In this document: one piece after another, positions 1 to 64,000 of the stretch
Layout of the letters: each line of letters opens with the position of its first letter
Numbering within the stretch: position 1 is the first letter of the stretch
NCBI GenBank assembly: GCA_965204085.1
Contig: CBDBEE010000003.1
Location: 1,449,981-1,513,980, forward strand
Direction: 5' to 3'
DNA: 64,000 nt
Source of the DNA: Candidatus Poribacteria bacterium
GTDB taxonomy: Bacteria > Poribacteria > WGA-4E > JAJDTR01
Position numbers and translations under genes: made by a program
Notes under the pieces: generated by a model
The model's database searches: none
Seen by the model: the letters and a program-made list of their open reading frames with translations, nothing else
What the model was told of the DNA's origin: nothing

Positions 1-1603
1 AGTTAGCGACTTGACCGGGCTTGAGAGGGCAACCAACCTGACACAGCTTCGTTTTCGTCTTTCGTCAGGCTCAATTTCGGGTCTCTCGCCCTTAGCGAAC
101 TTAACCGACCTGACACAACTTGATCTTACTGGCTCAATATCGGACCTCTCGCCCTTGGCGAACTTAACCAACCTGACATACCTTTATCTTGGTGCCCACT
201 CAATATCGGACCTCTCGCCCTTGGCAGGATTTACAAATCTAAGGGAGCTCACTCTTTTTGACCCCGCCCGATTAGACTCTTCAACCCTGCCAAGTTTAGC
301 CAACCTCCAAGTGCTGAAAATTTGGGGCTTTACCTTGTCTACGATAGACGACCCAACAAACCAGAGTGGATTTCGTGGGGTATTGGACCTAACATTCTTG
401 GCAGGCTTTCCGAACCTGACAGAGTTAACTATTGCGCCCAGTGGCATCTTGTTCTACCAATTTTCAAACATTTCGCCCGTGGCTGGCTTAAGCAGACTAA
501 AAAAAATCAGTCTCGTTAATTGCCAAATTTCAGACATTTCGCCTCTGGTAGAAAACACGGGGTTAGGACACGGCAGCATAGTCGATGTACGACACAACCC
601 TCTCAGTTATGTATCCCTCCACACCCATATTCCCGAACTCCAAAGCAGGGGCGTTACCGTACACTTTGACGATGGAGCATCCCCGACGCTGCTTAGGGTC
701 TCGGGCGATTATCAGAACGGTGCGGTCTCCACTCCACTGCCTCAACCGTTAGTCATTGAAGCGCACGACGAAAACGGTTCTGCGGTCGCAGGGGTTCAGG
801 TCGAATTCACCGTATCCCAAGGCGATGGCACGCTTGGCGCCGCAATCGCGACGACTGATGAAAACGGCAGAGCGCAGACAACCCTCACACTAGGTCCGAC
901 TCCGGGAACGAACTACATATACGCGTATGCCCCTGAATTTGAAGTTGGCACCGTTTTTCACGCTATCGCCGATCCTGAAATGCCGCCGGTTTCGTCGGAT
1001 CTCAACGACGATGGAACTACGAACATCTTGGATTTGGTTTTGGTCGCCTCCGCGTTGGGGAGCACAGGCGACAATCTTGCGGCGGATGCGAATGGAGACG
1101 GGGTTGTCAATATTCTGGATTTGGTGTTCGTTGCGGGTATGCTTGGGGGTGCGGCGGCTGCGCCTTCGGCGCGTCTACAAGCGCTTGAAACATTTACGGC
1201 GGCAGAGGTCAAGCAGTGGCTGCACGACATAAGACTCTTGCGGTTAGAGAATCCCATCGTGAAAAGAGGGATAATGATGCTTGAGCGGCTTTTGGCATCC
1301 CTAATCCCGGTCGAGACGGAACTGTTAGCGAACTATCCGAATCCGTTCAACCCGGAAACGTGGATACCGTATCGACTGGCGGAGGGCGCTTTCGTAACGT
1401 TGACTATCTATGACCTAAGTGGTCAGGTGGTACGGACTCTGGATGTTGGGCGCCAAATTGCGTCCGCTTACGAGAATCGGTCAAAAGCAATCTACTGGGA
1501 TGGCAGAAACGAGTTGGGGCAGCGGGCGGCAAGCGGCGTCTATTTCTATCACCTGTCTGCCGGGGATTATTCCGCGACGCGGAAAATGCTGATTTTGAAG
1601 TGA
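1..1603 (+). CDS. Secreted leucine-rich-repeat protein with a Big_2-like Ig domain, dockerin-like Ca-binding repeats and a T9SS C-terminal sorting domain. 5' partial, likely continues upstream of the window.
   Basis: Repeated LSPLANLTxLxxL leucine-rich units. Big_2-like segment around VSGDYQNGAVS...TLTLGPTPGT. Two DLNDDGTTNILDLV / DANGDGVVNILDLV dockerin-like repeats. C-terminus NPFNPETWIPYRL...GVYFYHLSAGDYSATRKMLILK matches the Por secretion tail pattern. Frame is open to the window start. Confidence 0.6.
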   Translation, partial: VSDLTGLERATNLTQLRFRLSSGSISGLSPLANLTDLTQLDLTGSISDLSPLANLTNLTYLYLGAHSISDLSPLAGFTNLRELTLFDPARLDSSTLPSLANLQVLKIWGFTLSTIDDPTNQSGFRGVLDLTFLAGFPNLTELTIAPSGILFYQFSNISPVAGLSRLKKISLVNCQISDISPLVENTGLGHGSIVDVRHNPLSYVSLHTHIPELQSRGVTVHFDDGASPTLLRVSGDYQNGAVSTPLPQPLVIEAHDENGSAVAGVQVEFTVSQGDGTLGAAIATTDENGRAQTTLTLGPTPGTNYIYAYAPEFEVGTVFHAIADPEMPPVSSDLNDDGTTNILDLVLVASALGSTGDNLAADANGDGVVNILDLVFVAGMLGGAAAAPSARLQALETFTAAEVKQWLHDIRLLRLENPIVKRGIMMLERLLASLIPVETELLANYPNPFNPETWIPYRLAEGAFVTLTIYDLSGQVVRTLDVGRQIASAYENRSKAIYWDGRNELGQRAASGVYFYHLSAGDYSATRKMLILK

Positions 1604-1633
1604 ACACGCGGGCGCCCTATCGGATCTCGACCG

Positions 1634-1681
1634 CCTTGGGATCTCTATCGCACTCGCTATTCGCTCGCTTGATCTATTCGC
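1634..1681. repeat. Interspersed intergenic repeat, family 2, core GGGATCTCTATCGCAYTCGCTATTCGCTCRCTTGAT.
   Basis: Near-identical copies at 23134-23180, 29827-29872 and 29783-29828. Core also at 27879 and, reversed, at 3910 and 15705. Confidence 0.5.
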
Positions 1682-1882
1682 TTAGTTGCTCATTCATTAT
1701 CCAACGCTTGATCTCTCCGGCGAGACCTTGTTTGAATAGTTATCTTTTCCCCTGATAAGGGAGGTTATGAGCTTGTTTGAAAACACGATGAAGCCCAGTC
1801 CCTTGTGGCCATTCACGACTCTCTAACCTTTTTCAAACAGGCTATTGGTATCATACTCTTTGCCCTAGATTTTGAGGAAATC

Positions 1883-3553
1883 ATGGCACTCATCAAACTA
1901 AACGAACTTGAAGTCGAAGTACCGGACGGAATCAATGTTGTCGAAGCTGCGCGTATGCACGGCATCGAGGTGCCGCACTATTGCTATCATCCGGGATTGA
2001 GCAGTCCGGCGAACTGCCGCATGTGCCTTGTAGAGCCGCACGTGTATTTCCCGCCCGCCGGAAAGGTGGTGCCAGACCGCCAGTTGGCAACGGGGTGCAC
2101 CGCAGTGATTAGAACCGCTCCACCTGATCGAAAGCTTGATGGGGTGTTTGACTACATCGTTCAGACGGACTCCCCGCGTGTCAAGAAGGCGCGTGAGGAT
2201 ATCCTCGAATTCTTGCTCGTTCATCACCCATTGGATTGCCCGGTGTGCGATCAGGCTGGCGAATGCGACCTCCAGGATTTCAGTTACAGACACGGACACG
2301 ACAAGAGCAGATACGTGGAGGTTAAGAACGTTCCGCCCAAGAAGGATTTGGGGCCCGATGTTCTCCTTTATTCCACCCGCTGTATTGTGTGTACGCGTTG
2401 TATCCGATTTTGCGATGAAGTGGCGGGCAGTGGAGAACTTGGATTGATTCAACGCGGTTCACACGATGAAATTGATATTCCGCGTGCGCATAACGGAACA
2501 CCTTTGCAACTTCTGGACAATAAACTGGCTGGCAACGTCGTGGATATTTGCCCAGTGGGTGCGCTGATTAGCAAAGATTTCCTGTTCAAATCTCGTCCAT
2601 GGTTTATGAAGAAGGTGAACAGTGTATGTCCCGGTTGCAGCGTTGGGTGTAACATCACGGTTGAATTCAAGGAGGATGGCGTTTACCGCCTGAAGCCACG
2701 TTTTCATGCGGACATCAACGAGCACTGGATGTGCGACGACGGTCGGCTCGGTTACGAATACGTCAATAGCGAAGACCGTCTCCAAATTCCGATGAGGCGA
2801 GAAGAGGACCGACTGACTCCGACCTCTTGGGAGGATGTGCTAAAACTGATCGCGGAGAAGCTGTCAGCGGCAGAAGCGGAATCTATCGTCGTTATAGGGT
2901 CAGCGCAGGGTACGAATGAGGAAAACTATCTCTTGAAGAAGCTGGCGCATGATGTACTGAAGACGAATCGGATTGGCTTATTTGGGCGCAAAGCGGGCGA
3001 GGAGCACAAGTTCCCGCAGTTCACGATTGAAGCCGACAAAAACCCGAACACACGCGGCGCTAGGGATATGCTAGGGGCATCTACGAATGGGAACGAGACT
3101 GCCGCGACCGTGGTAGAGGGGGATTTGCTCTGGGAGAGTTTGTCCGGCGCTAAGGTTGTGTACCTCGTGAACGGCGCTCCTGATCGTCCTCTCACCGAAA
3201 CGGAAAGAACCGCTTTGGAAGACGTGGAGTTCCTCATCGTGCAAGATATTTTCCTGTCCGATGCCGCACAACTCGCGGATATCGTTTTACCGAGCACCGC
3301 TTTCACGGAGAAGGATGGCAGCTTTACCAATTCAGCAGGCTGGGTACAACGCATCCACAAAGCCACCGATCCGCCCGGCGAAGCACGCATTGATTGGGAG
3401 ATTATCCAGCAGGTGGCAAAGCGGTTAGCAGGGGAATTCGAGTATCACTTCGCAGGAGAGATTGCGGCGGAGATAGCTGTCACCGTGCCCGGTTATTCTG
3501 AAGCAACACATCAACAGATGGGTGATGGCGGGGCAAAACTTCAAGAGGTGTGA
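1883..3553 (+). CDS. nuoG: NADH-quinone oxidoreductase subunit G (NuoG, 75 kDa Fe-S subunit).
   Basis: N-terminal 2Fe-2S and 4Fe-4S cysteine motifs: CYHPGLSSPANCRMC, HHPLDCPVCDQAGECDLQD and CIVCTRCIRFC, followed by a molybdopterin-like domain. ATG at 1883 gives the typical MALIKLNELEV start. ORF-track start 1805 is probably too early. Confidence 0.9.
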   Translation: MALIKLNELEVEVPDGINVVEAARMHGIEVPHYCYHPGLSSPANCRMCLVEPHVYFPPAGKVVPDRQLATGCTAVIRTAPPDRKLDGVFDYIVQTDSPRVKKAREDILEFLLVHHPLDCPVCDQAGECDLQDFSYRHGHDKSRYVEVKNVPPKKDLGPDVLLYSTRCIVCTRCIRFCDEVAGSGELGLIQRGSHDEIDIPRAHNGTPLQLLDNKLAGNVVDICPVGALISKDFLFKSRPWFMKKVNSVCPGCSVGCNITVEFKEDGVYRLKPRFHADINEHWMCDDGRLGYEYVNSEDRLQIPMRREEDRLTPTSWEDVLKLIAEKLSAAEAESIVVIGSAQGTNEENYLLKKLAHDVLKTNRIGLFGRKAGEEHKFPQFTIEADKNPNTRGARDMLGASTNGNETAATVVEGDLLWESLSGAKVVYLVNGAPDRPLTETERTALEDVEFLIVQDIFLSDAAQLADIVLPSTAFTEKDGSFTNSAGWVQRIHKATDPPGEARIDWEIIQQVAKRLAGEFEYHFAGEIAAEIAVTVPGYSEATHQQMGDGGAKLQEV

Positions 3554-3909
3554 GTTGGAGATAGGAAATCATCGGATAAATCTCGTAGACGTGGGACTTG
3601 CGCACTTTCGTTGGCGCGAAGGATATTAAGGTGCAACTGAATATTGGGGTACAAAAGCTCTATGAAATCCTAAAGCAGGTTGTTTCCGGAGTTATTAATG
3701 ATAGGCTGGAAAAGCTGAGGAATGAAATGCGCCTAGCTGCGCTTTACGATGAATTCGCTAAAGAGGACCAGCAACTCGCCGAGGAAGGGTTGTCAGATTA
3801 CAACGAAGCATTGACGAAAGAGGACGTTTCTTGATGGCAAAGCGGTTCTCTCGCTAAGCGTATATAACACTGTTTCAAAGTAAAAGGATCAAGTGGCCGA
3901 ATAGGGAAC

Positions 3910-3981
3910 GCGATAGAGATTCCCGTGTGACACACGCCGCGTTACCCCAACAAGATGTAGGAGCGATCTCCGAATCGCAAC
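3910..3981. repeat. Composite REP-like element: reversed family-2 core plus family-1 GTAGGAGCGATCTCCGAATCGC motif.
   Basis: cgcgatagagattcccg ... gtaggagcgatctccgaatcgcaac in the 500 bp nuoG-nuoH gap. Same arrangement at 15703-15759. Confidence 0.5.
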
Positions 3982-4054
3982 CTGCGCATCTTCTTTGTTG
4001 CACGTTTTTTGGGTTTTACTAATCACTAATCACTAGCCACTAAACACTGACTAT

Positions 4055-5239
4055 ATGGATTTACCACTTCATGTTCTCATTATTAGTTCGCTAATCAAAA
4101 TTCTTGTCGTCGTCCATGTGCTACTGATTGGCGTCATGGCGATGATTCTAGCGGAACGAAAGGTTAGCGGCTGGATTCAAGATCGCCATGGGCCTAACCG
4201 TGTCGGACCATGGGGGATTTTGCAGCCTATTGCAGACGGCATCAAGTTCCTGCTGAAGGAGGATTTGATTCCCGACCATGTGGATAAACCGATATATGTG
4301 CTTGCCCCCGCGATGCTCCTCGTGCCGGCGCTTATTATTTGCGCGGTTGTTCCGTTTGGGAGTTCCATCACCATCGCAGGCTACCCGATTCCGCTCCAGA
4401 TTGCAGACATCAACATCGGTATTCTATATGTTCTGGCGATTACCTCGCTGGGCGTGTACGGCGTCGTGCTTGGAGCATGGGCGTCGAATAACAAATACTC
4501 TCTACTTGGCGGCCTGCGGTCCTCGGCTCAGATGATTAGCTATGAGCTAACACTGGGACTTGCAATCATCGGAGTGCTTATGTTGTCGAGTTCGCTTAGT
4601 CTCCGAGACATCGCTATCGCGCAAGGGGCAAATATCTGGAATTGGAATTTCCTGATTCATTTTCCTGCATTTCTTGCCTTCACGACCGCCGCTTTTGCGG
4701 AAACCAATCGCTTGCCTTTCGATCTTGCCGAAGCTGAACAGGAGCTTGTCGCCGGATACCACACGGAATATAGCAGTATGAAGTTCGCCATGTATTTCAT
4801 GGCGGAATATATGAACATGATTGTGGGATCAGCGGTAGCCGTCACGCTATTTCTCGGTGGCTGGCATTTCTTCGGGTTGGAGAATCTCGGCGGCCCCTTC
4901 TGGAGCGGTATGATTTCAGTCGGAATCTTCACGGTCAAGACAGCACTCTTCCTCTTTGTTTTTATCTGGGTTCGTTGGACTTTGCCTCGATTCCGGTACG
5001 ACCAGTTGATGAATCTGGGATGGAAATTCCTGTTGCCCGTTGCGCTGACTTCAATCGTCGTTACGGCGATAGTATGGATTGGGACACAGTCGAAAGTATT
5101 GGTGGGGGTGTGCAACGTCGTAGCCGCCTTTATTGTTGTTGCAATCGTGGCAAGTGCATTAGCCATGCGCCGCGAACCGGAGCAAGTTGAACGTCAAGAA
5201 CCTAGTTTTATGGAAGGCTCCTCATCTGAAAGGACATAG
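4055..5239 (+). CDS. nuoH: NADH-quinone oxidoreductase subunit H (NuoH/ND1).
   Basis: AERKVSGWIQDRHGPNRVGPWGILQPIADGIKFLLKED is the NuoH signature. Multi-TM protein. Confidence 0.9.
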   Translation: MDLPLHVLIISSLIKILVVVHVLLIGVMAMILAERKVSGWIQDRHGPNRVGPWGILQPIADGIKFLLKEDLIPDHVDKPIYVLAPAMLLVPALIICAVVPFGSSITIAGYPIPLQIADINIGILYVLAITSLGVYGVVLGAWASNNKYSLLGGLRSSAQMISYELTLGLAIIGVLMLSSSLSLRDIAIAQGANIWNWNFLIHFPAFLAFTTAAFAETNRLPFDLAEAEQELVAGYHTEYSSMKFAMYFMAEYMNMIVGSAVAVTLFLGGWHFFGLENLGGPFWSGMISVGIFTVKTALFLFVFIWVRWTLPRFRYDQLMNLGWKFLLPVALTSIVVTAIVWIGTQSKVLVGVCNVVAAFIVVAIVASALAMRREPEQVERQEPSFMEGSSSERT

Positions 5240-5275
5240 CGAGGGGTTGCTATATTATGCACAGTCAGGAGAGAG

Positions 5276-5983
5276 ATGGACGCTGAACCTATTCTATTCA
5301 TCGTTTTCGGAGCGCTCGCCCTCATTGGCGCGGTGGCTGTAATCGGGTTCAAGAACCCAGTTTACAGCGCGATTGCCTTAATCGGCACATTCTTCGCGCA
5401 AGCGGGTCTGTTCATTCTACTTGGTGCGCATTTTGTTGCCGCCGTACAAGTCATCGTCTATGCGGGCGCGATTATGGTATTGTTCCTATTCGTGATTATG
5501 CTGCTCAATCTTGGCAGCGTTCGCGCCGATCAGCCTAAGGCAGGGATAGCCAAAGGCGCGGCGATTATTTTAGGGATAATCTTCGCACTTGAAGGCGTCT
5601 ATATTGCCGTAAATGCCTCCAAAGGCACGGTTGTCGCACGAGTCAAACAGGAAAGCACTGTCGGTGGAGGGGCAATAACCGAAGCACAACTCGAAGAAAT
5701 TGGCGAGATAGAGGCGACCTATCAGCTTACGCGCGATGAGATTAATACCGAATATGTTCCTCAGGTTGCCACGGCGGACAAAACACTGGAGAGTCTGACT
5801 GCGGTCGAGGCTCAAACGTTAATTCAAACGCTTCAAAGTGAAATGGGGATAACCGAGCGGATCGGTACCGTGTTGTTTAGCAAATTCCTTCTGCCTTTTG
5901 AGGTGACTTCTTTAATTTTGCTGGCTGCACTGATTGGGGTTATTGCACTGGTGAAACGGGAGGAACCGAAAGAGGTTTCCTAG
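5276..5983 (+). CDS. nuoJ: NADH-quinone oxidoreductase subunit J (NuoJ/ND6) with a long soluble loop or extension.
   Basis: N-terminal TM core NPVYSAIALIGTFFAQAGLFILLGAHFVAAVQVIVYAGAIMVLFLFVIMLL. Follows nuoH by 37 bp, so nuoI is absent here. Confidence 0.8.
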   Translation: MDAEPILFIVFGALALIGAVAVIGFKNPVYSAIALIGTFFAQAGLFILLGAHFVAAVQVIVYAGAIMVLFLFVIMLLNLGSVRADQPKAGIAKGAAIILGIIFALEGVYIAVNASKGTVVARVKQESTVGGGAITEAQLEEIGEIEATYQLTRDEINTEYVPQVATADKTLESLTAVEAQTLIQTLQSEMGITERIGTVLFSKFLLPFEVTSLILLAALIGVIALVKREEPKEVS

Positions 5984-6013
5984 CCCCGACTTGAGATCGT
6001 TGAGGATTGAGAT

Positions 6014-6313
6014 ATGGGTTTGGAGTGGTATCTAGGTTTAAGCGCATTACTTTTTACCGTAGGCGTAGTTGGTGTGCTGATTAGACGGAACGCCATCATT
6101 ATCTTCATGTGCATTGAACTGATGCTGAATGCGGCGAACCTCGCCTTTGTTGCCATATCGCGTGAATTGGGAGATCCATCGGGACAGGTTTTTGTTTTCT
6201 TCGTGATGACTGTCGCGGCTGCCGAGGTGGCTATCGGGCTGGCGATTATTGTAAGTGTCTTTAAGCATCGTGAGACGGTGAATGTTGATGAGGTTGATTC
6301 ACTCAAGGGATGA
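6014..6313 (+). CDS. nuoK: NADH-quinone oxidoreductase subunit K (NuoK/ND4L).
   Basis: 99 aa, 3 [22 protein letters not shown] motif. Confidence 0.9.
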
Positions 6314-6337
6314 GCAGTCTCAACCTAAGGATTTGAT

Positions 6338-8323
6338 ATGTCCGTAAACCTCATAATTCTACTACTGATTTCTCCGCTGGTTGGATTCCTCATCAATGGT
6401 CTGTTTGGCAACTGGTTGAGGAATACCGAGAAGCTGAGTGGGTGGATTGCCTGCCTCGCTGTCCTAGTATCACTTATCTGCTCGCTCATCGTATTTACTC
6501 ACGTCAAAGGCGGTGCGGAGTTAAACCAGACGCTCTACCAGTGGATTGCCGCCGAATCTCATGAGTACAGCAAAACCGAACTAGGATCTGGCGAGTCGGC
6601 TACCCCTTTATTCGAGTGGATTACCGGAAATTTTGCGTTCAACATCGGATTTCATGTGGATTCGCTAACCGCCGTCATGCTGCTGATTATCACGGGTATC
6701 GGTTTTCTCATCCACGTTTACTCAATAGGTTACATGCATGGGGATGCGGGTTATACGCGCTACTTCGCCTATCTCAACTTGTTTGTGTTTGCGATGTTAA
6801 TCCTCGTCTTGGCGGACAACTATCTGATGATGTTCGTCGGATGGGAGGGGGTTGGACTGTGTTCCTATCTGCTGATAGGCTTTTGGTACGAGAAAAAATC
6901 CGCAACCGACGCCGGTAAGAAAGCCTTCATCGTCAACCGAATCGGAGATTTCGGCTTTCTACTGGGAATGTTTACGCTTTTCGCTGCCTTCGGCACGCTG
7001 GATTTTATTCCTATCTTTGAGCAAGCCGAATTCATCGAGCGCGTCGAATCAACCGGTTCCAACCTCGTGTTTGGGGCAAGTACGCTCGCCGTTGCAACTT
7101 TGCTGCTCTTTGTCGGCGCCGTGGGAAAATCGGCACAGATTCCGCTGTATGTCTGGCTGCCCGATGCGATGGAAGGCCCAACTCCCGTTAGCGCTCTCAT
7201 TCACGCTGCGACAATGGTCACCGCGGGTGTCTATATGGTGGCGCGTTCGTCGGTGTTATTTGACCTCGCCGGTACGGGTGATGTGGTAGCGTGGATCGGC
7301 GTTCTCACAGCGGCCTTCGCCGCCATCATGGCGTTAGCTGCGAACGACATTAAGCGGGTTCTGGCGTATTCTACCGTGAGCCAACTCGGATATATGTTCG
7401 TGGGTGTGGGCATTGGCGCCTATGCGTCCGGAATTTTTCATCTCATGACACACGCCTTTTTCAAGGGCTTGATGTTCCTTACCGCCGGCAGTGTCATGCA
7501 CGCCATGTCAAACGAACTTGACATGCGGAGGATGGGGGGCTTGAGATCTAAACTTCCAATCACGCACATCACATTTCTTGTCGGGGCGCTCGCCATTTCT
7601 GGGTTCCCACTTCTGAGTGGTTTCTGGAGCAAAGATGAAATCCTGCACAGCGCTTGGGAGAAGGGGCATCCTATCATTTATGTGATAGGATTGGTGACGG
7701 CTTTCCTCACGGCGTTCTATATGTTTCGCCTCATTTTTGGGACGTTTTACGGCAAATCGCGTGTCGATTCGCTGGTTCACCCGCACGAGTCGCCGTCCGT
7801 CATGTGGGTGCCTTTGGCGATCCTTGCCATTCCGTCGGCGCTCATCGGTCTTGTCCTATTAAGTTGGAAAGGGCACGACAGCGCATTCCATCATTTTATC
7901 GGCGGCGTCTTTTCTCACCACGGCGAAAAGGCAGCCCATCACGCCGACAATGTGCTGCTCTTCATGGCAATTTCGTCAATCGTGGGTATCGCGGGGATCG
8001 CTTTGGCATGGGTGAAGTATCGGGATTGGACGCCGCTGGCGCAACCACAATCGGCGATTCATAAGTTGGCTGCGGAAAAGTTCTACGTTGATGAAATATA
8101 CAACGCTGTCTTCGTTCAGCCCATCAAGAAGGTCTCTCAATTTGTCCTGTGGCGCGGTTTGGATGTCTCAATCATTGACGGGACTGTGAACGGTGTCGCT
8201 TTTGTCGTGCGTACCGTTGGAGGCTCGCTGAGGCGGTTTCAGACGGGTGTTGTTCAATCGTATATTGTGTCGATGGTTATCGGAATCATCATTTTTTTGG
8301 CGTACTACCTTTTTATTCGATAA
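6338..8323 (+). CDS. nuoL: NADH-quinone oxidoreductase subunit L (NuoL/ND5).
   Basis: 661 aa Mrp antiporter-like subunit. WLPDAMEGPTPVSALIHAATMVTAGVY motif. Confidence 0.9.
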   Translation: MSVNLIILLLISPLVGFLINGLFGNWLRNTEKLSGWIACLAVLVSLICSLIVFTHVKGGAELNQTLYQWIAAESHEYSKTELGSGESATPLFEWITGNFAFNIGFHVDSLTAVMLLIITGIGFLIHVYSIGYMHGDAGYTRYFAYLNLFVFAMLILVLADNYLMMFVGWEGVGLCSYLLIGFWYEKKSATDAGKKAFIVNRIGDFGFLLGMFTLFAAFGTLDFIPIFEQAEFIERVESTGSNLVFGASTLAVATLLLFVGAVGKSAQIPLYVWLPDAMEGPTPVSALIHAATMVTAGVYMVARSSVLFDLAGTGDVVAWIGVLTAAFAAIMALAANDIKRVLAYSTVSQLGYMFVGVGIGAYASGIFHLMTHAFFKGLMFLTAGSVMHAMSNELDMRRMGGLRSKLPITHITFLVGALAISGFPLLSGFWSKDEILHSAWEKGHPIIYVIGLVTAFLTAFYMFRLIFGTFYGKSRVDSLVHPHESPSVMWVPLAILAIPSALIGLVLLSWKGHDSAFHHFIGGVFSHHGEKAAHHADNVLLFMAISSIVGIAGIALAWVKYRDWTPLAQPQSAIHKLAAEKFYVDEIYNAVFVQPIKKVSQFVLWRGLDVSIIDGTVNGVAFVVRTVGGSLRRFQTGVVQSYIVSMVIGIIIFLAYYLFIR

Positions 8324-8353
8324 ATTTGTTGGGTAGCTCTTCGGAGGTTAGGT

Positions 8354-9892
8354 TTGCTACTATCCGCGGTCATATTTCTACCACTTATTGGGGCGATAAT
8401 TATCGCGCTCACGAGGACGATTGTAAACGCATCGGCGATTAAAGGAATCGCGCTCGCCATTGCGTTGCTGACGTTCGTCGTCTCGCTATCGCTTTACACC
8501 GGATTCGACGAAACAACGTACTTCATGCAGTTCAAGGTACAGAACTCGTGGATTCCGGAGCTGGGCATCAGTTATCAGTTGGGCATTGACGGTATCTCGC
8601 TGTGGTTGGTGCTGTTGACGACCTTCTTGACCCCTATTTGTGTCTTGGCAGCTTGGGGATCGATTGAAAAGGGCGCCAGCGGGTTCATGATTTCCCTTCT
8701 AATGTTGGAGACAGGAATGCTCGGTGTCTTCTGTGCACTCGATCTCTTCCTGTTCTTCGTCTTCTGGGAATCAATGCTCATTCCGATGTACCTGTTGATT
8801 GGAGTTTGGGGCGGCACGCGCCGGATATACGCCACGGTCAAGTTTGTTCTGTACACCATGGCGGGCAGCGCGTTGATGCTTGTTGGAATCTTGTACCTTT
8901 ACTTTCAGAACGATAATAGTTTCGATCTCTTGACGTTGTATGACAAAGCGGGGACTTTGCCGCATCAGCGGCTGCTGTTCTTAGCTTTCTTCGTCGCATT
9001 CGCTATCAAGGTGCCACTGTTCCCGTTCCACACGTGGCTACCAGACGCTCACGTCGAAGCGCCGACGGTCGGCAGCGTGATTCTTGCGGGCGTGTTGCTC
9101 AAAATGGGAACATACGGCATTTTGCGATTCTGCATTCCGTTGTTCCCTGAAGGCACGGTCGCTTTTACGCCACTCATCTCCACGCTTGCGGTTATCGGCA
9201 TTATCTACGGTGCTCTCGTTGCCATGGTGCAGCCCGACCTCAAAAAGTTGGTGGCATATTCGAGTGTTAGTCACCTCGGGTTTGTCGTACTCGGACTGTT
9301 TGCGCTTAACAGTCAGGGGGTGCAGGGCGGAATTATTCAGATGGTCAATCATGGGTTGAGCACAGGCGCGTTATTCCTTCTCGTGGGCATGATTTATGAG
9401 CGTCGGCATACGCGAATGATTGCGGATTTCGGCGGATTGGCGAAGTGCATGCCTATCTTTGCCACGATATTCCTGATTGTTACATTGTCATCAATCGGAT
9501 TACCCGGGCTGAATGGCTTTGTTGGCGAATTCATGATTTTACTCGGTAGCTTTATTTCGGGGGCTTTTTCCAAAGTATACGCTGTATTTGCCGCAACCGG
9601 TGTCATTCTCGCGGCTGTTTATATGCTCTGGATGTTCCAACGCGTGATGTTTGGGAAGTTGGATAAACCGGAAAATCAGAGTTTGAAGGATTTGAATCTG
9701 CGCGAAATCATTGTGCTACTTCCCATACTCCTGTTTATTGTGTGGATTGGTGTATATCCCAAACCGTTCCTGAGTCGGATAGAAAAATCCGTCAATCACG
9801 TTTTGAAACAGCACACGAAGGCTATGGCGGCAATTGGCGAATCACAAAACGCTGTAGTGGTAGATGCAGGGTTAAAAGGAGAGCGTGAATAG
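8354..9892 (+). CDS. nuoM: NADH-quinone oxidoreductase subunit M (NuoM/ND4).
   Basis: TTG start after a GGAGG ribosome-binding site. WLPDAHVEAPTVGSVILAGVLLKMGTYG motif. Confidence 0.9.
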   Translation: MLLSAVIFLPLIGAIIIALTRTIVNASAIKGIALAIALLTFVVSLSLYTGFDETTYFMQFKVQNSWIPELGISYQLGIDGISLWLVLLTTFLTPICVLAAWGSIEKGASGFMISLLMLETGMLGVFCALDLFLFFVFWESMLIPMYLLIGVWGGTRRIYATVKFVLYTMAGSALMLVGILYLYFQNDNSFDLLTLYDKAGTLPHQRLLFLAFFVAFAIKVPLFPFHTWLPDAHVEAPTVGSVILAGVLLKMGTYGILRFCIPLFPEGTVAFTPLISTLAVIGIIYGALVAMVQPDLKKLVAYSSVSHLGFVVLGLFALNSQGVQGGIIQMVNHGLSTGALFLLVGMIYERRHTRMIADFGGLAKCMPIFATIFLIVTLSSIGLPGLNGFVGEFMILLGSFISGAFSKVYAVFAATGVILAAVYMLWMFQRVMFGKLDKPENQSLKDLNLREIIVLLPILLFIVWIGVYPKPFLSRIEKSVNHVLKQHTKAMAAIGESQNAVVVDAGLKGERE

Positions 9893-11368
9893 GTGAAAAA
9901 AAACATCAACAATTATGTCCTACTTTTCCTTGTTTTTAGTGTCATGTTTCTGCTGCTTCCCACGGTTGCTCTTTCAGCCGAAAAGGGACATGATACTCAT
10001 GGCGAACATCACGGAGTCGACGGTGCAAATCTTCCCTTGTGGAGCATCATCCCGTTCGCCGGCATTTTGCTGTCAATTGCGTTTTGGCAACTCATCGCAC
10101 CGCACTTTTGGCATCATAACTACGGGAAAATATCGTTCGCATGGGCGCTGATTTTCGCCATACCCTACCTCATATTTTTTCATGGGCGCGCGCTTTACGA
10201 TATTCTGCACATCTATCTGATTGATTATATTCCGTTTATTATTCTACTTTGGGGGTTGTTCACGGTGGCGGGCGGTATTGTGGTGCGCGGTACGCTGCGC
10301 GGTACGCCGGTAGTGAACCTCGTTCTGCTGCTAATTGGTACCGCCATCGCATCGTGGATTGGGACGACCGGCGCGTCGATGCTACTAATTCGCCCGCTAA
10401 TTCGAGCCAATGCTTACCGAAAAAACAAGACGCACCTGATCATCTTTTTCATCTTCTTGGTGAGCAACATCGGGGGTTCTTTGACGCCGTTGGGCGACCC
10501 GCCCCTGTTCCTTGGTTTTCTGCACGGTGTTCCGTTTTTCTGGACTACGACGGCACTGCTACCGCATATGCTATTCATCTGTGTGCTGCTGCTAGTGCTG
10601 TTCTTCATCCTGGACACCATTATGTTCAAGCGAGAGGGTGGCGTGGTGCCGGATGATGGCGAGAAAGAGCCCATTCGCGTTGCAGGTTTGTTTAATCTGA
10701 TATTCCTTGCGGGGATTGTTGCAGGTGTGTTGATGAGCGGCACGTTTAAGTGGGGCGAGATTAACGTGATCGGCGTACACGTAGCATGGCAGAATATCTT
10801 GCGCGATCTGGTTATTGTAGCGATGGGGTTGCTCTCACTGAAGTTCACGCCCTTCGCAGGTGCACTGCGGCGTGAGAATCAGTTTGAGTGGGAACCGATT
10901 GCCGAGGTTGCCAAGCTGTTCGCCGGAATTTTCATGACGATTATTCCGGCACTCGCGATACTCAAAGCCGGTGAGCAGGGGGCATTAAGTGGGTTGATTC
11001 GCGCGGTGAACGAGCCGTGGCACTATTTCTGGATAACCGGCGTGCTCTCAAGCTTCCTTGATAACGCACCGACGTACTTGACCTTCTTCAATACCGCACT
11101 CGGGAAACTCCACATGACAGAGGCGATGGCACACGAGGTACTCATCGGGGCGGCGGCGAATCCCGAATTTGTCAGACTGCTGACGGCTATCTCTGTCGGG
11201 GCAGTGTTCATGGGCGCCAACACCTACATTGGTAATGCCCCCAATTTCCTCGTCAGGGGTATCGCTGAATCAAGCGGCATTCGGATGCCGAGTTTCTTCG
11301 GATTTATGCTCTGGTCAGTCGCCATCTTGCTGCCGCTCTTCGTCGTTATAACGCTGGTGTTCTTTTAG
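9893..11368 (+). CDS. Polytopic permease inserted between nuoM and nuoN. Putative ion transporter of the ArsB/NhaD/CitMHS-like superfamily, with a His-rich N-terminus.
   Basis: GTG start directly abuts the nuoM stop. About 12 TM helices. Motifs IRPLIRAN and SLTPLGDPPLFLGFL. Signal peptide then KGHDTHGEHHGVDG. Family assignment is from memory of motif style, not a search. Confidence 0.4.
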   Translation: MKKNINNYVLLFLVFSVMFLLLPTVALSAEKGHDTHGEHHGVDGANLPLWSIIPFAGILLSIAFWQLIAPHFWHHNYGKISFAWALIFAIPYLIFFHGRALYDILHIYLIDYIPFIILLWGLFTVAGGIVVRGTLRGTPVVNLVLLLIGTAIASWIGTTGASMLLIRPLIRANAYRKNKTHLIIFFIFLVSNIGGSLTPLGDPPLFLGFLHGVPFFWTTTALLPHMLFICVLLLVLFFILDTIMFKREGGVVPDDGEKEPIRVAGLFNLIFLAGIVAGVLMSGTFKWGEINVIGVHVAWQNILRDLVIVAMGLLSLKFTPFAGALRRENQFEWEPIAEVAKLFAGIFMTIIPALAILKAGEQGALSGLIRAVNEPWHYFWITGVLSSFLDNAPTYLTFFNTALGKLHMTEAMAHEVLIGAAANPEFVRLLTAISVGAVFMGANTYIGNAPNFLVRGIAESSGIRMPSFFGFMLWSVAILLPLFVVITLVFF

Positions 11369-11387
11369 TTGAGTTCGGAGGAAGCAA

Positions 11388-12830
11388 ATGACAGTGCCCG
11401 TCATCAACTGGCACATGCTAATGCCCGAATTGGTCATTGTCCTAACGTTTGTCATCGTGATGGTTTTTGACCTATTCAAGTCAATCCGGAAGTCAGTTCT
11501 AGCTTGGGTGACCATCATCGGAAGCGCTATCGCGCTATGGGCATCAGTAGAAATGCTCCATGCAGGGGTTATCGGAAACGAATTCAACGGCATGTTGCGC
11601 GTAGATCGTTTTTCGATGTTTTTCAATATCATCTTCCTTGTCTCAACAATCTTGGTAACGCTTATTTCCATCAATTACTTGGATCGAAACGATAAACGGC
11701 AAGGTGAATATTATGTGTTAATCCTCTTGGCAACGTTGGGGATGATGTTGATGGCATCGGGCAATGAGTTGATTGTCGTATTTCTCGGTTTGGAGTTGAT
11801 GTCTTTGTCCCTGTATGTGTTGGCAGGATATTTCCGATCCATACAGGTGTCGAGTGAAGCCGGGATGAAGTACCTGTTATTGGGTGCTTTCGCCAGTGGA
11901 TTCTTCCTATACGGTATAGCGCTGATTTACGGCGGCGCGGGGACAACGAGCATTCCCGAGATTGCATCTGAATTGGAAGCCGCCGGGAAATCTCCGCTGA
12001 TGTTGGCAGGGATGTTCTTGCTGATTGTCGGGTTCGGTTTCAAAGTTGCTCTTGTGCCGTTTCACCAATGGGCGCCGGATGTATACGAAGGTGCCCCTAC
12101 GCCGATCGCCGCGTTTATATCAGCGGGGCCAAAAGCAGCGGGGTTCGCAGCATTTCTCAGGATCTTCACGGGGGCGCTGGAGAGCCTTCAACCGGAATGG
12201 ATTGTCGTGGTTGTGATTCTGGCTGCGTTGACAATGACTGTCGGCAACGTGATTGCGACGGCTCAGAGCAACATCAAACGAATGTTGGCGTACTCAAGCG
12301 TCGCGCACGCAGGTTACGTGCTGGTCGGGTTGGCGGCGGCGAACAAAGATGGCATTTCCAGCGCCATGCTTTATCTGCTTATCTACTGCGTGATGAATAT
12401 CGGCGCTTTCGCCGCTGTAATTCTCGCGAGAACCGAAGATGGCGAGAATCTCAGGATTGCCGATTATGCCGGTCTCGGGTTTCGGAAGCCGTTACTCGCG
12501 TTATTTATGACCATCATGCTACTGTCTCTGGCAGGATTTCCGCCTACAGCCGGTTTCGTCGGGAAATTCTACGTATTTCGTTCTGCCGTGGATGCGGGCC
12601 ACACGTGGTTAGTCGTGGTCGCCGCGATTAACACGGCAATTTCAGCGTTCTATTACCTTCGCGTAGTTGTTACGATGTATATGAAGGAACCCGAAGAAGA
12701 GCTTGACTTTCACGCCTACCCAAGTTTACTGGTATTTGCATTGTTGCTTGTTACAATCGGCGTTGTTCTGATTGGAGTTTTGCCCTCGTATTTCTTGGCT
12801 CCGGCTCAAATTAGCACGCAGTTCTTCTAG
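11388..12830 (+). CDS. nuoN: NADH-quinone oxidoreductase subunit N (NuoN/ND2).
   Basis: 480 aa Mrp antiporter-like subunit. FKVALVPFHQWAPDVYEGAPTPIAAFIS motif. Confidence 0.9.
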   Translation: MTVPVINWHMLMPELVIVLTFVIVMVFDLFKSIRKSVLAWVTIIGSAIALWASVEMLHAGVIGNEFNGMLRVDRFSMFFNIIFLVSTILVTLISINYLDRNDKRQGEYYVLILLATLGMMLMASGNELIVVFLGLELMSLSLYVLAGYFRSIQVSSEAGMKYLLLGAFASGFFLYGIALIYGGAGTTSIPEIASELEAAGKSPLMLAGMFLLIVGFGFKVALVPFHQWAPDVYEGAPTPIAAFISAGPKAAGFAAFLRIFTGALESLQPEWIVVVVILAALTMTVGNVIATAQSNIKRMLAYSSVAHAGYVLVGLAAANKDGISSAMLYLLIYCVMNIGAFAAVILARTEDGENLRIADYAGLGFRKPLLALFMTIMLLSLAGFPPTAGFVGKFYVFRSAVDAGHTWLVVVAAINTAISAFYYLRVVVTMYMKEPEEELDFHAYPSLLVFALLLVTIGVVLIGVLPSYFLAPAQISTQFF

Positions 12831-12878
12831 ACTTGGGCTTGCACAGGCGTAAGTCTCTATGTGCCAAATGGATCAACG

Positions 12879-13157
12879 ATGGCTAGACTTAGGCGGAGTC
12901 CGGAGGAGTGGAACAGTCTTGACCTAGCGTCAATCGGCATCACACTCGTGCTTGCCATTGGCATTGGATCGGGGTTGGGTTGGTGGATCGGCGGGAAGTT
13001 GGGCAACCAAAAGGTCGGTCTCATCATCGGCTTTGTCATGGGAACCACAGCGGGATTCATGGAGATGTTTAGAGCGGTGTCCCGCTGGAATCGGCGAATG
13101 GAAGAACAAGATCGAGCGGATCGAAAGCGCCAAGATGACACAGGGAAGGATTCGTAG
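12879..13157 (+). CDS. AtpZ/AtpI-like small membrane protein, putative ATP synthase accessory protein.
   Basis: About 90 aa with two predicted TM helices (GITLVLAIGIGSGLGWWIGG and GLIIGFVMGTTAGFM). Sits just upstream of atpI-atpB. Start chosen at MARLRR. Confidence 0.4.
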   Translation: MARLRRSPEEWNSLDLASIGITLVLAIGIGSGLGWWIGGKLGNQKVGLIIGFVMGTTAGFMEMFRAVSRWNRRMEEQDRADRKRQDDTGKDS

Positions 13158-13578
13158 GGTGAGTTCTCAATCGCCTTTTGAAGTAGACGACAAATTCTTA
13201 CAGAAAGTCTACCGCTTGACAGTTGTGTTGACAGTCATTGGTACGGTTATTCTCTGGTCAGTTTACGGTACGCCGGAGGGGTTGAGTTTCGCGATCGGCG
13301 GTTTTCTCAGTTTAAGCGCAATCTTGTCACTAGAGTTTGTTATTCGCCGGTTGGTAAAACCCGGCGGTCCATCGCGAGCCAAGCGTTGGATCGGGTTCGT
13401 TTTATTGGGAAAATACACGGTAATATTTGGCGGTTTCTATCTGTTAATGAAGGCGGATTGGCTAAACGTTTATGCCCTCGCAGTCGGGATCGGCGTAGTG
13501 CAACTCGTAATAATCCTTAAAGCCATCAAACTTATGACAGGAATTCTATTCAGCGACAAAACAACCAAAGATACTTGA
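13135..13578 (+). CDS. atpI: ATP synthase protein I (AtpI).
   Basis: About 147 aa, 4 TM, directly precedes atpB. ATG at 13135 chosen within the longer ORF 12952-13578. Confidence 0.5.
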   Translation: MTQGRIRRVSSQSPFEVDDKFLQKVYRLTVVLTVIGTVILWSVYGTPEGLSFAIGGFLSLSAILSLEFVIRRLVKPGGPSRAKRWIGFVLLGKYTVIFGGFYLLMKADWLNVYALAVGIGVVQLVIILKAIKLMTGILFSDKTTKDT

Positions 13579-13588
13579 TAATATAGCA

Positions 13589-14488
13589 ATGAAAAAAACT
13601 TGTTTCCTTTTAATCGCATCGGTTTTTATTCTGGTTGGAGTTGGTTTCGACTTTGGGTTCGCGGCTGAAGATGCTCATGAATCCTCGCAAGACACCCACG
13701 CTGAGGGCGGGCACGGCGGTGCGCATCTCCACTACTCTTGGCTGCACCCGCTGTCCAAAATTATTCCGAATGAGATAATTCCTGAGCCGATCGGCTGGCA
13801 TCAGCCGGATTTAATCCTCAACGCCTATTTCGCGGTGTTGGTTATCACCATCCTTTTCATCTTTGGGACTCGAAAGTTGAAACGACTTCCCGAAGGTAAG
13901 GGGCAGACACTGCTGGAACTGTTTGTCGGTGGATTAATAAGCTTCTTCGGCGGCATTTTGGGCGAACACGGGAAAAAATATGTCCCGTTTGTCGGATCCT
14001 ACTTTATCTTCATTCTGTTTCTGAACTATCTTGGCCTTATTCCCGGTTTTCTGTCTCCGACAGCAGATTTGAACACAACGGTCGCACTCGGGGTTACAGC
14101 CTTAATTGGTGTTCACGTCATTGCTATTAAAGAGAACGGGATCGTCGGTTATTTGAAGCACTTTGTTGGGGATCCGTGGTGGCTTGGACCTTTGATGTTT
14201 CCGTTGCACATCATCGGAGAGCTTGCACGCGCCGGGTCACTGGCAATCCGTCTGTTTGGAAATATCTTCGGCGAGGAATCAGTTATAATCAACTTGACCG
14301 TTTTAGGGCTTGCCCTTCCTCTTATTTTCGGCAAGATTCCTTGGGCGCCGATACAGGTGCCCATGCTGTTTTTCGGACTTTTTGGCGGGTTGTTGCAGGC
14401 ACTTGTTTTCTCGATGTTGACATCAATCTACATCGTTACGTTCCTTGAGCATCATGACGAAGAGCATGGTGCGGAGGCACATCATTAA
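13589..14488 (+). CDS. atpB: F0F1 ATP synthase subunit a.
   Basis: LAIRLFGNIFGEE contains the conserved stator arginine. His-rich N-terminal (QDTHAEGGHGGAHLH) and C-terminal (EHHDEEHGAEAHH) tails. Confidence 0.9.
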   Translation: MKKTCFLLIASVFILVGVGFDFGFAAEDAHESSQDTHAEGGHGGAHLHYSWLHPLSKIIPNEIIPEPIGWHQPDLILNAYFAVLVITILFIFGTRKLKRLPEGKGQTLLELFVGGLISFFGGILGEHGKKYVPFVGSYFIFILFLNYLGLIPGFLSPTADLNTTVALGVTALIGVHVIAIKENGIVGYLKHFVGDPWWLGPLMFPLHIIGELARAGSLAIRLFGNIFGEESVIINLTVLGLALPLIFGKIPWAPIQVPMLFFGLFGGLLQALVFSMLTSIYIVTFLEHHDEEHGAEAHH

Positions 14489-14574
14489 CTGTTGAGCGGC
14501 TGTTGTCGTTCGTTCACACTGTTTTTCAGTGTTTTAATCTCGATTAAAGTTTACTAATCAAAGGAGGAAATTCG

Positions 14575-14892
14575 ATGATTTATCTTGCAGTTTTAGCTTT
14601 CGGGGTAGCGCTCGGTCTGCCAATTGCGGTCATTGCGGCATCGACCGCACAAGGAAAGGCGACGAGCACCGCTCTTGAGGGCATTGCACGTCAGCCCGAG
14701 GCTGCGCCTAGGATCCAGGTAGCGATGATTATCGGTTTGGCTCTCATCGAGTCGCTGGTCATCTATTCGCTGCTGATCTTTTTCCTGCTGATGGGAAAAC
14801 TCCCGGACGTGACGCCGGCTGAGGGTGAAAAGGTCAGCCCGCTTGAAAAGATAATGCAAGCCGCGCCAACTAACGGCGATCAAGATCATTAG
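14575..14892 (+). CDS. atpE: F0F1 ATP synthase subunit c with a Na+-binding-type signature and a C-terminal extension.
   Basis: Aligns residue-for-residue around ARQPEA with the Ilyobacter c subunit. Q in AQG, and E-S-x-x-x-Y in LIESLVIYS. About 30 aa hydrophilic C-terminal tail. Confidence 0.9.
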   Translation: MIYLAVLAFGVALGLPIAVIAASTAQGKATSTALEGIARQPEAAPRIQVAMIIGLALIESLVIYSLLIFFLLMGKLPDVTPAEGEKVSPLEKIMQAAPTNGDQDH

Positions 14893-14962
14893 AAGAAAAC
14901 TAAAGCATGAAACGTACTGCGCGATCATCGTGGTCGCGCGCTATGTTTCAGCGTAGACGACA

Positions 14963-15574
14963 TTGCGAGTCATCATGAAAAGATATAGAAATTTAGTCTT
15001 ATTGGTCTGTATAAGCACATTGATAGCTATCCCGTGTGCGTTCGCCGCCAGTGATAGTACCGGAGGCGGCGGGCTGTTGGGCGCTATCGGACTCGACCCC
15101 AAAACAATCATACTTCAAGCACTGGGTTTTCTCGTTGTCCTGCTTGTGCTTTGGAAGTTCGTCTTTGGCCGCGTTGGCGGGCTGTTGGATGAACGACAGA
15201 AAGAGACAACTTCACGCATGGAGAAGCTGGAGACGGACCAGCGTGAGTTAGATCGGTTGAATGCCGAAACTCGTCAACGGCTGAGTGAGATTGAATCGGA
15301 AGGGCAAGCCAAAATTCAAGCTGCTATCAATGAAGGGAATGCCGAGAGGCAGCGCATTCTCGATCAGGCGCGTCAGGAAGCATCCGCCGAACTTGATAGG
15401 GCACGCACAGAAATTCAGCGTGAAAAGGATGAGGCAATCCTCGAATTACGGGGGACTGTCGCGGAGGTTGCGATTGAGGCGGCTAGCAAGATTATTGATC
15501 AGACACTCGACGGCGAGAAACATCAGCACATTATTGATGAGTCAATTCGGCGCTTGCCTGCCCAAGGCGCTTGA
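14963..15574 (+). CDS. atpF: F0F1 ATP synthase subunit b.
   Basis: Single N-terminal TM then a long charged coiled-coil (LDERQKETTSRMEKLETDQRELDRLNAE...). Confidence 0.8.
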   Translation: MRVIMKRYRNLVLLVCISTLIAIPCAFAASDSTGGGGLLGAIGLDPKTIILQALGFLVVLLVLWKFVFGRVGGLLDERQKETTSRMEKLETDQRELDRLNAETRQRLSEIESEGQAKIQAAINEGNAERQRILDQARQEASAELDRARTEIQREKDEAILELRGTVAEVAIEAASKIIDQTLDGEKHQHIIDESIRRLPAQGA

Positions 15575-15702
15575 TGCTTAGGATTTCCGTACACGAGTCA
15601 AAACATAATCGTAACTGTTTAGTTTATCAATCTGTTTTGGGAATGTTGGTTCGTCGTGCTGCAGTTTAATCCCGTTCCTACACCATCAAGCGAATGAATA
15701 GT

Positions 15703-15759
15703 GAGTGCGATAGAGATCCCCGAGCGTAATGTAGGAGCGATCTCCAGGTCGCGATTTCC
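15703..15759. repeat. Composite REP-like element (family 2 core reversed plus family 1 GTAGGAGCGATCTCC).
   Basis: gtgcgatagagatccccgag cgtaat gtaggagcgatctccaggtcgcgatttcc inside the unusual 336 bp atpF-atpH gap. Confidence 0.5.
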
Positions 15760-15909
15760 TGCTGGCGCCTAAGTTCTGGACTGAACTAAACAATTACACA
15801 TAATCAACAGAATAGCCGTAAGGTAGATACCGCGCGTCATCAGGTTGTAAGGACAACGGTCTTACGGCAGGATTTTGTCACAATCACTAGAGATCGGAGA
15901 GTATACCCG

Positions 15910-16449
15910 ATGAGAGATATTCGGATTGCCAAACCTTACGCGCGAGCGTTGTACGATGCGGCGGTGGAGCAGGAAGCTTTGGATCGCATCGTAGGGGAGG
16001 CCAACCAGATCATAAGCCTAGCACACAATTCAGAGGATTTTGAAGGATTCCTAACCAATCCGATTCTGTCGCCACAGTTCAAGAGCGAGATGTTTCAACA
16101 ACTTCTGTCGGAAACCATCCATCCTCTCACCTTGAACTTTCTGCTACTACTGGCATCGAAACAGCGTGAGAGATTCCTGGTGGCAATCTTGCAAGCGTTT
16201 CTCGAACTTGTGGATTTGAAAGCGGGACGTGTCGTGGCGCAGGTGACATCTGCCGTTCCGCTCAGCGATGCGCAACAAGCGAATCTTGTTCAACAACTAA
16301 GCGACTATTCCGGAGCTGAAGTAAGACTTGAGTTAAGCGAAGATAGTACAATCAAAGGCGGAATCATTGTGCGATTGGGAGACACGGTATTTGATGGAAG
16401 CGTGGCGACGCAGTTACAACGGCTGAAATCGCTGCTTGCAAGAGGTTAG
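15910..16449 (+). CDS. atpH: F0F1 ATP synthase subunit delta (OSCP).
   Basis: 179 aa, IAKPYARALYDAA start typical of delta. Position between atpF and atpA. Confidence 0.8.
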   Translation: MRDIRIAKPYARALYDAAVEQEALDRIVGEANQIISLAHNSEDFEGFLTNPILSPQFKSEMFQQLLSETIHPLTLNFLLLLASKQRERFLVAILQAFLELVDLKAGRVVAQVTSAVPLSDAQQANLVQQLSDYSGAEVRLELSEDSTIKGGIIVRLGDTVFDGSVATQLQRLKSLLARG

Positions 16450-16500
16450 AACAGGAAAGAGAAATAAAGCGCTGTTGTCGAATGAGGGGGAAAATAGATT

Positions 16501-18030
16501 ATGGCAAGAGAAGTTAGACCCGATGAAGTTTCAAATATACTAAAACAACAATTGCTGCAATTCAATCAACAGGTCGACGTTTACGATTCCGGGACAGTCT
16601 TGGATGTTGGTGACGGAATCGCACGCGTGCATGGGCTTGCCAATGTCATGGCGAGCGAGATGATTGAATTTCCGAACGATGTGTTCGGAATGGCGTTCAA
16701 CCTAGAGGAAGACAACGTCGGTTGTGTGCTTTTCGGTGAAGACAAATTGATTCACGAAGGCGACCTCGCCAAACGGACCAATCGATTGCTCGAGGTTCCC
16801 GTTGGTGAAGGGTTACTCGGGCGGGTCGTCAATGCGCTGGGGCAACCCATCGACGGAAAAGGAGAACTTGGCACTAGTGAGACACTTCCCGTCGAGCGAA
16901 AAGGATTGGGCATTGTCCAGCGTCAGCCTGTCTCCGAGCCGCTGTATACCGGTTTGAAAGCCATTGACAGCATGACAGCTATCGGGCGCGGACAGCGGGA
17001 GTTGATCATCGGTGACCGTCAAACGGGCAAAACCGCCATTCCGATTGACACAATAATCAATCAGAAAAACACCGACGTGTTCTGTATTTACGTAGCGATA
17101 GGTCAGAAGGGATCGACAGTCGCACAGGTTGTTACCACACTCGAGCAGCACGGCGCAATGGACTACACCATCGTTGTCTCGGCGCCTGCCAGTGAGCCGT
17201 CACCTCTCCAATATCTTGCGCCGTATACCGGCACGTCAATGGGAGAATACTTCCGTGACAAGGGGCAGCATGCACTGATTATTTACGATGATCTCACCAA
17301 ACACGCGTGGGCGTATCGGCAAATGTCCCTACTCTCGCGGCGACCGCCGGGGCGAGAAGCCTATCCCGGTGATGTCTTCTACCTGCACTCAAGATTGCTT
17401 GAGCGATCGGCGAAACTCAGTGACGAGTTGGGAGCCGGTTCGCTGACTTCGCTGCCTATCATCGAGATTTTCGAGGGTGATTTGACCACTTACATTCCTA
17501 CCAATGTAATCTCAATCACGGATGGGCAGATTTATCTAACTTCTGAACTGTTCAATCAAGGTGTGCGTCCGGCAATTGATGTCGGTACGTCGGTATCGCG
17601 TGTCGGCGGGGACGCGCAGACAAAAGCCATGAAAGCCGATGAGGTGGCAGGTACGCTCAAGCTGGATCTAGCCAGTTTCCGCGAAGTTGCCGCATTCGCG
17701 CAGTTCGGTTCCGATCTTGACGCATCCACACAATCCCAGCTCCGCCGTGGCGAGCGACTGGTGGAGTTGCTTAAGCAGCCGCAGTATGAACCGATGCCAG
17801 TGGAAAAACAGATAGTCTCAATCTTCTGTGGATCAACGGGATATCTTGACGATATCGAAGTGGCGGATGTGTCGAGATTTGAGACCGAATTCCTTACCTA
17901 CATGGATAGGAATCATGCGGAACTCCTCAAGGAAATCGCCGAAACTGGCGTTTTGAGCGATGAACTTATTGATGGTCTTCATGAGGCGGTGAAAAGTTTC
18001 AAGGGGCGGTTCAAGGTGAATGAGGCATAG
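16501..18030 (+). CDS. atpA: F0F1 ATP synthase subunit alpha.
   Basis: P-loop [18 protein letters not shown] and conserved alpha-subunit sequence throughout. Confidence 0.95.
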
Positions 18031-18040
18031 AGGTGACGAA

Positions 18041-18244
18041 GTGAAACTAAAAATCATTCTCCACGAAGCGGAAGAGGGTGGATATTGGGCAGAAGTGCCC
18101 TCAATTAAGGGATGTGTGAGTCAAGGTGAGACGCTTGACGACTTGATTGAGAACATCTCTGAGGCAATAGAAGGTTGTTTATCTGTGGATATCAGTGATT
18201 GCGATGTCGGCGAGAAAGACACAGTCATGGAGATAGCCGTTTGA
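18041..18244 (+). CDS. hicB: HicB-family antitoxin (UPF0150-like).
   Basis: KLKIILHEAEEGGYWAEVPSIKGCVSQGETLDDLIENISEAIEGCL matches the HicB N-domain pattern. GTG start. Stop overlaps the hicA TTG start (gtTTGAaat). Confidence 0.65.
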   Translation: MKLKIILHEAEEGGYWAEVPSIKGCVSQGETLDDLIENISEAIEGCLSVDISDCDVGEKDTVMEIAV

Positions 18245-18447
18245 AATCCCTGACGGGAAAAGAGTTTTGCCGTTTATTGAATAGGAAAGGTTGGGAATTG
18301 AAGCGAATCAAGGGCAGTCATTACATTTTCGCCAAGGATGCACCTTCTGCCCGAATCTCGGTTCCCGTTCACGGGAATAAAACTCTCAAGCAAGGCTTGC
18401 AGCGGCATCTCATGAAAATAGCGGGTATTGATGAAAGTGAATTGTAG
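18241..18447 (+). CDS. hicA: HicA-family mRNA interferase toxin.
   Basis: LKSLTGKEFCRLLNRKGWELKRIKGSHYIFAKD...VPVHGNKTLKQGLQRHLMKIAGI is the YcfA/HicA pattern. TTG start at 18241. Confidence 0.65.
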   Translation: MKSLTGKEFCRLLNRKGWELKRIKGSHYIFAKDAPSARISVPVHGNKTLKQGLQRHLMKIAGIDESEL

Positions 18448-18468
18448 CAGGGAGTTCAGGAGTTTATA

Positions 18469-19335
18469 ATGGCGACATTAAGAGAAATTAGACGCCGTAT
18501 CGCAAGTGTCGAGAATATCAAGCAAGTAACAGAAGCGATGCGGGTGGTTGCAGCCGCAAGGCTGCGCCGCGCTCAAGAAAATATCTTGGCGACACGACCG
18601 TTCGCGGAAAAGTTCAACGCAATTTTAAGCCACTTGATTGCACAGATTGAAAATCCGACCCATCCGTTGTTGGAAAATCGGGATTTAAAGAATGTGTGTC
18701 TCATTTCTATCAGCGCCGATCGGGGGTTGTGTGGAAGTTTTAACAGCAATGTGATTCGCTCAACAGTGGAAAGGGCGCAGCATTATCAGGATGGCGGCGC
18801 TGCCGTAAAAATCATCTGTGTAGGCAGACGCACTCGAGATTATTTTGTGCGGCGAGACTATGACGTCATTGCGGAATACGTCAACATATTTCGAGATCTT
18901 AAGTTTGAATCGGCGGTTGACATTGTTCATGAGTTTGAGCATCTTTATACTGAACTGCAGATTGACAAAGTAGAGGTGATTTACAACAATTTCAAGTCTG
19001 CCATCCTGCAAACAGTTCTCGTCGAACAGTTGTTGCCGCTTTCTCCTGAAGCTCCAACGGGTGACGAACTCTTTCTCGACTATCTGTATGAGCCGGGACA
19101 GGAGGAAATCTTCCAGTCCGTATTGGCGAAACACCTGAATATGCAGATGTGGAAGGTTCTACTGGATTCCAACGCGGCGGAGCAGGCAGCGCGGATGGCA
19201 GCCATGGAAAACGCGACACGTAATGCCACGGATCTCATTGACGAACTGATTTTACAGCGCAACCGCGCGCGACAAACCCAGATTACAACGGAAATCTCCG
19301 AAATTGTGAGTGGCGCAGCGGCATTGGAGGGTTAG
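18469..19335 (+). CDS. atpG: F0F1 ATP synthase subunit gamma.
   Basis: MATLREIRRRIASVENIKQVTEAMRVVAAARLRRAQE is the canonical gamma N-terminus. Confidence 0.9.
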   Translation: MATLREIRRRIASVENIKQVTEAMRVVAAARLRRAQENILATRPFAEKFNAILSHLIAQIENPTHPLLENRDLKNVCLISISADRGLCGSFNSNVIRSTVERAQHYQDGGAAVKIICVGRRTRDYFVRRDYDVIAEYVNIFRDLKFESAVDIVHEFEHLYTELQIDKVEVIYNNFKSAILQTVLVEQLLPLSPEAPTGDELFLDYLYEPGQEEIFQSVLAKHLNMQMWKVLLDSNAAEQAARMAAMENATRNATDLIDELILQRNRARQTQITTEISEIVSGAAALEG

Positions 19336-19345
19336 AATTTTAGTT

Positions 19346-20218
19346 GTGTTGAGAAATCTTATCAATTCTTCCATTGTTGTATTGTTCTTGACGGGTGGGT
19401 GTTTGTCCGCATTCGGTCATGGAGAAGCATCCACTCTGTTGGAGGATGTCAACAACGATGGTGTGGTGAATATTTTAGACTTGGTTATGGTGGCGAACGC
19501 CTTTGGGCAACCTGTCGATCGACATTCCGAGCAAAATCCGGATGTGAATCGTGACGGCACCGTTAATGTGTTGGACCTTGTTCGAATTGCCAGCCGCATG
19601 GGCGAAACCGCGGGAATCGATAACTCAACTTATCACGATATTCAGGACTATGTATTCAATAAGAGTTGTGCAACGAGTTACTGTCACGCAGCGCCGACAA
19701 ATGCCGGCAATCTGAATCTCACAAACAGGATTTCGTACCACGATTTAGTGGGGCGTGTACCGCAGAACCTCGCTGCGGCATCGGCGGGGATGAAGTTGGT
19801 TGATCCGGGCAACCCGGACAACAGTTTTCTTTTGACAAAACTCGTAGGACCAACATCTGCGGCACAGGGGGGACGCATGCCTTTGGCTGCTGGACCGCTG
19901 CACAGTGGGAAAATAGATGCAATCCGAAAGTGGATTGCCGCTGGGGCATCTCAGACTGATAAACTTCCTGGCGTCGGCGATCTCAGCGTGTTGCGCGATC
20001 CGCTCGAGACCTTTGAGCCACCTCCGGCGCCGCTGCCTGGTGAAGGTTATCAGCTCCGTTTACCACCCTTTATCATTGAACCCGGCACGGAGTTGGAAGT
20101 CTTTTACTCTAGACAGATTACCGACGCAACTGGACAACCGTTGCAGGAGGATATCTTCGTCAATACGTACGAATTGTGTATCCTACGGGCAGCTACCACT
20201 TCATACTGTATCGGATAA
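19346..20218 (+). CDS. Secreted protein with dockerin-like repeats and a PSCyt1-like domain, plus the start of a copper type II ascorbate-dependent monooxygenase (PHM/DBH-like) domain. Probably the 5' part of a frameshifted gene.
   Basis: Signal peptide. DVNNDGVVNILDLV and DVNRDGTVNVLDLV repeats. C..CH-like CATSYCHAAP...SFLLTKLVGP...MP...IRKWIAAGA resembles PSCyt1. Tail PPFIIEPGTELEVFYSRQ...EDIFVNTYEL resembles the PHM N-domain start. Reading frame ends at 20218. Confidence 0.5.
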   Translation: MLRNLINSSIVVLFLTGGCLSAFGHGEASTLLEDVNNDGVVNILDLVMVANAFGQPVDRHSEQNPDVNRDGTVNVLDLVRIASRMGETAGIDNSTYHDIQDYVFNKSCATSYCHAAPTNAGNLNLTNRISYHDLVGRVPQNLAAASAGMKLVDPGNPDNSFLLTKLVGPTSAAQGGRMPLAAGPLHSGKIDAIRKWIAAGASQTDKLPGVGDLSVLRDPLETFEPPPAPLPGEGYQLRLPPFIIEPGTELEVFYSRQITDATGQPLQEDIFVNTYELCILRAATTSYCIG

Positions 20219-20961
20219 CTGAAAAAGGGATAGAGGATGATATACTCAGCGTCGGAGTGACACCGGGGGTCGGGGTAAATCCCGAAGACTCTTTCCGAGT
20301 ATTAGATCCTGCGAATCCACAAGCACTCGGCAACTTTGGAAAGCATCGCGTCTACATCACGGGCACACAGACGAGCGGGAAGACGGTTTATCAATTTCCC
20401 GATGGTGTGGCTCTTCGGCTCGCAGGGGACACCATTTACGACCTGAACGCCCATTTCGTGAATTTGTTAGGTACCGAAGCGATAGAGGGAGAGGTCTACG
20501 TCAATTTCTACACCATTCCGCCAGAGGAGGTCAAGCACGAGGCAGTGGAGATTTTCTCCGCCAACACCGACCTGTTCGTTCCACCAGGAACGACGCGCGT
20601 GGCGATGAAAACCGAAACCGTAGAGGAGGAGATTGAGCGGCGCGGCTACGATCCGAACACCGTGTTGAATCTCCTTATGATTACGTCTCATATGCACCGG
20701 CACGGCGAGTTGTTTGAGATTTTTCAGATGTCGACAGGGAGTTTGCTGCATCGAAGCGTGGCTTACGACGATGCGCCAATCACGGTGTTCAATCCGCCGC
20801 TGGTGCTTGGTACAGACGATGGGATGACCTATGAATGCACGCATAATAATTACGATCGGGATGTTCCACTTACTTTCGGATTCACGTCCGAGGATGAGAT
20901 GGCTATAATCATGGGGTATTACTATCCCACAACTGAAAGTGTTGATGTCGCAAGTGAGTGA
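20176..20961 (+). CDS. PHM/DBH-like copper monooxygenase catalytic region. Probably the 3' part of the same frameshifted gene.
   Basis: H8, H93, H172-x-H174 (TSHMHRHG) and M242/246 have spacing like the PHM CuH/CuM ligands. GTG-initiated ORF with no signal peptide, in the -1 frame relative to the upstream ORF, overlapping it by 43 nt. Confidence 0.5.
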   Translation: MYPTGSYHFILYRITEKGIEDDILSVGVTPGVGVNPEDSFRVLDPANPQALGNFGKHRVYITGTQTSGKTVYQFPDGVALRLAGDTIYDLNAHFVNLLGTEAIEGEVYVNFYTIPPEEVKHEAVEIFSANTDLFVPPGTTRVAMKTETVEEEIERRGYDPNTVLNLLMITSHMHRHGELFEIFQMSTGSLLHRSVAYDDAPITVFNPPLVLGTDDGMTYECTHNNYDRDVPLTFGFTSEDEMAIIMGYYYPTTESVDVASE

Positions 20962-21040
20962 GAGGATGAATTTGAGAATTGCGATCTCAAAGCGTCCCAT
21001 GGGCAAGTTACCCAAACCACGAATTAGAGGAGGATTACCA

Positions 21041-21862
21041 ATGGTATTTGGACTAAGAGGAACACTTATCGTTACTTTGATAGCAATGATTGCTTTATGC
21101 GGCTGTGAGGAGGCCACAAATTTATTGGCAGGCGCGTTGTCGCCCGAGAATCAGGTGGTAGATCCGATTCCGGTTGAAGTAATGACTATGGAGGATACGC
21201 CAACAGAACCTATAATGGATCCCGTAGAAGTGGCAGCGATACCGGTCAAAATGGTGTGGCTAATCAACTATCCGCTGGGCGGAAAGGAGGATTATGTCGC
21301 ATATATCGCGTCCGTAGCGCCTGTGTTGCTTGCTCCGGAAGAGCTTAATCGGGCTGCATCCTACGACAATGTTGACGGTTCCAATCCGCACCGCCTTGTT
21401 GAGTACGAATTTGACAGTTTTGCCGATTTGGCGCACTATCTGAACCGTCCTGAGATCGCGGCAGTCGCTGCCGATTTGCCAAACTACACCAGTAGCGCGA
21501 GTACGCATATATTTATTCAGCGCGGCGATTATTCAAAGAACGAGAGCACCAGCCGGCAGGTTAAAACCGTCTACTTGGTTGACTATCCGCTTGGAGGAAA
21601 AACTGAGTATCTGGAATGGATTGCTTCTATAGCGCCGATGCTACAAGCCCCCGAAGAGGTAAAGCGGATAGCATCCTATGACAACTATTATGGAGTGTCC
21701 CCGCATCGGTATGTAGAATTCGAGTTTGATAGCTACGAAGAGGCGAATACGTACCAAGAACTCCCGTACGTACAGCAGCATGTTAATGCGGAGCTACCTA
21801 ATCGAACCAGCCGCACGTCTGTCCTAACCTTTGAGTTGCGATCTGATTACATCAACGAATAG
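21041..21862 (+). CDS. Lipoprotein of unknown function built from two tandem paralogous domains of about 100 aa.
   Basis: ATG at 21041 after AGAGGAGG. Signal with LIAMIALCGC. Repeat 1 VWLINYPLGGKEDYVAYIASVAPVLLAPEELNRAASYDN...EYEFDSF and repeat 2 VYLVDYPLGGKTEYLEWIASIAPMLQAPEEVKRIASYDN...EFEFDSY. Confidence 0.5.
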   Translation: MVFGLRGTLIVTLIAMIALCGCEEATNLLAGALSPENQVVDPIPVEVMTMEDTPTEPIMDPVEVAAIPVKMVWLINYPLGGKEDYVAYIASVAPVLLAPEELNRAASYDNVDGSNPHRLVEYEFDSFADLAHYLNRPEIAAVAADLPNYTSSASTHIFIQRGDYSKNESTSRQVKTVYLVDYPLGGKTEYLEWIASIAPMLQAPEEVKRIASYDNYYGVSPHRYVEFEFDSYEEANTYQELPYVQQHVNAELPNRTSRTSVLTFELRSDYINE

Positions 21863-21935
21863 TCGGGTATATACTCTACGCTGTTGGACGTTGCGTTTTT
21901 AAGAGTCAAGAAATGGAGCATGAGTTTTGCCGGCG

Positions 21936-21985
21936 GTAGGAGGGAATTCCGATTCCCGACCGTCGCGATTCGGAGATCGCTCCTA
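21936..21985. repeat. REP-like palindromic element, family 1 doublet.
   Basis: GTAGGAGGGAATTCCGATTCCCGAC CGTCGCGATTCGGAGATCGCTCCTAC. 5' GTAG and terminal CTAC, hairpin-forming. Nearly identical copy at 36139-36193. Confidence 0.55.
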
Positions 21986-22170
21986 CAAACCTTCGGTGCA
22001 CAATTGCGCAGAATTAACCGGTGCTAAGTATAGGTGTCTTGATGACAGTTTCGCCCTTCTCTCTAATGATGCGAGTTGGGTTAAGAATGGACGGAAATTG
22101 CAGATTTGGAAGCTAGTCTCCGCTGAAAAGGAATGCATGCGGATCTGGATGAAACGATTGGATTCTGAGC

Positions 22171-22563
22171 ATGACAAAGCCCATCATCATAGATCAGGAA
22201 GTGCTATCGTGGGAGGGGTGGGAAGATGCGGAAGTCGCTGCCAAGAGCGCGATACGTTGGAAGATTCTAATTTCCAGCGAGCGAGGTCCAAGCGCAGGGC
22301 TAGTTACCGGTTTGGCGGAGTTTCCAGTCGGCACTCGACTGCCACTTCATCACCACGAACCTCCGGAGACCTATTACATCGTCAGTGGGCGGGGCAACAT
22401 GGTAATTGACGGTCATGAATCAGACATCGGACCGGGGTCTACAGTCTACATCCCGTCTAATGCCAAACACGCTGTATGGTGCACCGGAAATGAGCCGTTG
22501 GTTTTCGTGTTTTCCTTTGCGTGCGATCGATTCGACGAGATTGTCTACCACTTCGACGAGTAG
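22171..22563 (+). CDS. Cupin-domain protein.
   Basis: LPLHHHEPPETYYIVSGRGNMVIDGHE...GSTVYIPSNAKHAVWCTG has the two cupin motifs G(X)5HXH and G(X)5PXG...H. Confidence 0.65.
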   Translation: MTKPIIIDQEVLSWEGWEDAEVAAKSAIRWKILISSERGPSAGLVTGLAEFPVGTRLPLHHHEPPETYYIVSGRGNMVIDGHESDIGPGSTVYIPSNAKHAVWCTGNEPLVFVFSFACDRFDEIVYHFDE

Positions 22564-22597
22564 TCGGATTGTGAAGGGGGCTATTTAAAGAAACATA

Positions 22598-23071
22598 ATG
22601 CCCTACGATGTCGAAAAACAGATTCAGGAGGCGATGGAACGGGGCGACTTCGAGAAGTTGCCCGGCAAGGGGAAACGGCAGGAGTTGAAAGTAAACCCGT
22701 TTGTTCCGAGTGAAACCCGCATAGTCAACCAGATGCTCAAAGACAACGGATTTGCACCGAATTGGATTGAGGTAGACAAAGAAATTCGTGCCGAGTGCGA
22801 ACAATCCAGAAAGATGCTGGGGAACATCAAACGGCGCCGCCGACAGCTAGAAGCAGCGATTCGTGCCCAACCACTCAAAAGCGACAGGGTACGTCGGGGT
22901 TTTGAACTTGAGCGAAAACGGGCGCTAGAGACATACATAAGCCAACTGAAAGGGCTTAATCAAAAGATTCTCAGATATAATCTTACAGCGCCAGGGCGCA
23001 GTAGACAGAAGTCTATGTACAACCTTGATGACACGATAGCTCAATTTCAGAAGGAGTACCCGAGCCTTTAG
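22598..23071 (+). CDS. DUF1992 (DnaJC28-like) domain protein.
   Basis: IQEAMERGDFEKLPGKGKRQELKVNPFVP...MLKDNGFAPNWIE matches the conserved DUF1992 N-terminal pattern. Confidence 0.55.
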   Translation: MPYDVEKQIQEAMERGDFEKLPGKGKRQELKVNPFVPSETRIVNQMLKDNGFAPNWIEVDKEIRAECEQSRKMLGNIKRRRRQLEAAIRAQPLKSDRVRRGFELERKRALETYISQLKGLNQKILRYNLTAPGRSRQKSMYNLDDTIAQFQKEYPSL

Positions 23072-23133
23072 AGTTTGTTCGAGTGATAGATGAAAAAGCC
23101 GTTTTTGGACATTTGAGGCTATTACTTGTGGGA

Positions 23134-23180
23134 TCTCTATCGCATTCGCTATTGGTGGTTTGATGGTCACTAGCGCTTTG
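23134..23180. repeat. Family 2 interspersed repeat.
   Basis: cttgtgggatctctatcgcattcgctattggtggtttgatggtcac, at the right edge of the accessory island before atpD. Confidence 0.5.
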
Positions 23181-23294
23181 AAAGGCTGGTGTGCAATGCG
23201 CACCCTACGAGTCTAGCGTCCATTTCCGCAAGAAGTACCCTAGTAGTAAAAGGATAGATAAGTCAGAACTAGAAATGATATGTACGATTTTTAG

Positions 23295-24719
<1,425 letters not shown>

Positions 24720-24795
24720 GCCAGACAAGAGCCATAGGAGGCGGCGCTTAACATCAACAGCCGAAAACGCAATATTTTTTATCTAGTGAATAGCC

Positions 24796-25203
24796 ATGCT
24801 TGAAAGAAGATTCCACCTCGAAATCCGAACACCGCAACAACTTATCTATGAAGGCGACGTGAGCAGTGTCAGGGCACCCGGCGAACTCGGATCATTTGAA
24901 ATCTTTCCGGGCCACATTCCTTTTTTAACGGTTCTGGAAACGGGTGAGGTTCGTATCCGGGAAACCGATACACCTCAGTCATTGGCAATCAGCGGCGGGG
25001 TTTTTGAAGTGTTGCGGACAGGGGTCACCGTGTTGTCCGACACGGCGGAATGGGCGCACGAGATAGATGTAGAACGTGCCGAGACGGCTCGTCAACGCGC
25101 TCAGGAACATCTGGCATCGGGAGATTCCGAGATTAACCGAGAACGCGCAGAAGCCGCATTAGTCCGCGCCACGAATCGGATAAAAGTCGCAACTTCCTTG
25201 TAG
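24796..25203 (+). CDS. atpC: F0F1 ATP synthase subunit epsilon.
   Basis: 135 aa. LEIRTPQQLIYEGDVSSVRAPGELGSFEIFPGHIPFLTVLETGEVRI is an epsilon beta-sandwich. Confidence 0.85.
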   Translation: MLERRFHLEIRTPQQLIYEGDVSSVRAPGELGSFEIFPGHIPFLTVLETGEVRIRETDTPQSLAISGGVFEVLRTGVTVLSDTAEWAHEIDVERAETARQRAQEHLASGDSEINRERAEAALVRATNRIKVATSL

Positions 25204-25224
25204 GGCTCGCACCATTGCCACCGG

Positions 25225-25265
25225 CGTGTCATGTCCTAGGATGACCGCCAGTTTTTGTAGGGTGG
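25225..25265 (+). terminator. Putative rho-independent terminator of the atp operon.
   Basis: Imperfect GC-rich hairpin ccggcgtgtcatgtcctaggatgaccgcc followed by agtttttg, 25 nt after the atpC stop. Confidence 0.35.
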
Positions 25266-25326
25266 CATATACCTCTATCGCCACTTCATCCTCCTACGCA
25301 TCACGCTTTACGACTTACGCATTGTC

Positions 25327-26085
25327 TCACACCATCCGCCGGTAGTGCTTCGTTAATTCCTCCAAATTATCCTCATCATCTGTACTATTCCTGTCAGAGG
25401 ATACATCCATCTGGTGTTCAAAGAATTCTTTGGTAGTGCGGTAGATGTCATCCGCATCTGATCGTCTTGGACGGCCGCCGGAGAGGTGGATCATATCGCA
25501 CGTTCGAAGAATTTCCCCAACATGATCCGCCACCGAGTTCGTCAGATCGTCCGGCAGCAATCCCAAGATCTCTCCGGTCGTGGCGTCAAGCGTCTTAATA
25601 CCGTATTTCTGCTCAACATACCGCTTCACAATGGAGGAGATTTTGTTGTAATATTCATGGGAATCTTTATGAGAATGATAAGAGGAGATTTGTTTCAACT
25701 CACGAAGTGACAAGGCTTCAGGCGAATCCCACTGGGGGTCTGAGGATATAAATCGCTCCTGCTGTGCTGCCGGCGGGGAATCCATCAAATGCGATGGCGT
25801 TGTCGAGGTTCGCGGATTAGTAGGTACTCCGCTTGGGATTTTGGATTGGACGACGCGACGAACACTGTGCGTGAACCCGCTGCGCCTTTTCCCAATCCAT
25901 GAGTAGATTCCTACGCCAACCGCAGCGAAAACCACTATCCACACAACAACCCATACAATTGCGGAGAGCAACCCGGATGAATGCGCGTCGGGATCTGTCT
26001 CTTGTGCAAATAACTCAGCGTTTCCGGATGTCAGAAGTATGAGGGATGACAAGCCGCAAAGGGCAAACCTCGTTAATCGTTGCAC
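25327..26085 (-). CDS. Hypothetical exported or membrane protein.
   Basis: Signal peptide plus one TM (IVWVVVWIVVFAAVGVGIY), then a low-complexity hydrophilic region. No family recognised. Confidence 0.4.
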   Translation of the reverse strand: MQRLTRFALCGLSSLILLTSGNAELFAQETDPDAHSSGLLSAIVWVVVWIVVFAAVGVGIYSWIGKRRSGFTHSVRRVVQSKIPSGVPTNPRTSTTPSHLMDSPPAAQQERFISSDPQWDSPEALSLRELKQISSYHSHKDSHEYYNKISSIVKRYVEQKYGIKTLDATTGEILGLLPDDLTNSVADHVGEILRTCDMIHLSGGRPRRSDADDIYRTTKEFFEHQMDVSSDRNSTDDEDNLEELTKHYRRMV

Positions 26086-27509
26086 AAGTCGTATTCCTTG
26101 ATTTTTCTGAAAATTGTTCTCTTGTTGACGCCCAAGATTTTCGCAGCCTTGGCTCGGTTATTTCCGACGTAATCGAGGGTTGCTCGGATGGCTTCCTCTT
26201 TGATTTCGTTCATCGACATACCGACCTCTACATTCAAACGGCGGTCGGAATCCACAGCCGGATCTGCATTCACAGCGGTCGGTGCGGAAAAGACAACAGG
26301 GGCGCCGATTCCGGTAAACTTGAGAACACGCTCCGGGAGATCCACCAAATCCAACTCACGACTGTTCGACATCACGACCATCCCTTCGATACAGTTTCTG
26401 AGATCGCGCACGTTCCCGGGCCAGTCGAATTTCATGAGCGCCTTCAACGCATCCGGAGAAATGTCTTTTGACGCTTTGCGGTTTTCTTGGCAAAATTCCT
26501 CAATAAAGGATTTGACCAAGAGCGGAATGTCTCCTTTTCGTTCGCGGAGAGGCGGCAGATATATCGAAATTACGTCAAGGCGATCGTATAGATCCGCCAT
26601 AAATTTTCCTTCCTCGACCGCCCTCTCCAAGTCACGATTTGTTGCACAGACGACGCGGACATCCACTTTTACGACTTCAACCCCGCCAACGCGATGAAAT
26701 TCCCTTTCCGCCAGCACCCGCAACAGCCTAGCTTGATTCGATAAACTCAACTCGCCAATCTCGTCAAGCAAAAGCGTGCCGCCGTTGGATGACTCAAATT
26801 TCCCTTTTCGTTGCTGATCGGCGCCCGTGAACGCTCCACGTTCATATCCGAAGAGTTCCGATTCTGCTAGACTCTCGCTCAGTGCGGCGCAGTTAAAGAC
26901 GACCAGCGGTCCTCGCCGCAAACTTCGGTGATGGATAGCACGGGCAACAAGTTCCTTTCCGGTGCCGCGTTCGCCGCGTATCATGACCGTCGATTTCGTC
27001 GGTGCGACCTGAGCGATGATTTCCCGAACCTCCTGAATATGTTGGGAGTGGCCGGTGAGTCGGAGCAAGCCTTCTCTTTCATCAATCTGGGACTGTAATT
27101 GTCGGTTTTCCGCGGTAAGTCGCTGGTTTTCAAGAATCTTGTGCAGGAGCGCTTTCAAATGGATGGGATTCGGAGGCTTCGGCAAGAAGTAGCTAGCTTC
27201 GTGATGGAGCATCGCTTTTATCCCTACGTCTGTCTCCAGGACATCGTGAGTCGTCATGAAGATCACGCCCACGTCGGGATGCTTCTGTCGAGCGGCTTCC
27301 ATGAGCTGCAAGCCGTCAAGTCGGTCTGCCTTTAACGGTGCGACGAGTATGTCAATCCTGAGACGGTCAATCCGATCCAGCGCTTCATACATGTTCCGGG
27401 TGATGACAAGATGGAGTCCTTCACCCTCAAGCGCGCGGCATACGGTTTCACGCTCTCTTTGGTCGGGATTAACGACTAGGACGGTTTTCTGTTGGCTCAT
27501 TGGTTTCAA
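26073..27509 (-). CDS. Sigma-54-dependent Fis-family transcriptional activator (NtrC-like) with a degenerate receiver domain.
   Basis: AAA+ domain with GERGTGKELVARAIH and GAFTGA. C-terminal Fis HTH AKAAKILGVNKRTIFRKIKEY. The receiver lacks the acidic DD pair (VLVVNPDQ) and the phospho-acceptor Asp (DILVAPLKADRLDG). Confidence 0.85.
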   Translation of the reverse strand: MKPMSQQKTVLVVNPDQRERETVCRALEGEGLHLVITRNMYEALDRIDRLRIDILVAPLKADRLDGLQLMEAARQKHPDVGVIFMTTHDVLETDVGIKAMLHHEASYFLPKPPNPIHLKALLHKILENQRLTAENRQLQSQIDEREGLLRLTGHSQHIQEVREIIAQVAPTKSTVMIRGERGTGKELVARAIHHRSLRRGPLVVFNCAALSESLAESELFGYERGAFTGADQQRKGKFESSNGGTLLLDEIGELSLSNQARLLRVLAEREFHRVGGVEVVKVDVRVVCATNRDLERAVEEGKFMADLYDRLDVISIYLPPLRERKGDIPLLVKSFIEEFCQENRKASKDISPDALKALMKFDWPGNVRDLRNCIEGMVVMSNSRELDLVDLPERVLKFTGIGAPVVFSAPTAVNADPAVDSDRRLNVEVGMSMNEIKEEAIRATLDYVGNNRAKAAKILGVNKRTIFRKIKEYDLCND

Positions 27510-27639
27510 CCAATACGTTGGGAAATTCGGATATGGGACAGAATTTGACCGGAAATGATACCTTATTCACGTAATTTCGTCAAGCGGAATGCAAAGTGTC
27601 TTCTACGTCAATTTTGGTCGAAGGCGCAATGATTAGGAC

Positions 27640-27927
27640 GTGGAGGAAAGGGGAGGTATTCGAGGTTGGGGCTGGAAGGGTGGAAGTTTGGAAGGATGGA
27701 AGGGGCATGAAGGCAGAGAGTTTTCGATTTAAGGGATTGCGTAGTCTGAATCACGGATGACACGGATTAAAGGATTTCACGGATTAAGACTCCTATTCAG
27801 TGCTATCTCGCGGCTCGAGAATCCTAGCTAAGAAAAGCGGGTAACCAGTGATTTGATATTCAACCGACGAATCGCTAAGGGAACTCTATCGCACTAGGAC
27901 TTCTGTCGCGATGGATTTGCTATCGCC
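27640..27927. repeat. Composite repeat: GGA-rich purine tract, a CACGGAT x3 motif, then a family 2 unit. Left flank of the PhyH-like gene.
   Basis: ggaggaaaggggagg...tggaagggtggaagtttggaaggatggaagg... gtctgaatcacggatgacacggattaaaggatttcacggattaag, then gggaactctatcgcactaggac at 27879. Directly repeated at 29400-29872. Confidence 0.5.
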
Positions 27928-28175
27928 TTCCTTATCCAGTCAGTTGATCCCATCCTACAATGACTATGGGACGGCATAGGGGCTGACCCCTACAAGGCGA
28001 AACGATAGTTTCGGATCCCCTCTATTATTCCGTATACGCTCGTTGTTTATATCTGTTATAATCTCAATGGAGTGCGTCTCGTTCTGATCCAATGGCAGAT
28101 AGGCAGGTTCATGCTATGCTAATCTATCACTTCTATTCCCAGCTAACGCTAAGGGGCTGAAAGCGATCAAAAGGA

Positions 28176-29354
28176 ATGAAAATGGACATTTATCACTCAC
28201 CTTCGACTATGGACTCTGAACCAGTCCAGAAAAGTTACCGCGCCACGGCGTTTGCGGATGCGAAGCCGGAACTTGCGGCGCCGGGGGCTACGCCTGAGCG
28301 TTTGGAACACTTGAAAGAGCACGGTTTCGTGATTATCACCGACTTTGTCCGCAGTCCTTGGATTCCGATTCTGCGTGAAGCCGGCAGCCGTGTCACCGAG
28401 GCATGCGCTCCCGAGAACGGCTACAGCAAGATTGACTGCTCCAAAGGCTACGTGCACCGGGCAGCTGAGGATGAGCCGTGGGCAATCAGAGGAATAATCC
28501 ATCCGGCTTTCGGCGAGTCCAGTTTTGCCGAATTCTACGGTTCGGAAGAGTTTCTCCGTTTTATCCACGATTGGTGCCACGGGTTACAACCGGAAGATCT
28601 CGTCATGAGTCCGATGCTCCTGTGGTGCAATCCCCGGCGGAACGAGAATGGGCCAAGTTGGCATCGAGACACGACATGGTGGGGTACGGGCAAGAGCTAT
28701 TTCGCGCAGCGACCGGAACAGGAGGGGCCTGAAGCTTATTCGGAGGAGGTTGAAAGGCGCCGCTGGAAAGAGATCCAAGAAGAAAATCTGAAATCAGTCG
28801 CCGAGCGAAAGGGCGTAAGTATGTTTCTTGCGCTTGCCGACGATGAATGCCATGAGCTGATTCCCGGAAGCCACCACCGGTGGCGGACGCCGTTTGAACA
28901 CGATGTGCTATTGCCGAAAGCCATGAAGGATCAGGGCGTGCCGTACACGCCGAGTTGGAACGGCACCGATCCGCTGCCGAATCAGGTTGCGATTCGGCTT
29001 AAGCCGGGGGAAGCGCTCATCCGGAACGGCGCCACCATCCACACGGGGCACACTGTTCCCGACCGCGAGCGCAACACATTGGCAATCGGTTGGAGTAAAT
29101 GGTCGGGGCCATTCACGGAAGAGCCAGCCGTGTCGGATGTGCGTAACGCATGGCAACTCGATCCCGCGGTGCGCGAGGCGCTGCCGTATGAGTGGATGAA
29201 GACGACGTGGGATCGCTGGGCTGAGACGGTGAAACTAGGGGATACGCTTGAGGACCGCTACACCGGGTTTGACATCAATAACATCAAGGCAGGGCAACTA
29301 TTGGGTTGGCGTGGCGAGTTGGAGTGTCAAGCGGCGGCGGCTGGAGAGGCGTAA
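28176..29354 (+). CDS. Phytanoyl-CoA dioxygenase (PhyH)-like Fe(II)/2-oxoglutarate oxygenase family protein.
   Basis: GFVIITDFV near the N-terminus. WHRDT and LIPGSHH (H-x-D...H facial triad candidates). Distal GATIHTGHT. Confidence 0.5.
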   Translation: MKMDIYHSPSTMDSEPVQKSYRATAFADAKPELAAPGATPERLEHLKEHGFVIITDFVRSPWIPILREAGSRVTEACAPENGYSKIDCSKGYVHRAAEDEPWAIRGIIHPAFGESSFAEFYGSEEFLRFIHDWCHGLQPEDLVMSPMLLWCNPRRNENGPSWHRDTTWWGTGKSYFAQRPEQEGPEAYSEEVERRRWKEIQEENLKSVAERKGVSMFLALADDECHELIPGSHHRWRTPFEHDVLLPKAMKDQGVPYTPSWNGTDPLPNQVAIRLKPGEALIRNGATIHTGHTVPDRERNTLAIGWSKWSGPFTEEPAVSDVRNAWQLDPAVREALPYEWMKTTWDRWAETVKLGDTLEDRYTGFDINNIKAGQLLGWRGELECQAAAAGEA

Positions 29355-29399
29355 GAAACATTTCAGAGATTGGAATAAGCGCGGAGTGTCTAAGGTTGG

Positions 29400-29872
29400 G
29401 ATGGACGCAGATGTAAAGGGAGAAGGAAGGTTGGAGAAGTATATGGGAAGGATGGAAGATTGGAAGGGTGGAAGAAACCATTGTCTGAATCACGGATTAA
29501 GCGGATTAAAGGATTTCACGGATTAAAGCCGCTCAATTGGTAGGGTAATGCGATTTGAAACCTTAGCTACCAGAGGATAAAATCAGTGTATTGATGGTCA
29601 AGATTCTATCGATGTGGACTGAGGTCCCCACGTTTTAAAGAAAAAACTCAGTTTCATCACGAACTTGCTTTTACAGATTGGATGTAAAATGAATGGCACT
29701 ATTTCAGGCCGACAAGACGCGTAACGGAGAGGATTCCATCAAAGATTGGAAACTGAGATTAGGCGTTTGGAGATGGTGAGAGGGGAATCTCTATCGCACA
29801 GGATTTTCTATCAGGACTATCTATAGCCTTGGGATCTCTATCGCATTCGTTATTCGCTCACTTGATTGTTCC
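29400..29872. repeat. Composite repeat: GGA-rich tract, CACGGAT x3, then two family 2 units. Right flank of the PhyH-like gene.
   Basis: gggagaaggaaggttggagaag...gggaaggatggaagattggaagggtggaag... gtctgaatcacggattaagcggattaaaggatttcacggattaaag. Then gggaatctctatcgcacagg (29783) and cttgggatctctatcgcattcgttattcgctcacttgat (29827). Confidence 0.5.
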
Positions 29873-29877
29873 GAGTT

Positions 29878-30054
29878 TCGCTGTTTCTTCCAAATGAATT
29901 TCAATGACCTCCAGGAGATTTTTCCTTGCCTCTTCGATATCCTTTCCACAACTCACAACGTCTAGCTCCGGACAGTGGGCGACGTACATGTTGCCCTCTT
30001 TCCATATTTCTTCCGTTATAACAAGGTTTTTCACTGTAGCCTCCTCGATCTATT
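29878..30054 (-). CDS. Small HicB-like (UPF0150) antitoxin-fold protein. Under 60 aa, so not in the ORF track.
   Basis: Manual translation of the minus strand: VKNLVITEEIWKEGNMYVAHCPELDVVSCGKDIEEARKNLLEVIEIHLEETAKLGTIK. GTG start 7 nt after GGAGG. No adjacent HicA. Confidence 0.45.
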
Positions 30055-30069
30055 TGAGTCGGGTCAAAA

Positions 30070-31296
30070 CTATGGCATCCCGGCGATGATGTTCTGAACG
30101 TCGGTTTCCAATTCCAAGGTGATTTTCTGGGGCGTCTGCCTCTTTTCTTTCTTGTAGGTCTCATAGGAATCCAAGAGATTCTTGGGCGTCCCGATACGCA
30201 GGAAGGCATCCAAAGGACCTTTGACTTTCGATCTGCCGTACACCTCAACTTCGAGCCGCGTGATAACTTCCAGAAAGCGTTCTTGGGAGGGATCTTCGCC
30301 GATGTAGCCTTCGTAGATTGCGATTGAGTTCACGATACGGCGCAGGTCGATGTAAAACTGTCGAAACTTGTCAATGCGCTGTGCGTGAACCCCTCTCTCG
30401 TATTCGGTCATCTCATCCACGTCGCGGTAAATCTCCTCGTCGATTCGGTTCTGGATTGCCCGTACTCGCCGGAGTGGATTCCGGTCTGCTTGAGGTGCGA
30501 GTTCCAAGAAATTCTCCATCTGCGACAGAATGTGTTCGCGCATCTGCTGGATGCGTTCGTTGAGTGAACTCTCGTTGCCAAAGCGCAGGTGGTATTCTCT
30601 CGCAAGTATCGACAGCAGGCTGCCTCCGAGGTTCTTCACGCGGTCGTACAGGTCTTTGGGGTGGTCGGCAGGGTCGGGAAGGACGCTCTGCTCCAGATTG
30701 GTAATCGACTCCTCGATTTGACCCCACATGTCGCTTCTGTAGACATATTTTATTCCCACGGGCACGAGATAGAGGGGTTTTAGATCTTCCGCCTTTTCCA
30801 TGTCGTTGAGCGCCCACAAGCCGAACTGCACAATCCCGCTCTCGAACGGCATGATGGTCTCGTTCTGATGCGAGATTTCGCCTTCGCCGAAGATGACCAG
30901 CTTCCGCGCCCCTTTGGCGAGCGTTTGGCGCGTCATCCGAAACGAGTCCCGGTCCACGGCGCCGCGTATGACGGAGTAAACGCCGAGCCGCGTCATGAAG
31001 AACCCTCTCAATTTCAGCCCTGCTATTTTGCGGTCAAAGGTCTCTCGTGCGCACATGTACCGGAATCGTTCGCCGTAACGAGTTGACAGGGCGAACAACA
31101 CGTGCGGGTCGGCGCGGGAGGGGTGGTTCGGCACCAGAATGGTCGGATAGCCGTCAGTCGATTTCAGCTTGTCGAGAGATTCGGAGTCGATATCGACATG
31201 CGAGACCTTGGTTGTGAGGCGCATGAGAATCGGGAGCAGCGACTTCACGCTTCCGATCACGAGCCTGTTTTCCTTTGGCGGTTTGAAATCTAGCAT
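30070..31296 (-). CDS. Lysophospholipid / glycerol-3-phosphate acyltransferase family protein (PlsC-like).
   Basis: HX4D acyltransferase motif VPNHPSRADPHVLF and downstream FGEGEISH block. 408 aa. Confidence 0.6.
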   Translation of the reverse strand: MLDFKPPKENRLVIGSVKSLLPILMRLTTKVSHVDIDSESLDKLKSTDGYPTILVPNHPSRADPHVLFALSTRYGERFRYMCARETFDRKIAGLKLRGFFMTRLGVYSVIRGAVDRDSFRMTRQTLAKGARKLVIFGEGEISHQNETIMPFESGIVQFGLWALNDMEKAEDLKPLYLVPVGIKYVYRSDMWGQIEESITNLEQSVLPDPADHPKDLYDRVKNLGGSLLSILAREYHLRFGNESSLNERIQQMREHILSQMENFLELAPQADRNPLRRVRAIQNRIDEEIYRDVDEMTEYERGVHAQRIDKFRQFYIDLRRIVNSIAIYEGYIGEDPSQERFLEVITRLEVEVYGRSKVKGPLDAFLRIGTPKNLLDSYETYKKEKRQTPQKITLELETDVQNIIAGMP

Positions 31297-31494
31297 TGGT
31301 TTATTCCGAGGTCAGCTACGGCACAATTCCGAGATGTCACGTGATGAGAGGAGATCGACGATGTGGTAATTGGGCAAGAAAGAAACCGAGTTTTCAAGCA
31401 AAAACTCGGTTTCAAGGCGAATGTTGCTACTAATACCATTTCGCTTGGATAATTGTGGGTATTATGTTTGGGTTACATCATTTACTTTCCACGT

Positions 31495-31810
31495 AGGCGG
31501 GGCATCTTGCCCCGTCCACTTTGCGCGGAGACAAGGCTTCTTACGATGCTCCACGCAATCAAAGCACTTGAAATTTTGAGAAATGGTTTAAGTACAGATT
31601 TTCAAACAGGCTCTAAGCTCGACTTTGCACGTTTTAGAGACATAATGGAAAGCAAAAATCAAGTGTTGCCCAAAAGCCAAGGAGGTTTTAATTTTCTCGG
31701 TTTTTTGGCAGATCATTGAAAAAGTCGGTAGCGGTTTCTAGTGCCATGCAAATGATATGTTGGGTTTCACTCGAATTTCGGTGTTGCACAGCGGGGCAAG
31801 ATGCCCCGCC
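31495..31810. repeat. MITE-like element: two inverted copies of GTAGGCGGGGCATCTTGCCCCG flanking about 270 bp of non-coding DNA.
   Basis: 31495-31516 gtaggcggggcatcttgccccg, and 31789-31810 is its reverse complement. Each copy is itself a hairpin cggggca-tct-tgccccg. Internal sub-inverted-repeat ctaagctcgactttg / caaagtcgagctaag. Confidence 0.4.
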
Positions 31811-31845
31811 TACAGGTTGGTGTTGTACTTTTGTACAAAGTCGAG

Positions 31846-32094
31846 CTAAGACAATGCGTGCAAATCCCGCTGGCGTTCCTCCCAATCTGGCAGATAGGCG
31901 TGCATGAAACTCCGAAACAGCCTACCGTGATTCGGGGCGAGGAGATGCACCAACTCATGCACAATCACAAACTCCCCCAACGCCATCGGCAGGTCGAGCA
32001 ACTCCGTGCTCAGGGTCAACCGTCCGTTTGTGGATATGGATGCCCACTTTCGACGCATGTCCCGCAGGTGAACTTCGCGCACCGTTACGTCCAT
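31846..32094 (-). pseudogene. C-terminal fragment of a YgjP/DUF45-family zinc metallopeptidase (type I RM-associated).
   Basis: RKWASISTNGRLTLSTELLDLPMALGEFVIVHELVHLLAPNHGRLF...LPDWEERQRDL contains the HExxH motif and the SprT/YgjP-like tail. The N-terminal two thirds of the family are missing. Confidence 0.55.
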
Positions 32095-32551
32095 GCGCTC
32101 CGCCCAGTCGGACGCCGCGCAAGGGCGGATTCATGCGAGCAACCTCACGCATGGCTTCCGTGACGAACTCACCCAAACCGCCGTTTGCCGGATGGTTGCG
32201 GAGTTGCTTCCAACTGTACTTTTGCGGGATATAGAAACGCACAATCGAGCCGCGTTCAGACTTGTGCGCGTCTTCGTGGTCGGCTTCGATAATGTCTCGC
32301 GCCGTTTCTTCATCACCAAATTCGGCAACGCGTTCGGCAAATTCATCATCGAACACATCGGAGAGGCGTTTGTAGAAGATTAACGGCAGGATGAAATCCT
32401 TGAATTTTGGGGCGTCGGTCGCTCCGCGAATCACGCAGACGGCATCCCACAGCCAAGTCTCCAGCGTTGAGATGTCCAATTCTTCTTGTTCTGGCGTTGG
32501 AAATTCAATGTCTGTCTGGGGTGGGGCGGAGGTGGGTTGAGGTTTTGACAA
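31955..32551 (-). pseudogene. hsdM: N-terminal fragment of type I restriction-modification methyltransferase HsdM.
   Basis: LETWLWDAVCVIRGATDAPKFKDFILPLIFYKRLSDVFDDEF...VRFYIPQKYSWKQLRN...GLGEFVTEAMREVARMNPPLRGV matches the HsdM N-terminal domain. Homology ends about 145 aa in. No methyltransferase catalytic domain follows. Confidence 0.6.
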
Positions 32552-32572
32552 AGGTTATTTCTCCTAACGAAG

Positions 32573-32893
32573 TTAAATCAACGCGACATTGATGCTTTCC
32601 TGCGTGTCGTGGTTTGACTTTGGACTCACGCGAATCTCAATGTGATAATCCAGTTTCCCCAATAGAGAAAAAAGATGGTCAATCGTAAAGTTCCTCAATC
32701 GGCCATTTCTCAAATCCGTCATTTTTGACCGACTCAGTCCGAGGAAATCCGACGCTGCCTTTTGGGTCATTCCCTCATCGGTAATTAGGCGGTTGATTTT
32801 GTATGCCAATTTCGCTTTTGCCAATCTTTCATCAGGGTTTGGTAGTTCCAAATCCTTGAACACGTTTCCTGAACTAGGGGTGTAGTCTGTCAT
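32573..32893 (-). CDS. XRE-family HTH antitoxin (COG5606-like), partner of the upstream COG4679 toxin.
   Basis: 106 aa. HTH MTQKAASDFLGLSRSKMTDL. Starts 4 nt after the upstream toxin stop. Confidence 0.55.
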   Translation of the reverse strand: MTDYTPSSGNVFKDLELPNPDERLAKAKLAYKINRLITDEGMTQKAASDFLGLSRSKMTDLRNGRLRNFTIDHLFSLLGKLDYHIEIRVSPKSNHDTQESINVALI

Positions 32894-32896
32894 AGC

Positions 32897-33262
32897 TTAT
32901 CTTCCTTTCGCTAATTCTTGAGCCATTTTCAACCGGCGCTTGATAAGATTAATTTCATTCTTGGGCGTCCCGGTACCCCATTTCGATTTCTTTTGAAAGG
33001 TGTGCAGTACGTAAATCGCATCACCGATTTTGGTGGTATACACCGCTCGATAGGTATCGCTTGCATAGTCACTTCGAATCTCCATGACTCCTGAAAACCC
33101 CTTTAGCGGTTTGGCTTTCGGATGTTTGTCTAAAATCTGTGCGATATAAAGCGCGTAGCCCATTTCATCTTGAACATCCGAGGGAAATTGCTTTAAATCT
33201 CTGTATGAAGAACCAACCCAAACTATAGGTTTCATCTTATCTATGTATTTGGTGTCTCTCAT
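32897..33262 (-). CDS. RelE/ParE-superfamily toxin of the phage Gp49-like (COG4679 / HigB-like) type.
   Basis: IVWVGSSYRDLKQFPSDVQDEMGYALYIAQ...GFSGVMEIRSD...YRAVYTTKIGDAIYVLHTFQKKS is the family pattern. Toxin-first order with an XRE partner. Confidence 0.55.
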   Translation of the reverse strand: MRDTKYIDKMKPIVWVGSSYRDLKQFPSDVQDEMGYALYIAQILDKHPKAKPLKGFSGVMEIRSDYASDTYRAVYTTKIGDAIYVLHTFQKKSKWGTGTPKNEINLIKRRLKMAQELAKGR

Positions 33263-33320
33263 AAAGGATTCTTCGCAAAAAACTTAACTTCGTATCTAGA
33301 TATCGCTACGCTCAGCGCAA

Positions 33321-33680
33321 TTATGAGATTGAGGTCAAATCAACATCAAGCGCCGCGGCGATTGCTTTCAACGTTTTGACGGAGCCGGACTTGCGCCCGG
33401 TTTCAATCTCCGCCAAGTAGGCGCGCTGAATGCCGCACTTGTCCGCCAGTTGCTGCTGGGTTAGACCTCGATGGTCGCGGTACACGCGAATCGGACTTTC
33501 CTCGTTAAGAATCAGGCGATTGACGACCTCACCGGGGTAGGTCTCCTCGTTGATGGTTTTGGCTTCGCGGAACTCGCGAATGTCTCTTAGCATCTCCGCA
33601 TCTTCCACAAATTGATTGTACTGTTCTCTCGGTACAAGGACGTATTCCTTGCCCTGTCTTTCGACGGTTTCAATATTCAT
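33321..33680 (-). CDS. XRE-family HTH antitoxin (HigA-like).
   Basis: C-terminal HTH LTQQQLADKCGIQRAYLAEIETG. Its ATG overlaps the end of the upstream RelE-like gene. Confidence 0.6.
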   Translation of the reverse strand: MNIETVERQGKEYVLVPREQYNQFVEDAEMLRDIREFREAKTINEETYPGEVVNRLILNEESPIRVYRDHRGLTQQQLADKCGIQRAYLAEIETGRKSGSVKTLKAIAAALDVDLTSIS

Positions 33681-33933
33681 CGGTATACACCTCCTCTGGA
33701 TCCAATTTTGATGATTTCGATGACGAGGACATCGTCATGAATCTCGTATAACACGCGCCAATCCCCCATCTGAGCCGGTATCCCTCCTCGCCCTCTAAAC
33801 GCGTTACATTGTTGTTCGGCGCGTAGGGGGACACGGCGAGTTGGTCAATCTTTCGCACAACGGTCTTCGCTACATTGCGCGGCATTCGCCGGAGTATCTT
33901 CGCCACGCTCGCTCGGTATTGAACCTTATACAT
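33670..33933 (-). pseudogene. RelE/ParE-family toxin with a -1 frameshift in a G5 tract near the 3' end.
   Basis: Reads YKVQYRASVAKIL...LEGEEGYRLRWGIG, then leaves the family. Adding one G to the run (plus-strand C5 at 33763-33767) restores GDWRVLYEIHDDVLVIEIIKIGSRGGVYR, with stop overlapping the antitoxin ATG as ATGA. Confidence 0.6.
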
Positions 33934-34193
33934 TTTACCCTACATAGTAGCTTAAAGCAACATAAATGTCAAGTGTTTTTTTACCCTTGTGTCAACAATG
34001 GGAAAAACGGCCGCTATAACGAGTGGCGGGACTATTTTGGCGGGGGATTGACGGAAGGCTTGGTCAAGAACCGGCAAGCCCAATCCAATCTGAAAGAAAA
34101 TATCTGGAGCGAAAGGAGCGCGACTTGCAGGCCGTCACTGCAGGACTAGCCAGAAAGCGACTCAATCCGGCATTACGCTTTACGAATTACGCA

Positions 34194-35219
34194 TTATTTC
34201 TTTTCCCACTTATCTTCTTGAACCGCCTCCGACTCGCCCTGTTCAAGAATCTCCGTCCACCACTCTCGATTCTGAGCGTACCACTGCGTGGTTTCCTTGA
34301 GACCGGATTGAAAATCGATTTGCGGTTCCCAATCGAGTTCTCGCCGGATTTTCGAGGAATCCAAGAGGTATCGGCGATCGTGACCCGGGCGGTCGGGGAC
34401 ATAAGTTTTGAGGGATTGCGGTTTTCCCAACGCCGCCAAGACGCCATCGGCGATCTCTTCGACGCTCTGCTCCACGCCGCTTCCGATATTGTAGGTCTCG
34501 CCAATCTTCCCGTTCCGAATGATCAGATCGATAGCTCGGCAGTGGTCGGAGACCGCGAGCCATTCCCGGCGGTTAAGGCTGTTCCTATAGAGCGGAAGCG
34601 GTTTATCGTCAAGGGCATGCGTGGTGAAGAGGGGGATCACCTTCTCGGGGTGTTGATAGGCGCCGTAGTTGTTCGAGCAGTTGGAGATGGTGACGGGAAG
34701 CCCATAGGTTTCAAAATAGGCGCGCACCGCGTGATCCGCCGCCGCTTTGGAGGCGTTGTACGGTGTGCGCGGAGAATACGGGTGGTTTTCCGTGAACTTT
34801 ACCGGTGAATCCAGCGCGAGATCGCCGTAGACCTCGCACGTGGAGATGTGGTGAAATCGTGAGACTTTGTGTTTGCGGGCAAGTTCGAGCAGCATCAGTG
34901 TGCCCATGACATTCGTCTCAAAGAAAAGGCGAGGGTTGAGCACCGCGCGGCTGTTGTGGGATTCAGCGGCGAAATTCACAATCACCTCCGGACGATGTTC
35001 TTCAATGAGGTTATCGACGCAGTCGGAATCCCCAATATCGCCATGAACAAAGGAGTACCGATCCGGGTATGTATCGCCGACATCGGCGAGGTTATTCAGA
35101 TTGCCCGCGTAGGTCAGGAGATCGATGTTAATAATTGCGTCGCTGGGATAGTGTTGGAGCCAGTAGCGGATGAAGTTACACCCGATAAATCCTGCGCCGC
35201 CTGTGACCAATAGTTTCAT
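34194..35219 (-). CDS. rfbB: dTDP-glucose 4,6-dehydratase.
   Basis: MKLLVTGGAGFIGCNF Rossmann start. YxxxK region (YNASKAAADHAV). Full-length conservation. Confidence 0.9.
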   Translation of the reverse strand: MKLLVTGGAGFIGCNFIRYWLQHYPSDAIINIDLLTYAGNLNNLADVGDTYPDRYSFVHGDIGDSDCVDNLIEEHRPEVIVNFAAESHNSRAVLNPRLFFETNVMGTLMLLELARKHKVSRFHHISTCEVYGDLALDSPVKFTENHPYSPRTPYNASKAAADHAVRAYFETYGLPVTISNCSNNYGAYQHPEKVIPLFTTHALDDKPLPLYRNSLNRREWLAVSDHCRAIDLIIRNGKIGETYNIGSGVEQSVEEIADGVLAALGKPQSLKTYVPDRPGHDRRYLLDSSKIRRELDWEPQIDFQSGLKETTQWYAQNREWWTEILEQGESEAVQEDKWEKK

Positions 35220-35283
35220 AGGAGTTCATGAAGAAATAGGATGAAAAAGGCTTTTCAAAGAATAGATTTTGTCAGGAAGATGA

Positions 35284-36059
35284 GTGTTCATTGCCGATTT
35301 GGCGACAAAGGCAGAAAGTGGTCAAATCATTGAGATTTCAGAGATTCATCGCGCCTACGAAGAAAAAGTAGGGAAACCGGTAGGAAAATCGACGGTTTAC
35401 GCGCTTTTACGCCGACACCAGTGGCGAAAAGTGGTTCCGAGACCCCAACCCCCGAAACATGATGAACAAGCTGTCGATGCTTTAAAAAATTCCCCAAGCT
35501 CATTGAACAAGCCCAAACAGAAGCAAAGGAAAGAGGGCTAAGTTTGCGAGTCATGCTCCAAGACGAGGCGCGGTTTGGTCGAATCAATGAACCGAAAAAG
35601 TATTGGGCGCCTAAAGGGATTCGTCCCGTGGTCTTGAAACAGACGGTTAGGGAATACACCTATGCGTATGGCGCGGTCAGTCCAGTTGATGGCGCATGTG
35701 ATTTTCTAATTCTGCCTCATATGAACAGTTATTCGATGAATCTTTTCCTGGCTGAAATATCCCAAAGACACCCCAATGAGTTCATTTTAATGATATATGA
35801 CCAAGCGCCAAGTCATAGTAAATCCGCTTTGGAAATCCCGGAGCGGATGATGGTCGAAACATTACCTCCGTATTGTCCGCAACTCAATCCGGTGGAACAT
35901 GTCTGGGACGAATTACGGGGGAAATTCTTCCCTAACCTCATCTTCAACGATATGGCTCAGCTAGAGGAGACGTTGATTGAAGGTCTCCTCTACTTCGAGG
36001 CTCAGTCGCACATCGTTCAATCCATTACTGGATTCGACTGGTTTGTGAGTAACATTTAG
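35284..36059 (+). mobile_element. IS630-family (Tc1/mariner-like, DDE_3) transposase remnant. 5' truncated and split by a -1 frameshift at an A6 run.
   Basis: ORF1 carries only the second HTH (STVYALLRRHQWRKVVPRP). ORF2 has VMLQDEARFG...WAPKGIRP and LPPYCPQLNPVEHVWDELRGK (DDE_3). Reading through needs A7 at 35484-35489. The first roughly 60 aa HTH is missing. Gene abuts the rfbB start. Confidence 0.65.
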
Positions 36060-36138
36060 ATGTGAAAATAGTACAAGTTTGTAATAGCACTATTCACTGT
36101 GCGTCTTCTGCGAGAGATTGCTCCAACATGTGTCACTT

Positions 36139-36193
36139 GTAGGAGGGAATTCCGACTCCCGAAAATTAGTCGCGATTCGGAGATCGCTCCTAC
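36139..36193. repeat. REP-like palindromic element, family 1 doublet.
   Basis: GTAGGAGGGAATTCCGACTCCCGA aaattagtc GCGATTCGGAGATCGCTCCTAC. Flanked by an imperfect direct repeat attcactgtgcgtcttctgcgagagattgct / attcattgtgcgtgactcattgcttgct. Confidence 0.55.
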
Positions 36194-36352
36194 AGTAAGT
36201 TTATAGTAGTGCGATTCATTGTGCGTGACTCATTGCTTGCTGCCATTATATATCGTCTTTCAGAATCACGCAAATCCTTTCTTGTTTGTTCACCAGGGAC
36301 TGGCAAAACTTGACCAAGCAGGCATATCTAGTTTTCTTGATGTAATGATTTG

Positions 36353-37126
36353 TTACTTGGGAGTGGCCAGAAGCGGTGTGATTAGTGTTCGTCCGCTTGA
36401 GGTGTGTAGCGTTTCAAAGGCTAGGTCGTAGACGGATTCTAACTGCCGGGGGGTAAAAACTGTCGCCGGTGTTCCAACGGCGACCGCGTTTCCGTCGCGT
36501 AGCATGAGAACCTTATCAGCGTACATTGCCGCCAGATTCAGGTCGTGAATTGCGGCGATGACCGATTTTCCGGACTGTACAATTGAACAACAGAGGTCAA
36601 GTATCTGTACCTGATGGCGTGGGTCGAGATGGTTTGTCGGCTCGTCCAACAGGAATAGCCGGGGTTCTTGCGCAAGGATGCGGGCGAGGTCGACACGAGA
36701 GGCTTCACCGCCCGATAGCGTTGGATAAAGCCGTTCAGCGAACACATCGGCTTCTACCTGCTTCATAGACTTTCGTGCGATTGCCCAATCTTCCGATGTC
36801 TCTTTCGCTCCGTTTAGGTGCGGATGGCGTCCAAGCAGCACAATCTCCAGGGCGCGAAACGGGAAATTGACATCGCGTTTCTGTTGGAGGTAGGCTCGGC
36901 TTCGCGCCAGTTGTTGCGGCGAGTAGGCGTGAATGTCGTGACCGAATAGTCGGATTATTCCTTTTTGCGGCGATAGTTCGCCGGAGATGAGGCGCAAGAG
37001 TGTGGATTTGCCTGCACCGTTTGGCCCGGCAAACACCCAAAACTCGCCGGTTTCGATTTTTAGATTGATGTCGCTGACAATCCACTTCTGAGCGATGCGA
37101 TAACCCACCTGTTCAAGTTCAACCAT
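36353..37126 (-). CDS. ABC transporter ATP-binding protein, iron-siderophore/haem/cobalamin type (FecE/HmuV-like).
   Basis: Walker A GPNGAGKST, signature LSGGE, Walker B LFLLDEP. Overlaps the permease gene by 8 nt. Confidence 0.85.
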   Translation of the reverse strand: MVELEQVGYRIAQKWIVSDINLKIETGEFWVFAGPNGAGKSTLLRLISGELSPQKGIIRLFGHDIHAYSPQQLARSRAYLQQKRDVNFPFRALEIVLLGRHPHLNGAKETSEDWAIARKSMKQVEADVFAERLYPTLSGGEASRVDLARILAQEPRLFLLDEPTNHLDPRHQVQILDLCCSIVQSGKSVIAAIHDLNLAAMYADKVLMLRDGNAVAVGTPATVFTPRQLESVYDLAFETLHTSSGRTLITPLLATPK

Positions 37127-38117
37127 ACACGACCTCTCTCTTGAACCTCAGAAGTAACCAGAGGAAGAACGGTCCACCGAGCAACGCAGTGACGACGCCG
37201 ACGGGTAGTTCGGCTGGGATGGCAACCGTTCGTGCGAAGAGGTCCGCCAACACGAGCAGAATCGCGCCGCCGATCGCCGAACCGGGCAAGACATAGCGAT
37301 GGTCGGCACCCCCCAAGAGACGTAGCAGATGCGGCACAATGAGTCCCACGAAACCGATTCCGCCCGCAGCCGATACGGCGGCGCCAACGCTCAAGGCTAC
37401 CCCGAAAACCGCCCACCGCTTCAAGGATTCAGTCGAAACCCCGAGGTGATACGCCTCAGACTCGCCCAACGTCATGGCGTTGAGGGCGCGTGCAAGTCGA
37501 AACAATACGGCCGCTCCCATGACAGCAACGGGAAACATCACAGCGATTGCACGCCACGTTGCCCCGCCGAATCCGCCGAGCAACCAAAACGTTAGGCTTC
37601 GAAGTTGCTCTTCGTCGGCGAGGAAGGTCATCAAGCCGATGCCTGCGCCCGCGAAACTGTTGAGCGCGATTCCCGCCAGCAGCAGCGTCACCGTGGGGAC
37701 ACTTTCTTGGGTTTGGGCGATCTTCCACACACCGATTGTTACGAGGATGCCACCGGTGAATGCCGCGATTGGGACACCCCAGATTCCCAAGAAGCCGCTC
37801 CCGACGAGGACAATCCAGAGCGCGGCTCCGAGTCCGGCGCCCGCCGTCACGCCGATTAACCCCGGATCCGCCAGCGGATTGCGGAAGATGCCTTGCAATG
37901 TCGCACCGGAGATGGCTAGGACTGCGCCGACGATGGCTGATAATATCACACGGGGAAATCGGACGTAGATTAGCACTTCAAAGCCATCTTCGTGGAAAAG
38001 CAGAATGCGGGGGATACGCCACGGAAGGATTTGATATGCCCCGACTCCGGCTGCTATACACAGCGAAACGGGGAGAATACAGCTAAGGGCAAGAAGGATA
38101 TGTGCTCTGCTTTGCAT
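37119..38117 (-). CDS. FecCD-family ABC permease (iron chelate / haem uptake).
   Basis: 332 aa, about 9-10 TM, typical FecCD glycine-rich TM pattern. Confidence 0.85.
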   Translation of the reverse strand: MQSRAHILLALSCILPVSLCIAAGVGAYQILPWRIPRILLFHEDGFEVLIYVRFPRVILSAIVGAVLAISGATLQGIFRNPLADPGLIGVTAGAGLGAALWIVLVGSGFLGIWGVPIAAFTGGILVTIGVWKIAQTQESVPTVTLLLAGIALNSFAGAGIGLMTFLADEEQLRSLTFWLLGGFGGATWRAIAVMFPVAVMGAAVLFRLARALNAMTLGESEAYHLGVSTESLKRWAVFGVALSVGAAVSAAGGIGFVGLIVPHLLRLLGGADHRYVLPGSAIGGAILLVLADLFARTVAIPAELPVGVVTALLGGPFFLWLLLRFKREVVYG

Positions 38118-38225
38118 GGTTTGTATGCAGTTGATTACTGTTAGATGATATGTTACACTTATAACCCTAGAAAGGGGATAGTCATCTCAGGAACTATTCC
38201 GAATCGTGTTAATGGAGGTGAGATC

Positions 38226-38825
38226 ATGTCGTCTGTCGCTGTACAGTCCCACCTTACGCCAGCCGAGTATTTGGCTTTGGAGCGTAAGGCGACTACGAAA
38301 AGTGAGTATTTCGACGGTCAAATCTATGCGATGTCAGGGGCAAGTCGCGCGCATAATCTTATCGTGGTGAACCTACTAAGTGCGTTGCACACTCAATTAA
38401 GCAAACGGGATTGTGAGGTTTACGCCAACGATATGCGTGTGAAAGTTGACGTGACAGGGCTATACACCTACCCGGATGTCCTCGTTGTCTGTGATGAGCC
38501 ACGCTTTGAGGACGCCAGTCTTGACACACTTCTCAATCCGAACGTGCTTGTGGAAGTCCTCTCTCCCTCAACTGAAGCATACGATCGTGGCGAAAAATTC
38601 TCGCACTATCGCCATCTAAAATCGCTGCAAGAATATGTGCTGGTGGCACAAAACTGCATTCGTGTCGAGCACTATCTGCGTCAAGAGGAACAGTGGCTTC
38701 TAACTGAATTCGATGAATCTGTTGATCTATTCCGTTTGCCTTCAATCAATTGCGAACTTTCCACTCGTGCGATCTATGCAAAGGTGAAACTTTCTACCGA
38801 TGCGCTGCGGCAGCAGGAACTCTGA
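38226..38825 (+). CDS. Uma2-family (DUF820) putative endonuclease.
   Basis: LTPAEYLALERKATTKSEYFDGQIYAMSGASRAHNLIV...CEVYANDMRVKV...YPDVLVVCDE...EVLSPST matches the Uma2 / restriction-endonuclease-like fold family. ATG at 38226 preferred over 38145. Confidence 0.65.
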   Translation: MSSVAVQSHLTPAEYLALERKATTKSEYFDGQIYAMSGASRAHNLIVVNLLSALHTQLSKRDCEVYANDMRVKVDVTGLYTYPDVLVVCDEPRFEDASLDTLLNPNVLVEVLSPSTEAYDRGEKFSHYRHLKSLQEYVLVAQNCIRVEHYLRQEEQWLLTEFDESVDLFRLPSINCELSTRAIYAKVKLSTDALRQQEL

Positions 38826-38904
38826 GTAGTTCATTTTACCCGTTTGCGATGAAAAGCTCGTCCGCTCTATAGATGCCGTAGTATCCAATAGGAGTTCCGG
38901 TAAA

Positions 38905-39282
38905 ATGGTTGACCCAAAAGACATTAAAGCAACCTGCGACGACATCGTCCGAGAGTTTGCCCCCCTGAAGGTTATCCTCTTCGGTTCCTATGCTTACGGA
39001 ACGCCTACCGAGGATTCGGATGTTGACCTGTTGGTGGTGATGCCCGTTCCGGAATCGCAAACCCGCAGCCTAGCGGTAGAGATTCGGCGACGTATCCCGC
39101 GCCGCTTTCACATGGATCTGGTTGTCCGGTCGCCGGAAGAGATTGCCTACCGCGTTTCGCATAACGACTGGTTTCTCCGAGAGGTGATGCAGGAGGGTCA
39201 GGTGCTTTATGAATCCGTTGACACTGGAGTGGTGACTGACAGTCACTCCCCCTTTGCAACGAAATGTCCTTCCGCTTCATAG
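38905..39282 (+). CDS. Nucleotidyltransferase-domain protein (minimal MNT, Pol-beta superfamily). No HEPN partner seen.
   Basis: GS...D.D motif: LFGSYAYGTPTEDSDVDLLVV. Confidence 0.6.
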   Translation: MVDPKDIKATCDDIVREFAPLKVILFGSYAYGTPTEDSDVDLLVVMPVPESQTRSLAVEIRRRIPRRFHMDLVVRSPEEIAYRVSHNDWFLREVMQEGQVLYESVDTGVVTDSHSPFATKCPSAS

Positions 39283-40160
39283 ATTCCCTTAAACAGGTCA
39301 AGCGCGGCGCGGCCGCAGCGGGGACCGAATCCCGACAAGTACAACCCATCCATCGCGACTACCCGCTTATTCCGTCCGGCGGGTGTCTGTGCCAAACCGG
39401 GGACCTTAAGCAACCCTTCAACTCCGCCGATTGATTTCAAGCCCGATTCAAACAGTACGTACACATCCGGTTGCGCGGCGATAACCGCTTCCGCGGTCAT
39501 CGGCTTCGTGCCTTCGATTTTTTCCGCGGCGTTTGCCGCACCGACGATTTCAATCATCGCCCCGGCTGCGGAATTTTTGCCAAGCACAAAGGCGGTTTGC
39601 GGTCCCCGCAGATAGAGGAACAAAGCCTTCCGTTTTGGCTGACCTTCGCGTATAGCGAGTTTCGATTCCAGCGTTTCAATGTGCTTCTCTAAAGCCGAAA
39701 TCAACGCCTCAGCCTTTTCTTGGCGATTGACCGCCGTTCCAATGGTACGGAGACGTTGTTTGGCTTCCTCGAAGGTTCTCGGCTCCGCGAGTAGCAGCAC
39801 CGTCACGCCAGCGCTGCGCAACTGCTCGACAACCTGGGGCGGTTTCACATTCTCGCGACCGATGACCAACGTCGGTTTTAATGAGAGAATCCCTTCGGCG
39901 TTGAGCCGATACTGGTAACCGACAGATGGAAGTTTTTTGTTTATATCCTTGGGATAAGTGGACGATGCGTCGCAACCAACGATGTTCGCATCGAGTCCGA
40001 GCGCAAATAGAATCTCGGTGGTGCTGCCGTTCAGTCCGATGATTCGCTCGGTTGAGTTGATGACAACGGTTTCGCCGCTGGCGTCGGTTACTTCGACAGG
40101 CTGCGCAGCGGCGGTTAATGAAATCAGAAGCAACAACACCGCGACGTATCGTATTTTCAT
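39243..40160 (-). CDS. ABC transporter periplasmic substrate-binding protein, haem/iron-siderophore type (HmuT/ChuT-like).
   Basis: Signal peptide. ERIIGLNGSTTEILFALGLDANIVGCD and later blocks typical of class III (TroA/BtuF-like) binding proteins. Confidence 0.8.
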   Translation of the reverse strand: MKIRYVAVLLLLISLTAAAQPVEVTDASGETVVINSTERIIGLNGSTTEILFALGLDANIVGCDASSTYPKDINKKLPSVGYQYRLNAEGILSLKPTLVIGRENVKPPQVVEQLRSAGVTVLLLAEPRTFEEAKQRLRTIGTAVNRQEKAEALISALEKHIETLESKLAIREGQPKRKALFLYLRGPQTAFVLGKNSAAGAMIEIVGAANAAEKIEGTKPMTAEAVIAAQPDVYVLFESGLKSIGGVEGLLKVPGLAQTPAGRNKRVVAMDGLYLSGFGPRCGRAALDLFKGIYEAEGHFVAKGE

Positions 40161-40193
40161 TGTTGGCTCCTCAGGCTGAAGATGATGTAATTG

Positions 40194-40799
40194 TCAAAAT
40201 TGCCGGCTCCCATCGGGTTGATGGAGGTACTCAAACGTGATGAAACCGCCGTCTGTTTTGTTCGCGTTGTCCTTGTAGAAGCCTACAAAGCGGAGTTTGG
40301 CATACGTTCCATCCGCCGCTTGAACCACAAAGACACGATTCTCCAGAGGGAGAATCCAGTGATTTGGGGGACCGGTGTAGATGTACCATCCTTTCTCGCT
40401 TTGTGCGACGATAGCGAGGTTCCCGTCCGAATCGGCGGCGTACCCGCCCCCGGGCGCTTCGTTCACCTCGCTAAATGCTATATCCGTGAGCATGACTGCG
40501 CGCCCCTTTCCCGCACCACTGATACCCCCGTTGAGCTTGACCTTCGTGCGTTGAAAACCGAGATCCCAATTCATTGAATTACCCGGGTCCGCGACTTCGA
40601 CGACACCACCCTTAGCGAACGAGAAATATGTCCACGCCTCTCGGCTTGTCGCGTCAACCGTGAACGTGGCAGCCTCTTGAATGGTCGGGGCGACACCAAC
40701 TTCCTCATCGCCTCCACAACTGAAATAGAAAAATACGCTGATATAAAGAACCGACCACACGATCAGTCTCCACGTGGCGAGAGTTTTAAAGCGTTTCAT
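40194..40799 (-). CDS. HmuY-like haem-binding lipoprotein (tentative).
   Basis: Lipobox FSCGG. About 200 aa all-beta profile with WTYFSF...WDLGFQR. Sits next to the TonB receptor and haem ABC genes as in hmuY-hmuR loci. Assignment is by context and sequence style only. Confidence 0.4.
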   Translation of the reverse strand: MKRFKTLATWRLIVWSVLYISVFFYFSCGGDEEVGVAPTIQEAATFTVDATSREAWTYFSFAKGGVVEVADPGNSMNWDLGFQRTKVKLNGGISGAGKGRAVMLTDIAFSEVNEAPGGGYAADSDGNLAIVAQSEKGWYIYTGPPNHWILPLENRVFVVQAADGTYAKLRFVGFYKDNANKTDGGFITFEYLHQPDGSRQF

Positions 40800-40832
40800 T
40801 GTTCCCTCCTATTTTCTGTTCCGATTGACAGA

Positions 40833-41048
40833 CTAGACAGATATCGGGATATCCATGTCAGCTAGGGTTTTGGTGTTATCATCGTTCAATACCAACATGG
40901 CTTGCGCAATGGTACCGGCAACTTGGTAAAATTCTTCCGGAGGCATGGCGATATCAATACCTCGGTATTTGAGGTGAATATGCCCTCCAAGACATTGATA
41001 GACAGCACATACATTACAATTGGATAACGACTCTCTCGTGTGTTTCAT
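40833..41048 (-). CDS. Hypothetical small protein.
   Basis: 71 aa ORF with Cys/His cluster CNVCAVYQCLGGHIH. No family recognised. Confidence 0.2.
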   Translation of the reverse strand: MKHTRESLSNCNVCAVYQCLGGHIHLKYRGIDIAMPPEEFYQVAGTIAQAMLVLNDDNTKTLADMDIPISV

Positions 41049-41099
41049 TTTCTTGGTTTCCTTTCTTAATGTTATCGGTGATGCAGAATTGGTTATGCT

Positions 41100-41606
41100 T
41101 CACCACCGAGTAGATGCGTATAGAGCTAGTAGGATTGAGAAACAGGTAATTGATAAATAAGCCGATTTTCTTCCGCGTCGGCATAGTACGAAGCGCATGA
41201 ACAGTTGGAGCAGATAAAGTATCCACACAACGCATGCGCATGACAGTTGACGAGACCAATCGCTGCGATCATTATCGAGCGATAGCACAACGGTAAGTAG
41301 CGCGAGAGTTGATAGTAACAGCCCGGCAATCACACTGAGGTAGCAAATCCTATCCAATTTCTCAAGTGGTGGTAGGTGACCGAATACCGTTAGAAATCGT
41401 TTGCGTTTGAGTTGAATCTCTTGAATAAGGTACGTCACCGAAGCGACACATGCGAATGCGAAAGCGCCATTCGCAAGTAGAAGAGTCCTTGAAGATAATC
41501 TCCAGCTAATCGGCTGCAAGAAGGTCGTGAAAAGAATCAGGGCGACAATAAAGAATAATGAGGTGAAGCCGGAATACGCCAAGAACTGAGTTTTCTTGAG
41601 TGCCAT
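41100..41606 (-). CDS. Hypothetical integral membrane protein (about 5 TM).
   Basis: Strongly hydrophobic 168 aa ORF in the haem locus. No family recognised. Confidence 0.3.
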   Translation of the reverse strand: MALKKTQFLAYSGFTSLFFIVALILFTTFLQPISWRLSSRTLLLANGAFAFACVASVTYLIQEIQLKRKRFLTVFGHLPPLEKLDRICYLSVIAGLLLSTLALLTVVLSLDNDRSDWSRQLSCACVVWILYLLQLFMRFVLCRRGRKSAYLSITCFSILLALYASTRW

Positions 41607-41703
41607 CTTTTCCTCACATGATTAAATTGATTACTGTAAAATCTGTCATGAGTAAATCTCAATTTGAAGATTTGTCTTCCGAGCGATTACGATGAAAAAG
41701 ATC

Positions 41704-41748
41704 GGAAGGATGGAAGGTCGGAAGCTTGGAAGATTCCCTTCCACCCCA
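41704..41748. repeat. GGAAG-rich purine repeat, partial copy of the family 3 tract.
   Basis: ggaaggatggaaggtcggaagcttggaagattcccttccacccc, includes hairpin ggaag-attcc-cttcc. Confidence 0.35.
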
Positions 41749-41784
41749 CACTCAAACTTGTAACTCGTCCATCTTCGAATCAGT

Positions 41785-43707
41785 TCAATAGGTCAAAGAG
41801 AGACCGCCATAAAACGAACGCCCTGCGAACGTGTAAAAACTTGGTATCTTGAAATCGAAAATGTTATTGATGCCGACCGAGGCTCTGAGCCATGTGAGGA
41901 TTTGCTTGGATCCCCTCAGGTTCCAAATCCAGTTGCTCGGCGCGTACTCCTCATCTTCAAGCACCTTGTCGCCATCGTCATAGAAGCCCCACTTGCTCCC
42001 GTAACGCCCGCGGAGATTCAGGTTGAAGCCAATTTCCTCGTTTACGTAGGATAGTTTGAGGTTGCCGCTGTGTTTCGAACGATTCAATAGTGTTAAACCG
42101 GTTTCCTCGTCCTGGCCGTTGAGATAGGCATAGCCGACTGCCGCGGCGAGACCTCTGATAGAACGCGTCGCCAACTCGACCTCGACTCCTTCAGTGAACG
42201 CCTCGCTAACGTTGAAATACTGGAATTTGCTCCCGCCGAGCACGCTTTTCCCCACGCGCTCCGCTTCGATAAGGTTTTTCAGATTGTTCCGATAAACCTG
42301 CAACCGTCCGAGTAACGCAGATCTGAACTGGTATTCAAGCCCAAGATTCCAACTGTTCGATGACTCCGGTTGAAGCGCCGGGTTTCCGAGCACTTGATAG
42401 CCGGAGGTCGGATTGCTGAAATCGAGATAAAGGTCTTTGAAATCGGGAGCACGGAAGCCTTGACCGAACGAGGTGCGTACGGTGAAATCGCTGGTTACGC
42501 GGTATAATCCGCTCAACTTTGGACTGAAGTGCGCCCCAAATTCAGAGTGGTGATCGAGTCTCCCACCGACGACGAGCGCGAGATTCCGGGATGGTCGAAA
42601 TTCGTTCTGGAAGAAGAGTGAGTTGGTCGCAACATCCTTTTCGCCGCCGGTAATGCGCTGAGATTCGAGGTTTTCGAAAATCAATTCTGCGCCGGCAGTC
42701 AGTTGATTTCTGGCTCCAAGCGAAGTATCAAATTGCACCTCGCCCTTTACTAGGTCTTGTACTGTGATGTTCGAGGAAGCGGTGAGGGAGGTGCCACGGT
42801 CAATAACGGTTGATTCGTCGCGGTAGCGGGTGGCGTAGATTTTGCCTACCAGTTTTGAATCCAAACCGGGGCGGTATGCCGTTCCGACAGTTGCGCTAAA
42901 AACCCCAATATCACCGAGACGGTCGAAGGCCACGCCGCTGTTTTCGCTGACACCTTCCTGCGCTTGAGCGAAATACTGTCCCGAAAATAGGAGTTTCGCG
43001 CGCTGAGTAAGTTGATATTCGGTCCGCACCGATTGGGTAAAATTCTGATACCCGTCGATCGTGGTTGAAGGATTTGTTTCGTCCAAGTCGATAGGGTCTC
43101 GGTGATTTGCGGCAAGCGTCATCAGCGAATTGAGTTTGCCGTGTTTTATCTCAACCGTTCCGCGGCTATCGATTGTGTTGTGTTCCTCAACGTTATTCGT
43201 AAACTGGAGCGCAAATGGAGATGAGGCACCGCGCGTGATGACGTTGATGACGCCTCCCATGGCGGCACTGCCGAAGAGCGCGGACGATGCGCCTTTGACG
43301 ATCTCAATCCGCTGGACGTTTTCGATTGGAATACGCGCCAGGTCAAGTTTTCCCGCGATTCGACCGACCTGCGGTTCCCCATCAAGCAAGATTAAAACGT
43401 AATCGGAGGCGAGACCTTGGAGTTGAACGCCATCGCCGTGTGCGTCGCGGTGAACGACGATTCCCACGTGATGCTCAAGCGCTTCGCCAATGTTCTCCGC
43501 ACCCGTGGATTCAATCTCGTTTCGTGTGATGACCTCGGTGATGACCGGGGTGTCTTTCAACAAGCGCTCGGTTTTGGTGCCGGTGATGACAATTCCGTCC
43601 ATTTCGAAGACGTTAGACATGGATATAATTTCGGGGAAACTCACCCCCACTCCGCTGAGGAGCACAAACATGAATAACGCACTCAAACTTCGGTCCCGTA
43701 GCCGCAT
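41785..43707 (-). CDS. TonB-dependent outer-membrane receptor (putative haem receptor, HmuR-like by context).
   Basis: Signal peptide. Plug domain DTPVITEVITRNEIESTGAENIGEAL...VVHRD...LLDGEP. 22-strand barrel-length C-terminal region. Confidence 0.85.
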   Translation of the reverse strand: MRLRDRSLSALFMFVLLSGVGVSFPEIISMSNVFEMDGIVITGTKTERLLKDTPVITEVITRNEIESTGAENIGEALEHHVGIVVHRDAHGDGVQLQGLASDYVLILLDGEPQVGRIAGKLDLARIPIENVQRIEIVKGASSALFGSAAMGGVINVITRGASSPFALQFTNNVEEHNTIDSRGTVEIKHGKLNSLMTLAANHRDPIDLDETNPSTTIDGYQNFTQSVRTEYQLTQRAKLLFSGQYFAQAQEGVSENSGVAFDRLGDIGVFSATVGTAYRPGLDSKLVGKIYATRYRDESTVIDRGTSLTASSNITVQDLVKGEVQFDTSLGARNQLTAGAELIFENLESQRITGGEKDVATNSLFFQNEFRPSRNLALVVGGRLDHHSEFGAHFSPKLSGLYRVTSDFTVRTSFGQGFRAPDFKDLYLDFSNPTSGYQVLGNPALQPESSNSWNLGLEYQFRSALLGRLQVYRNNLKNLIEAERVGKSVLGGSKFQYFNVSEAFTEGVEVELATRSIRGLAAAVGYAYLNGQDEETGLTLLNRSKHSGNLKLSYVNEEIGFNLNLRGRYGSKWGFYDDGDKVLEDEEYAPSNWIWNLRGSKQILTWLRASVGINNIFDFKIPSFYTFAGRSFYGGLSLTY

Positions 43708-43893
43708 CGATTCACTCCTTTCCGCGTGATTGCCTTGACAATCACGGTGCGATTAACTTATCTTAATAGGAACAGAAAAGGCGATGGGCGCACAAAAGCC
43801 CCAGTGGATTGGTAGATAGAGAATAGGGAAATAGCTAACAATTGGCCGTTGGGAGCTGTCCCTTTTCTATCGTTCGTCTTTTCTGTTAATGGC

Positions 43894-43927
43894 TAATTAT
43901 GATTATGAGTCTCAGTCTCAATAGCAA
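43894..43927. promoter_or_regulatory. Fur-box-like AT-rich motif between the ABM gene and the TonB receptor gene.
   Basis: aattatgattatgagtctcagtctcaatagcaac. ATTATGATTATGAG resembles the GATAATGATAATCATTATC consensus. Inverted copy at 44319-44355. Confidence 0.35.
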
Positions 43928-43952
43928 CACACAGCGTTATGTTCCCGCTGCG

Positions 43953-44309
43953 TTAGTGAACATTGAACGGCCCGCCGCTCGGTTCCTCCTTCAGGTCGGG
44001 GCGAGTTGAATCCGAAAATACTTCGTGAAGTTCGAGTTTGTTTGATCCGGTAAAGGCTTCCGGAGGAAGCGTGCCGGATTGCGCGTGTCCCTTTCGGAAT
44101 TCGTCCGATTCCACCCAGTTCTCGAAATCTTTCCGAGATTCCCACAGCGTGAATACGATGTAGGGATCGTCTTCATTCACTGGGCGCAGGACTTGGTTTG
44201 AGACGAAGCCGGGCATTCCATCAACGAGCCGAGCACGGTTGCGGAACCGCTCTTCAAAGGCTTCGGCGTACTCTGGAGCGACATAAATTCGGTTTGCAAC
44301 GGTAATCAT
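43953..44309 (-). CDS. ABM-domain monooxygenase, putative IsdG/HmoB-type haem-degrading enzyme.
   Basis: 118 aa antibiotic-biosynthesis-monooxygenase fold pattern (ITVANRIYV...FVSNQVLRP...YIVFTLWESRKDFENWVESDEF). First gene of the haem uptake cluster. Confidence 0.55.
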   Translation of the reverse strand: MITVANRIYVAPEYAEAFEERFRNRARLVDGMPGFVSNQVLRPVNEDDPYIVFTLWESRKDFENWVESDEFRKGHAQSGTLPPEAFTGSNKLELHEVFSDSTRPDLKEEPSGGPFNVH

Positions 44310-44318
44310 CGAAACCCT

Positions 44319-44355
44319 CGTTATTGATATTGAGTCTCATTATCATAATAAGAAC
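44319..44355. promoter_or_regulatory. Fur-box-like motif in the promoter region of the ABM-TonB receptor haem uptake operon.
   Basis: cgttattgatattgagtctcattatcataataagaac. Reverse complement gives TTATTATGATAATGAGACTCAATATCAATAA, an 11/15 match to the Fur consensus core. Lies 10-45 nt upstream of the ABM start. Confidence 0.4.
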
Positions 44356-44758
44356 AACGATTAAAGATCAGGCTAACATAATAACGTTGATTCCCCACCG
44401 GTGGATACAGAAAAACCCCACTCACATACAGTTAAGTATATAATATCACAATTTGTAGGACTTATGCAAGAAAAACACACAATGAGGATAACCTGTGGAC
44501 TGAATGTGGATGCTATTAGTCATTGCGAGGTGGACCGATGATAAATGAGCCGCACACTTTGAATTGAGTATCTGAACGCAATTGTCTGATAAGATTGTAT
44601 TTGATACCAAGTTTCGGATCGAATGGCAATTTGCTAGTTGCCTGAAAGGTCGCGCAAAGTTCTTCTAGTCGCTCTAGTAGGCGTACAAATCAATCTTAAA
44701 TTTGTTCTCGATTTCAATAAGGCGTGATTCCCAGTCACCCGTAAGCGTAAAATAATCC

Positions 44759-45151
44759 TTAATCGCCGTGTCTAGCAGACGGCGACGATCGTCTGTCAGA
44801 CTTTTCCATTGATACATGACTTCCCTCCTCTGACATGATTTGTTCTACTATCCGTTTTTCATGCTGTCCATCTTTCACGAATTCTTGCAATTCCTCTTGA
44901 TGTAGTGCATCTTGTGCTTTATTTGCTTCGCGTATATGGTGAATGATGTACCAGATAGTTCCTGCCATCAGGATACATATGAAGATTCTTGAAAATGGGT
45001 CAGGGTTAATTAAGAAGTAAACAAGTAATGGTAATATGCCATACAAAGGAATTGCAATTTTGTTTCCTTCACGATCGCAAATTTTAGAGAAGCGCTTGTT
45101 TCGCTCACTATCCAACGGATCGTAGTCTTGTGAGGAATCATGGTTTGGCAA
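44759..45151 (-). CDS. Hypothetical small membrane protein.
   Basis: 130 aa with one or two TM (IPLYGILPLLVYFLI..., RIFICILMAGTIWYIIHHI). No family recognised. Confidence 0.25.
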   Translation of the reverse strand: MPNHDSSQDYDPLDSERNKRFSKICDREGNKIAIPLYGILPLLVYFLINPDPFSRIFICILMAGTIWYIIHHIREANKAQDALHQEELQEFVKDGQHEKRIVEQIMSEEGSHVSMEKSDRRSSPSARHGD

Positions 45152-45312
45152 AATGATAAATCTCCTTTTTTAGACGTTTTCAAATCCCCGATGGTTGCGT
45201 CCATCTATCAGAAGCATTGGAATCCAAGCCTTCCGCCCATAAGGGCGTTAGAAGTGCCACCTCTTCCACCGTAACACAAGCGGCTAAATCCCGAAGTTAA
45301 ACAAATCACCCT

Positions 45313-45753
45313 CTAACAAATACATCGAAGATATTTTTTGTTCTTCGGTGGTTGTACTTCCAGACGGGCTTCGGCGACGTACAACGGCATAAACTTCACT
45401 TTGTACTTGTGGTGTTGTCCGTACCACGCGCGTTTAAGCAACGACCAGAACCCTTCGAGTGTGTTGGTATGGATTTCGCCATCCACAAATCTTTCTGAAT
45501 GATTGACACTCTTGCGTTTTATGAACCTTTCCAGGCTCTTGTAAACGTTATTTTCGTCCGCCATGAGCGTTGACCCGCCCGTGTCCACTCTGGAAAGTAT
45601 AAAACTCAATGCCTCTCCCACCGTCACGCTACTTACCGCCTTGCCAACAACCTTCCCGCCACGCTCTACTGCTCCGATCGCCGGGGTTTTCTTGGACCGA
45701 TTCTTCTCCGGATTGTGCGTGTCATCATCATCTGGAGTGTTCGGCAACAGCAA
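45313..45753 (-). mobile_element. IS1595-family (ISXO2-like) transposase C-terminal fragment.
   Basis: MADENNVYKSLERFIKRKSVNHSERFVDGEIHTNTLEGFWSLLKRAWYGQHHKYKVKFMPLYVAEARL matches the C-terminal DDE_Tnp_IS1595 region. N-terminal zinc-ribbon and DDE core are absent. Confidence 0.6.
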
Positions 45754-45787
45754 GAATTAAAGTGGAAAAGTCAGGTACAGCAACACA

Positions 45788-46870
45788 TTAAAATCTCAAT
45801 CCCAAGCTAACGCGGTGTGCTTGTTGCAGATGCCCAAAGTCCGCGAAGGCGTAATCAAGAGATAGGGCGGTTGACGAAAGAACCGTATTGATTCCGAATC
45901 CGAGTGTAATCCCTTCTTCGTCCTTTGCCGATTCGGGCCCCAAACGCAACTTGTATCCGCCTCGAACGGACGCGGTTTTCTTGTACCAATACTCTAGACC
46001 GAAGTGCAGGCGTTCGCTATTGTCGGTGGGATGGTTGCCGTCTATGGCAACGGTGAGGAGATTGTTCGCGTCATCAACCAGGTCATACGCGATTCCGAGG
46101 CGAAAGTTGGATGGCAGTGGGAATTCGACGGTATCCAACTCTACCTTACGAGTAGGATTCGTCGTGTCCGGGAATGGGCGGTAGTCGGCGGTTCGCTGAT
46201 CTCCCGCCTCTTCAGCACCCGCCTGAAGATCCGGTCCGCCGAAACTCATCTCCGGCCCGAAATTCGAGTAGCACATTCCAATCCGCAAACTTTTCCAACC
46301 GGTGTGATATAGGGTGCCGACATCAACCGCCATCCCCTTGGCGCTTTCCCGATGTATCTGCTGCTGAATGAACTTGGCATTGACCCCAAAGGAGAGTTTC
46401 ACGCCGGACTCTTTCTCGTAGAGTTGTCTGGAATACGCCAATGAGACAGCCGCATCCCACGCGGAGAACCAGAGACCGGTGCCATCCGGTTTAGCCAGCG
46501 TCGTAATTTCCATATCGGGGACCGAGAGGAAGGTCACGCTTGCTCCGAGTGTTCCGATTTTTTCGACCGGGGTGGCGAAGGCAAGGAAGTTGTACCGCGT
46601 ATCTGCGAGCCAGACGGTATGCGTACCGGAGAGGCTGGTTGCGGCGAGTTGGCTCAGCCCTGCGGGATTCCAGTAGATGGCGGTAACGTCGTCGGCGATA
46701 GCCCCAAACGCGCCTCCCAAACTGTCCACACGGGCGCCTGGCCCGATTTTCAGAAACTGGGCGCCGCTCGTTCCCACGTTGGTTACGGCATAAGTGGGCG
46801 GTGAACATAGGATCACGGCGGTGAATAGGACTACGCAAAATGTCTCTAGGTGTTTAGAGCAAACATGCAT
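45788..46870 (-). CDS. PorV/PorQ-like outer-membrane beta-barrel protein (T9SS-associated).
   Basis: Signal peptide. SGAQFLKIGPGARVDSLGGAFGAIADDVTAIYWNPAGL resembles the PorV N-terminal signature. C-terminal F. Barrel-like alternating pattern. Confidence 0.5.
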   Translation of the reverse strand: MHVCSKHLETFCVVLFTAVILCSPPTYAVTNVGTSGAQFLKIGPGARVDSLGGAFGAIADDVTAIYWNPAGLSQLAATSLSGTHTVWLADTRYNFLAFATPVEKIGTLGASVTFLSVPDMEITTLAKPDGTGLWFSAWDAAVSLAYSRQLYEKESGVKLSFGVNAKFIQQQIHRESAKGMAVDVGTLYHTGWKSLRIGMCYSNFGPEMSFGGPDLQAGAEEAGDQRTADYRPFPDTTNPTRKVELDTVEFPLPSNFRLGIAYDLVDDANNLLTVAIDGNHPTDNSERLHFGLEYWYKKTASVRGGYKLRLGPESAKDEEGITLGFGINTVLSSTALSLDYAFADFGHLQQAHRVSLGLRF

Positions 46871-47053
46871 GAGTAATGTGCCAATCTGTTATTTCGCATT
46901 TAAATCGTGTGGAGGCCATTTCCTACGAGTTTCCACCTTGATGAGGTGATTCCAAATGAATCTGTATCATACACCCTATTCCTCACATATCCTCGTCCTT
47001 AGGCTTTTGGAGGCTGGTGCGCGGTGCGCACCCTCAAGTAGAAAAAGTGAGGT

Positions 47054-50000
47054 TCATCGAATAATGGCAAACCTGCTTATTTTGTTCCCGATGACCGCAT
47101 TCGATTCATCACGCGCCTCTACGTGGTAGATGTAGACGCCGCTGGCAAGTGCCTGATTGTTGTAACTGAGTAGGTCGAAAGATTCGGTGCCGCCCTTGTC
47201 GCCCTGTGCCAACCGCTCCTCCGCATCGTAGGGTGAGGTGTGTTCGTGTTCAATTTCTCGCACCAACTCGCCAGCCATGGTATAGATTCGCACCGTGCAT
47301 TTCGGCGGAAGGTGGGTAAAGAAGATTTTATCCGTTCCCTCGGAAATCACTGCTCTGTTCGTCACGAAGTAGGGATTCGGCACGATGCGGATTCGATCCA
47401 GATCGGCGCGAATGTCGTCTGCGATGAGCGTCTCGCCGCCGGTGTTGAGCACCAGCTCGTCGCCGTCCTGAGGGGCGCCAATCCCTCCCATTTTGACAGT
47501 GAATACATCCCCGGCAGAGATTTCAGCATTTGGATCTCTGATGAAAACGTACCCACCCCGTATGAAGATCCGAAAGAAGCCGGGGGTATTGGCCGGGTTA
47601 TATTCATCGCTCCAACCTGTGCCTGTGAAAATCGCATAGCCATCCGCACGCTCGCCTTTGAATTGAATTTCCTCACCGGTATCTTCATCCACCACTTTGA
47701 CATGTGTATCGTCAACAAAGGTTATCGAGTAGGTATGTGGACGGTAGTAGGTTGACCACCAGATGTTGGTCCAGGTGTTCTCCCCAACCCCGGGAGACTG
47801 AATGTCCACATTCCAATCTGTGACCGTGCCCTTGGTCAACGTTACACCTTCGATTGGGTTTTCGTTTGGATGCCCGTAGGTCACGTCAACCCCCTTTATC
47901 TTCAGGGTGATTCCATCAAACATCGGGGAAAGCGCTTCAACAGCCGCAATTTGCGTTGGGTCGTACCAACCGAAGGACTGTTTTTCCACAACCGTCTGAT
48001 TCGTGGTCATGTCAATGATTTCATAGGCGGGCGGCTGATAACCGGGGCCAGTGATATATGCATCAGCATCTATCGGTTTAGCACCATACCAAACCATTTT
48101 GTATTGATGTCCGGTGACATTCTTGGGGGCGATAATCATTGGCTCGACGGTGACGCTTCCAGTGCGCACAAAGGCGTTGTCCGCTAGCTCAGCAGTGGCA
48201 TCACGGTGCCCTGCGGGGCTCGCACGCGGCGTCACGTGAACCATCGTCTCGATCTGGCTGCTCTCCATCGCGATAAGCCCGGTCTTGGGATTGCCGGTGT
48301 CGTACGATGTGACGGCGTAGGTGTATTGAATCCCGTTCGTCAATCCTTCATCGGTATAGAAGGTCTTTATGCCCGCGTCCTCGCCGAGCGCTTGTGAAGG
48401 CGTGGAAACGATGCGGAAGATGTCGCCAGCCACAGGGGGACCCGAGGGACCATCCGAAATCTGCACATACAATCCGCCGAAGTAGATAAGCGATCCGGAA
48501 CGATACTCCCCATCGGGATAAACTTCGCCAGTATTGGGATTCATAACGACGTATCCACCGCCATCTGCCGGGAACTGAGGGTTAAGCGCCATCACTTCCC
48601 ACAGCGTTGTATTGATTATCTCATAGGTGGTGCTAGAATCGAACTTGATGACGTAGACGGCATTTTTGAAGAAATCGGCAAAGAATGGTTCGTCGCCTAT
48701 GGCGGCAATGGTGGCGTCCGACTGTTTACCGACGTGTGACACCGTGAGAAAGTTGCCGGTTGCGCTGGGTTTGTCAAACTCCGTCAGCATGACCCAATCC
48801 TGCACCGGGTCGCCGGTAGATTCGTCGTACGAAGTATCCCGTCTGTAGACTCTATAACCTTCGAAAACCTTCTCCGGGTCGGTAATGTCAACATATTCCT
48901 CAATGCTTTTCTTGACTCCTTCGTGAACCCATCCTTCGGCACTTTCCCATACGAGCGTCACCTGTCCATCGGCGGGATACGCCGCAACTTTCGGCGACGG
49001 CGGCGGTGCGGGTGCGACGTAGTCATCGTCATACAGTTTCTGCGCCCAGTCCGATGATGCTTGCAGCCCTTCAAGCCCTTCACCGATCGCCACTGCCGTG
49101 ATGACATTGAATACCTGCCCCGGCGCAAGCGACTCTATGGGGCCATAGGACTGAATGAAACGTTGGTCGTCGTAGTTTGCGGGAAGCGGATCGACACCGG
49201 GGACACTAATCAAGGCGTACATCTCGGCGGCGGTCGATGGATCGGTGGAAATTGTAATCCGTTTGTGCGCTGCGAACGGAATCTTGGCGTTAGCGTCCTG
49301 GGGGTTATCGCCAACGTAGGCATCCAAGACACGTAAGCCGACGAAGCCGGTAGACGAGGCGTTGGAATACCCGTAAGAGAGGTAGCGGTTCGGGTGGGCG
49401 TCGGGATTGAGGGCGTCGGGAGTTTCATCCAACGCAACGAAATCATCAGCGGAGTAATTCGCCGTTCCGGTTTCACTGCTGGAGACATCCACGTCGTATC
49501 GGAACGCCATGAATACATCTTCCAAGGTATCTCTGCCGACGTTGGTGACTTTGTACTCCAAGATGAAGAAATCGTAGAGCGGCGCGTAACTCCATTGGAA
49601 ACCGTTGACCTCGATTTCCAATCCAAGAATCAACTCGCGATTCGCCTCCGGGTTGGTGTCGGTGCATTTGAACCAGATTGATTGGCCGGTTGGTGTTCCC
49701 TTTGTCGTCATCCCCGGTTTGTTTGAAATGACCTCCGGCGAATCGTCGGTGGGCCAAATCTCGGACTGCCGTCCATCGGAGAAGGAGACGCCGACCTCTC
49801 CGCCCTTCTTGGCGCCGATCCAGATATCTCCTTCGTAGATATAGGAGTCGTTCGTCCCGGCGGGCCACCATCCGGATGGGTTTTGGGTCGGGCTGGTCGG
49901 GTAACCGACGACCGCGGTGTTGTAGACGGCGGAGGTTAGATTGCCGACATCAAGCGCCTTCCAATCTACGCCCCCCATTGCAGGCAGACTGGCTATGAGA

Positions 50001-50068
50001 AGAAGTGAGGACATTAGCAGCGACAGCGGGCGGAGGTTCGGATATCTATCCGGATTCTCAGGATTCAT
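47054..50068 (-). CDS. Large secreted protein (about 1000 aa) with a T9SS C-terminal sorting domain. Function unknown.
   Basis: Signal peptide from MNPENPDRYPNLRPLSLLMSSLLLIASLPA. C-terminus ...LASGVYIYHVEARDESNAVIGNKISRFAIIR has the T9SS CTD pattern. ORF-track start 50212 is probably too early. Confidence 0.55.
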   Translation of the reverse strand: MNPENPDRYPNLRPLSLLMSSLLLIASLPAMGGVDWKALDVGNLTSAVYNTAVVGYPTSPTQNPSGWWPAGTNDSYIYEGDIWIGAKKGGEVGVSFSDGRQSEIWPTDDSPEVISNKPGMTTKGTPTGQSIWFKCTDTNPEANRELILGLEIEVNGFQWSYAPLYDFFILEYKVTNVGRDTLEDVFMAFRYDVDVSSSETGTANYSADDFVALDETPDALNPDAHPNRYLSYGYSNASSTGFVGLRVLDAYVGDNPQDANAKIPFAAHKRITISTDPSTAAEMYALISVPGVDPLPANYDDQRFIQSYGPIESLAPGQVFNVITAVAIGEGLEGLQASSDWAQKLYDDDYVAPAPPPSPKVAAYPADGQVTLVWESAEGWVHEGVKKSIEEYVDITDPEKVFEGYRVYRRDTSYDESTGDPVQDWVMLTEFDKPSATGNFLTVSHVGKQSDATIAAIGDEPFFADFFKNAVYVIKFDSSTTYEIINTTLWEVMALNPQFPADGGGYVVMNPNTGEVYPDGEYRSGSLIYFGGLYVQISDGPSGPPVAGDIFRIVSTPSQALGEDAGIKTFYTDEGLTNGIQYTYAVTSYDTGNPKTGLIAMESSQIETMVHVTPRASPAGHRDATAELADNAFVRTGSVTVEPMIIAPKNVTGHQYKMVWYGAKPIDADAYITGPGYQPPAYEIIDMTTNQTVVEKQSFGWYDPTQIAAVEALSPMFDGITLKIKGVDVTYGHPNENPIEGVTLTKGTVTDWNVDIQSPGVGENTWTNIWWSTYYRPHTYSITFVDDTHVKVVDEDTGEEIQFKGERADGYAIFTGTGWSDEYNPANTPGFFRIFIRGGYVFIRDPNAEISAGDVFTVKMGGIGAPQDGDELVLNTGGETLIADDIRADLDRIRIVPNPYFVTNRAVISEGTDKIFFTHLPPKCTVRIYTMAGELVREIEHEHTSPYDAEERLAQGDKGGTESFDLLSYNNQALASGVYIYHVEARDESNAVIGNKISRFAIIR

Positions 50069-50159
50069 AATGCGTCCATATAGGCTCAAGTTTTTCCTCA
50101 AAACTCGGTTTCTCAAAGTCACTTTGCACCTTCTTTTGACATGAGCCTGATGTTGTTTG

Positions 50160-50531
50160 TCATGCGGTTTGCAACTGGTATGGTTGAACCAAGATATCTG
50201 CGGAGATGCCAAGTCCTTCGTGCAAATTCCGAATCATGTCGAGAGTCAAAGCGCGTTGCCGATTCAAGACTTCTGACACATAGGATTGGGAGCCCAAGTA
50301 GGGTTCAAGATCGTGACGAGACAACCCTTGACTCTCCATGTGGTGAAGGATAGTCTCAACCGGATCTGGCGGCGGTACGGGGTAATGCTCCTGTTCGTAT
50401 GCCTCAACCAAGGTGACCAGTACATCGAGTTTATCCCCCTCTGGCGAACCGTGAGGTGCTTCCCAGAAGCGTTGAATCTCTCGCAACGCGGCTTCATAGT
50501 CTGATTCGGTTTTTATCGGTTTAATATCCAT
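50160..50531 (-). CDS. HigA-family (COG5499-like) HTH antitoxin. No HigB partner seen.
   Basis: MDIKPIKTESDYEAALREIQRFWEAPHGSPEGDKLDVLVTLVEAYEQEHYP...LSRHDLEPYLGSQSYVSEVLNRQRALTLDMIRNLHEGLGI is the HigA pattern. ATG at 50531. Confidence 0.55.
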   Translation of the reverse strand: MDIKPIKTESDYEAALREIQRFWEAPHGSPEGDKLDVLVTLVEAYEQEHYPVPPPDPVETILHHMESQGLSRHDLEPYLGSQSYVSEVLNRQRALTLDMIRNLHEGLGISADILVQPYQLQTA

Positions 50532-50580
50532 GGTTATCACATTAAAATCACGCCGCATAGATTTTATCATGTACTTGGCG

Positions 50581-50802
50581 CTAAGACGACTGTTCCTGTT
50601 GTAGGTACGACCATGCGGTATCCTCTTCCGGACGATTCCAGTCTTCAGCGAGCGCGGCTTCGCTGAGCCATGCAGTTTCAGAAAAATCTCGCTCATCGGT
50701 GAGAATCGTCACAACGGCTCGTCGTGGTTCTGACAATTGGATTGGCTCTAGCAATCGCACGTTACCTTGTTCATCAATTGTAGCTTCAATGGTTTGTTGC
50801 AT
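50581..50802 (-). CDS. DUF104-like (AF2212-type) putative antitoxin with a C-terminal acidic EDW tail.
   Basis: MQQTIEATIDEQGNVRLLEPIQLSEPRRAVVTIL matches the DUF104 style. Tail LAEDWNRPEEDTAW resembles the tail of the 53481-53750 protein. Confidence 0.4.
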   Translation of the reverse strand: MQQTIEATIDEQGNVRLLEPIQLSEPRRAVVTILTDERDFSETAWLSEAALAEDWNRPEEDTAWSYLQQEQSS

Positions 50803-50848
50803 TGTTTACCCCCTAATCATAAAGCCAAGAATTGCCGCCATCAACCGT

Positions 50849-51463
50849 TTAGAAGATGCTTATGAAGAAGACGTCCTTTAGTGCGAAAATCGCCATAACC
50901 ACGCCTACAACTACCAAGAAGACACAGGAGACAAAATTAGTAGACACAGCAGACGTACGGTAATACTCGTTCATGACAGGGACAATCTGTTTGAGCACGG
51001 AGCTTTGCGCGCGCTGTTTTACCTTGATGGTGCCCGTTCCCATCCAGGATTGAACAGCGACTTGCAGGTCGGCATTGACCGACGTGAGGCGTATCACGGA
51101 AAGACTCTCTTCGTAGGGCATCTGCAGTTTTTGGAGCGCCGCGACCAGCGCCTCACGAAACGACGTATCCGTAACGGCGTATGCGACATAGCCTTTGAGT
51201 TGATACCACATCATCACCAAGATAACTCCATAGAGAAGAGTGGTTGTCCACCCCATGATCTCGCCAGAAAAGGACTTCAGGGACAGAACAATACCCGGCA
51301 CCAAAGCAACAAAAATCAATGAAAGCATCCATCTGTTGGAGACTAAGAAGGGACGCTTCGTCAAAATAGCCCTAATCCCAATCCCAAAGAAAAAGATTGC
51401 CATCATTCCAGCCGTTATTGGAAAGAGAACCGAATATATTATGTCGAAATAGTCGCGTTCCAT
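50849..51463 (-). CDS. Hypothetical 4-TM membrane protein.
   Basis: 204 aa with three N-terminal TM helices, a soluble region of about 70 aa, and a C-terminal TM. Tightly linked to the 2H phosphoesterase gene. Confidence 0.3.
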   Translation of the reverse strand: MERDYFDIIYSVLFPITAGMMAIFFFGIGIRAILTKRPFLVSNRWMLSLIFVALVPGIVLSLKSFSGEIMGWTTTLLYGVILVMMWYQLKGYVAYAVTDTSFREALVAALQKLQMPYEESLSVIRLTSVNADLQVAVQSWMGTGTIKVKQRAQSSVLKQIVPVMNEYYRTSAVSTNFVSCVFLVVVGVVMAIFALKDVFFISIF

Positions 51464-51491
51464 GTTCTATAGCTCCTGAAACTCGGAACTA

Positions 51492-52028
51492 TCAATCTAG
51501 CTCGTACATACACAGTGTATGACAACTGGTCGGTGAAACCTCCATCAGTCCTATCTCTTTGACTTCTGCCGAGATGGGTAAAGGAATACCTCGACAGATT
51601 GGCACCGCTTCGGCAATTTGACGCTCGGACAAACCGAAGGCGAGCGTGCAGTGCGGAACCCACTTCCCGACGGCGTAGTGTTCGGATTGTTCCTGTGCGT
51701 GCGTTTTGAAAATCTTATGAAATGCCGCATGTACGTCCAGCAAGTGCTCGGTGACTGTTACGCCCAAGAATATGACACCTTCCACGCCGGGAAAGGTGCC
51801 TACACTGGAGAGCGACAGCCGAAATGGTGCGAGGCTCGCCGCAAAGGTGGAAAGCGCCTCCGCAAACGCATTAGGCTCAAGACGGTTACAAACTCCCAGT
51901 GAGATGTGTGGACGGTAGCCGGCATCCAGCAAAGACGAGCCAATCCCGGCTTCGTGAATCGCACTCCACGCATCGCATATTTGCTCCTCGGCTAGGGTGT
52001 CAAAGCGCAACTCAACAGCAAACGGCAT
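51492..52028 (-). CDS. 2H phosphoesterase superfamily protein (LigT / 2'-5' RNA ligase-like).
   Basis: Two H-x-T/S-x motifs, PHISLGV and PHCTLAF, at LigT-like spacing. 178 aa. Confidence 0.6.
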   Translation of the reverse strand: MPFAVELRFDTLAEEQICDAWSAIHEAGIGSSLLDAGYRPHISLGVCNRLEPNAFAEALSTFAASLAPFRLSLSSVGTFPGVEGVIFLGVTVTEHLLDVHAAFHKIFKTHAQEQSEHYAVGKWVPHCTLAFGLSERQIAEAVPICRGIPLPISAEVKEIGLMEVSPTSCHTLCMYELD

Positions 52029-52073
52029 AAATGAACTTCAAAAACGGTAATGTCCATCAGTCGGTGAAGTGGT

Positions 52074-52283
52074 TTAAGCAGCACGGATTTCCGCCTTGAA
52101 TTTCCGGATTACCGGTTTCAAACTAGGCTGAGGAAACTCAAAATGGAGTTCCAACGCTTCTCTTAGATTAACCAATGCTTCTTCTTCGCTTTCACCCTGA
52201 CTCGCAACATCAACCTCTAAACATTGGGCAATAAACCAGTCGCCTACTCTCGAAATACTTGCCGTAAATGTTTGGGTTTTCAT
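52074..52283 (-). CDS. HicB-family antitoxin-like protein. No HicA adjacent.
   Basis: MKTQTFTASISRVGDWFIAQCLEVDVASQGESEEEALVNLREALELHFE is the HicB N-domain pattern. ATG at 52283. Confidence 0.5.
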   Translation of the reverse strand: MKTQTFTASISRVGDWFIAQCLEVDVASQGESEEEALVNLREALELHFEFPQPSLKPVIRKFKAEIRAA

Positions 52284-52314
52284 TTTGGTTCGGTTTCTCC
52301 GCTCCCCAGCAACG

Positions 52315-53139
52315 CTAAATGTCAGATTCGTCAATTCGATTGTAGATGTCAGTGCCCATACTGACCAACTTCTCACGGATTTCGGGCCAGTCGTCCTGAT
52401 TCTTCTTTCCCCTATCAAGAACACGGAACACTATTGATGTGGACTTCACAGCCTCCGTACATTCGTAATTGTATCCTGATTCTTGGAATAACTTCACAAC
52501 TTCATCCCTGCGTTCTAATCTGGTTTCTCCCTCGAATTGGAGCGCGATAGCGCAATAATTATTGCGAAGTCGAAGAATCAATGACACGCCGCGGACACTC
52601 TTACTAATCCAACCGTCATCGCTGATAGGTACGGGCTTTCCGGAAAACAGTCCGTCTCTACGAATCGGCTCCCAGAATTCGCTATATTCAACGCCTGCTT
52701 TCTTTTCGGTTTGGATATCTATCGCGGGCCGAACGACATGGTGAAAAGACAACTCATTGTGTGCATTGGCTTGAGCACGAATAAGATACCAGTCAATTTC
52801 GCTGTCTTCATTTCGGAGACTACACGTGACAATCATGAGCTCCTCGAAACTTTCGGCGACCAACACGGCGACTGTGGCTTCTTTCAATCGCGCGTAAGCT
52901 TCAAGTCTGCCCCAGTGGTCCCAATCTGCTTCGCCAAACTGGTTTTCGACCACAAGAATACTATTTCCATCTGTTCCAACAGCGACTATATCCGCCTTTC
53001 GCGTACCTACATTAGACTCCGTCTCCGCGTCTTCAAAGTTACCAATTTCAAGCGCATTAAGCGTATTAGCAAGATCTTCCGAAAAATCTTCTTCTCGTTG
53101 GTAGATGTCTGAGAGTGGTATTGATTGTTGAAGTCTCAT
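52315..53139 (-). CDS. PD-(D/E)xK nuclease-like N-domain fused to a DUF4268-like C-domain. Candidate toxin or effector.
   Basis: RKADIVAVGTDGNSILVVENQFGEADWDHWGRLEAYA resembles a restriction-endonuclease-like D...E-x-Q/K core. Domain assignment is from memory of family style, not searched. Confidence 0.35.
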   Translation of the reverse strand: MRLQQSIPLSDIYQREEDFSEDLANTLNALEIGNFEDAETESNVGTRKADIVAVGTDGNSILVVENQFGEADWDHWGRLEAYARLKEATVAVLVAESFEELMIVTCSLRNEDSEIDWYLIRAQANAHNELSFHHVVRPAIDIQTEKKAGVEYSEFWEPIRRDGLFSGKPVPISDDGWISKSVRGVSLILRLRNNYCAIALQFEGETRLERRDEVVKLFQESGYNYECTEAVKSTSIVFRVLDRGKKNQDDWPEIREKLVSMGTDIYNRIDESDI

Positions 53140-53155
53140 TTGGCTATTTTCTCGG

Positions 53156-53524
53156 TCATAGATTCAACGTATATCGTAAAGCGACGTCAATTTCGGCCAT
53201 GGGAACCGAACCAATAACGCGATCAATTGCCGACTCGCCGACCGTGGCAAGATTGTCAGTTAGCACTACCGAGTCCATGAGTAGCCCCGATTGTCGTCCT
53301 TCGGGAGTAGAAAGTAAAACGGCGACACGGCTGCGATGATTGGCACGGAACATCCTGCTGGAGATCATCGCCACAATTACTTGCTGGAAGCCGGTTTGAA
53401 GATTGTCAGCTTGAATAACCAATCCCGGACGCGATTTAGCAGTCAGTAAGTTGGAGTGTGGAAAGAGCAGCAAGATTACATCACCGCGTTTGTAGGCTGG
53501 ATTTGACCTCGTCATAGTTGTCAT
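53156..53524 (-). CDS. MazF/PemK-family endoribonuclease toxin.
   Basis: KRGDVILLLFPHSNLLTAKSRPGLVIQAD...QQVIVAMISSRMFRANH...VAVLLSTPEGRQSGLLMDSVVLTDNLATV is the PemK pattern. Overlaps the upstream antitoxin gene. Confidence 0.7.
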   Translation of the reverse strand: MTTMTRSNPAYKRGDVILLLFPHSNLLTAKSRPGLVIQADNLQTGFQQVIVAMISSRMFRANHRSRVAVLLSTPEGRQSGLLMDSVVLTDNLATVGESAIDRVIGSVPMAEIDVALRYTLNL

Positions 53525-53750
53525 AGGCGTCCATCTCAGGATTTTCCCAGTCTTCGGCAAAGAATTCCAAGCGCCCACGCAAAACTGCCGCTTGTGTTTC
53601 GTCAATACCGCGTTCCCGTAAATTTATGGAGTTGGATGCAAGAAAGGTAACAATTACGGGGGTGTCTTCAGATACATCATGAGGCGTTTTCGAAAGTTCA
53701 ATCTTGCCATCCCGATACACACCTTGAATAGTTGTTGACATAATCGTCAC
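53481..53750 (-). CDS. Putative antitoxin for the MazF-like toxin (DUF104-like N-terminus with acidic EDW tail).
   Basis: MSTTIQGVYRDGKIELSKTPHDVSEDTPVIVTFL and tail FFAEDWENPEMDAYDNYDE. Translationally coupled to the MazF-like gene. Confidence 0.45.
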   Translation of the reverse strand: MTIMSTTIQGVYRDGKIELSKTPHDVSEDTPVIVTFLASNSINLRERGIDETQAAVLRGRLEFFAEDWENPEMDAYDNYDEVKSSLQTR

Positions 53751-53753
53751 CCT

Positions 53754-54080
53754 TTACGACTCTTGTCTACCTTCGTAGACCGGCTGCAACTTGCACTGGA
53801 CGAATGCCTCCAACAGATTGAGTCCCCACTTTCTCTTGGGGATGTCAGCAGCAAGTAGGAAATTTACTCGATCTGTACATTTCATAATCCAGTCGCCCAC
53901 GTTATCCTTGTCAAGGCGATGTTCCCTCACTACGTTTTCATCTCTCAACAGTGACGCAGCCAAAGTGCTCGGTGCTCGACACGGGTCGTAATGATGACTC
54001 TTATACCGGGCACCAGACTTCGGTCCTGCTCTAACCACCTTCAGAACACGCTCTGAATTGGAAAAGACGTAAACCGCCAT
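53754..54080 (-). CDS. Hypothetical protein, first gene of the TA-rich cluster.
   Basis: ATG at 54080. Stop 4 nt before the next gene. No family recognised. Confidence 0.3.
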   Translation of the reverse strand: MAVYVFSNSERVLKVVRAGPKSGARYKSHHYDPCRAPSTLAASLLRDENVVREHRLDKDNVGDWIMKCTDRVNFLLAADIPKRKWGLNLLEAFVQCKLQPVYEGRQES

Positions 54081-54227
54081 TTTTCCGCGCGGCAAACTTG
54101 GCGGTGTGTGTGGCATCTGCTGAGGTTTGACGCAAAAATCGTCCGGCTAAATGTCAATTTCAGCCAACTCGGCAACTTTCAAGAAACCCTCCCTAAGCTC
54201 TTCGGGGGTCCAGTTCATACTCTTCTC

Positions 54228-57200
54228 CTAAAAATCCAAACTCACGCCCATCATCATCAAACGTGGGCTATTCCAAGAGAGCGGGCTCGAGTGCTTTCTG
54301 GAGTTGAGCGGGATGCCGTAGCGGTCATATGTCACTGCATCAACGATGTCGTCCAGATTCTTCGTATTGAAGACATTCCGCACATCGGCAAAGATGGTGT
54401 ATGTCAACTCGCCTACCCGGATTCGTTTGCTCAGAAGCATATCAACATTGTGAGTCGGCGGGTAGCGTTTTGAATTTATATCGGGTTTGACCGGCGATCT
54501 CGGATTTGGCGTGTAGGGCAAGCCGCTGCCGTACCTACCAATCAAGTTGATGCCGACGTCAAATGGCAATTGAATGTCCAACGACCCGGAAACGACGTGT
54601 CGTTGGTCCCAGGCTAAAGGGTGGCTTTCCGTGACTTCGGGCTGTTGCCGATAGTAGGTCAGATAACCCAAGGCTCGGCTGGAGCCCTTCCCCTTCGCTA
54701 CGGAATAGGTGTAGTTAATCATGCCGGAAATCGGGCTGCGTCCTATACGCCACTTGCGAGCAGTGAGTTCAAATCCTTGCACCCGGCCGTAGATGTCGTT
54801 AATGAAGTAGCTGTAATCGTTGGTGATGTCAACGTGGACGCTGCTCACCAGATTGTCGATATCCTTGGTGAAACCGGTGACATTGACCGTCAGGTCGCGA
54901 GTCAATTGCTGGGCTATCCCGACCTCGTAGGCAACGGTTCTCTCCGGTTCCAGATTGGGATTCCCTCGTCTGCGGATAGCGCCCCGCATATCAAAACTGA
55001 GATTTTCGTAGAGATCGTCGCCGGGCGGAATCTGGTAGTAGTGCCCGTAGGTAAAGTGCAGTTTTGCGCGATCGGTAACCGGGAATGAGATACCGAGGCG
55101 CGGAGCAAGCATGTGTTTAACGGAAGGCTCGACCGGATCTTTGATGATGGGCAACCCGACTTTGTAGGTGTCTTTATCCAACTTGATAGTGCCATCGTCG
55201 TTGAGTTCAAGCGGATCCAACGGGTCGGCGGGGGAGATGCCGTCCGGACTATAGAGTTCGTACCGCAGTCCGGCGTTGACAATCATCCCCTCATACTCCA
55301 TTTTGTCTTGCACGTACAGGCTCATGGAGCCGGGTTTTACGTCGTAAAACTCCATGTAGAGGTTCGAACTCCCGTAATTTGTCGCGCCGAGATTATAAAT
55401 CGCGTTCCTTGAGAGCTCAACCCCTGTACGGACTTGGTGATTCTCCGTTACTTGGCTGGAGAAATCAGCTTTCAAGATGTTTGCAGTCGTTTCTCGGGTC
55501 GTCCACGCGTTGTCATCTCCGGCAATGAAATAGTTTGTATCGTTGTAAGCCTGCTGGGTCGGGTTTCTGATTCTTCCCTCCTCCTGATTCTGTTCAAAGG
55601 ATTTTTCCGGATCCCATGCGTTTTCTTCAAACGTCTTATTCAAGGGATCCCACAGTTTATCCGGTTGATGGCTTTCATAGGTACGGTGGAATTGTCCGAG
55701 AGTCAACGTGTAGAATGTACCCGAGTTGAGATTGTGCGAGAACTGTAGGGACATGCTGCGGGCATCTCTGTTCGCCACCGGAATGGCGCTGGGCAAAAAG
55801 CGCAGTGTGCCTCCGTATGAATCGGCTTCGCGTTGATCAAACAATCCGCTTGCGGTGAGTTTGATGTCAGGCGTCACTTCAAATTTGAGTTTGCCCTGAA
55901 CCGTGTGTCCCGTTCCATTGCCGTTGGGGAGGTAACCTTCATCTCGCCGCAACTGACTTGCGGCGGAGAACGTCAACCGATTGCCCCACAGCGGCCCGCT
56001 GAGCGCAAATTCGCCGATATGGCTTGGACGCAGATCGTAATTCTTGGTATCGTTGAAAAGCCCGCTGTACTGGTTCAAATCCACGATGTATCCGTCCAAT
56101 AGGGTTACCTGTTTCTTTTCGTAATCGATGACGGTGCCGTCGGTGTCGCGGTAGGGTTGGGGGGCGGTAATGACATCGCCCGTATCGGGATTCAGCTTGG
56201 GTTCGCCGGTCTCCGGATCAATGACAGGTAGAAGGGGGTTTTCTGCCCTGTCGGCGAAGACGCCCGGGACAATCTCCGTGAAGACGACTTGTTCATCGCC
56301 TTCTCGTGCTGCCAACTCCTCCACCGTGACACTCTGCCCGCGGTACGGCGTTTGATAATCGTAGGGTCTACCGAGGAAGATTCCCCTGAAGGGCTCCAAT
56401 GCCACCGGGCGGAAGCCGTTGTCGGGGTCCAACCAGGGCCCGTAAACAGGGTCGCCGTGGTGCGTGCCCCATTGTCCGACGCGGTACCTGAATCTGCCGG
56501 TGAAGTTTTGTGCTCCGGCTTTCGTTATAAGATTTATCACTCCGGACTGCGCATCGCCGTGTTCCGCGTTGAATCCGCCGGTGATGACTTCCATTTGTTC
56601 GAGCGAATTTGTGCTAATATTCACCCCCAGACCTCTGCCGATGGGATCGTTCACCGGGATGCCGTCCATGAGGTACTTGACCTCCATGGATCGTCCGCCT
56701 CGTACGTGGAGCGTACCGGTGGCATTGAGTTGCGTGACCCCCGCTTGCAGTTGAAGGATTCCATTCACGGTATCGCGGGGCATGGCGGCAATCTCCTCCG
56801 CTTCAATAATCCTTGTGGTTTGCGTGACATCCATTTTAATCAGCGGTTTGGCGGCGGTTACGGTAATTTCTTCGAGCGTGATAACCTCGGCAGCCCCCAA
56901 ATCGAAGTCGAGAGTTGTGGTCAGTCCGGCAAGCACCTTGGCGCCCATGACGGTCTGGGAACTGTAACCCGCTCTTTCAACCCTTAAATCATAGGTTCCC
57001 GGCGCAATATTGGCGATAACATAATAACCGGTCTGGCTGGTGGTTGTGGTGTCACTTGTCCCAACCACGGTAATTTTGGCGTTCGCGAGGGGTGTCTGAG
57101 TTGCTTCGGACGTGACTATGCCTGAAATCTTTCCGGTGATGGCGGCGGAGGCAGTGCGGTAACTTGAGGGGCCTGCAAACAGAAGTACGGTTAGGCAAAG

Positions 57201-57236
57201 GGTAGGTATCCAGGAGAAGAGGGTTGTTTTTTTCAT
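54228..57236 (-). CDS. TonB-dependent receptor with an N-terminal carboxypeptidase-regulatory-like domain (SusC/RagA-like architecture).
   Basis: Signal peptide. CarbopepD_reg-like GKISGIVTSEATQTPLANAKITVVG...GYYVIANIAPGTYDLRVERAGY. Plug LEEITVTAAKP...DTVNGILQ. About 1000 aa barrel. Confidence 0.85.
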   Translation of the reverse strand: MKKTTLFSWIPTLCLTVLLFAGPSSYRTASAAITGKISGIVTSEATQTPLANAKITVVGTSDTTTTSQTGYYVIANIAPGTYDLRVERAGYSSQTVMGAKVLAGLTTTLDFDLGAAEVITLEEITVTAAKPLIKMDVTQTTRIIEAEEIAAMPRDTVNGILQLQAGVTQLNATGTLHVRGGRSMEVKYLMDGIPVNDPIGRGLGVNISTNSLEQMEVITGGFNAEHGDAQSGVINLITKAGAQNFTGRFRYRVGQWGTHHGDPVYGPWLDPDNGFRPVALEPFRGIFLGRPYDYQTPYRGQSVTVEELAAREGDEQVVFTEIVPGVFADRAENPLLPVIDPETGEPKLNPDTGDVITAPQPYRDTDGTVIDYEKKQVTLLDGYIVDLNQYSGLFNDTKNYDLRPSHIGEFALSGPLWGNRLTFSAASQLRRDEGYLPNGNGTGHTVQGKLKFEVTPDIKLTASGLFDQREADSYGGTLRFLPSAIPVANRDARSMSLQFSHNLNSGTFYTLTLGQFHRTYESHQPDKLWDPLNKTFEENAWDPEKSFEQNQEEGRIRNPTQQAYNDTNYFIAGDDNAWTTRETTANILKADFSSQVTENHQVRTGVELSRNAIYNLGATNYGSSNLYMEFYDVKPGSMSLYVQDKMEYEGMIVNAGLRYELYSPDGISPADPLDPLELNDDGTIKLDKDTYKVGLPIIKDPVEPSVKHMLAPRLGISFPVTDRAKLHFTYGHYYQIPPGDDLYENLSFDMRGAIRRRGNPNLEPERTVAYEVGIAQQLTRDLTVNVTGFTKDIDNLVSSVHVDITNDYSYFINDIYGRVQGFELTARKWRIGRSPISGMINYTYSVAKGKGSSRALGYLTYYRQQPEVTESHPLAWDQRHVVSGSLDIQLPFDVGINLIGRYGSGLPYTPNPRSPVKPDINSKRYPPTHNVDMLLSKRIRVGELTYTIFADVRNVFNTKNLDDIVDAVTYDRYGIPLNSRKHSSPLSWNSPRLMMMGVSLDF

Positions 57237-57622
57237 GTGATTCTCCCCTGAAAATCGAGAGTTTGGAGAAAAAAAGTTTTGAGATGTTCGAAATGTACGG
57301 AGGATTAAGCCTCCAAGAGCTGATGGAGCGTTAGACTGTTGAAGACTAGCGGAATTACTGCGGATTCGTTACTTATACCGACTAAAGAGAAGTCCACGAT
57401 GATTTGTAACCTACAAGATTATAGCAGAATTTTTATCATAGGTAAATACTCTTGTTGAATTTTATGAGGGAAGAACTTCTGAAACTAGTGTAAAATTAAG
57501 GTCAGGGAGCGGAATAGATGGGATTTTTTGGGTTGGTAATCCGATTCGTCTTTGGAGTCAACGGATGAGCCGCGCAAACTTGAGTCCAACCGCCGTCTGT
57601 CGCGGAACGTCCCAATGTCTGG

Positions 57623-58969
57623 CTAGCTTGCAGGGGCAATTTGCTCCACTAGCGCTTGTCCGTCGCTGAACAGGTCGTGCAGATGTAGGTAACGGTGGAG
57701 TGCGCTTCTTCCCGTGAGATGCATATTTCCAAAGGTAGCCAAGTAGTCGATTAAGGATGATACGTTCTCCTCAAATCCGACCTTCAGCACCGGATAAGCG
57801 AATGGCAATCTGTACGTCAGAAAATGGATTACATCTTCCCTTCTTATCGGTTTTACTCGGCATAATGCGTCCCACACTTCCGATCGAAGCGCTTCATCGG
57901 ACATATTCCAGATAGCGTCCTCGGTATAGCACGGCAGTTCGAGTACAATTGCCGTTTGTCCTTCGGGCGCCATGTAGGGGCTGCGGTTTTTTGGCTCGTA
58001 AAGCCGTGTAAAGGGAAATTCCTCGCTCGGAAAATAGAGTGAGGCGTTGGATGAAAAGGAGGCGTGGTCCAGACAAAACACGCAGAGAACCAAATGTCTG
58101 TACTTGATAGCGTCGGCTGCGGCGGTTAATTCCGGTGGTGGTGGCGGGTCTAGCATTTTCAGCGTCAACGGCAGTGGCAGTGTGTTAATAACGGTGCGAG
58201 CGCGAATCTCGGTCTCCCCGTCATTTAGCATAACGCGCTCGATTTTTCCGGATTTGTGAACCAGTCGGCTAACCCTGCTTTTGGTGCGAATACGTTCATA
58301 GCCTATGGATTCGCTCAACTTATCGGCGATCATTCCGATGCCGTATTTGGGATAAAGGAACGAACCATCGAGGTGGTTCTGCGCGGCTGAATCGCCCAAC
58401 AGCGCGCTCCGAATTAGGTTTTTGAGGTTTAGTCCTCTTAACCGTCCCCCCGACACGGCTACAGACAGCTGGCTCGGCGGTTCGCCCCAGAGTTTTTCGG
58501 AGTAGTTGAGAAGAAAGTTTTCTGCCAACGTTCTTCCGTACCGGTTGGTTGCGAATGTCGCAAAGTCGTCCGCCGGTCTTCCGCGCTCTACATGCAACTT
58601 ATCCCAAGCTACCCTGAACAGCGTTTTGGCGTCCAGTTTCTCTGCCAAATCGCTCAGTGACAGTGGAAACTGATAGAATTGTCCTTCGAAAAAGATTTCG
58701 CTCGGTGCGTCGACGTGGAACAGATCGCTCCCCAAAAGTTTCCTCACCTCACCCGTAACGCTTGGGTCTTTGTCGTGGAAGCGGTGTGCGCCGGTATCGA
58801 ATCGGAAGTTCCCGAGCCGGAGGGTACGGCAGTTTCCACCTGCCTCTGAACCGGCTTCAAAAAGAACGAAATCTAGCCCGCGTTTTTTTGCATAGAAACC
58901 CGCCGCCAAACCTGCGGGACCGCCGCCCAGAATCTGGATATCGGTTTCCATTGAGTTCATTGAAGCCAC
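57623..58969 (-). CDS. FAD-dependent oxidoreductase (amine oxidase / protoporphyrinogen oxidase-like family).
   Basis: N-terminal dinucleotide-binding ILGGGPAGLAAGFYAKKRGLDFVLFEAGSEAGGN. Confidence 0.6.
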   Translation of the reverse strand: MASMNSMETDIQILGGGPAGLAAGFYAKKRGLDFVLFEAGSEAGGNCRTLRLGNFRFDTGAHRFHDKDPSVTGEVRKLLGSDLFHVDAPSEIFFEGQFYQFPLSLSDLAEKLDAKTLFRVAWDKLHVERGRPADDFATFATNRYGRTLAENFLLNYSEKLWGEPPSQLSVAVSGGRLRGLNLKNLIRSALLGDSAAQNHLDGSFLYPKYGIGMIADKLSESIGYERIRTKSRVSRLVHKSGKIERVMLNDGETEIRARTVINTLPLPLTLKMLDPPPPPELTAAADAIKYRHLVLCVFCLDHASFSSNASLYFPSEEFPFTRLYEPKNRSPYMAPEGQTAIVLELPCYTEDAIWNMSDEALRSEVWDALCRVKPIRREDVIHFLTYRLPFAYPVLKVGFEENVSSLIDYLATFGNMHLTGRSALHRYLHLHDLFSDGQALVEQIAPAS

Positions 58970-59056
58970 CTAAAGGCGGTGAAATCAGGAATTTCGTCAG
59001 TTTATAAATTGGGTGGTTAATACGACCTACCGCGGTGAATAGCGAGTCGGGTTAAG

Positions 59057-60493
59057 TTAATACTCGTACAGGGACAGGGTGGGCCACATGCGGTTCACAT
59101 ACGGGTTATGGTAAAAGGCTTTCTCCGCCTTTGGTGTGCGACCTTCAAGCGGGCTACCGATGACGACCAGATTCGACGCGTCGTCCGGGTTTTCGTGCAG
59201 GGCTGCGAGGTCGGCAGAATCCCGTATCGGGATATAAACCGCCTGCAATCCTTGAGAAGCGAGGTAATATGTGATCAGCGGAACTGACGCCACGCGGAGT
59301 CTATCGTTTTGTTTGGTACTTAGATGTTGGTGTACCTGAGCGATAGCCGTAGGTGATTTGTGTTGAATCACCAAATGAAGTGTAACATAACCGTAGCAGA
59401 GAACAAAGAGGATTAGCACTGCTTTGAGGATCCGATTCCGATGCTCAATGATTCTGGCGCCAGCGAAAGCGAGGCATAGGGCAAGAAAAGGCACCAAAGG
59501 CAAAACATGACGACTCTTGTGCACGACGTTTTGAAAGCAGAATATCCAGATGAGATATACGATGCATCCGATAAAACAAGCATTCAGAACATCCGATCGT
59601 TTTATCTTACGTATCTCGCCCCAGTTTGCCGCGAGAATTGCGGCTAAAGCAACGCTCGTGCATGCGGTCATAATGTTTCGACCGTTCCAATATAGCCCGA
59701 ACCCGTCCGCCCAGGCGCTTTCAAAGAGTCTTGTTGCGCGTACCAATAGATTCGTTTCGCTGGCAATGGTGCCGCCGAATTCCCAAAAATGTCCTCGACT
59801 CTGAGTCTTAGCGGCATCGACCAGTGTTTCCCAACCCGTTAGCATAACCAAGGGCAGCAACCAAACCGTGAGCCCGGCAAGCCCCGCCGCAATGTGACGC
59901 AACGTCCGCCGTGACAGTGACACAATTAGAGCGGGAATAAGCATCGGCAGGTAGGACAGACGTATACCCCCCAAGATTCCGGCGAGGAAAAACCCCAACC
60001 CGACTATTCGTGATTTCTTATGAGGCGCGGTAGTAAAATAGAGACTGGCAGACAGACATGCGGCGCCCATAGCGTCGGGCATATAGCGGTTGCTCATCAG
60101 CCAGAGTAACGGGTTCAGCATTAGAAGGATAATCGCGATAAGCCCAGCCGGTGACGTATTTTTGAGTCCTGCCAGTTTGCACAGAAAATAGATCGTGAGG
60201 AATGTGGATACGCCGCCTATGAGGGAGAAAGCGATGGCATAGCTGCCTGTGGCGGCGTAGATGAGTTTTGCAATGAAACAGAAGACCGGGTAAGCCGGAA
60301 AATGGGGTTGGAACTTGGCGACATCATAGTCGACCATACTCAGCGCGAAGCGGAGACTGTCCAAATCTTCGATGTAATAGATTGTGGTGAGCAGCCGCGA
60401 CCCCACGCAGAGGATGAACACGACACCCCACACTTCATAATGTTGGGACTTACGCAATTGAGGGGTTTGAAGTGTCAAGTGATGATGATTCAT
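59057..60493 (-). CDS. GT39/GT83-like membrane glycosyltransferase (ArnT/PMT-like).
   Basis: About 12 TM helices with the conserved-style loop pattern of ArnT-like proteins. ATG at 60493 (MNHHHLTLQ) preferred because the ORF-track start overlaps an upstream hairpin. Confidence 0.5.
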   Translation of the reverse strand: MNHHHLTLQTPQLRKSQHYEVWGVVFILCVGSRLLTTIYYIEDLDSLRFALSMVDYDVAKFQPHFPAYPVFCFIAKLIYAATGSYAIAFSLIGGVSTFLTIYFLCKLAGLKNTSPAGLIAIILLMLNPLLWLMSNRYMPDAMGAACLSASLYFTTAPHKKSRIVGLGFFLAGILGGIRLSYLPMLIPALIVSLSRRTLRHIAAGLAGLTVWLLPLVMLTGWETLVDAAKTQSRGHFWEFGGTIASETNLLVRATRLFESAWADGFGLYWNGRNIMTACTSVALAAILAANWGEIRKIKRSDVLNACFIGCIVYLIWIFCFQNVVHKSRHVLPLVPFLALCLAFAGARIIEHRNRILKAVLILFVLCYGYVTLHLVIQHKSPTAIAQVHQHLSTKQNDRLRVASVPLITYYLASQGLQAVYIPIRDSADLAALHENPDDASNLVVIGSPLEGRTPKAEKAFYHNPYVNRMWPTLSLYEY

Positions 60494-60496
60494 TGA

Positions 60497-60565
60497 TCGT
60501 GATGCGTAATGCGTAATACATAAAGATAGCGTTTTTTCATTACGCATTACGCACTACGCATTATT
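60497..60565. repeat. Perfect 14 bp inverted repeat of ATGCGTAATGCGTAAT heptamer-type units.
   Basis: gatgcgtaatgcgtaat acataaagatagcgttttttc attacgcattacgcactacgcatt, then attatttt. Confidence 0.4.
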
Positions 60566-60622
60566 TTACTCCCTTATCGCGTTCGATGAATCAGGTCAAG
60601 TTGCGCAAGCCCCAACAGGATT

Positions 60623-61933
60623 TTACCAGTTTGCCATGTTGGTTGCGGAAAAACCGTAGGCTGCTTGAAGCACCGCCTTCGCGCGGTTATAGTTGGCAAC
60701 GGTGGTGTTATAAGCATTGCTGCCCGGTGCATCGTAGGAGGGCGCGCTCCGCATGATGCCGTGCAATTCCCGGAGTTGCCCTTCGGTAATTAACCTGAAG
60801 GGGTTGTATTGGAGAGCGACGGTAAACCCTTTCATCTCCGCCCAGTGTTTGTTTAAATTTACACGGTTTTCGTCCGCCGTGCCCAATTTGGACATATCGC
60901 TCAACGTGTCGTTGATGTAGTGCACAATCGTCGCGGCGATAACCTTCTCCATTCCGTTGGAGGCAAGCTGACGCTGTTCCGTGATGTCGGTTACGGTACC
61001 TTGGTTGGCAATCATGGCTCGTCCGGTGAGAAATGCGTTGAAAATCTCCTGCGTGAAATCAACGCCCGAACCGCCTTTGTCCCGCTTGCCGGCGTTTCGG
61101 GAGAGACCGAAATTATACTCCGACTTGAAGTCTATCCTGCCGTCGCTATTGGAATCGAACGTGAAATCATCAACGCTACCGGCGAGCTGGTCGTCGGTGT
61201 AACGAGCATAATCGCGTGCGGCGCCGAAGTAGCCGAAGGCTTCGTCCCAGCCGTGTTCCATGGACGTATAAGCGTCCGTGCCGTTGCGCGCCTCGCTGTT
61301 GTCGCGCTCCAGTAAGCCGTTGAGATAAACTCCCGTAGCTTGGTAGTAGGGAACGGCGCCAATGAGCACCTTGTTAATCATCTGCGTCAAGTCCACGCCG
61401 TTATCGTCTGTATAAACCGCCGGCGTCCCGAGCTTGTCAGGGTTATTGGAATTGTCCGCGATGATTTGAAACCACCCGCGAACTAGGTCGTCGGCGGTAC
61501 GATTATAACCGATGACGACATCTTTTGAGATTTTACCGACCAAATTTTTGCCCGTCGAAATCGAGGAGTAGCGATTCTCCACGACCGAGAGTGTACCTGC
61601 GGTACTCAATGATGTCAAGTTGAGGGCGTCGTCATATGCGTAGAAATTTAGCATATCCTGCACCGTGGCAGGTCGAGCGCCAGATTTGCCGAGGCTGTCG
61701 ATAAAGACCTTCAAATCTTGCAGCAACAGGTTTCGCACGGTCTGCCCCGAATAGGAAACGCTGCTTTTACCGTCAAAGAAACGGCTGTCAAAGACATATG
61801 CGGACGGAACGATGATATCGCTATCGCCGTCGCCATCTTCATCGCCGCCGCAACTGACAAGAACTAGGCTCGTCATCAGTAACAGTCCCGTCAACCAGAA
61901 AATTCTGCTGTTGTAGGTAATACAAGTGTTCAT
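60623..61933 (-). CDS. Lipoprotein of unknown function (possibly DUF4856/imelysin-like, receptor-associated).
   Basis: Lipobox LVSCGG then a DGDGD linker. 436 aa. Located between two TonB receptor genes. Family guess is low confidence. Confidence 0.35.
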   Translation of the reverse strand: MNTCITYNSRIFWLTGLLLMTSLVLVSCGGDEDGDGDSDIIVPSAYVFDSRFFDGKSSVSYSGQTVRNLLLQDLKVFIDSLGKSGARPATVQDMLNFYAYDDALNLTSLSTAGTLSVVENRYSSISTGKNLVGKISKDVVIGYNRTADDLVRGWFQIIADNSNNPDKLGTPAVYTDDNGVDLTQMINKVLIGAVPYYQATGVYLNGLLERDNSEARNGTDAYTSMEHGWDEAFGYFGAARDYARYTDDQLAGSVDDFTFDSNSDGRIDFKSEYNFGLSRNAGKRDKGGSGVDFTQEIFNAFLTGRAMIANQGTVTDITEQRQLASNGMEKVIAATIVHYINDTLSDMSKLGTADENRVNLNKHWAEMKGFTVALQYNPFRLITEGQLRELHGIMRSAPSYDAPGSNAYNTTVANYNRAKAVLQAAYGFSATNMANW

Positions 61934-62009
61934 TTTTTCTCCTTTGTGGAATTGATGATTGGTTGATTCAACAGAGTGAACCTCTCTCTAAGAAAGGTAT
62001 TGGATGTGG

Positions 62010-64000
62010 CTAAAACCCATGCTTGATACCGAGGAGTATCTGTCGCCGAGGTCCAATGAGAATACCCGAGCTTAATCTAGCTTCGGGTTGGCCAGCGTTA
62101 GAGTGTAGTCTCGATCCGATGTAGACTTTATCCAGAAGGTTCTTGCCCGAAATGAAAGCCTGCCAACGGTCGGAGAGTTTATAATCGATGCTTGCATTGA
62201 CAATCGCGTAATTCTGGATGAGACCGGTGTCTCCGCGGTTGAAAGTCCGCTTGATATTCTCGAAATCGGTAAATACCGTGTCCACAAAACGCGCGTCCGC
62301 TCTCATGCGCAGGGCATCGCCAATCCGCTTCGCCAATCCTACGGTTAAGGTGTGGCGAGGCGCATAGGGCAATTCGTTCCCGGCAATGTCTACATCTACA
62401 TTTCCGGCGATGGTGGCGGACTTGACAATACCGCTCTTGATTTCGGTTTGGAGATAGGTGTACGATAAGTTGAGGTCGGGGAGCAACGGCACAATTCGCG
62501 AAGATTCAGCGTATAGTCCTGTCTCGATACCGTAATTGTCAACTTTGCCCAGGTTTTTGAACGCAGTACCGCGTCCTGCGGCGACCATGTCGGCGATCTT
62601 CAGTAGAAAACCGGTAACTTCCAAAGTTAAGCCGGGGCTCCACGAACGGATACCCACTTCCATGTTCCAACTCTTTTCGGCTTTGAGGTCGAGTCCCCCG
62701 ACATCAGCGTTCTGACCAAAGTTCGTGACTTTTAAGGCTCCGCTAGACGGTGCCGTGTACCCGCGGTGTACTCCGCCGAAGAGATTGAAATGGTTAAACT
62801 GATAGTTTGCGCCGATGCCGGGCAACAGAACCGACGACACCTTGTCGGCTAAAATAGAGCCGCGCAGCCGGTCGACTCGATCCTGTTTGAACACCTCGAA
62901 TCGGATACCCGGCGTTAGGGTAAGCCTTTCCCATTCGATTTGTTCTTTGGCGTAGAGCGCTAAGGCGATGGTTTCGTAGTGGTGACTTTGTCCGACAATT
63001 TGGACCGGGTCGTCCGTGGAGCCCGGAGTTCCGGTGTAGTACACGCCGTCTCTAGCATCCGGTGCATCGCCAATCTTTCTGTCGTCGATAAATCGCTCCC
63101 AGTGGACGCGCCCGCCAGTTTCAGTTCGGGCAGGGATTCCCATGACGTGACTGTTGAAGGTGTAATTCTGTTCGACACCTCCAGCGTAAAAAGTGCGCAG
63201 GATGCCAAAATTACTTTGACCACCGCCGATTCGTACCAGATCCCCAGTCTGGAAGTACGGCACCGGGACGAGGTTTCCAGACTCAAGCGCCAAAGGGCGC
63301 ACGAAGACATCGTCTTCTCGCCACCACCGCCGATCAAAGGCGCTCGTGTATACCGAGGTATTGCTTACGAGGTCAGGCGTGATTTTGTTGGTATAGATGA
63401 GATCTAGCGAGGTGCGTAGAATCTTGAAATTGTCGTGCTCTTTTGGATTGAAGTTTGGATCGGTGCGGAAGGAGTATTCGGTAAGACCGGTATAGGTTGC
63501 GTTAGAGTTTTCAAAGTTGCCGTTCACTTTGAGGTAGAGCGTCTTATCCCGGCTAATGCGGAACAGCGACTTTACGGTTGCGTTCGCTTGGTCGAAGGTG
63601 TTGTTGTCGCGAAATCCGCTCCCGTGTTTGTAAAGTAACTGCAAATCGGATGTGGCAACCTCGTTGCCGAGACCCCGCCACTCCGAGAAGGCGCTGTAAT
63701 ACCCGTTGTTGCCCAAGGTTATTTGATTTGCCAACCCGCGTGTGCCATCGGGTTTTCGGGTGGTGTAGTTGATAACGCCGCCCATTGTCTGGGGACCGTA
63801 ACGGAGTGCGGCGCTCCCTTTAATCACCTCTACCGCGTCAATCCTGTCCGAAGGTGGATTATAGTAGGCGTTCGGATAGATATAGACTGCGGGCTGAATT
63901 GGCACGCCATCTTCCAAGATTAGCACCCGCGCACTCCGGCGTGGATTCAGACCGCGAATGCCGATGCTCAAGCGTGAATTGCCGAATCCGTCATCTGCGT
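62010..64000 (-). CDS. TonB-dependent receptor, 3' part. The N-terminus lies beyond the window end.
   Basis: Plug-domain segment IRGLNPRRSARVLILEDGVPIQPA...GGVINYTTRKP followed by barrel repeats. ORF open to the window edge. Confidence 0.75.
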   Translation of the reverse strand, partial: ADDGFGNSRLSIGIRGLNPRRSARVLILEDGVPIQPAVYIYPNAYYNPPSDRIDAVEVIKGSAALRYGPQTMGGVINYTTRKPDGTRGLANQITLGNNGYYSAFSEWRGLGNEVATSDLQLLYKHGSGFRDNNTFDQANATVKSLFRISRDKTLYLKVNGNFENSNATYTGLTEYSFRTDPNFNPKEHDNFKILRTSLDLIYTNKITPDLVSNTSVYTSAFDRRWWREDDVFVRPLALESGNLVPVPYFQTGDLVRIGGGQSNFGILRTFYAGGVEQNYTFNSHVMGIPARTETGGRVHWERFIDDRKIGDAPDARDGVYYTGTPGSTDDPVQIVGQSHHYETIALALYAKEQIEWERLTLTPGIRFEVFKQDRVDRLRGSILADKVSSVLLPGIGANYQFNHFNLFGGVHRGYTAPSSGALKVTNFGQNADVGGLDLKAEKSWNMEVGIRSWSPGLTLEVTGFLLKIADMVAAGRGTAFKNLGKVDNYGIETGLYAESSRIVPLLPDLNLSYTYLQTEIKSGIVKSATIAGNVDVDIAGNELPYAPRHTLTVGLAKRIGDALRMRADARFVDTVFTDFENIKRTFNRGDTGLIQNYAIVNASIDYKLSDRWQAFISGKNLLDKVYIGSRLHSNAGQPEARLSSGILIGPRRQILLGIKHGF

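What the first reader, a model, noticed from the sequence alone, without database searches (positions are those of the whole stretch)
9893..11368. A 12-TM permease gene is inserted inside the complex I operon, and nuoI is absent
The gene starts at the nucleotide after the nuoM stop and ends 20 nt before nuoN, so it should be co-transcribed with complex I membrane-arm subunits. The cluster runs nuoG-H-J-K-L-M-x-N with no nuoI between H and J. The product has motifs IRPLIRAN and TPLGDPPLFLGFL, which I associate with the ArsB/NhaD/CitMHS ion-transporter superfamily.
Basis: partly seen in the sequence, partly recalled or inferred. Interest (0 to 1): 0.5.

Follow-up and report, generated by a model that had tools for sequence, protein, structure and literature searches.

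The report
Sodium/proton antiporter gene inside complex I operon
A Poribacteria genome carries a probable sodium/proton exchanger gene wedged between two complex I membrane-subunit genes, an arrangement first reported in Rhodothermus marinus in 2005 and found here in at least three more phyla, so it is real and conserved but not new in kind.

Summary
ORF 9893-11368 (+, 491 aa) starts on the base after the nuoM stop and ends 19 nt before nuoN. It matches Pfam CitMHS_2 (PF16980) end to end (E 2.8e-181), which places it in the ion-transporter (IT) superfamily.

The window contains no nuoI, and neither do 80 related loci. The window comes from a Candidatus Poribacteria genome.

This is not a recent insertion. 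Including the window, 52 of 81 loci have nuoM-X-nuoN. They come from Poribacteria, Gemmatimonadetes and Latescibacterota. The nuoM stop and the X start are 0, -1 or -4 nt apart in 43 of 51 measurable junctions, which points to translational coupling.

Elsewhere the same protein sits next to ATP synthase operons, next to Na+-NQR (Neisseria) or after TRAP transporter genes.

The Neisseria homologue is 51% identical and is probably the characterised NhaE Na+/H+ antiporter. That link is inferred, not verified.

Best reading: an NhaE-type Na+/H+ antiporter co-expressed with complex I. This matches the nhaD homologue reported among the R. marinus complex I genes in 2005, so I class it as a new member of a known kind.

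nuoI must lie elsewhere in the genome. I could not locate it.

The parts
9893..11368 (+). Gene X: 491-aa CitMHS_2 / IT-superfamily transporter, a probable NhaE-type Na+/H+ antiporter. Residues 1-29 look like a signal peptide (ends ALSA), ~30-43 are a His-rich linker, and 45-491 form the transporter core.
   Evidence: Pfam PF16980 E 2.8e-181, residues 45-491 against profile positions 2-448 of 448. AF2 model pLDDT 83.5, pTM 0.81. Foldseek best PDB matches are DASS/SLC13, Pho90 and TRAP. 51% identical to the Neisseria homologue.
9876..9895 (+). nuoM-X junction: Shine-Dalgarno AAGGAG inside the nuoM 3' end, nuoM TAG stop at 9890-9892, X GTG start at 9893-9895. This is a likely site of translational coupling.
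   Evidence: Sequence read. The same 0, -1 or -4 nt junction occurs in 43 of 51 measurable related loci.
11369..11387 (+). 19-nt X-nuoN spacer containing GGAGGA ahead of the nuoN ATG.
   Evidence: No terminator-like site falls in either intergenic spacer.
8354..9892 (+). nuoM
   Evidence: TIGR01972 E 1.5e-194; Proton_antipo_M.
11388..12830 (+). nuoN
   Evidence: TIGR01770 E 6.4e-140.
1805..8323 (+). nuoG, nuoH, nuoJ, nuoK and nuoL, with no nuoI between H and J. A variable 500-bp spacer with a 78-aa ORF lies between G and H.
   Evidence: Pfam and NCBIfam. No NuoI by motif scan or tblastn.
12952..19335 (+). atpI-B-E-F-H-A-G directly downstream of nuoN (121-nt gap). atpD and atpC follow at 23310-25203 after four unrelated genes.
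   Evidence: Pfam.

Best explanation
Gene X encodes a secondary ion transporter of the IT superfamily (Pfam CitMHS_2). It most likely belongs to the NhaE type of Na+/H+ antiporters. It is transcribed with the complex I membrane-arm genes, and its translation is coupled to that of nuoM. As a result it is made whenever complex I, and probably the ATP synthase genes immediately downstream, are made. As a separate membrane protein it would exchange Na+ against the protons pumped by complex I. That would keep cytoplasmic Na+ low and maintain a sodium gradient for Na+-coupled uptake systems in a marine or sponge-associated bacterium. Shown here: family, predicted fold, gene order, junction anatomy, and conservation of the arrangement. 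Inferred: Na+/H+ as the substrates, the direction of transport, and that the protein acts independently rather than bound to complex I. nuoI, which carries two essential Fe-S clusters in every known complex I, must be encoded elsewhere in the genome. In the window's clade the same holds for nuoA-F.
For: Family: PF16980 matches full length at 603 bits. The AF2 model is confident, and the nearest solved folds are Na+-coupled IT-superfamily elevator transporters: INDY, NaDC1, VcINDY, NaCT and TRAP SiaQM.

Co-expression: a 0-nt junction with a Shine-Dalgarno sequence. Including the window, 52 of 81 loci have nuoM-X-nuoN, and 43 of 51 measurable nuoM-X gaps are 0, -1 or -4 nt.

The arrangement spans Poribacteria, Gemmatimonadetes (L055) and Latescibacterota (L061, L080). 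In L055 and L061 the operon reads nuoD-E-F-G-H-J-K-L-M-X-N.

Other contexts also involve ion gradients:
- X heads atpIBEFHAG in Poribacteria L011-14.
- atpH-A-G-D-C-X occurs in twelve loci, mostly Syntrophales and Deltaproteobacteria MAGs.
- X lies ~1 kb upstream of nqrA of Na+-NQR in Neisseria.
- X directly follows TRAP transporter genes in Azospirillum and Desulfolutivibrio.

Link to function: X is 51% identical over 461 aligned residues to the only Neisseria homologue. That protein's 90%-identity cluster includes N. meningitidis proteins. N. meningitidis NhaE and R. marinus NhaE are experimentally shown Na+/H+ antiporters (review PMC9408914).

Precedent: Melo et al. [quoted passage not shown]

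Two invariant acidic residues, D202 and D390, sit at the tip of the first predicted re-entrant hairpin and at the break of a broken helix. That suits a cation/proton site.
Against: No transport assay exists for this protein or for any Poribacteria homologue. I could not retrieve the R. marinus NhaE sequence, so orthology to it is untested. That the Neisseria gene I found is the published NhaE is an inference. Pfam names the family 'putative citrate transport', and the nearest solved structures carry anions with Na+. NCBIfam has no model that matches. Thirteen of the 81 homologues sit among unrelated housekeeping genes, so linkage to bioenergetic operons is frequent but not universal.
Confidence: 0.6

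Rival explanations
1. X is a physically attached accessory module of complex I. It would dock on the membrane arm near NuoM/NuoN and give the enzyme a built-in Na+/H+ exchange, so that complex I moves H+ out and Na+ in as one machine.
For: The position between nuoM and nuoN is fixed, with a translationally coupled start, across three phyla. X is about as conserved between phyla (63-67% identity) as NuoM (61-63%) and more conserved than NuoN (51-53%). R. marinus complex I, whose genes include an nhaD homologue, has been proposed to move H+ out and Na+ in.
Against: The same protein family works alone when expressed in E. coli (review). It also occurs next to ATP synthase, Na+-NQR or TRAP genes, or among unrelated genes. 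None of the ten long proteins checked among the best 150 representatives is fused to a Nuo or Atp subunit; the extra parts are TPR, OmpA or ParB_C domains or have no Pfam match. From my own knowledge, no solved complex I structure contains such a subunit.
Confidence: 0.12
2. X carries something other than Na+/H+, for example a di- or tricarboxylate, phosphate, sulfate, arsenite or a metal ion. Its place in the operon would then serve substrate supply or detoxification rather than ion-gradient conversion.
For: Pfam names the family 'putative citrate transport'. The closest solved folds are DASS/SLC13 carboxylate and sulfate carriers and the Pho90 phosphate carrier. A His-rich periplasmic linker, present in most but not all homologues, could bind metal.
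Against: The homologue contexts (complex I, ATP synthase, Na+-NQR, TRAP) fit ion cycling better than a specific carbon or anion substrate. Pfam ArsB gives no match at E<=0.01. Identity to the Neisseria protein, which databases name a sodium:proton antiporter, is 51%. The His-rich stretch is missing in Gemmatimonadetes, Latescibacterota and Neisseria homologues.
Confidence: 0.18
3. X is a passenger gene that landed in the operon by chance and has no functional tie to complex I.
For: Gene order alone never proves function. The space downstream of X is variable, with 15 nt to 2.4 kb before nuoN.
Against: The arrangement is kept in 52 clusters from three phyla with an almost invariant tight nuoM-X junction. 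Other lineages independently link X to other ion-gradient machines.
Confidence: 0.05

Closest known systems
[quoted passage not shown] 2005, BBA 1709:95; Melo et al. 2006, BBRC 348:1011)
   Same: An NhaD-like IT-superfamily antiporter gene sits among complex I genes; the 2005 title is verified. From my memory of the 2005 abstract, it lies inside the nqo10-nqo14 operon and nqo9 (nuoI) is encoded separately. The gene product was shown to confer Na+ resistance and founded the NhaE family.
   Different: The phylum differs: Poribacteria here, Rhodothermus there. Here nuoH is part of the cluster and nuoG heads it, and an ATP synthase operon follows directly. Sequence identity to the R. marinus protein could not be measured because that sequence was not retrievable with these tools.
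Neisseria NhaE-type antiporter (Sousa et al. 2013, Arch Microbiol 195:211)
   Same: Same Pfam family over the full length (CitMHS_2, E 1.5e-187) and 51% identity to X. It also lies next to a respiratory NADH dehydrogenase operon, about 1 kb upstream of nqrA of Na+-NQR.
   Different: The Neisseria gene is not embedded in the operon and neighbours Na+-NQR rather than complex I. It lacks the His-rich linker. That this gene is the published NhaE is inferred from it being the only homologue in the chromosome.
NhaD Na+(Li+)/H+ antiporters (TC 2.A.62; Pfam CitMHS PF03600)
   Same: Same superfamily. X gives a weak CitMHS match (E 1.1e-11, 44.9 bits, two stretches, residues 121-407).
   Different: X scores 603 bits on CitMHS_2 against 45 bits on CitMHS, so it belongs to the sister family. 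According to the review, residues thought to bind Li+ in NhaD are absent from NhaE.
DASS/SLC13 Na+-coupled carboxylate and sulfate transporters (VcINDY, NaDC1, NaCT, NaS1)
   Same: These are the closest solved folds: Foldseek probability 1.00, TM-scores 0.32-0.46 (yeast Pho90 reaches 0.52). They share the elevator architecture of two hairpins and two broken helices.
   Different: Only 12-15% identity, and no sequence-level match even with a profile. DASS proteins carry anions together with Na+. X has invariant aspartates where I would expect the transport site.
Mrp (CPA3) multisubunit Na+/H+ antiporter
   Same: It is an Na+/H+ antiporter with an evolutionary and functional link to the complex I membrane arm.
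   Different: Mrp subunits are homologues of NuoL/M/N/K. X is unrelated to them in sequence and fold.

Membership tests
Pfam CitMHS_2 (PF16980) | Full-length match to the family profile above the gathering score | tested here: met
   603.5 bits against a cut-off of 25.7, residues 45-491 on profile positions 2-448 of 448. All 120 closest database homologues carry PF16980.
Ion-transporter (IT) superfamily | Elevator-type fold with two repeats, each holding a broken helix and a re-entrant hairpin | tested here: met
   AF2 model with pLDDT 83.5. The broken helices are 139-156/158-172 and 375-388/391-405; the hairpins are 180-197/203-210 and 424-442/449-460. The Foldseek top hits are all DASS, Pho90 or TRAP.
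NhaE family (TC 2.A.111) | Clear sequence homology to a characterised member (R. marinus NhaE or N. meningitidis NhaE) | tested here: inconclusive
   X is 51% identical to the single Neisseria homologue, whose 90% cluster includes N. meningitidis proteins. I could not confirm that this gene is the one published as NhaE. The R. marinus sequence was not retrievable.
NhaE family (TC 2.A.111) | Na+/H+ antiport activity, with Na+ but not necessarily Li+ tolerance on heterologous expression | not testable with these tools
   Needs complementation of E. coli KNabc or EP432 and vesicle assays.
Complex I operon with embedded antiporter (R. marinus type) | Antiporter gene lies among the nuoJ-N genes and is co-transcribed with them | tested here: met
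   For gene order and junction anatomy. Co-transcription itself is inferred, not measured.
NhaD family (TC 2.A.62; Pfam CitMHS PF03600) | Best match to the CitMHS/NhaD profile | tested here: not met
   CitMHS scores only 44.9 bits in two partial stretches, against 603.5 bits for CitMHS_2.
ArsB arsenite pump (Pfam PF02040) | Match to the ArsB profile | tested here: not met
   No ArsB match at E<=0.01 in the Pfam scan, and no NCBIfam match at all.
Complex I core or accessory subunit | Physical presence in the purified or solved complex | not testable with these tools
   None of the ten long proteins checked among the best 150 representatives is fused to a Nuo subunit. No multimer prediction tool was available.

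The most novel reading that the evidence does not exclude
X is a stoichiometric extra ion-exchange module of complex I in Poribacteria, Gemmatimonadetes, Latescibacterota and Rhodothermus. It would be made in step with NuoM by translational coupling and would dock on the membrane arm. The enzyme would then export H+ and import Na+ as one unit. That would explain the disputed Na+ counter-transport reported for R. marinus complex I and define a structurally new complex I variant.
Probability: 0.1. Interest if true: 0.75.

Novelty: new member of a known kind. Interest (0 to 1): 0.33.

Why it matters
Whether complex I handles Na+ as well as H+ is a long-running dispute, and the R. marinus enzyme is one of the main cases cited. 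This analysis shows that the antiporter-in-operon arrangement is not a Rhodothermus oddity. It is a conserved, translationally coupled feature in at least three further phyla. The same antiporter family also sits beside ATP synthase, Na+-NQR and TRAP genes. That gives a clear set of organisms and constructs for testing whether the Na+ effects belong to complex I itself or to a co-expressed NhaE-type partner. For Poribacteria it adds a concrete piece to their sodium and energy budget. As a genome-scan finding it is a sound annotation with a published precedent, not a new kind of system.

Tried and rejected
1. Retrieving the R. marinus NhaE sequence. Two large homologue searches returned no Rhodothermus entry: one with X and one with the Gemmatimonadetes homologue.

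2. Locating nuoI. I ran a motif scan and an E. coli NuoI tblastn over the window and the 80 loci with 10-kb flanks. Both found nothing. I had no permitted way to reach other parts of the same genome; the look-up of P0001 returned no record.

3. NuoM-X fusion. One locus (L016) looked like a 1017-aa fusion in my script. Reading the DNA showed a TAA stop directly followed by GTG, so it is not a fusion.

4. Fusion evidence in the wider family. All ten long proteins I checked among the best 150 representatives carry TPR, OmpA or ParB_C additions or extra sequence with no Pfam match. None is fused to a Nuo or Atp subunit.

5. Na+-coupled ATP synthase as a partner. The Poribacteria c subunit keeps Q32, E65, S66 and Y70 of the Ilyobacter tartaricus Na+ site (residue roles from my own knowledge) but has Leu in place of T67. 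The c subunits of Gemmatimonadetes and Latescibacterota, which have the same nuo-X arrangement, are plain H+-type. A sodium-driven ATP synthase is therefore not required by the arrangement and remains only a possibility for Poribacteria.

6. Sequence-level match to solved structures: none, with either the single sequence or a profile.

7. Rfam and tRNA scans of the window: nothing. Promoter-like sites were at shuffle background and terminator-like sites only modestly above it (29 against 20.8, sd 4.8). None lay in the X spacers.

8. Literature searches for Poribacteria complex I or for nhaD next to nuoM found nothing relevant.

Full report
**What is there**

The first 25 kb of the window carry a respiratory supercluster, all on the + strand.
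- An LRR / type IX secretion protein gene (11-1603) comes first.
- The complex I genes follow: nuoG (1805-3553), nuoH (4055-5239), nuoJ (5276-5983), nuoK (6014-6313), nuoL (6338-8323) and nuoM (8354-9892).
- Then come the gene in question, X (9893-11368), and nuoN (11388-12830).
- After a 121-nt gap come atpI-B-E-F-H-A-G (12952-19335).

Assignments rest on Pfam and NCBIfam. For example, NuoM matches TIGR01972 at E 1.5e-194 and NuoN matches TIGR01770 at E 6.4e-140.

X matches Pfam CitMHS_2 (PF16980) over the whole profile, at E 2.8e-181 with residues 45-491. It matches CitMHS (PF03600) only weakly, at 44.9 bits. There is no ArsB match and no NCBIfam match.

**Junctions**

The X start codon GTG (9893) is the base after the nuoM TAG. 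AAGGAG lies 11 nt upstream, inside nuoM. X ends 19 nt before the nuoN ATG, which is preceded by GGAGGA. The consensus scan places no terminator-like site in either spacer.

**Where the window comes from**

The closest genome loci are Candidatus Poribacteria MAGs. Locus L001, on a record titled 'chromosome: 1' (OZ244829.1), is 97% identical at the protein level. The exact X protein exists in public data on a 2.06-Mb contig.

**Is the arrangement an accident?**

No. I compared 80 loci from species-representative genomes that encode an X relative, each with up to 10 kb of flank. Counting the window as well gives 81 loci, in four context classes:
- 52 have nuoM-X-nuoN. These are Poribacteria plus Gemmatimonadetes (L055) and Latescibacterota (L061, L080).
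- 4 Poribacteria (L011-14) have X directly ahead of atpI-B-E-F-H-A(-G), with no nuo genes nearby.
- 12, mostly Syntrophales and Deltaproteobacteria MAGs, have X just downstream of the ATP synthase F1 genes. The full atpH-A-G-D-C-X run is visible where the contig is long enough, and atpC was confirmed in L057.
- 13 have unrelated neighbours, twice with a universal stress protein gene downstream.

The gap between the nuoM stop and the X start is 0, -1 or -4 nt in 43 of the 51 related loci where it could be measured. The space between X and nuoN ranges from 15 nt to 2.4 kb. A junction held that tightly across genomes is the usual signature of translational coupling.

Between phyla, X is 63-67% identical. 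That is about the same as NuoM (61-63%) and higher than NuoN (51-53%).

**nuoI**

No ORF with the two C..C..C...CP ferredoxin motifs occurs anywhere in the window. The only such ORF in the 80 loci is a 303-aa minus-strand ORF in L069, a locus with no nuo cluster. E. coli NuoI, used as a positive control, shows both motifs, yet it gives no tblastn hit at E<=1e-3 in the window or any locus.

In L055 and L061 the operon reads nuoD-E-F-G-H-J-K-L-M-X-N. There, nuoI is the only gene missing from an otherwise canonical order. In a second Poribacteria clade nuoE and nuoF precede nuoG. In the window's clade they do not.

Several of these loci come from records titled as whole chromosomes, so the absence is not an assembly artefact. 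NuoI carries clusters N6a and N6b in every known complex I (established knowledge), so it must be encoded elsewhere. I could not reach other parts of the genome to confirm this.

**The protein**

- Every homologue begins with a signal-peptide-like segment. Most follow it with a His-rich, low-complexity linker before the first core helix.
- In the window this linker is 9 residues shorter than in L001.
- The linker is absent in the Gemmatimonadetes, Latescibacterota and Neisseria homologues.
- An AlphaFold2 model built on 39 diverse homologues is confident (pLDDT 83.5, pTM 0.81). Only the signal peptide and linker are disordered.
- The nearest solved structures are DASS/SLC13 carriers (INDY, NaDC1, VcINDY, NaCT, NaS1), yeast Pho90 and TRAP SiaQM. 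TM-scores are up to about 0.5 and identity is 12-15%. This is the elevator fold of the IT superfamily.
- No solved relative is detectable by sequence, even with a profile.
- Invariant residues cluster at the first predicted hairpin (N192, T198, P199, G201, D202, P203, P204) and the second (G441, A442, T444, Y445, G447, N448, P450, N451).
- They also cluster at the two helix breaks (G157, T158, T159, G160; S386, S387, D390, N391).
- Two invariant aspartates in what should be the transport domain fit a cation/proton site better than an anion site. This is inference.

**Link to function**

A protein search of the plasmid collection found ten records.
- Two are Neisseria gonorrhoeae records that are really 2.17-Mb chromosomes. 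Each holds a single homologue.
- That homologue is 473 aa, matches CitMHS_2 at E 1.5e-187 and is 51% identical to X over 461 aligned residues.
- Its 90%-identity cluster includes N. meningitidis proteins, all named 'sodium:proton antiporter'.
- It lies about 1 kb upstream of nqrA, the first gene of the Na+-pumping NADH:quinone reductase, with an IS1595 fragment in between.
- N. meningitidis NhaE and R. marinus NhaE are the two characterised members of the NhaE family. Both restore Na+ tolerance in E. coli (review PMC9408914).

I infer, but could not verify, that the Neisseria gene found here is that NhaE.

In Azospirillum lipoferum and Desulfolutivibrio sulfoxidireducens the homologue directly follows TRAP transporter genes. 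From my own knowledge, TRAP transporters are typically Na+-coupled. Complex I, ATP synthase, Na+-NQR and TRAP uptake systems have one thing in common: each makes or uses a transmembrane ion gradient.

**Precedent**

Melo et al. [quoted passage not shown] I verified the title through a reference list.

From my memory of the abstract, the nhaD homologue lies within the nqo10-nqo14 operon and is co-transcribed with it, while nqo8 and nqo9 are separate genes. The same group then characterised the protein and proposed the NhaE family.

R. marinus complex I has also been proposed to move H+ out and Na+ in.

The present locus is therefore a new, well-conserved example of a known arrangement in other phyla. 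I could not obtain the R. marinus sequence to measure identity.

**Best explanation and rivals**

- Best explanation (confidence about 0.6): X is an NhaE-type Na+/H+ antiporter. It is co-transcribed and translationally coupled with the complex I membrane-arm genes. It acts as a separate protein that converts part of the respiratory proton gradient into Na+ extrusion.
- Accessory module of complex I (about 0.12): the fixed position and coupling favour it. Family members that function alone, the varied contexts elsewhere, and the lack of any Nuo or Atp fusion among the long proteins checked argue against it.
- A different substrate (about 0.18).
- A functionless passenger gene (about 0.05).

**A sodium-driven ATP synthase?**

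The Poribacteria c subunit (14575-14892) keeps Q32, E65, S66 and Y70 of the Ilyobacter tartaricus Na+ site (residue roles from my own knowledge). It has Leu at the T67 position. The c subunits of L055, L061 and L080, which share the nuo-X arrangement, are ordinary H+ types. The arrangement therefore does not depend on a Na+-type ATP synthase. For Poribacteria the question stays open.

**Family size**

An exhaustive search of 1.84 billion cluster representatives gives 949 clusters at E<=1e-30 and 2770 at E<=1e-10. The family is large and widespread.

**Verdict**

The finding is a sound annotation with a published precedent. Its added value is showing how conserved and tightly coupled the arrangement is, and that nuoI is consistently displaced. 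Interest is modest (0.33). Novelty: new member of a known kind.

Noticed in passing
window 3554-4054 (ORF 3598-3834, +): A 500-bp spacer between nuoG and nuoH holds a 78-aa ORF with no Pfam or NCBIfam match. The ORF is present in L001, L004, L005 and L008. In L003, L006 and L007 nuoG abuts nuoH, so this is a variable insert inside the operon.
   Followed up: partly
window 19310-25203: The ATP synthase operon is split. atpG ends at 19335, and atpD (23310-24719) and atpC (24796-25203) follow only after four unrelated genes with Dockerin, Cu2_monoox_C, Dabb-like and DnaJC28-like domains.
   Followed up: partly
window 14575-14892 (+): The ATP synthase c subunit is 105 aa, with a roughly 30-residue hydrophilic C-terminal tail that is conserved in close relatives. 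It carries a partial Na+-site signature (Q, E-S and Y kept; Leu at the I. tartaricus T67 position).
   Followed up: partly
window 9980-10020 (X residues ~30-43): The His-rich periplasmic linker after the signal peptide is 9 residues shorter than in the 97%-identical relative L001. The linker is length-variable across Poribacteria and absent in some phyla. Its role (metal binding, pH sensing or proton collection) is unknown.
   Followed up: partly
L081 3938-7664 (Neisseria gonorrhoeae NZ_CP119140.1): The Neisseria homologue of X lies about 1 kb upstream of nqrA (Na+-NQR), with an IS1595 transposase fragment in between. The PLSDB record labelled a plasmid is 2.17 Mb, so it is really the chromosome.
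   Followed up: partly
L082 and L083 (Azospirillum lipoferum p3; Desulfolutivibrio sulfoxidireducens p1): X homologues annotated as sodium:proton antiporter directly follow TRAP transporter genes on the same strand.
   Followed up: no
window 12952-13578 (+): The atpI ORF as listed (208 aa, TTG start) has a long N-terminal stretch outside the Pfam match (residues 86-180). The real start is probably an internal Met near residue 62.
   Followed up: no
window 4055-5983 (+): NuoH (394 aa) has a hydrophilic C-terminal extension. NuoJ (235 aa) has a large insertion relative to the 146-position Pfam profile.
   Followed up: no
window 36353-43707 (-): A haem/iron uptake cluster: ABC ATPase, FecCD permease, periplasmic binding protein, HmuY-like protein, a cytochrome c assembly-like fragment and a TonB-dependent receptor. 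A Uma2 nuclease gene on the + strand interrupts it.
   Followed up: no
window 31955-32551, 35544-36059, 45313-45753, 53156-53605: Mobile or defence remnants: an HsdM N-terminal fragment, a DDE_3 transposase fragment, an IS1595-type transposase fragment and a MazF/PemK toxin gene.
   Followed up: no
window 47054-50212 (-): A 1052-aa ORF with no Pfam match, next to a PorV/UPF0164-like gene (45788-46870).
   Followed up: no
L041 and L050 (same MAG, CAZOAL01): One Poribacteria-like MAG carries two X copies. One follows nuoM, with a 2.4-kb insert before nuoN. The other stands alone between a DUF3108 gene and a SpoIIE-type phosphatase gene.
   Followed up: no

Follow-up and report, generated by a model that had tools for sequence, protein, structure and literature searches.

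Class 2 hicBA toxin-antitoxin modules are defined by a hicB gene that comes first, a HicB of 60–90 aa that has no DNA-binding domain, and a HicA of 60–85 aa (PMC10865869). The two genes are closely linked and often overlap, which has suggested translational coupling (Gerdes 2024, mBio 15:e03293-23; PMC10865869). A hicBA pair whose HicB has no DNA-binding domain is the commonest bicistronic HicA arrangement, and Class 2 modules are experimentally unstudied, their transcriptional control being unexplained (PMC10865869). The best matches for both proteins described below are the HicAB systems of B. pseudomallei (6G26, 6G1C, and 4C26), E. coli K-12 (6HPB), and Y. pestis (HicA3B3; 4P78), in which HicB is 135–145 aa long and carries a C-terminal RHH/HTH domain that represses its own promoter (PMC10865869). 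In S. aureus, mazEF shares a transcript with the sigB operon, and this toxin-antitoxin pair lacks the usual form of autoregulation (PMC4041440).

We analyzed a 64-kb stretch of DNA (hereafter, the window), in which a hicBA cassette is wedged into an ATP synthase operon, separated from the upstream atpA by 10 nt and from the downstream atpG by 21 nt (Table 1). The AtpA sequence assigns the window to Candidatus Poribacteria. The operon runs in the order atpB, atpE, atpF, atpH, atpA, hicB, hicA, atpG, four or five unrelated genes, atpD, and atpC. The genes are packed so closely that the Shine-Dalgarno–like sequence of hicB begins on the final base of the atpA stop codon. Longer forms of both genes, starting from an ATG at 18020 (hicB, 74 aa) and a TTG at 18199 (hicA, 82 aa), were rejected as unsupported: nearly every homologue outside atp operons has 67 aa (HicB) or 68 aa (HicA). 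The short starts were preferred because the Pfam matches of both proteins begin downstream of them.

Table 1. Positions of the hicBA cassette, its neighbours, and further toxin-antitoxin and mobile-element genes in the window
Feature	Position	Strand	Remarks
atpA (F1 alpha subunit)	16501–18030	+	Pfam ATP-synt_ab_N, ATP-synt_ab, ATP-synt_ab_C; upstream neighbour
atpA stop codon TAG	18028–18030	+	read from the sequence
GAGGTG, Shine-Dalgarno–like	18030–18035	+	5 nt 5' of the hicB GTG start
hicB, 67-aa HicB-like antitoxin	18041–18244	+	GTG start at 18041; TGA stop at 18242–18244
GGAG	18229–18232	+	within conserved HicB C-terminal codons (M-E-I-A-V), 8 nt 5' of the hicA start
TTGA, start/stop overlap	18241–18244	+	hicA TTG start (18241–18243) shares bases with the hicB TGA stop; read from the sequence
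hicA, 68-aa HicA-family toxin (putative mRNA interferase)	18241–18447	+	TAG stop at 18445–18447
AGGAG, atpG Shine-Dalgarno	18458–18462	+	in the 21-nt hicA-atpG spacer
atpG (F1 gamma subunit)	18469–19335	+	ATG at 18469; PF00231, E 1.8e-95; downstream neighbour
Lone 58-aa UPF0150/HicB-like ORF	29858–30034	-	24.5 bits, just under the Pfam cut-off of 27.3
HTH_37 gene	32573–32893	-	partner of the Gp49 gene
Gp49/DUF891 (HigB-like) gene	32897–33262	-	pairs with the HTH_37 gene; second toxin-antitoxin island, 32573–33933
Xre-type HTH_3 gene	33321–33680	-	preceded by an 87-aa ORF (33670–33933)
NTP_transf_2 (MNT-like) gene	38905–39282	+	
IS1595-family transposase fragment	45313–45753	-	
PemK/MazF-like toxin ORF	53156–53605	-	overlapping 89-aa ORF upstream (to 53750)

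Each flank of the cassette (18031–18040 and 18448–18468) carries a Shine-Dalgarno–like motif, AGAGGT or CAGGAG, and both motifs resemble the single spacer, ACAGAGGTTTACC, of L004 (7528–7544), an outgroup locus that lacks the cassette. The pair of motifs may be a short target duplication from an insertion, or simply two ribosome-binding sites.

The downstream gene product belongs to the HicA family by profile, fold, and catalytic histidine. It matched the Pfam model HicA_toxin (PF07927) with an E-value of 6.2e-18 and a score of 65.1 bits (cut-off 27) that spans positions 1–58 of the 58 in the profile. The AF2 model (pLDDT 91.9) has an alpha-beta-beta-beta-alpha order (H6–15, E19–24, E27–32, E37–42, and H51–61), and a Foldseek search with this model returned B. 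pseudomallei HicA (6G26_E/F; TM 0.77–0.88, rmsd 1.3 Å), together with the T. thermophilus protein 1WHZ and Y. pestis HicA3 (4P78_C). In the sequence match, His27 aligned with the His24 position of B. pseudomallei HicA that is mutated (H24A) in 4C26/6G26. The G25-S26-H27 (G-S-H) motif is intact, with G25 and H27 invariant among 43 homologues, and all of the invariant residues of the family are present.

The upstream gene product matched HicB_lk_antitox (PF15919; E 1.1e-7, 32.5 bits against a cut-off of 27) and UPF0150 (PF21748; 29.3 bits against 27.3), a modest margin, with just the N-terminal 50 of the profile's 123 positions covered. Its AF2 model (pLDDT 73.7) has a beta-beta-beta-alpha-beta order (E3–9, E15–18, E26–29, H32–46, and E61–65), which is a partial RNase H-like fold of the HicB family. 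The best 12 Foldseek matches were all HicB structures, including 6G26_A, 6G1C, 6HPB_B, and 4P78_A. These matches span only the N-terminal domain of the targets, with a TM of about 0.4 normalized to the full-length targets versus 0.6 for the isolated N-terminal domain, and at the sequence level HicB aligned with residues 3–50 of the 142-aa B. pseudomallei HicB. Neither Pfam, nor alignment, nor Foldseek revealed a C-terminal HTH/RHH DNA-binding domain, the protein ending at residue 67. Because the matches in both sequence and structure cover only the N-terminal part, we concluded that this HicB has no DNA-binding domain. The solved HicB chains that it matched are 132–142 aa long; the window HicB lacks that domain, and its locus has no separate promoter region. 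Homology to the solved HicAB complexes suggests that HicB would bind and neutralize HicA. We named the two proteins on the basis of Pfam and structures because an NCBIfam search gave no match for HicA or HicB. The first-pass annotation, made from the sequence alone, had proposed a HicB-HicA pair with the antitoxin first; with all three Pfam scores above their cut-offs and both models matching solved HicA or HicB structures, this assignment stands.

With hicB first, products of 67 aa and 68 aa, and a 4-nt overlap, the cassette is a compact Class 2 hicBA. It shares the upstream hicB, the short proteins, and the overlapping genes with the modules described by Gerdes (2024); unlike Class 2 modules generally, it lacks its own intergenic region and lies inside an essential housekeeping operon. 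It does not fall among the classical (Class 3/4) autoregulating HicAB modules, as HicB has no DNA-binding domain and there are merely 10 nt upstream.

We surveyed the overlap in 82 loci from metagenomes and other contigs, whose HicA proteins are 60–78% identical to the window HicA. A 4-nt NTGA overlap with an upstream hicB homologue was present in 80 of the 82 cassettes (TTGA in 66, GTGA in 11, ATGA in 3, and CTGA in 0). Throughout, the first base of the hicA start codon doubles as the wobble position of the final HicB codon, which specifies Val or Ile; a C there, which would make a non-canonical CTG start, was never seen. The sequence ATGGAGAT was kept in nearly all of 80 cassettes from other contexts. 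The frequency of NTGA and the missing C at the wobble base argue that the overlapping hicA start is under selection, with the weak TTG as the preferred form. Such an overlap with a weak TTG would fit low, coupled translation of the toxin, and the TTGA overlap noted in the first reading of the window is indeed of a type that is read as a sign of translational coupling. Neither overlap nor gene order is new, both being standard for this hicBA subfamily and already described for Class 2 (PMC10865869). HicA/HicB homologues elsewhere number in the thousands, and those at 65–78% identity occur across many bacteria and archaea.

A consensus scan for sigma-70 promoters and terminators gave no match on the + strand between 17283 and 18961, although the consensus may be ill-suited to Poribacteria. 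Read-through from the atp promoter is the simplest reading, because the gaps on the two sides are 10 and 21 nt, signals are missing, and HicB has no repressor domain; hicBA would then be transcribed only within the atp mRNA. A position between atpA and atpG, as originally described, holds, with neither room nor signal for a promoter or terminator of the cassette's own. Alternatively, the cassette could be regulated independently of the atp operon, from a promoter within the atpA 3' end, and/or could itself serve atpG as an internal promoter. An autonomous module of this sort would be in keeping with Class 2 cassettes elsewhere, which follow intergenic gaps of 99–140 nt and must have promoters (like cassettes in ordinary intergenic settings have upstream gaps of 99 nt in L084 and 140 nt in L085), and promoter signals of Poribacteria may differ from the consensus that we scanned. 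We nevertheless regard such a module as unlikely: just 10 nt separate the stop codon of atpA from the hicB start, the final 750 nt of atpA contain no sigma-70–like match, the 3' end of atpA is still ordinary, strongly constrained coding sequence, and HicB has no DNA-binding domain with which to autoregulate.

A partial precedent for the proposed read-through is mazEF-sigB of S. aureus, likewise a type II pair co-transcribed with an adjacent host operon. By contrast with the window cassette, mazEF encodes another toxin family, stands at the head of the operon with its own promoter, and is conserved across the genus; moreover, the sigB operon is a stress regulon, whereas the operon in the window encodes an essential energy enzyme. 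Further upstream, the atpF-atpH gap (15575–15909; 336 nt of non-coding sequence) contains a promoter-like match at 15777–15804 and a terminator-like hairpin at 15844–15868, and upstream of atpH the atp operon may be transcribed as more than one unit.

To determine where the atp location occurs, we ran tblastn over 80 atp loci. Apart from the window, hicBA between atpA and atpG was found only in the closest relative in this set, L003 (AtpA 96% identical). It was missing from 20 Poribacteria-like atp loci (L004–L023; AtpA 79–90% identical), in which the atpA-atpG spacer is 17 to 339 nt long and has no recognizable gene, and from 59 more distant atp loci of other phyla; the median spacer among 79 atp loci was 43 nt. 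Given its absence from these 20 and 59 loci, the cassette is not a conserved component of the F1Fo ATP synthase operon. Exact-protein look-ups and a HicB search retrieved L001, L002, L083, and L166–L176, bringing the atp-located cassette to 16 contigs of one clade (the window, L001–L003, L083, and L166–L176), 15 of which come from samples other than that of the window. As the same two genes occupy the same place in 15 other contigs, the gene pair is far beyond chance.

The clade comprises five lineages that are about 85–90% identical in atpA DNA: the window group, L083, L176, L003, and the paired groups L166–L171 and L172–L175. L001 and L002 are 96–97% identical to the window in DNA, and the outgroup of the clade, at about 76% atpA DNA identity, does not have the cassette. 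The clade-only distribution therefore points to a single insertion, made in the common ancestor of this narrow group. Elsewhere, atp genes adjoined none of the 82 related cassettes (0/82). The location had been called unusual in the first-pass annotation, and it is, occurring in one clade among 79 atp loci and in none of the related cassettes; a limited literature search found no report of a HicAB or other toxin-antitoxin pair within an atp operon. The sole other candidate gene at the atpA-atpG position among the 79 atp loci is an 88-aa ORF in a 296-nt gap of L025, an Ignavibacteria MAG (7501–7796). The 339-nt spacer of the Poribacteria locus L021 (7504–7842) holds a short tandem repeat, GTTATCTGC, in four copies, and no convincing gene.

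We judged the frames of hicA and hicB in the clade by their own translations on the alignment. The full 67-codon frame of hicB was present in 15 of the 15 loci covering it. hicA is full length in three lineages, namely in the window, L001, L002, L083, and L166–L170. The absence of hicA gene calls in L002 and L166–L170 was rejected as a sign of toxin loss, since the 68-codon frame is intact there and the missing calls are an artefact of the gene table. In L003, a deletion of 7 nt breaks hicA and takes out helix alpha-2. The four copies in L172–L175, which are four assemblies from four samples, share the same 1-nt deletion and also have a Gly-to-Ser change in the G-S-H motif. Two further breaks, a 1-nt insertion in an A-run in L176 and a 1-nt deletion in L171, lie in long-read contigs (8x in L171), and both could be assembly errors. 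The toxin has thus been lost independently at least two times, and probably three.

Between lineages with an intact toxin, dN/dS was 0.05 for hicB (dS 0.68–1.02) and 0.14–0.28 for hicA (dS 0.17–0.30); in the same three pairs, it was 0.02–0.03 for atpA (dS 0.71–0.81) and 0.014–0.036 for atpG (dS 0.59–1.09). These values show that both hicA and hicB are under purifying selection where the toxin is intact. Between the window and L003, in which the toxin is broken, the dN/dS of hicA was 0.48 (dS 0.19). L166 and L172 are the most closely related pair in which one member has the toxin and the other does not; their hicB genes are separated by 2 synonymous and 6 non-synonymous substitutions, a neutral ratio from only 8 substitutions, by which hicB looks relaxed after toxin loss. 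The pattern fits the prediction for an active toxin-antitoxin module, in which the antitoxin would be constrained while the toxin works and both would be dispensable to the host. It lends indirect support to the ribosome-independent mRNA cleavage and growth arrest expected of a HicA toxin. The decay of the toxin in sister lineages could also mean that both genes in the window are dead and that their frames have survived only through recent insertion. This is highly unlikely, as the window frames are full length with the invariant residues, including G25 and H27, in place; dN/dS is 0.05–0.28 over a dS of about 0.7 in the neighbouring genes, and over that distance neutral decay would have disrupted a frame of 68 codons, an outcome seen in three sister lineages.

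hicA also showed conservation at synonymous sites. Across the three intact-toxin lineages, 44 of 57 degenerate hicA codons with a conserved amino acid were identical in DNA (0.77); the same measure was 0.51–0.54 in atpA, atpG, and hicB, where no stretch of equal size exceeded 0.68. This conservation could reflect RNA-level constraint or localized recombination. RNA folding gave no convincing structure at 18200–18480 (z = -0.57), so that predicted structure does not explain the signal, nor one at 18020–18260 that would explain coupling (z = -1.84); a search against Rfam at gathering thresholds found nothing in the whole window. A raised hicA identity between close strains was discarded as a special feature: the high-identity tract continues into atpG (~18000–18700), and because similar tracts occur elsewhere in a sliding-window comparison, it looks like ordinary recombination mosaicism. 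The synonymous signal across the three lineages is separate from this tract.

We considered whether HicA and HicB might have been recruited as a regulator that tunes the atp operon or ties growth arrest to energy status, either because toxin dosage tracks operon expression or because HicA cuts the atp mRNA and thereby adjusts the alpha-to-gamma ratio. The cassette does lie between a subunit needed in three copies and a subunit needed in one, both genes are under purifying selection in three lineages, and the synonymous conservation of hicA could reflect a role at the RNA level. Such recruitment is nonetheless very unlikely in our estimate: the insertion is limited to one young clade, with 20 Poribacteria-like and 59 other atp operons managing without it; hicA was lost independently in two or three lineages in which atpA and atpG are unchanged and as strongly constrained as elsewhere; and no stable RNA structure is predicted across hicA. 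The functional coupling of toxin dosage to the energy operon that the first-pass annotation had suggested fares poorly on the same grounds, the cassette being a young one-clade insertion whose toxin has been lost in two or three lineages. Because the clade-only insertion is young and the toxin was lost independently with the operon intact, a dispensable passenger fits better than a recruited regulator.

It is also improbable that the cassette has been co-opted as a sensor on the atp mRNA, with the synonymous sites of hicA marking an RNA element for translation of atpG or hicA. If this were true, labile HicB would be made from the atp mRNA alone, any collapse of host transcription or of energy-gene expression, as in phage takeover or starvation, would free HicA, and the locus would be a natural toxin-antitoxin module functionally integrated in an essential operon.

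We consider it likely that the locus is a promoterless Class 2 cassette hitch-hiking on atp transcription like a mobile module: a passenger on a strongly expressed essential operon, and neither a component nor a dedicated regulator of ATP synthase. In the clade ancestor, some 0.42 kb of promoterless DNA would have entered the short atpA-atpG spacer as a unit. The toxin-to-antitoxin ratio would then be set at translation: hicB has a good Shine-Dalgarno sequence and a GTG start, whereas hicA would rely on ribosomes finishing hicB and on the weak TTG start, so that less toxin than antitoxin is made. When the supply of HicB stops, for example when a phage or stress shuts off host transcription, free HicA would cleave mRNA and growth would stop. 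The threat from free HicA would keep hicB under selection (addiction), and defence by abortive infection is possible. On the best reading, the cassette is selfish or serves defence, and a link to energy metabolism is disfavoured. The passenger model leaves the synonymous-site conservation of hicA unexplained, and the hicB frame, which is open in every lineage even beside a dead hicA, could hint at some retained role. A natural promoterless copy that seems to persist under selection suggests that translational control, by the overlap together with the weak TTG start, is enough to restrain the toxin. The clade displays the life cycle of a module, from insertion into an essential operon through purifying selection and repeated toxin loss to a lingering antitoxin frame. 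Neither point changes the understanding of ATP synthase.

The interval between atpG and atpD (19336–23309) contains about 4 kb of non-atp genes: a dockerin and Cu2_monoox_C-like gene, a weak Dabb-like gene, a cupin gene, and a DJC28_CD (DnaJ-like) gene. As this block shows, the atp operon of these Poribacteria tolerates insertions. In many other Poribacteria loci, DJC28 likewise occupies the atpG-atpD interval, and others have different extra DNA at this position. At ~20172, the window has a single-base deletion relative to L002, L083, and L176 (TACGA-ATTG versus TACGAGATTG), which splits the dockerin/Cu2 monooxygenase-like gene into ORFs at 19310–20218 and 20176–20961; the split reflects either a genuine pseudogene or an error in assembly. 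The gene encodes a single product of 537–540 aa in L002, L083, and L176, and it is also fragmented in several long-read contigs among L166–L173.

Toxin-antitoxin genes abound in the genome, and at least four further such loci lie within the 64-kb window (Table 1). The lone UPF0150/HicB-like ORF has no detectable HicA partner nearby. Genomes of sponge symbionts have been reported to be enriched in toxin-antitoxin systems (PMC5649159).

Follow-up and report, generated by a model that had tools for sequence, protein, structure and literature searches.

Positions 19346–20961 of the window, by which we mean the whole stretch of 64,000 nucleotides that was analysed, are one gene, from a strain of Candidatus Poribacteria. 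As written this gene is dead, because a frameshift within its PHM/DBH-like copper monooxygenase core is accompanied by the replacement of a CuH ligand, His284, with Tyr. The chances are about even that the window gene carries a real, very recent and strain-specific loss of function. The proper annotation is one disrupted gene and not two proteins, with the following features.

19346–20218, plus strand: 5′ piece of the gene (ORF1), starting at GTG 19346, the start that the orthologues also have
19346–19420, plus strand: predicted signal peptide (MLRNLINSSIVVLFLTGGCLSAFG then HG), assigned from the sequence
19442–19594, plus strand: type I dockerin with two calcium-binding repeats, a Pfam Dockerin_1 match
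19622–19960, plus strand: c-type-cytochrome-like domain, from invariant columns and weak profile matches
20027–20937, plus strand: PHM/DBH-like two-domain copper monooxygenase core, broken at 20172/20173
20161–20176, plus strand: near-perfect palindrome CAATACGTACGAATTG (16 nt, 7 of 8 pairs), made by the deletion
20172–20173, plus strand: site of the 1-nt deletion (CGA G ATT in the relatives, CGA ATT in the window)
20173–20961, plus strand: 3′ piece of the gene in frame 1, with the mechanical start of ORF2 at GTG 20176
20194–20196, plus strand: TAC (Tyr) in place of the CAC (His284) of all relatives, by a window-only C>T at 20194
Ligand codons, plus strand: Y284 (His in the family) at 20194, H285 at 20197, H370 at 20452, H449 at 20689, H451 at 20695 and M519 at 20899

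The gene is covered by two reading frames on the same strand. ORF1 (19310/19346–20218, plus strand) is in frame 2 and ORF2 (20176–20961, plus strand) is in frame 1, which is −1 with respect to ORF1, and the two overlap by 43 nt; they are flanked by atpG upstream (18469–19335) and by a gene for a protein of 273 residues downstream (21041–21862). The coordinates and frames of a preliminary description, including the continuation in the −1 frame from 20176, were borne out, as was its proposal of one gene split by a frameshift: in a tblastn comparison of the window with P0001, an intact orthologue of 538 residues, residues 1–278 are found in frame 2 and the rest, to residue 538, in frame 1. ORF1, which has the sequence GGAGG 14 nt upstream of GTG 19346, encodes the predicted signal peptide, dockerin, and cytochrome-like domain and extends ~50 residues into the PHM-like N-domain. 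Past the deletion site at 20172/20173 it adds 14 residues unlike those of the orthologues (LCILRAATTSYCIG) and then stops, and its 290-residue product would be left with signal peptide, dockerin, and cytochrome-like domain alone. The 3′ piece encodes the remainder of the N-domain and the entire C-domain. The exact products of both frames are on record, that of ORF1 as P0121 and that of ORF2 as P0122 (261 residues), on one and the same contig of 2,063,690 bp.

A trial protein made by joining the two window pieces was used as the query for relatives. More than 500 of these are single ORFs of ~537 residues with 62–98% identity, mostly from Candidatus Poribacteria, to which the few named matches belong; the best 120 matches are single ORFs, mostly of 520–565 residues, at a query coverage of 95–100%. 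The cluster at 90% identity that contains P0121 and P0122 has 25 members. Among the 15 members shown, the 11 that are full-length are all unsplit and 538 residues long, so that the comparison with orthologues proposed earlier did yield an intact single ORF, and the split form is represented in that listing by P0121 and P0122 from the window only. Three close relatives with 97–98.3% DNA identity to the window are likewise intact: (i) L001/L002, the ENA and Logan assemblies of one sample, which are 97% identical; (ii) L003, the 6.15-Mb chromosome of a Poribacteria MAG (OZ244829.1); and (iii) L004/L005, which are 98.3% identical and have hicB between atpA and atpG, as in the window. An exact 32-mer of the broken form was absent from the genome contigs searched, and contig searches for the junction returned the intact form only, in OZ244829.1; in JGI metagenome contigs, neither the broken nor the intact form was found.

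The structure of the copper core was modelled with AlphaFold2 from P0001, which is 98% identical, and 118 homologues, and the model has mostly high pLDDT over residues ~225–530. A Foldseek search of the PDB with this model placed PHM entries first (E 6e-14 to 5e-11, TM scores of 0.6–0.65), with 1phm/3mll at E ~1e-13 and TM scores of 0.63–0.65 normalised to PHM over ~320 aligned columns, and matched DBH at E 4e-12. A single-sequence search of the PDB gave only a marginal match to DBH (E 0.58), and the family profile was needed to reach PHM at E 1e-10 across both domains, with DBH at E 5e-9. Since the profile alignment extends over both PHM domains, the PHM-like N-domain spans the junction between ORF1 and ORF2, as had been proposed, and the Foldseek result agrees. 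The Pfam model Cu2_monoox_C (PF03712) matches ORF2 at E 8e-9 (35.7 bits versus a cutoff of 23) and 31 of the 61 family representatives. The model for the N-domain, Cu2_monooxygen (PF01082), matched no family member at E ≤ 0.01.

In the profile alignment, the motif SHHF lies with H107/H108 of PHM, NSHY with H172, SHxH with H242/H244, and DEM with M314, and the corresponding family residues are H284/H285, H370, H449/H451, and M519. The CuH ligands H284, H285, and H370 are invariant in the family, as are H449 and H451, and M519 is conserved in at least 90%. The CuM ligands are present in the window, in SHMHRHG (CAT 20689 and CAC 20695) and EDEMA (ATG 20899), and the CuH site of the window copy has Y284 in place of the first His. 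The series of H, H, HxH, and M ligands that had been read from the window is thus correct for the family, as HH, H, HxH, and M, but not for the window copy, in which the first pair is Tyr-His.

PHM, the catalytic core of PAM (PDB 1PHM, 3MLL, and 1SDW), and the family have in common the two β-sandwich domains and six copper ligands that align. The Poribacteria family differs in being bacterial and only 13–17% identical, in having an N-domain that Cu2_monooxygen misses, and in carrying an N-terminal dockerin and a heme-c-like domain, and the window copy differs further by its frameshift and by Tyr at the position of H107. PHM takes its electrons from ascorbate, which is not likely to play this part on the outside of bacteria. 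Dopamine β-hydroxylase (DBH), tyramine β-monooxygenase, and MOXD1 (PDB 4ZEL) have the same copper core after an accessory N-terminal domain, which is DOMON in DBH and the C-x4-CH cytochrome-c-like domain in the family; unlike DBH, the family has a dockerin and no dimerisation domain.

At the N terminus, residues G24 and H25 hardly vary across the Poribacteria clade. The dockerin content of the earlier account was confirmed: Dockerin_1 (PF00404) matches ORF1 with E 9.7e-13 and 48.6 bits versus a cutoff of 22.9, over residues 45–95 of the ORF that starts at 19310, and the EF-hand-like calcium-binding repeats are visible as DVNNDGVVNILD and DVNRDGTVNVLD. The window has a second dockerin-bearing ORF, at 11–1603. 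In the cytochrome-like domain, C108-x4-C113-H114 is encoded at 19667–19687 (TGT 19667, TGT 19682, and CAC 19685), and M178-P179, 64 residues downstream of this motif, at 19877–19882. The non-canonical C-x4-CH motif had been noted previously and is real, being invariant in 118 Poribacteria sequences and 61 family representatives; across the latter, at 26–61% identity, C108, C113, H114, and P179 do not vary, and at least 90% have M178. Canonical heme-c domains have C-x2-CH, in contrast to the C-x4-CH spacing of this family, and CX4CH heme sites occur in some multiheme cytochromes.

The domain had also been called PSCyt1-like, a label that the profiles do not sustain. PSCyt1 (PF07635) scores below its cutoff against ORF1 (14.0 bits versus 22, E 0.079), and no PSCyt1 match to the intact P0001 was found at E ≤ 0.1; of the four Pfam models named in the preliminary description, two, Dockerin_1 and Cu2_monoox_C, score above their cutoffs. 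The heme domain of TIGR03806 gives weak matches to P0001 (E 5.5e-5) and to P0182, a relative from Planctomycetota (E 1.6e-7), and residues ~93–205 weakly match the heme domain of hydrazine synthase alpha (5c2v_A, E 0.0016), FoxE, and cytochrome c6; a further weak match is to the CTI heme-motif region. The closest bacterial c-type cytochrome domains are the heme domains of the SO2930-family diheme cytochromes (TIGR03806 C-terminal), PSCyt1, hydrazine synthase alpha, and FoxE, with the Cys...Cys-His motif and a downstream Met-Pro conserved throughout the family. In the AlphaFold2 model this part has low confidence, with pLDDT <50 over much of residues 91–219. By these weak matches, residues ~93–205 are cytochrome-c-like. 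They are not PSCyt1 itself, because in Planctomycetota relatives a true PSCyt1 occurs as an extra domain in another part of the protein, as in P0182, where it occupies residues 50–99.

The frameshift results from the lack of a single G between 20172 and 20173 that is present in L001, L002, L003, L004, and L005. The intact relatives read TACGAGATTGTG at the junction, versus TACGA-ATTGTG in the window; over a wider stretch the relatives read AATACGTACGAGATTGTGTATCC and the window AATACGTACGA-ATTGTGTATCC. Alignment to L001, L003, L004, and L005 requires one 1-nt gap, with identical flanks, and owing to the missing G the frame shifts after residue 276. The deletion site is outside any homopolymer. 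In the relatives, the same site is a quasi-palindrome of 17 nt in which the G that the window lacks forms a bulge, and among the 1617 possible 1-nt deletions in the gene, eight (0.5%) would yield such a palindrome, in a test that was chosen post hoc. Template-switch correction of quasi-palindromes is an established in vivo route of mutation. The deletion fits such a correction and not repeat slippage, which, with a post hoc palindrome test, is a lead and not a proof. Over the 19 kb aligned to L001, it is the sole uncompensated coding indel, the others being intergenic or in compensating pairs.

The second lesion, H284Y at the copper site, did not figure in the preliminary description. The C>T change at 20194 is 21 nt downstream of the deletion, in a stretch where L001/L002, L003, and L004/L005 read CAGCCACCAC and the window reads CAGCTACCAC. 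The codon affected is that of the first His of SHHF, which the profile alignment places at H107 in the CuH site of PHM and which is invariant in the 118 Poribacteria sequences and in the 61 representatives at 26–61% identity. There are 13 window-only substitutions in the gene, and 12 of these are synonymous, H284Y being the exception. Gene conversion from elsewhere in the window was considered and rejected: no donor for the lesions was found in the window, where each mutated 12-mer occurs only once, with no second copy of either.

The window frameshift is of the ordinary kind, and the broken gene is either a newly formed pseudogene or the product of a consensus error. With no other uncompensated coding indel in the 19 kb compared and no orthologue with the split, the lesion is very recent or artefactual. 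In support of a real mutation are the cleanness of the 19 kb, with no other uncompensated coding indel, the position of the deletion outside a homopolymer, its quasi-palindrome signature, the second, independent inactivating change at an invariant ligand, and the presence of other gene remnants in the window; we infer a lesion of the DNA itself, as opposed to one of the consensus alone. As in ordinary bacterial frameshift pseudogenes and quasi-palindrome mutations, a single-base indel in one strain removes the asymmetry of a short inverted repeat, and the gene has another inactivating change; unlike them, it has no sign of relaxed selection elsewhere. Since 12 of the 13 window-only substitutions are synonymous, without relaxed selection, a real lesion would have to be extremely young. 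Also counting against it are the occurrence of the split in one assembly only and the local look of a consensus error that two unique lesions 21 nt apart have in otherwise clean sequence.

A consensus or assembly error is a serious alternative, to which we give somewhat less than an even chance. The organism would then have an intact gene for 538 residues, and the loss of the G, possibly together with the C>T change, would have arisen in the metagenome consensus, for example through low coverage or mixed strains. Both lesions are on one contig, and the listed full-length cluster members and the three close DNA relatives are intact; the closeness of the lesions and the synonymous nature of the other 12 window-only changes, which indicates purifying selection up to the present, are in keeping with such an error, as is the source contig of 2.06 Mb, presumably from a long-read metagenome assembly. 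Consensus indels, however, usually fall in homopolymers, and this deletion does not; no further coding indel without compensation is present in the 19 kb that were compared, which indicates an assembly that is otherwise clean. The deletion also bears the signature of an in vivo quasi-palindrome mutation, again by the post hoc test. A chimera of mixed strains fails to explain the T at 20194 because no related strain has T there.

It is very improbable that the two frames are used as they stand, through a programmed −1 ribosomal frameshift or as two functional genes, one for a secreted dockerin-cytochrome and the other for a cytoplasmic copper domain. The 43-nt overlap and the GTG at 20176 in ORF2 would allow this, and stand-alone proteins of the cytochrome-like domain alone exist in the database (two-stretch hits, 260–360 residues). 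Programmed frameshifting is rejected because the open region shared by the frames (20112–20218) reads without an X XXY YYZ slippery heptamer and because the split is absent from every full-length orthologue examined. A separate ORF2 product would have no signal peptide for export, would lack the first three β-strands of the N-domain (residues 234–277), and would have Tyr at one copper ligand; no GGAGG-like Shine-Dalgarno sequence was seen just upstream of GTG 20176.

The preliminary description had placed the junction on ttgtgt at 20174–20179, which is correct as a location, and had explained it by a 2-bp TG slippage; such an insertion has the same effect on the frame as the loss of 1 nt, and a (TG)2 run is present, but two TG units are not a slippage-prone repeat, taking TG out would produce ...YELYPTG..., which falls one residue short of all orthologues and loses the nearly invariant Ile277 and the residue that follows it (the orthologues read ...YE-I-[V/A/F]-YPxG..., where E276 and I277 hardly vary and Y279 and P280 never do), and DNA alignment to five loci, in which the TG run in ATTGTGTATCC is the same in the window and all aligned relatives and the one 1-nt gap needed with L001, L003, L004, and L005 lies upstream of it, rules slippage out and leaves it a negligible probability.

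The combination of dockerin, cytochrome-like, and PHM-like domains had been described as uncommon in bacteria, which is an overstatement, as the dockerin and the core occur together in more than 500 clusters at 90% identity; the architecture is not rare, yet it is uncharacterised, in a family that is large but unstudied. An exhaustive HMMER scan with P0001 gave 6700 cluster representatives at E ≤ 1e-3, of which 986 reached ≤ 1e-10 and 107 reached ≤ 1e-30, the last being clusters at 50% identity. Many of these matches are proteins of 430–460 residues with the cytochrome-like domain and the PHM-like core and without a dockerin. T9SS sorting domains are present in 19 of 61 representatives; the other surface or export modules joined to the core include dockerin, PKD/Big, FG-GAP, or cadherin-like domains, and members from Planctomycetota have an extra PSCyt1 plus dockerin. 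Members listed under a source name appear as "hypothetical protein," "dockerin type I domain-containing protein," "c-type cytochrome domain-containing protein," or "mono/diheme cytochrome c family protein." The literature search found no paper on this protein family and nothing relevant on bacterial PHM-like or cytochrome-fused enzymes or on dockerins of Poribacteria.

Within the species the gene is inside the atp operon, between atpG and atpD, and in more distant Poribacteria it is located elsewhere; no homologue of the downstream 273-residue gene adjoins the orthologue in L006. The gene context offers no clue to the substrate. Other gene remnants in the window are an HsdM_N-only ORF and a fragment of an IS1595 transposase.

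The intact gene would encode a protein of ~538 residues that is predicted to be exported and that its type I dockerin presumably anchors at the cell surface in a calcium-dependent manner. The cytochrome-like domain, if it binds heme, may take the place of ascorbate as a one-electron donor to CuH, from which electrons would pass to CuM. There O2 would be activated and a C–H bond of an extracellular substrate hydroxylated. In the window gene, loss of the G between 20172 and 20173 by a quasi-palindrome template switch would have shifted the frame, and C>T at 20194 would have changed His284 to Tyr. Tentatively, and with a chance for the whole that we put well below even, the intact family may be an undescribed extracellular class of bacterial PHM/DBH-type enzymes, in which a fused C-x4-CH heme-c domain replaces ascorbate and the surface anchors are interchangeable, being dockerin in Poribacteria, PSCyt1 together with dockerin in Planctomycetota, and T9SS sorting domains in the 19 representatives (of 61) that carry them. 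Enzymes of this kind in sponge symbionts could hydroxylate or amidate peptides or amines from the host, and the window would show a strain soon after a quasi-palindrome-templated deletion had cost it the enzyme.

The window frameshift itself is of little importance, as one frameshift in one metagenome-derived assembly is routine. The interest lies in the intact family, which is large and unnamed and keeps all the copper ligands of PHM and DBH together with a heme-c-like domain and cell-surface anchors, and which as a cytochrome-fused, surface-anchored PHM-like family is a modest lead for enzyme discovery. If active, it would offer a model of the non-coupled binuclear copper monooxygenases that comes from bacteria and does not depend on ascorbate, and in sponges it would be a candidate for chemistry where host and symbiont meet.

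Two interruptions break up the F1 section of the atp operon (16501-25203). Its genes run in the order atpA, hicB, hicA, atpG, the PHM-like gene (the split copper monooxygenase-like gene), a tandem Dabb-like gene, cupin, DJC28_CD, atpD, and atpC, and the following are placed among them.

18020-18244, hicB, between atpA and atpG
18199-18447, hicA, between atpA and atpG
21041-21862, tandem Dabb-like gene, after the PHM-like gene
22171-22563, cupin gene, between the tandem Dabb-like gene and DJC28_CD
22598-23071, DJC28_CD gene, between the cupin gene and atpD

In the sister strain (locus L001), a 23S_rRNA_IVP (four-helix-bundle) gene occupies the slot that holds hicBA in the window, which makes the spacer between atpA and atpG a site of variable cargo. 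The gene at 21041-21862 encodes a lipoprotein-like N terminus followed by a Dabb/DUF1330-like ferredoxin-fold unit that is duplicated internally in tandem (VKMVWLINYPLGGKEDY... and VKTVYLVDYPLGGKTEY...). It follows the PHM-like gene in the species of the window (L001 and L004, close relatives with an intact PHM-like gene) but not in L006, the locus of a more distant orthologue, or in L007.

Elsewhere in the window, the minus strand carries two gene remnants.

31955-32551, minus strand, truncated type I methylase (198-aa ORF, HsdM N-terminal domain only)
45313-45753, minus strand, IS1595-family transposase fragment (146 aa)

Also on the minus strand (47054-50696), a 178-aa HTH_3 protein is encoded upstream of, and with a 53-nt overlap with, a 1052-aa ORF that has no Pfam match at E ≤ 0.01. 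A second ORF with a dockerin is present at the start of the window (11-1603, 530 aa); this dockerin, at 938-1132, and the one in the PHM-like gene share 43% identity.

Within the PHM-like gene, six synonymous differences unique to the window (20421, 20424, 20427, 20436, 20469, and 20475) are packed into 55 bp; outside this cluster the gene differs by ~1%. The 20421-20475 segment looks like a short recombination tract with a more divergent allele as its source. Gly24-His25 of the encoded protein (19415-19420), at the predicted signal peptidase site ..SAFG|HG.., is nearly invariant across the Poribacteria clade, so that the mature protein would begin with His. In LPMO-type enzymes, the N-terminal His serves as a copper ligand; that the N-terminal His of the PHM-like protein might, by analogy, be an LPMO-like copper ligand is pure speculation.

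Follow-up and report, generated by a model that had tools for sequence, protein, structure and literature searches.

A lineage-wide GTAG-tagged REP family in sponge-symbiont Candidatus Poribacteria

In the present study we identify a lineage-wide, GTAG-tagged REP family of sponge-symbiont Candidatus Poribacteria, referred to here as class 1, the units of which are structured, intergenic and arranged in a BIME-like organisation. REP, BIME and REPIN elements, as well as REP dimers within palindromes, are already known, and these systems are well described in Proteobacteria and Cyanobacteria (PMC8266576, PMC3333891, PMC3733652); the novelty lies in the host lineage and in this one family, and a full-text literature search did not find REPs or RAYTs described in Poribacteria. 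The stretch of DNA analysed, 64,000 nucleotides in length and called the window throughout, encodes an AtpD approximately 100% identical to a protein on the poribacterial chromosome OZ244829.1, and the named matches of its AtpD and NuoH belong to Candidatus Poribacteria bacterium.

A scan of the window for GTAGGAG located six units at four intergenic sites, which are the following.

3955..3981 (25-mer from 3957), plus strand: A-type class-1 single unit atGTAGGAGCGATCTCCGAATCGCAAC (25-mer GTAGGAGCGATCTCCGAATCGCAAC) in the nuoG-nuoH spacer
15731..15755, plus strand: D-variant class-1 single unit GTAGGAGCGATCTCCAGGTCGCGAT in the atpF-atpH spacer, a loop/stem variant
21936..21986: head-to-head heterodimer whose outer ends carry GTAG, with a b-type unit on the plus strand (21936-21960) and, after a linker of 1 nt, an A-type unit on the minus strand (21962-21986)
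From 21936, plus strand: b-type unit of this first doublet, read at the site as GTAGGAGGGAATTCCGATTCCCGA / GTAGGAGGGAATTCCGATTCCCGAC
From 21986, minus strand: A-type unit of the first doublet, read at the site as GTAGGAGCGATCTCCGAATCGCGAC
36139..36193: second head-to-head heterodimer with GTAG at the outer ends, b-type on the plus strand and A-type on the minus strand, with an 11-nt gap between the 22-nt cores
From 36139, plus strand: b-type unit of the second doublet, GTAGGAGGGAATTCCGACTCCCGAA
From 36193, minus strand: A-type unit of the second doublet, GTAGGAGCGATCTCCGAATCGCGAC

All of the units placed at these four sites by an earlier sequence-only reading are present, with the single correction that the first doublet ends at 21986 and not at 21985, and its claim that the last two copies are inverted doublets holds for both, each with the b-type unit on the plus strand and the A-type unit on the minus strand. 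The 25-mer has 3 matches in the window at up to 3 mismatches and the 24-mer of the second consensus (B type) has 2, shuffled sequences giving 0.00 in either case. A generic scan of the window for GTAG plus a hairpin returned 11 matches against 1-12 in shuffles, which is no excess; only the specific classes stand out. The neighbours of the four sites, taken as Pfam-backed ORFs, are nuoG and nuoH, atpF and atpH, a 307-aa ORF and a cupin gene, and an IS630-like fragment and an ABC ATPase gene. The sole ORF that overlaps a site (21927-22409) has no Pfam hit, and no gene is called at that place in the orthologous locus L127.

The enrichment beyond the window was assessed with the degenerate pattern GTAGGAGSGAWYTCCGAHTCSC in a collection of species-representative genomes, counted in eight-kb blocks. 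The pattern matches in at least 116 blocks, and among the matches listed these come from approximately 57 assemblies, as judged by accession prefixes; 115 of the 116 listed blocks are labelled as Candidatus or uncultured Poribacteria and one as 'uncultured bacterium'. These listed blocks, at least 116 in number, contain 246 units at up to 4 mismatches, in comparison with 0 in 40 shuffled blocks. The density in the listed blocks is about 0.47 clusters per 8 kb, corresponding to about 320 clusters per 5.5 Mb, a figure extrapolated from the extra clusters per block and not a census, and the 4 clusters in the 64 kb of the window represent the same density. The consensus is identical between the window and L002 while their coding DNA is about 30% divergent (68-71% identity). 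Open frames of 200 codons or more hold only 12% of the units in the listed blocks, versus 76% of random positions, which together with the four intergenic sites of the window supports the location claimed by the sequence-only reading. The context of flanking genes, based on crude gene calls, reveals no preference for convergent or co-directional pairs, unlike many REP families, and there is no strand bias with respect to those genes (24 same, 16 opposite).

The information profile defines a unit of about 27 nt, cT-GTAGGAG-SGAWCTCCGAWTCSC-GAC, laid out as (C)T, the GTAG tag, GA, a 5-bp stem, a 6-nt loop (CTCCGA), the return stem and GAC. GTAGGAG is nearly invariant across the 246 units of the listed blocks, the 3' GAC is present in 207 of them, a T precedes the tag in 179, and the full CT lies directly 5' of GTAG in 121. 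The stems are of the following types, counted as exact copies in the listed blocks.

Stem type A, GCGAT/ATCGC: form GCGATCTCCGAATCGC, 75 exact copies
Stem type B, GGGAA/TTCCC: form GGGAACTCCGATTCCC, 63 exact copies
Stem type b, GGGAAT/ATTCCC: form GGGAATTCCGATTCCC, 9 exact copies
Stem type C, GGGAT/ATCCC: form GGGATCTCCGAATCCC, 22 exact copies
Stem type D, GCGAC(C)/(G)GTCGC: pairing kept

A further variant, GCGACCTCCCGGTCGC, also keeps base pairing. The 180 exact matches to the pattern are an unbiased sample of stems because GTAGGAGSGAWYTCCGAHTCSC left two variable stem positions free on both sides, and among them positions 7 and 20 pair in 179 and positions 10 and 17 in 176. Three of the four possible Watson-Crick stem combinations are abundant and no mismatched combination is; Fisher p-values for this covariation overstate its significance because repeat copies are not independent. 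The compensated pairing indicates that the hairpin is a conserved feature, in agreement with the conserved 5' GTAG and the hairpin potential first read from the letters. By definition a REP is a small palindrome (20-50 nt) that follows a conserved tetranucleotide, in most cases GTAG (PMC8266576), and the class-1 unit is likewise a tagged palindrome with complementary stem changes and a predominantly extragenic location, its stem of only 5 bp being at the short end among described REPs.

The arrangement of the units follows a simple rule in the listed blocks. Head-to-head dimers are A+B in 40 cases, A+b in 4 and b+b in 1, tail-to-tail dimers are A+B in 14 and A+b in 2, and tandem direct repeats are AA in 15, BB in 8 and CC in 5; of the 61 inverted dimers 60 are therefore heterotypic, and the tandem repeats are homotypic. 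The gaps are mostly 19-21 in head-to-head and about 16 in tail-to-tail pairs, and the head-to-head linker is usually about 14 nt, semi-conserved and GAAACACTTTGATA-like. Most copies are single units or inverted dimers, and tandem arrays of 5-14 units with a period of 37-39 bp occur in L003, L048 and L083, the 'spacers' of these arrays being 13-17 nt in length and themselves repeated. Folding of the window doublets, another suggested check, gave single long hairpins: the 21936-21986 doublet folds as DNA into one long imperfect hairpin at -13.9 / -14.8 kcal/mol and the 36139-36193 doublet reaches -14.7 / -15.9 kcal/mol (z -4.1 / -4.8), with symmetric mismatches at the differences between A and b. 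A BIME consists of a REP and an inverted REP of different types with a linker between them, often in tandem, and in E. coli y pairs with z1 or z2 (PMC3333891), and a preference for heterodimers has likewise been noted for several GTAG families (PMC3733652). Different-type inverted pairs, linkers and tandem copies are all found in class 1, as are the long hairpin folds (-14 to -16 kcal/mol) and the conserved head-to-head linker length that characterise REPINs. The REP/BIME interpretation of the sequence-only reading is thereby upheld by the inverted heterodimers and the homotypic tandem arrays.

Several class-1 copies are carried by larger elements, and the features of the window that are relevant to this point are given below.

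15611..15797, no strand assigned: TIR element of 187 bp in which an f2 module and the 15731 unit are contained, 14-bp inverted ends GTAACTGTTTAGTT / GTAATTGTTTAGTT
21872..22030, no strand assigned: 159-bp element TACTC...AAGTA with the first doublet at its centre, TA at 21870-21871 and 22031-22032
31493..31813, no strand assigned: 321-bp element with perfect 22-nt inverted termini GTAGGCGGGGCATCTTGCCCCG, outward GTAG, REPIN-like geometry and a long spacer
3887..3923, plus strand: f2 module GATCAAGYGAnCGAATAGCGAnTGCGATAGAGATCCC, a linker-like repeat of the mosaic
1638-1674 (minus), 15684-15720 (plus), about 23133-23168 (minus) and 29831-29867 (minus): other f2 copies
Core 29787-29797, minus strand: partial f2 copy
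23184..23208, minus strand: class-2 REP unit GTAGGGTGCGCATTGCACACCAGCC, then an f2 module, a mosaic also present in L120, L087 and L125-L127

Comparison with orthologous loci of relatives (L125-L128 for the atp region, L129 and L130 for nuoH) shows that close relatives differ in the presence of copies at three of the four sites in the window. The 21936-21986 doublet offers the only clean filled/empty comparison: the 159-bp element is filled in the window and in L127 and empty (GGGTW-TA-GG) in L125 and L126, with TA on both sides when filled and a single TA at the empty site. The same element occurs in two other contexts, L120 and L122, each TA-flanked, for a total of three insertion contexts, and its TIRs are weak (5-8 nt). 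The doublet was inserted as the core of the 159-bp element with TA duplication. A TA duplication is a signature of DDE-type MITEs and not of Y1/RAYT (IS200/IS605-type) insertion. The 187-bp element is flanked by an 8-bp direct repeat, ACATAATC, at 15603-15610 and 15798-15805, and it is absent from the L128 spacer in the alignment, the 15731 unit being identical in L125-L127. Both elements thus show what is expected of MITEs, namely TA/TA against a single TA for the former and 14-bp TIRs with an 8-bp direct repeat against an empty L128 for the latter. The 3957 unit, which lies 34 nt downstream of the f2 module, is missing from the orthologous spacer in L129 and L130, where NuoH is 95% identical; a clean empty site was not found there, that spacer being too rearranged for boundaries. 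For the 321-bp element, which the sequence-only reading had described as MITE-like and starting with a related sequence, GTAGGCGGGGCATCTTGCCCCG was found at both ends; part of it matches L120 at 81-87%, and the terminus pair is found in none of the orthologous loci L125-L128.

Outside the window the main backbone is a palindrome of about 140 bp in which an A unit, a linker and a B unit lie between TATAGTAAATT and CCACTATA, with TATAGT...ACTATA ends and arms of about 33 nt that also carry other cores; roughly half of the dimers outside the window are the core of such a palindromic MITE. In the listed-block sample 43% of the flanks have a match among those of other loci, and flanks repeated at three or more other loci were found for 28 of 56 dimers in comparison with 14 of 80 singles, 43 of these singles lacking any repeated flank. 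An extended palindrome surrounds 16 of 39 head-to-head dimers and none of 83 singles, and at the 36139-36193 doublet of the window extended palindromic arms are absent. A truncated IS630-like fragment (HTH_33 + DDE_3) is localised at 35284-36059 of the window; no convincing matching TIRs surround it or the 36139 doublet, and no autonomous IS with matching TIRs was found. Bare copies exist as well: L002 has a single unit in the 42-nt spacer after nuoM, its TAG serving as the stop codon, at a position where the window has no unit, and the tandem arrays are further bare copies. L053 and L110, whose loci are 96% identical, contain 1 unit and 3 units respectively, with indel boundaries exactly at the CTAC end/tag; recombination between direct repeats is the simplest explanation here, in preference to transposition. 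Among the loci compared a clean insertion was seen neither for a bare unit nor for a bare dimer. The sequence-only reading had also placed the copies at the boundaries of inserted accessory segments, a claim that does not stand, as two of the sites are spacers in the core nuo and atp operons and all four related loci examined retain the non-atp genes that lie between atpG and atpD; the repeats themselves are the small insertions and not boundary marks of such segments.

A genuine RAYT is present in the lineage. The locus L066, on chromosome OZ246960.1 with an AtpD 99% identical to that of the window, encodes at 5565-6140 a RAYT of 191 aa that matches the E. coli TnpAREP structure (PDB 4ER8) with an E value of 9e-34 and scores 175.6 bits against NCBIfam NF047646 REP_Tyr_transpos (cut-off 80). 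Its nearest database relatives (65-87% identity) occupy the same slot in eight further loci, L117-L124, in the order ferrochelatase, methyltransferase, 166-aa gene, RAYT, HD-domain gene and TPR gene, with the RAYT inverted in one clade and in three tandem copies in one locus. It is about 60% identical to cyanobacterial RAYTs, and this syntenic gene behaves as RAYTs are described to do, namely as single-copy and vertically inherited (PMC8266576). In all nine loci (L066 and L117-L124) a second GTAGG-headed class, class 2 (GTAGGGTGSGCACTGCSCACC), borders the gene on either side; it is represented by GTAGGGTGGGCACTGCCCACC, GTAGGGTGCGCACTGCGCACC or GTAGGGCGCGCACTGCGCGCC, and its stems shift by clade and stay palindromic (GGTGGGCA/TGCCCACC, GGTGCGCA/TGCGCACC, GGCGCGCA/TGCGCGCC). 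Class-1 units lie 0.2-3 kb from the RAYT in L066, L120, L122/123 and L124 and are never its immediate flank in the nine loci examined; L124 alone has a class-1-like unit 225 bp beyond the RAYT stop codon, outside the class-2 units. In the published definitions of the REPtron and of CT cleavage, a RAYT binds single-stranded REP and cleaves it at a CT adjacent to the structure (PMC8266576, PMC3333891). Since the flanking class differs from class 1 at each of these nine RAYT loci, class 1 lacks the defining feature of a REPtron there.

No RAYT was found in the 64-kb window by tblastn with the E. coli and poribacterial RAYTs, which gave chance-level matches only; a pair of matches at 22518-22780 was rejected, being out of order and overlapping a Pfam-supported gene on the other strand. 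Over the 0.92 Mb of the 116 listed blocks tblastn detected only the syntenic L066 RAYT and no second one, which is weak evidence because this sample holds less than 1% of the class-1 copies. Clustering of the ORFs of these blocks, at the same sampling of less than 1%, did not reveal a recurrent transposase either but only ordinary expanded families such as WD40 proteins, oxidoreductases, sulfatase and sigma-54 activators. Where a species carries several GTAG families, each repeat usually has a REPtron of its own (Di Nocera et al., PMC3733652). The proposal of the sequence-only reading that RAYT transposases mobilised these REPs is retained in part: the REP anatomy and the existence of a RAYT in the lineage agree with it, while the RAYT is flanked by another class and is missing from the window, the 21936 doublet arrived as the core of a TA-duplicating element and the 15731 unit lies inside the 187-bp TIR element.

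The best explanation for these data, in which we place moderate confidence, is that of a GTAG-tagged REP family whose units were generated by a RAYT and whose composites spread as MITEs. The RAYT would originally have generated the units and would keep them uniform, acting on single-stranded hairpins through the shared GTAGG head, and the flanking CT would fit the dinucleotide at which E. coli TnpAREP is reported to cleave. The composite elements may then have been spread as MITEs by a TA-duplicating (IS630-like) DDE transposase, with recombination between units reshaping the arrays. As the RAYT is flanked by class 2 and not by class 1, we infer rather than observe that the poribacterial RAYT mobilises class 1. 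Several observations count against the explanation: class 1 is not the flank of the RAYT in any of the nine loci, the only clean site is the TA duplication of a larger element, the loci compared gave no clean insertion of a bare copy, crude gene calls show no bias towards convergent or co-directional gene pairs, the stem is short and, as weak evidence, the 0.92 Mb sampled holds no second RAYT.

The same observations could be accounted for without any RAYT if the GTAGGAG hairpins were internal modules of several TIR-bounded families moved by DDE transposases (TA-duplicating IS630-like ones, and one with 8-bp duplications), the bare units, dimers and arrays being debris of decay, recombination and slippage. 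Such a pure MITE cargo is possible, although we regard it as rather unlikely. It is in line with the TA duplication, the clean empty sites and the three independent contexts of the 159-bp element, with the 14-bp TIRs and the 8-bp direct repeat of the 187-bp element, with the repeated flanks of 28 of 56 dimers and the extended palindromes around 16 of 39 head-to-head dimers, and with the approximately 140-bp TATAGT...ACTATA family, whose arms of about 33 nt also hold other cores; the truncated IS630-like gene in the window and the flanking of the RAYT by another REP class can be added to these. However, three or more unrelated TIR backbones contain this same 25-nt unit, which is also seen in unique contexts (43 of 80 singles without repeated flank). 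The copy in the 42-nt spacer downstream of nuoM, the TAG of which is the stop codon, and the tandem arrays with their 37-39-bp period also speak against it. Furthermore, cargo on differing backbones would not be expected to preserve a GTAG tag, a compensated hairpin and a strict A+B pairing unchanged in about 57 assemblies, and an autonomous IS with matching TIRs was not found. A further, doubtful reading, less probable than pure cargo, is that the single-stranded tips of long palindromic MITEs would be a specific insertion target of class-1 dimers and perhaps of other GTAG classes. What lies behind it is that the TATAGT...ACTATA backbone carries at least four different cores, that the class-1 dimer occupies the precise midpoint of two or more unrelated TA-flanked backbones, and that the unit is invariant across the candidate phylum though the sole RAYT found has another class flanking it. 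If true, a single domesticated Y1 enzyme would serve several REP classes and target hairpin loops, in a two-tier system of Y1-made modules nested in DDE-moved MITEs.

Alternatively, the unit could be a host cis-element, either a binding site or a structural signal in RNA or DNA, serving for instance a nucleoid protein, the protection of mRNA 3' ends or the control of supercoiling, kept invariant by selection and spread mostly by recombination with only incidental mobility. The identical consensus despite about 30% coding divergence between the window and L002, the copies within the core nuo and atp operons, the compensated stem and the documented host roles of E. coli REP/BIMEs (PMC8266576) would be consistent with such a role, which we nevertheless consider improbable: presence or absence differs in near-identical relatives at three of the four sites, and a required host signal is unlikely because of this variation; moreover, there is no strand bias relative to the flanking genes (24 same, 16 opposite), no terminator-like T run and no Rfam match, the whole window giving 0 matches at gathering score. 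An intrinsic terminator was rejected, the conserved 3' flank being GAC and the terminator scan having no hit at 3957 or 21936; its one hit, at 36172-36187, is due to a T-rich linker. The probability that class 1 is a CRISPR-like or other regular array, or a chance hairpin, is negligible. The tandem arrays of 5-14 units in L003, L048 and L083 are what such an array would resemble, yet their 'spacers' are 13-17 nt and repeated and most copies are singles or inverted dimers, while shuffles give 0 matches; the shuffle counts and the repeated array spacers refute this reading.

The material could help to understand how REPs spread; a single vertically inherited RAYT is found beside several GTAG-headed classes, some of them nested in TA-flanked MITEs. 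In practical terms, class 1 is a lineage marker for Poribacteria in sponge metagenomes and a frequent source of assembly breaks and between-strain indels, and it offers filled/empty sites ready for strain typing.

Compared with the REP/BIME system of E. coli (PMC3333891, PMC8266576), class 1 has the same 5' GTAG tag with an imperfect hairpin, CT is next to the tag in E. coli and frequent there in class 1, intergenic copies occur within operons in both, and the inverted pairs of y with z1/z2 and the tandem repeats find their counterpart in the pairing of A with B. E. coli TnpAREP is a single-copy RAYT of the same protein family as the poribacterial one (E 9e-34 to 4ER8). In contrast, the class-1 stem is only 5 bp and the bulge is absent, many poribacterial dimers are nested in TIR-bounded, TA-flanked elements, and, unlike in the E. 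coli REPtron, the poribacterial RAYT is flanked by a REP class different from class 1. The REPINs of Pseudomonas fluorescens (Bertels and Rainey 2011, PMC3116915; PMC3337134) are likewise formed by two inverted REPs and a spacer that fold into one mismatched long hairpin, with singlets that are plausibly remnants, as here, and with a vertically inherited, single-copy RAYT, as in Poribacteria; however, their cognate RAYT is flanked by the same REP class, which is not so for class 1, the class-1 spacer is very short (1-14 nt between 25-nt units), and the conserved arms here are outside the GTAG ends and not between them.

The GTAG-1/GTAG-2 families (Di Nocera et al. 2013, PMC3733652) also have an unpaired dinucleotide between GTAG and the stem (GA here) and a conserved 3-bp motif on the other side (GAC here), their subfamilies differ by complementary stem changes as in class 1, and Thauera GTAG-1 has 5-bp stems as does class 1; the host phylum is another one, and the comparison is one of described layout, not of consensus sequences. 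With the TA-duplicating MITEs of IS630/Tc1-mariner type the poribacterial elements share small size (140-160 bp here), TIRs and a TA at both ends versus a single TA when empty, and the IS630-like DDE_3 gene fragment in the window is a further likeness, whereas an autonomous partner with matching ends was not found, the TIRs of the 159-bp element are weak and its core is a GTAG-tagged REP dimer. In Anabaena variabilis (Di Nocera et al. 2013, PMC3733652), where palindromes unlinked to REPs were reported as not found, unlike the poribacterial arms that carry other cores as well, and where unit sequence, loop and phylum are different, GTAG-15 dimers are central in long TATAGGA...TCCTATA palindromes that open with TATAG and close with CTATA, just as class-1 dimers are in the poribacterial family of about 140 bp.

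A small palindromic repeat (GCTGAATGCCAAAAGCGCATTCAGCGTTGATT...) joins the class-1 unit, the GTAGGAG-headed REP, precisely at its tag in the poribacterial blocks L050, L112, L108, L081 and L023, with the junction changed from CTCCTAC to CTCCCGC so that the units read GCGGGAG. Judged from sequence, this exact abutment suggests an insertion targeted to the GTAG end. In another block (L002:1042-1066, minus strand) a class-1 unit occupies the 42-nt spacer between nuoM and the next ORF, and nuoM takes its stop codon, TAG, from the last three bases of the GTAG tag. The TATAGT...ACTATA arms of the palindromic MITE usually have a class-1 dimer as their core and enclose other cores too, among them the long hairpin GTAGCATAACCTGTTAG, the unit GTAGGTGCCG, one core that lacks GTAG, and one in which a lone B unit is combined with unrelated sequence. 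Arms with such other cores are located in further blocks as follows.

L026:3179-3345
L070:2434-2575
L115:5035-5170
L052 from 1346, minus strand
L088 from 6861, minus strand

Further GTAG-headed sequences and a transposase remnant lie close to the class-1 heterodimer at 36139-36193, the second doublet of the window. The class GTAGTCGCGCAATTCATTGCGC is present in the window and in L038, L099, L050 and L108, and an additional class, GTAGGTGCGGTTnnnnAACCGCACC, was seen in L112 and L078. The truncated IS630-like gene is separated from the doublet by 80 bp, and a search for terminal inverted repeats on either side of the gene found none.

35284-36059, truncated gene for an IS630-like transposase, with HTH_33 in one ORF and DDE_3 in the next
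36081-36102 and 36203-36224, degenerate GTAGTCGCGCAATTCATTGCGC-class copies in direct orientation, one on each side of the doublet

Elsewhere in the window, at 31493-31813, lies a 321-bp element bounded by two perfect inverted copies of the 22-nt terminus GTAGGCGGGGCATCTTGCCCCG, with GTAG facing outward.

Part of the interior of the 321-bp element matches the RAYT locus L120 at 81-87%, and an inverted GTAGGCGGGGCATCTTGCCCCG pair of this kind is absent from L125-L128, the loci of related Poribacteria orthologous to the atp region of the window.

The slot of the poribacterial RAYT is constant (L066:5565-6140; L117-L124), with a 166-aa gene on one side and an HD-domain gene on the other. The RAYT is inverted in the L122-L124 clade and present as three tandem copies in L121, and in L066 the 3' end of the gene is partly duplicated together with a REPIN-like element. 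The stem of the flanking class-2 REP varies by clade while the palindrome stays perfect (GGTGGGCA, GGTGCGCA, GGCGCGCA), which, on comparison of these sequences, looks like co-evolution of REP and RAYT. One GGTGCGCA-type copy lies in the window.

23184-23208, minus strand, GGTGCGCA-type REP of the class that flanks the RAYT in other loci

Four non-atp genes (dockerin/monooxygenase-like, 273-aa, cupin and DJC28-like) interrupt the atp operon between atpG and atpD in the window (18469-23310), an arrangement kept in 4/4 related loci; the small variable genes (HicB-like, 23S_rRNA_IVP, Sod_Cu) are not the same among relatives. In L125-L128 the dockerin/Cu2-monooxygenase-like gene spans one ORF of 538 aa. 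In the window (19310-20961) it is broken into two overlapping ORFs (19310-20218 and 20176-20961), the result of a frameshift or else of an error in the sequence.

The atpD-atpC spacer is empty in the window (24719-24796), L127 and L128, and is occupied in two relatives (L125:11410-11718; L126:11410-11735) by an element of ~250 bp whose 15-bp ends are inverted repeats (GAACCTGTTTGRAAA); f2 modules lie within it, joined in L126 by a class-2 unit. This second intergenic repeat, f2 (consensus GATCAAGYGAnCGAATAGCGAnTGCGATAGAGATCCC), has the following copies in the window.

1638-1674, minus strand, f2
3887-3923, plus strand, f2
15684-15720, plus strand, f2
about 23133-23168, minus strand, f2
29831-29867, minus strand, f2
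29787-29797 (core), minus strand, partial f2

Class-1 or class-2 units adjoin f2 in the window as in many poribacterial loci, and in some loci f2 is headed by GTAGGA/GTAGGGTG; f2 behaves like a BIME linker motif.
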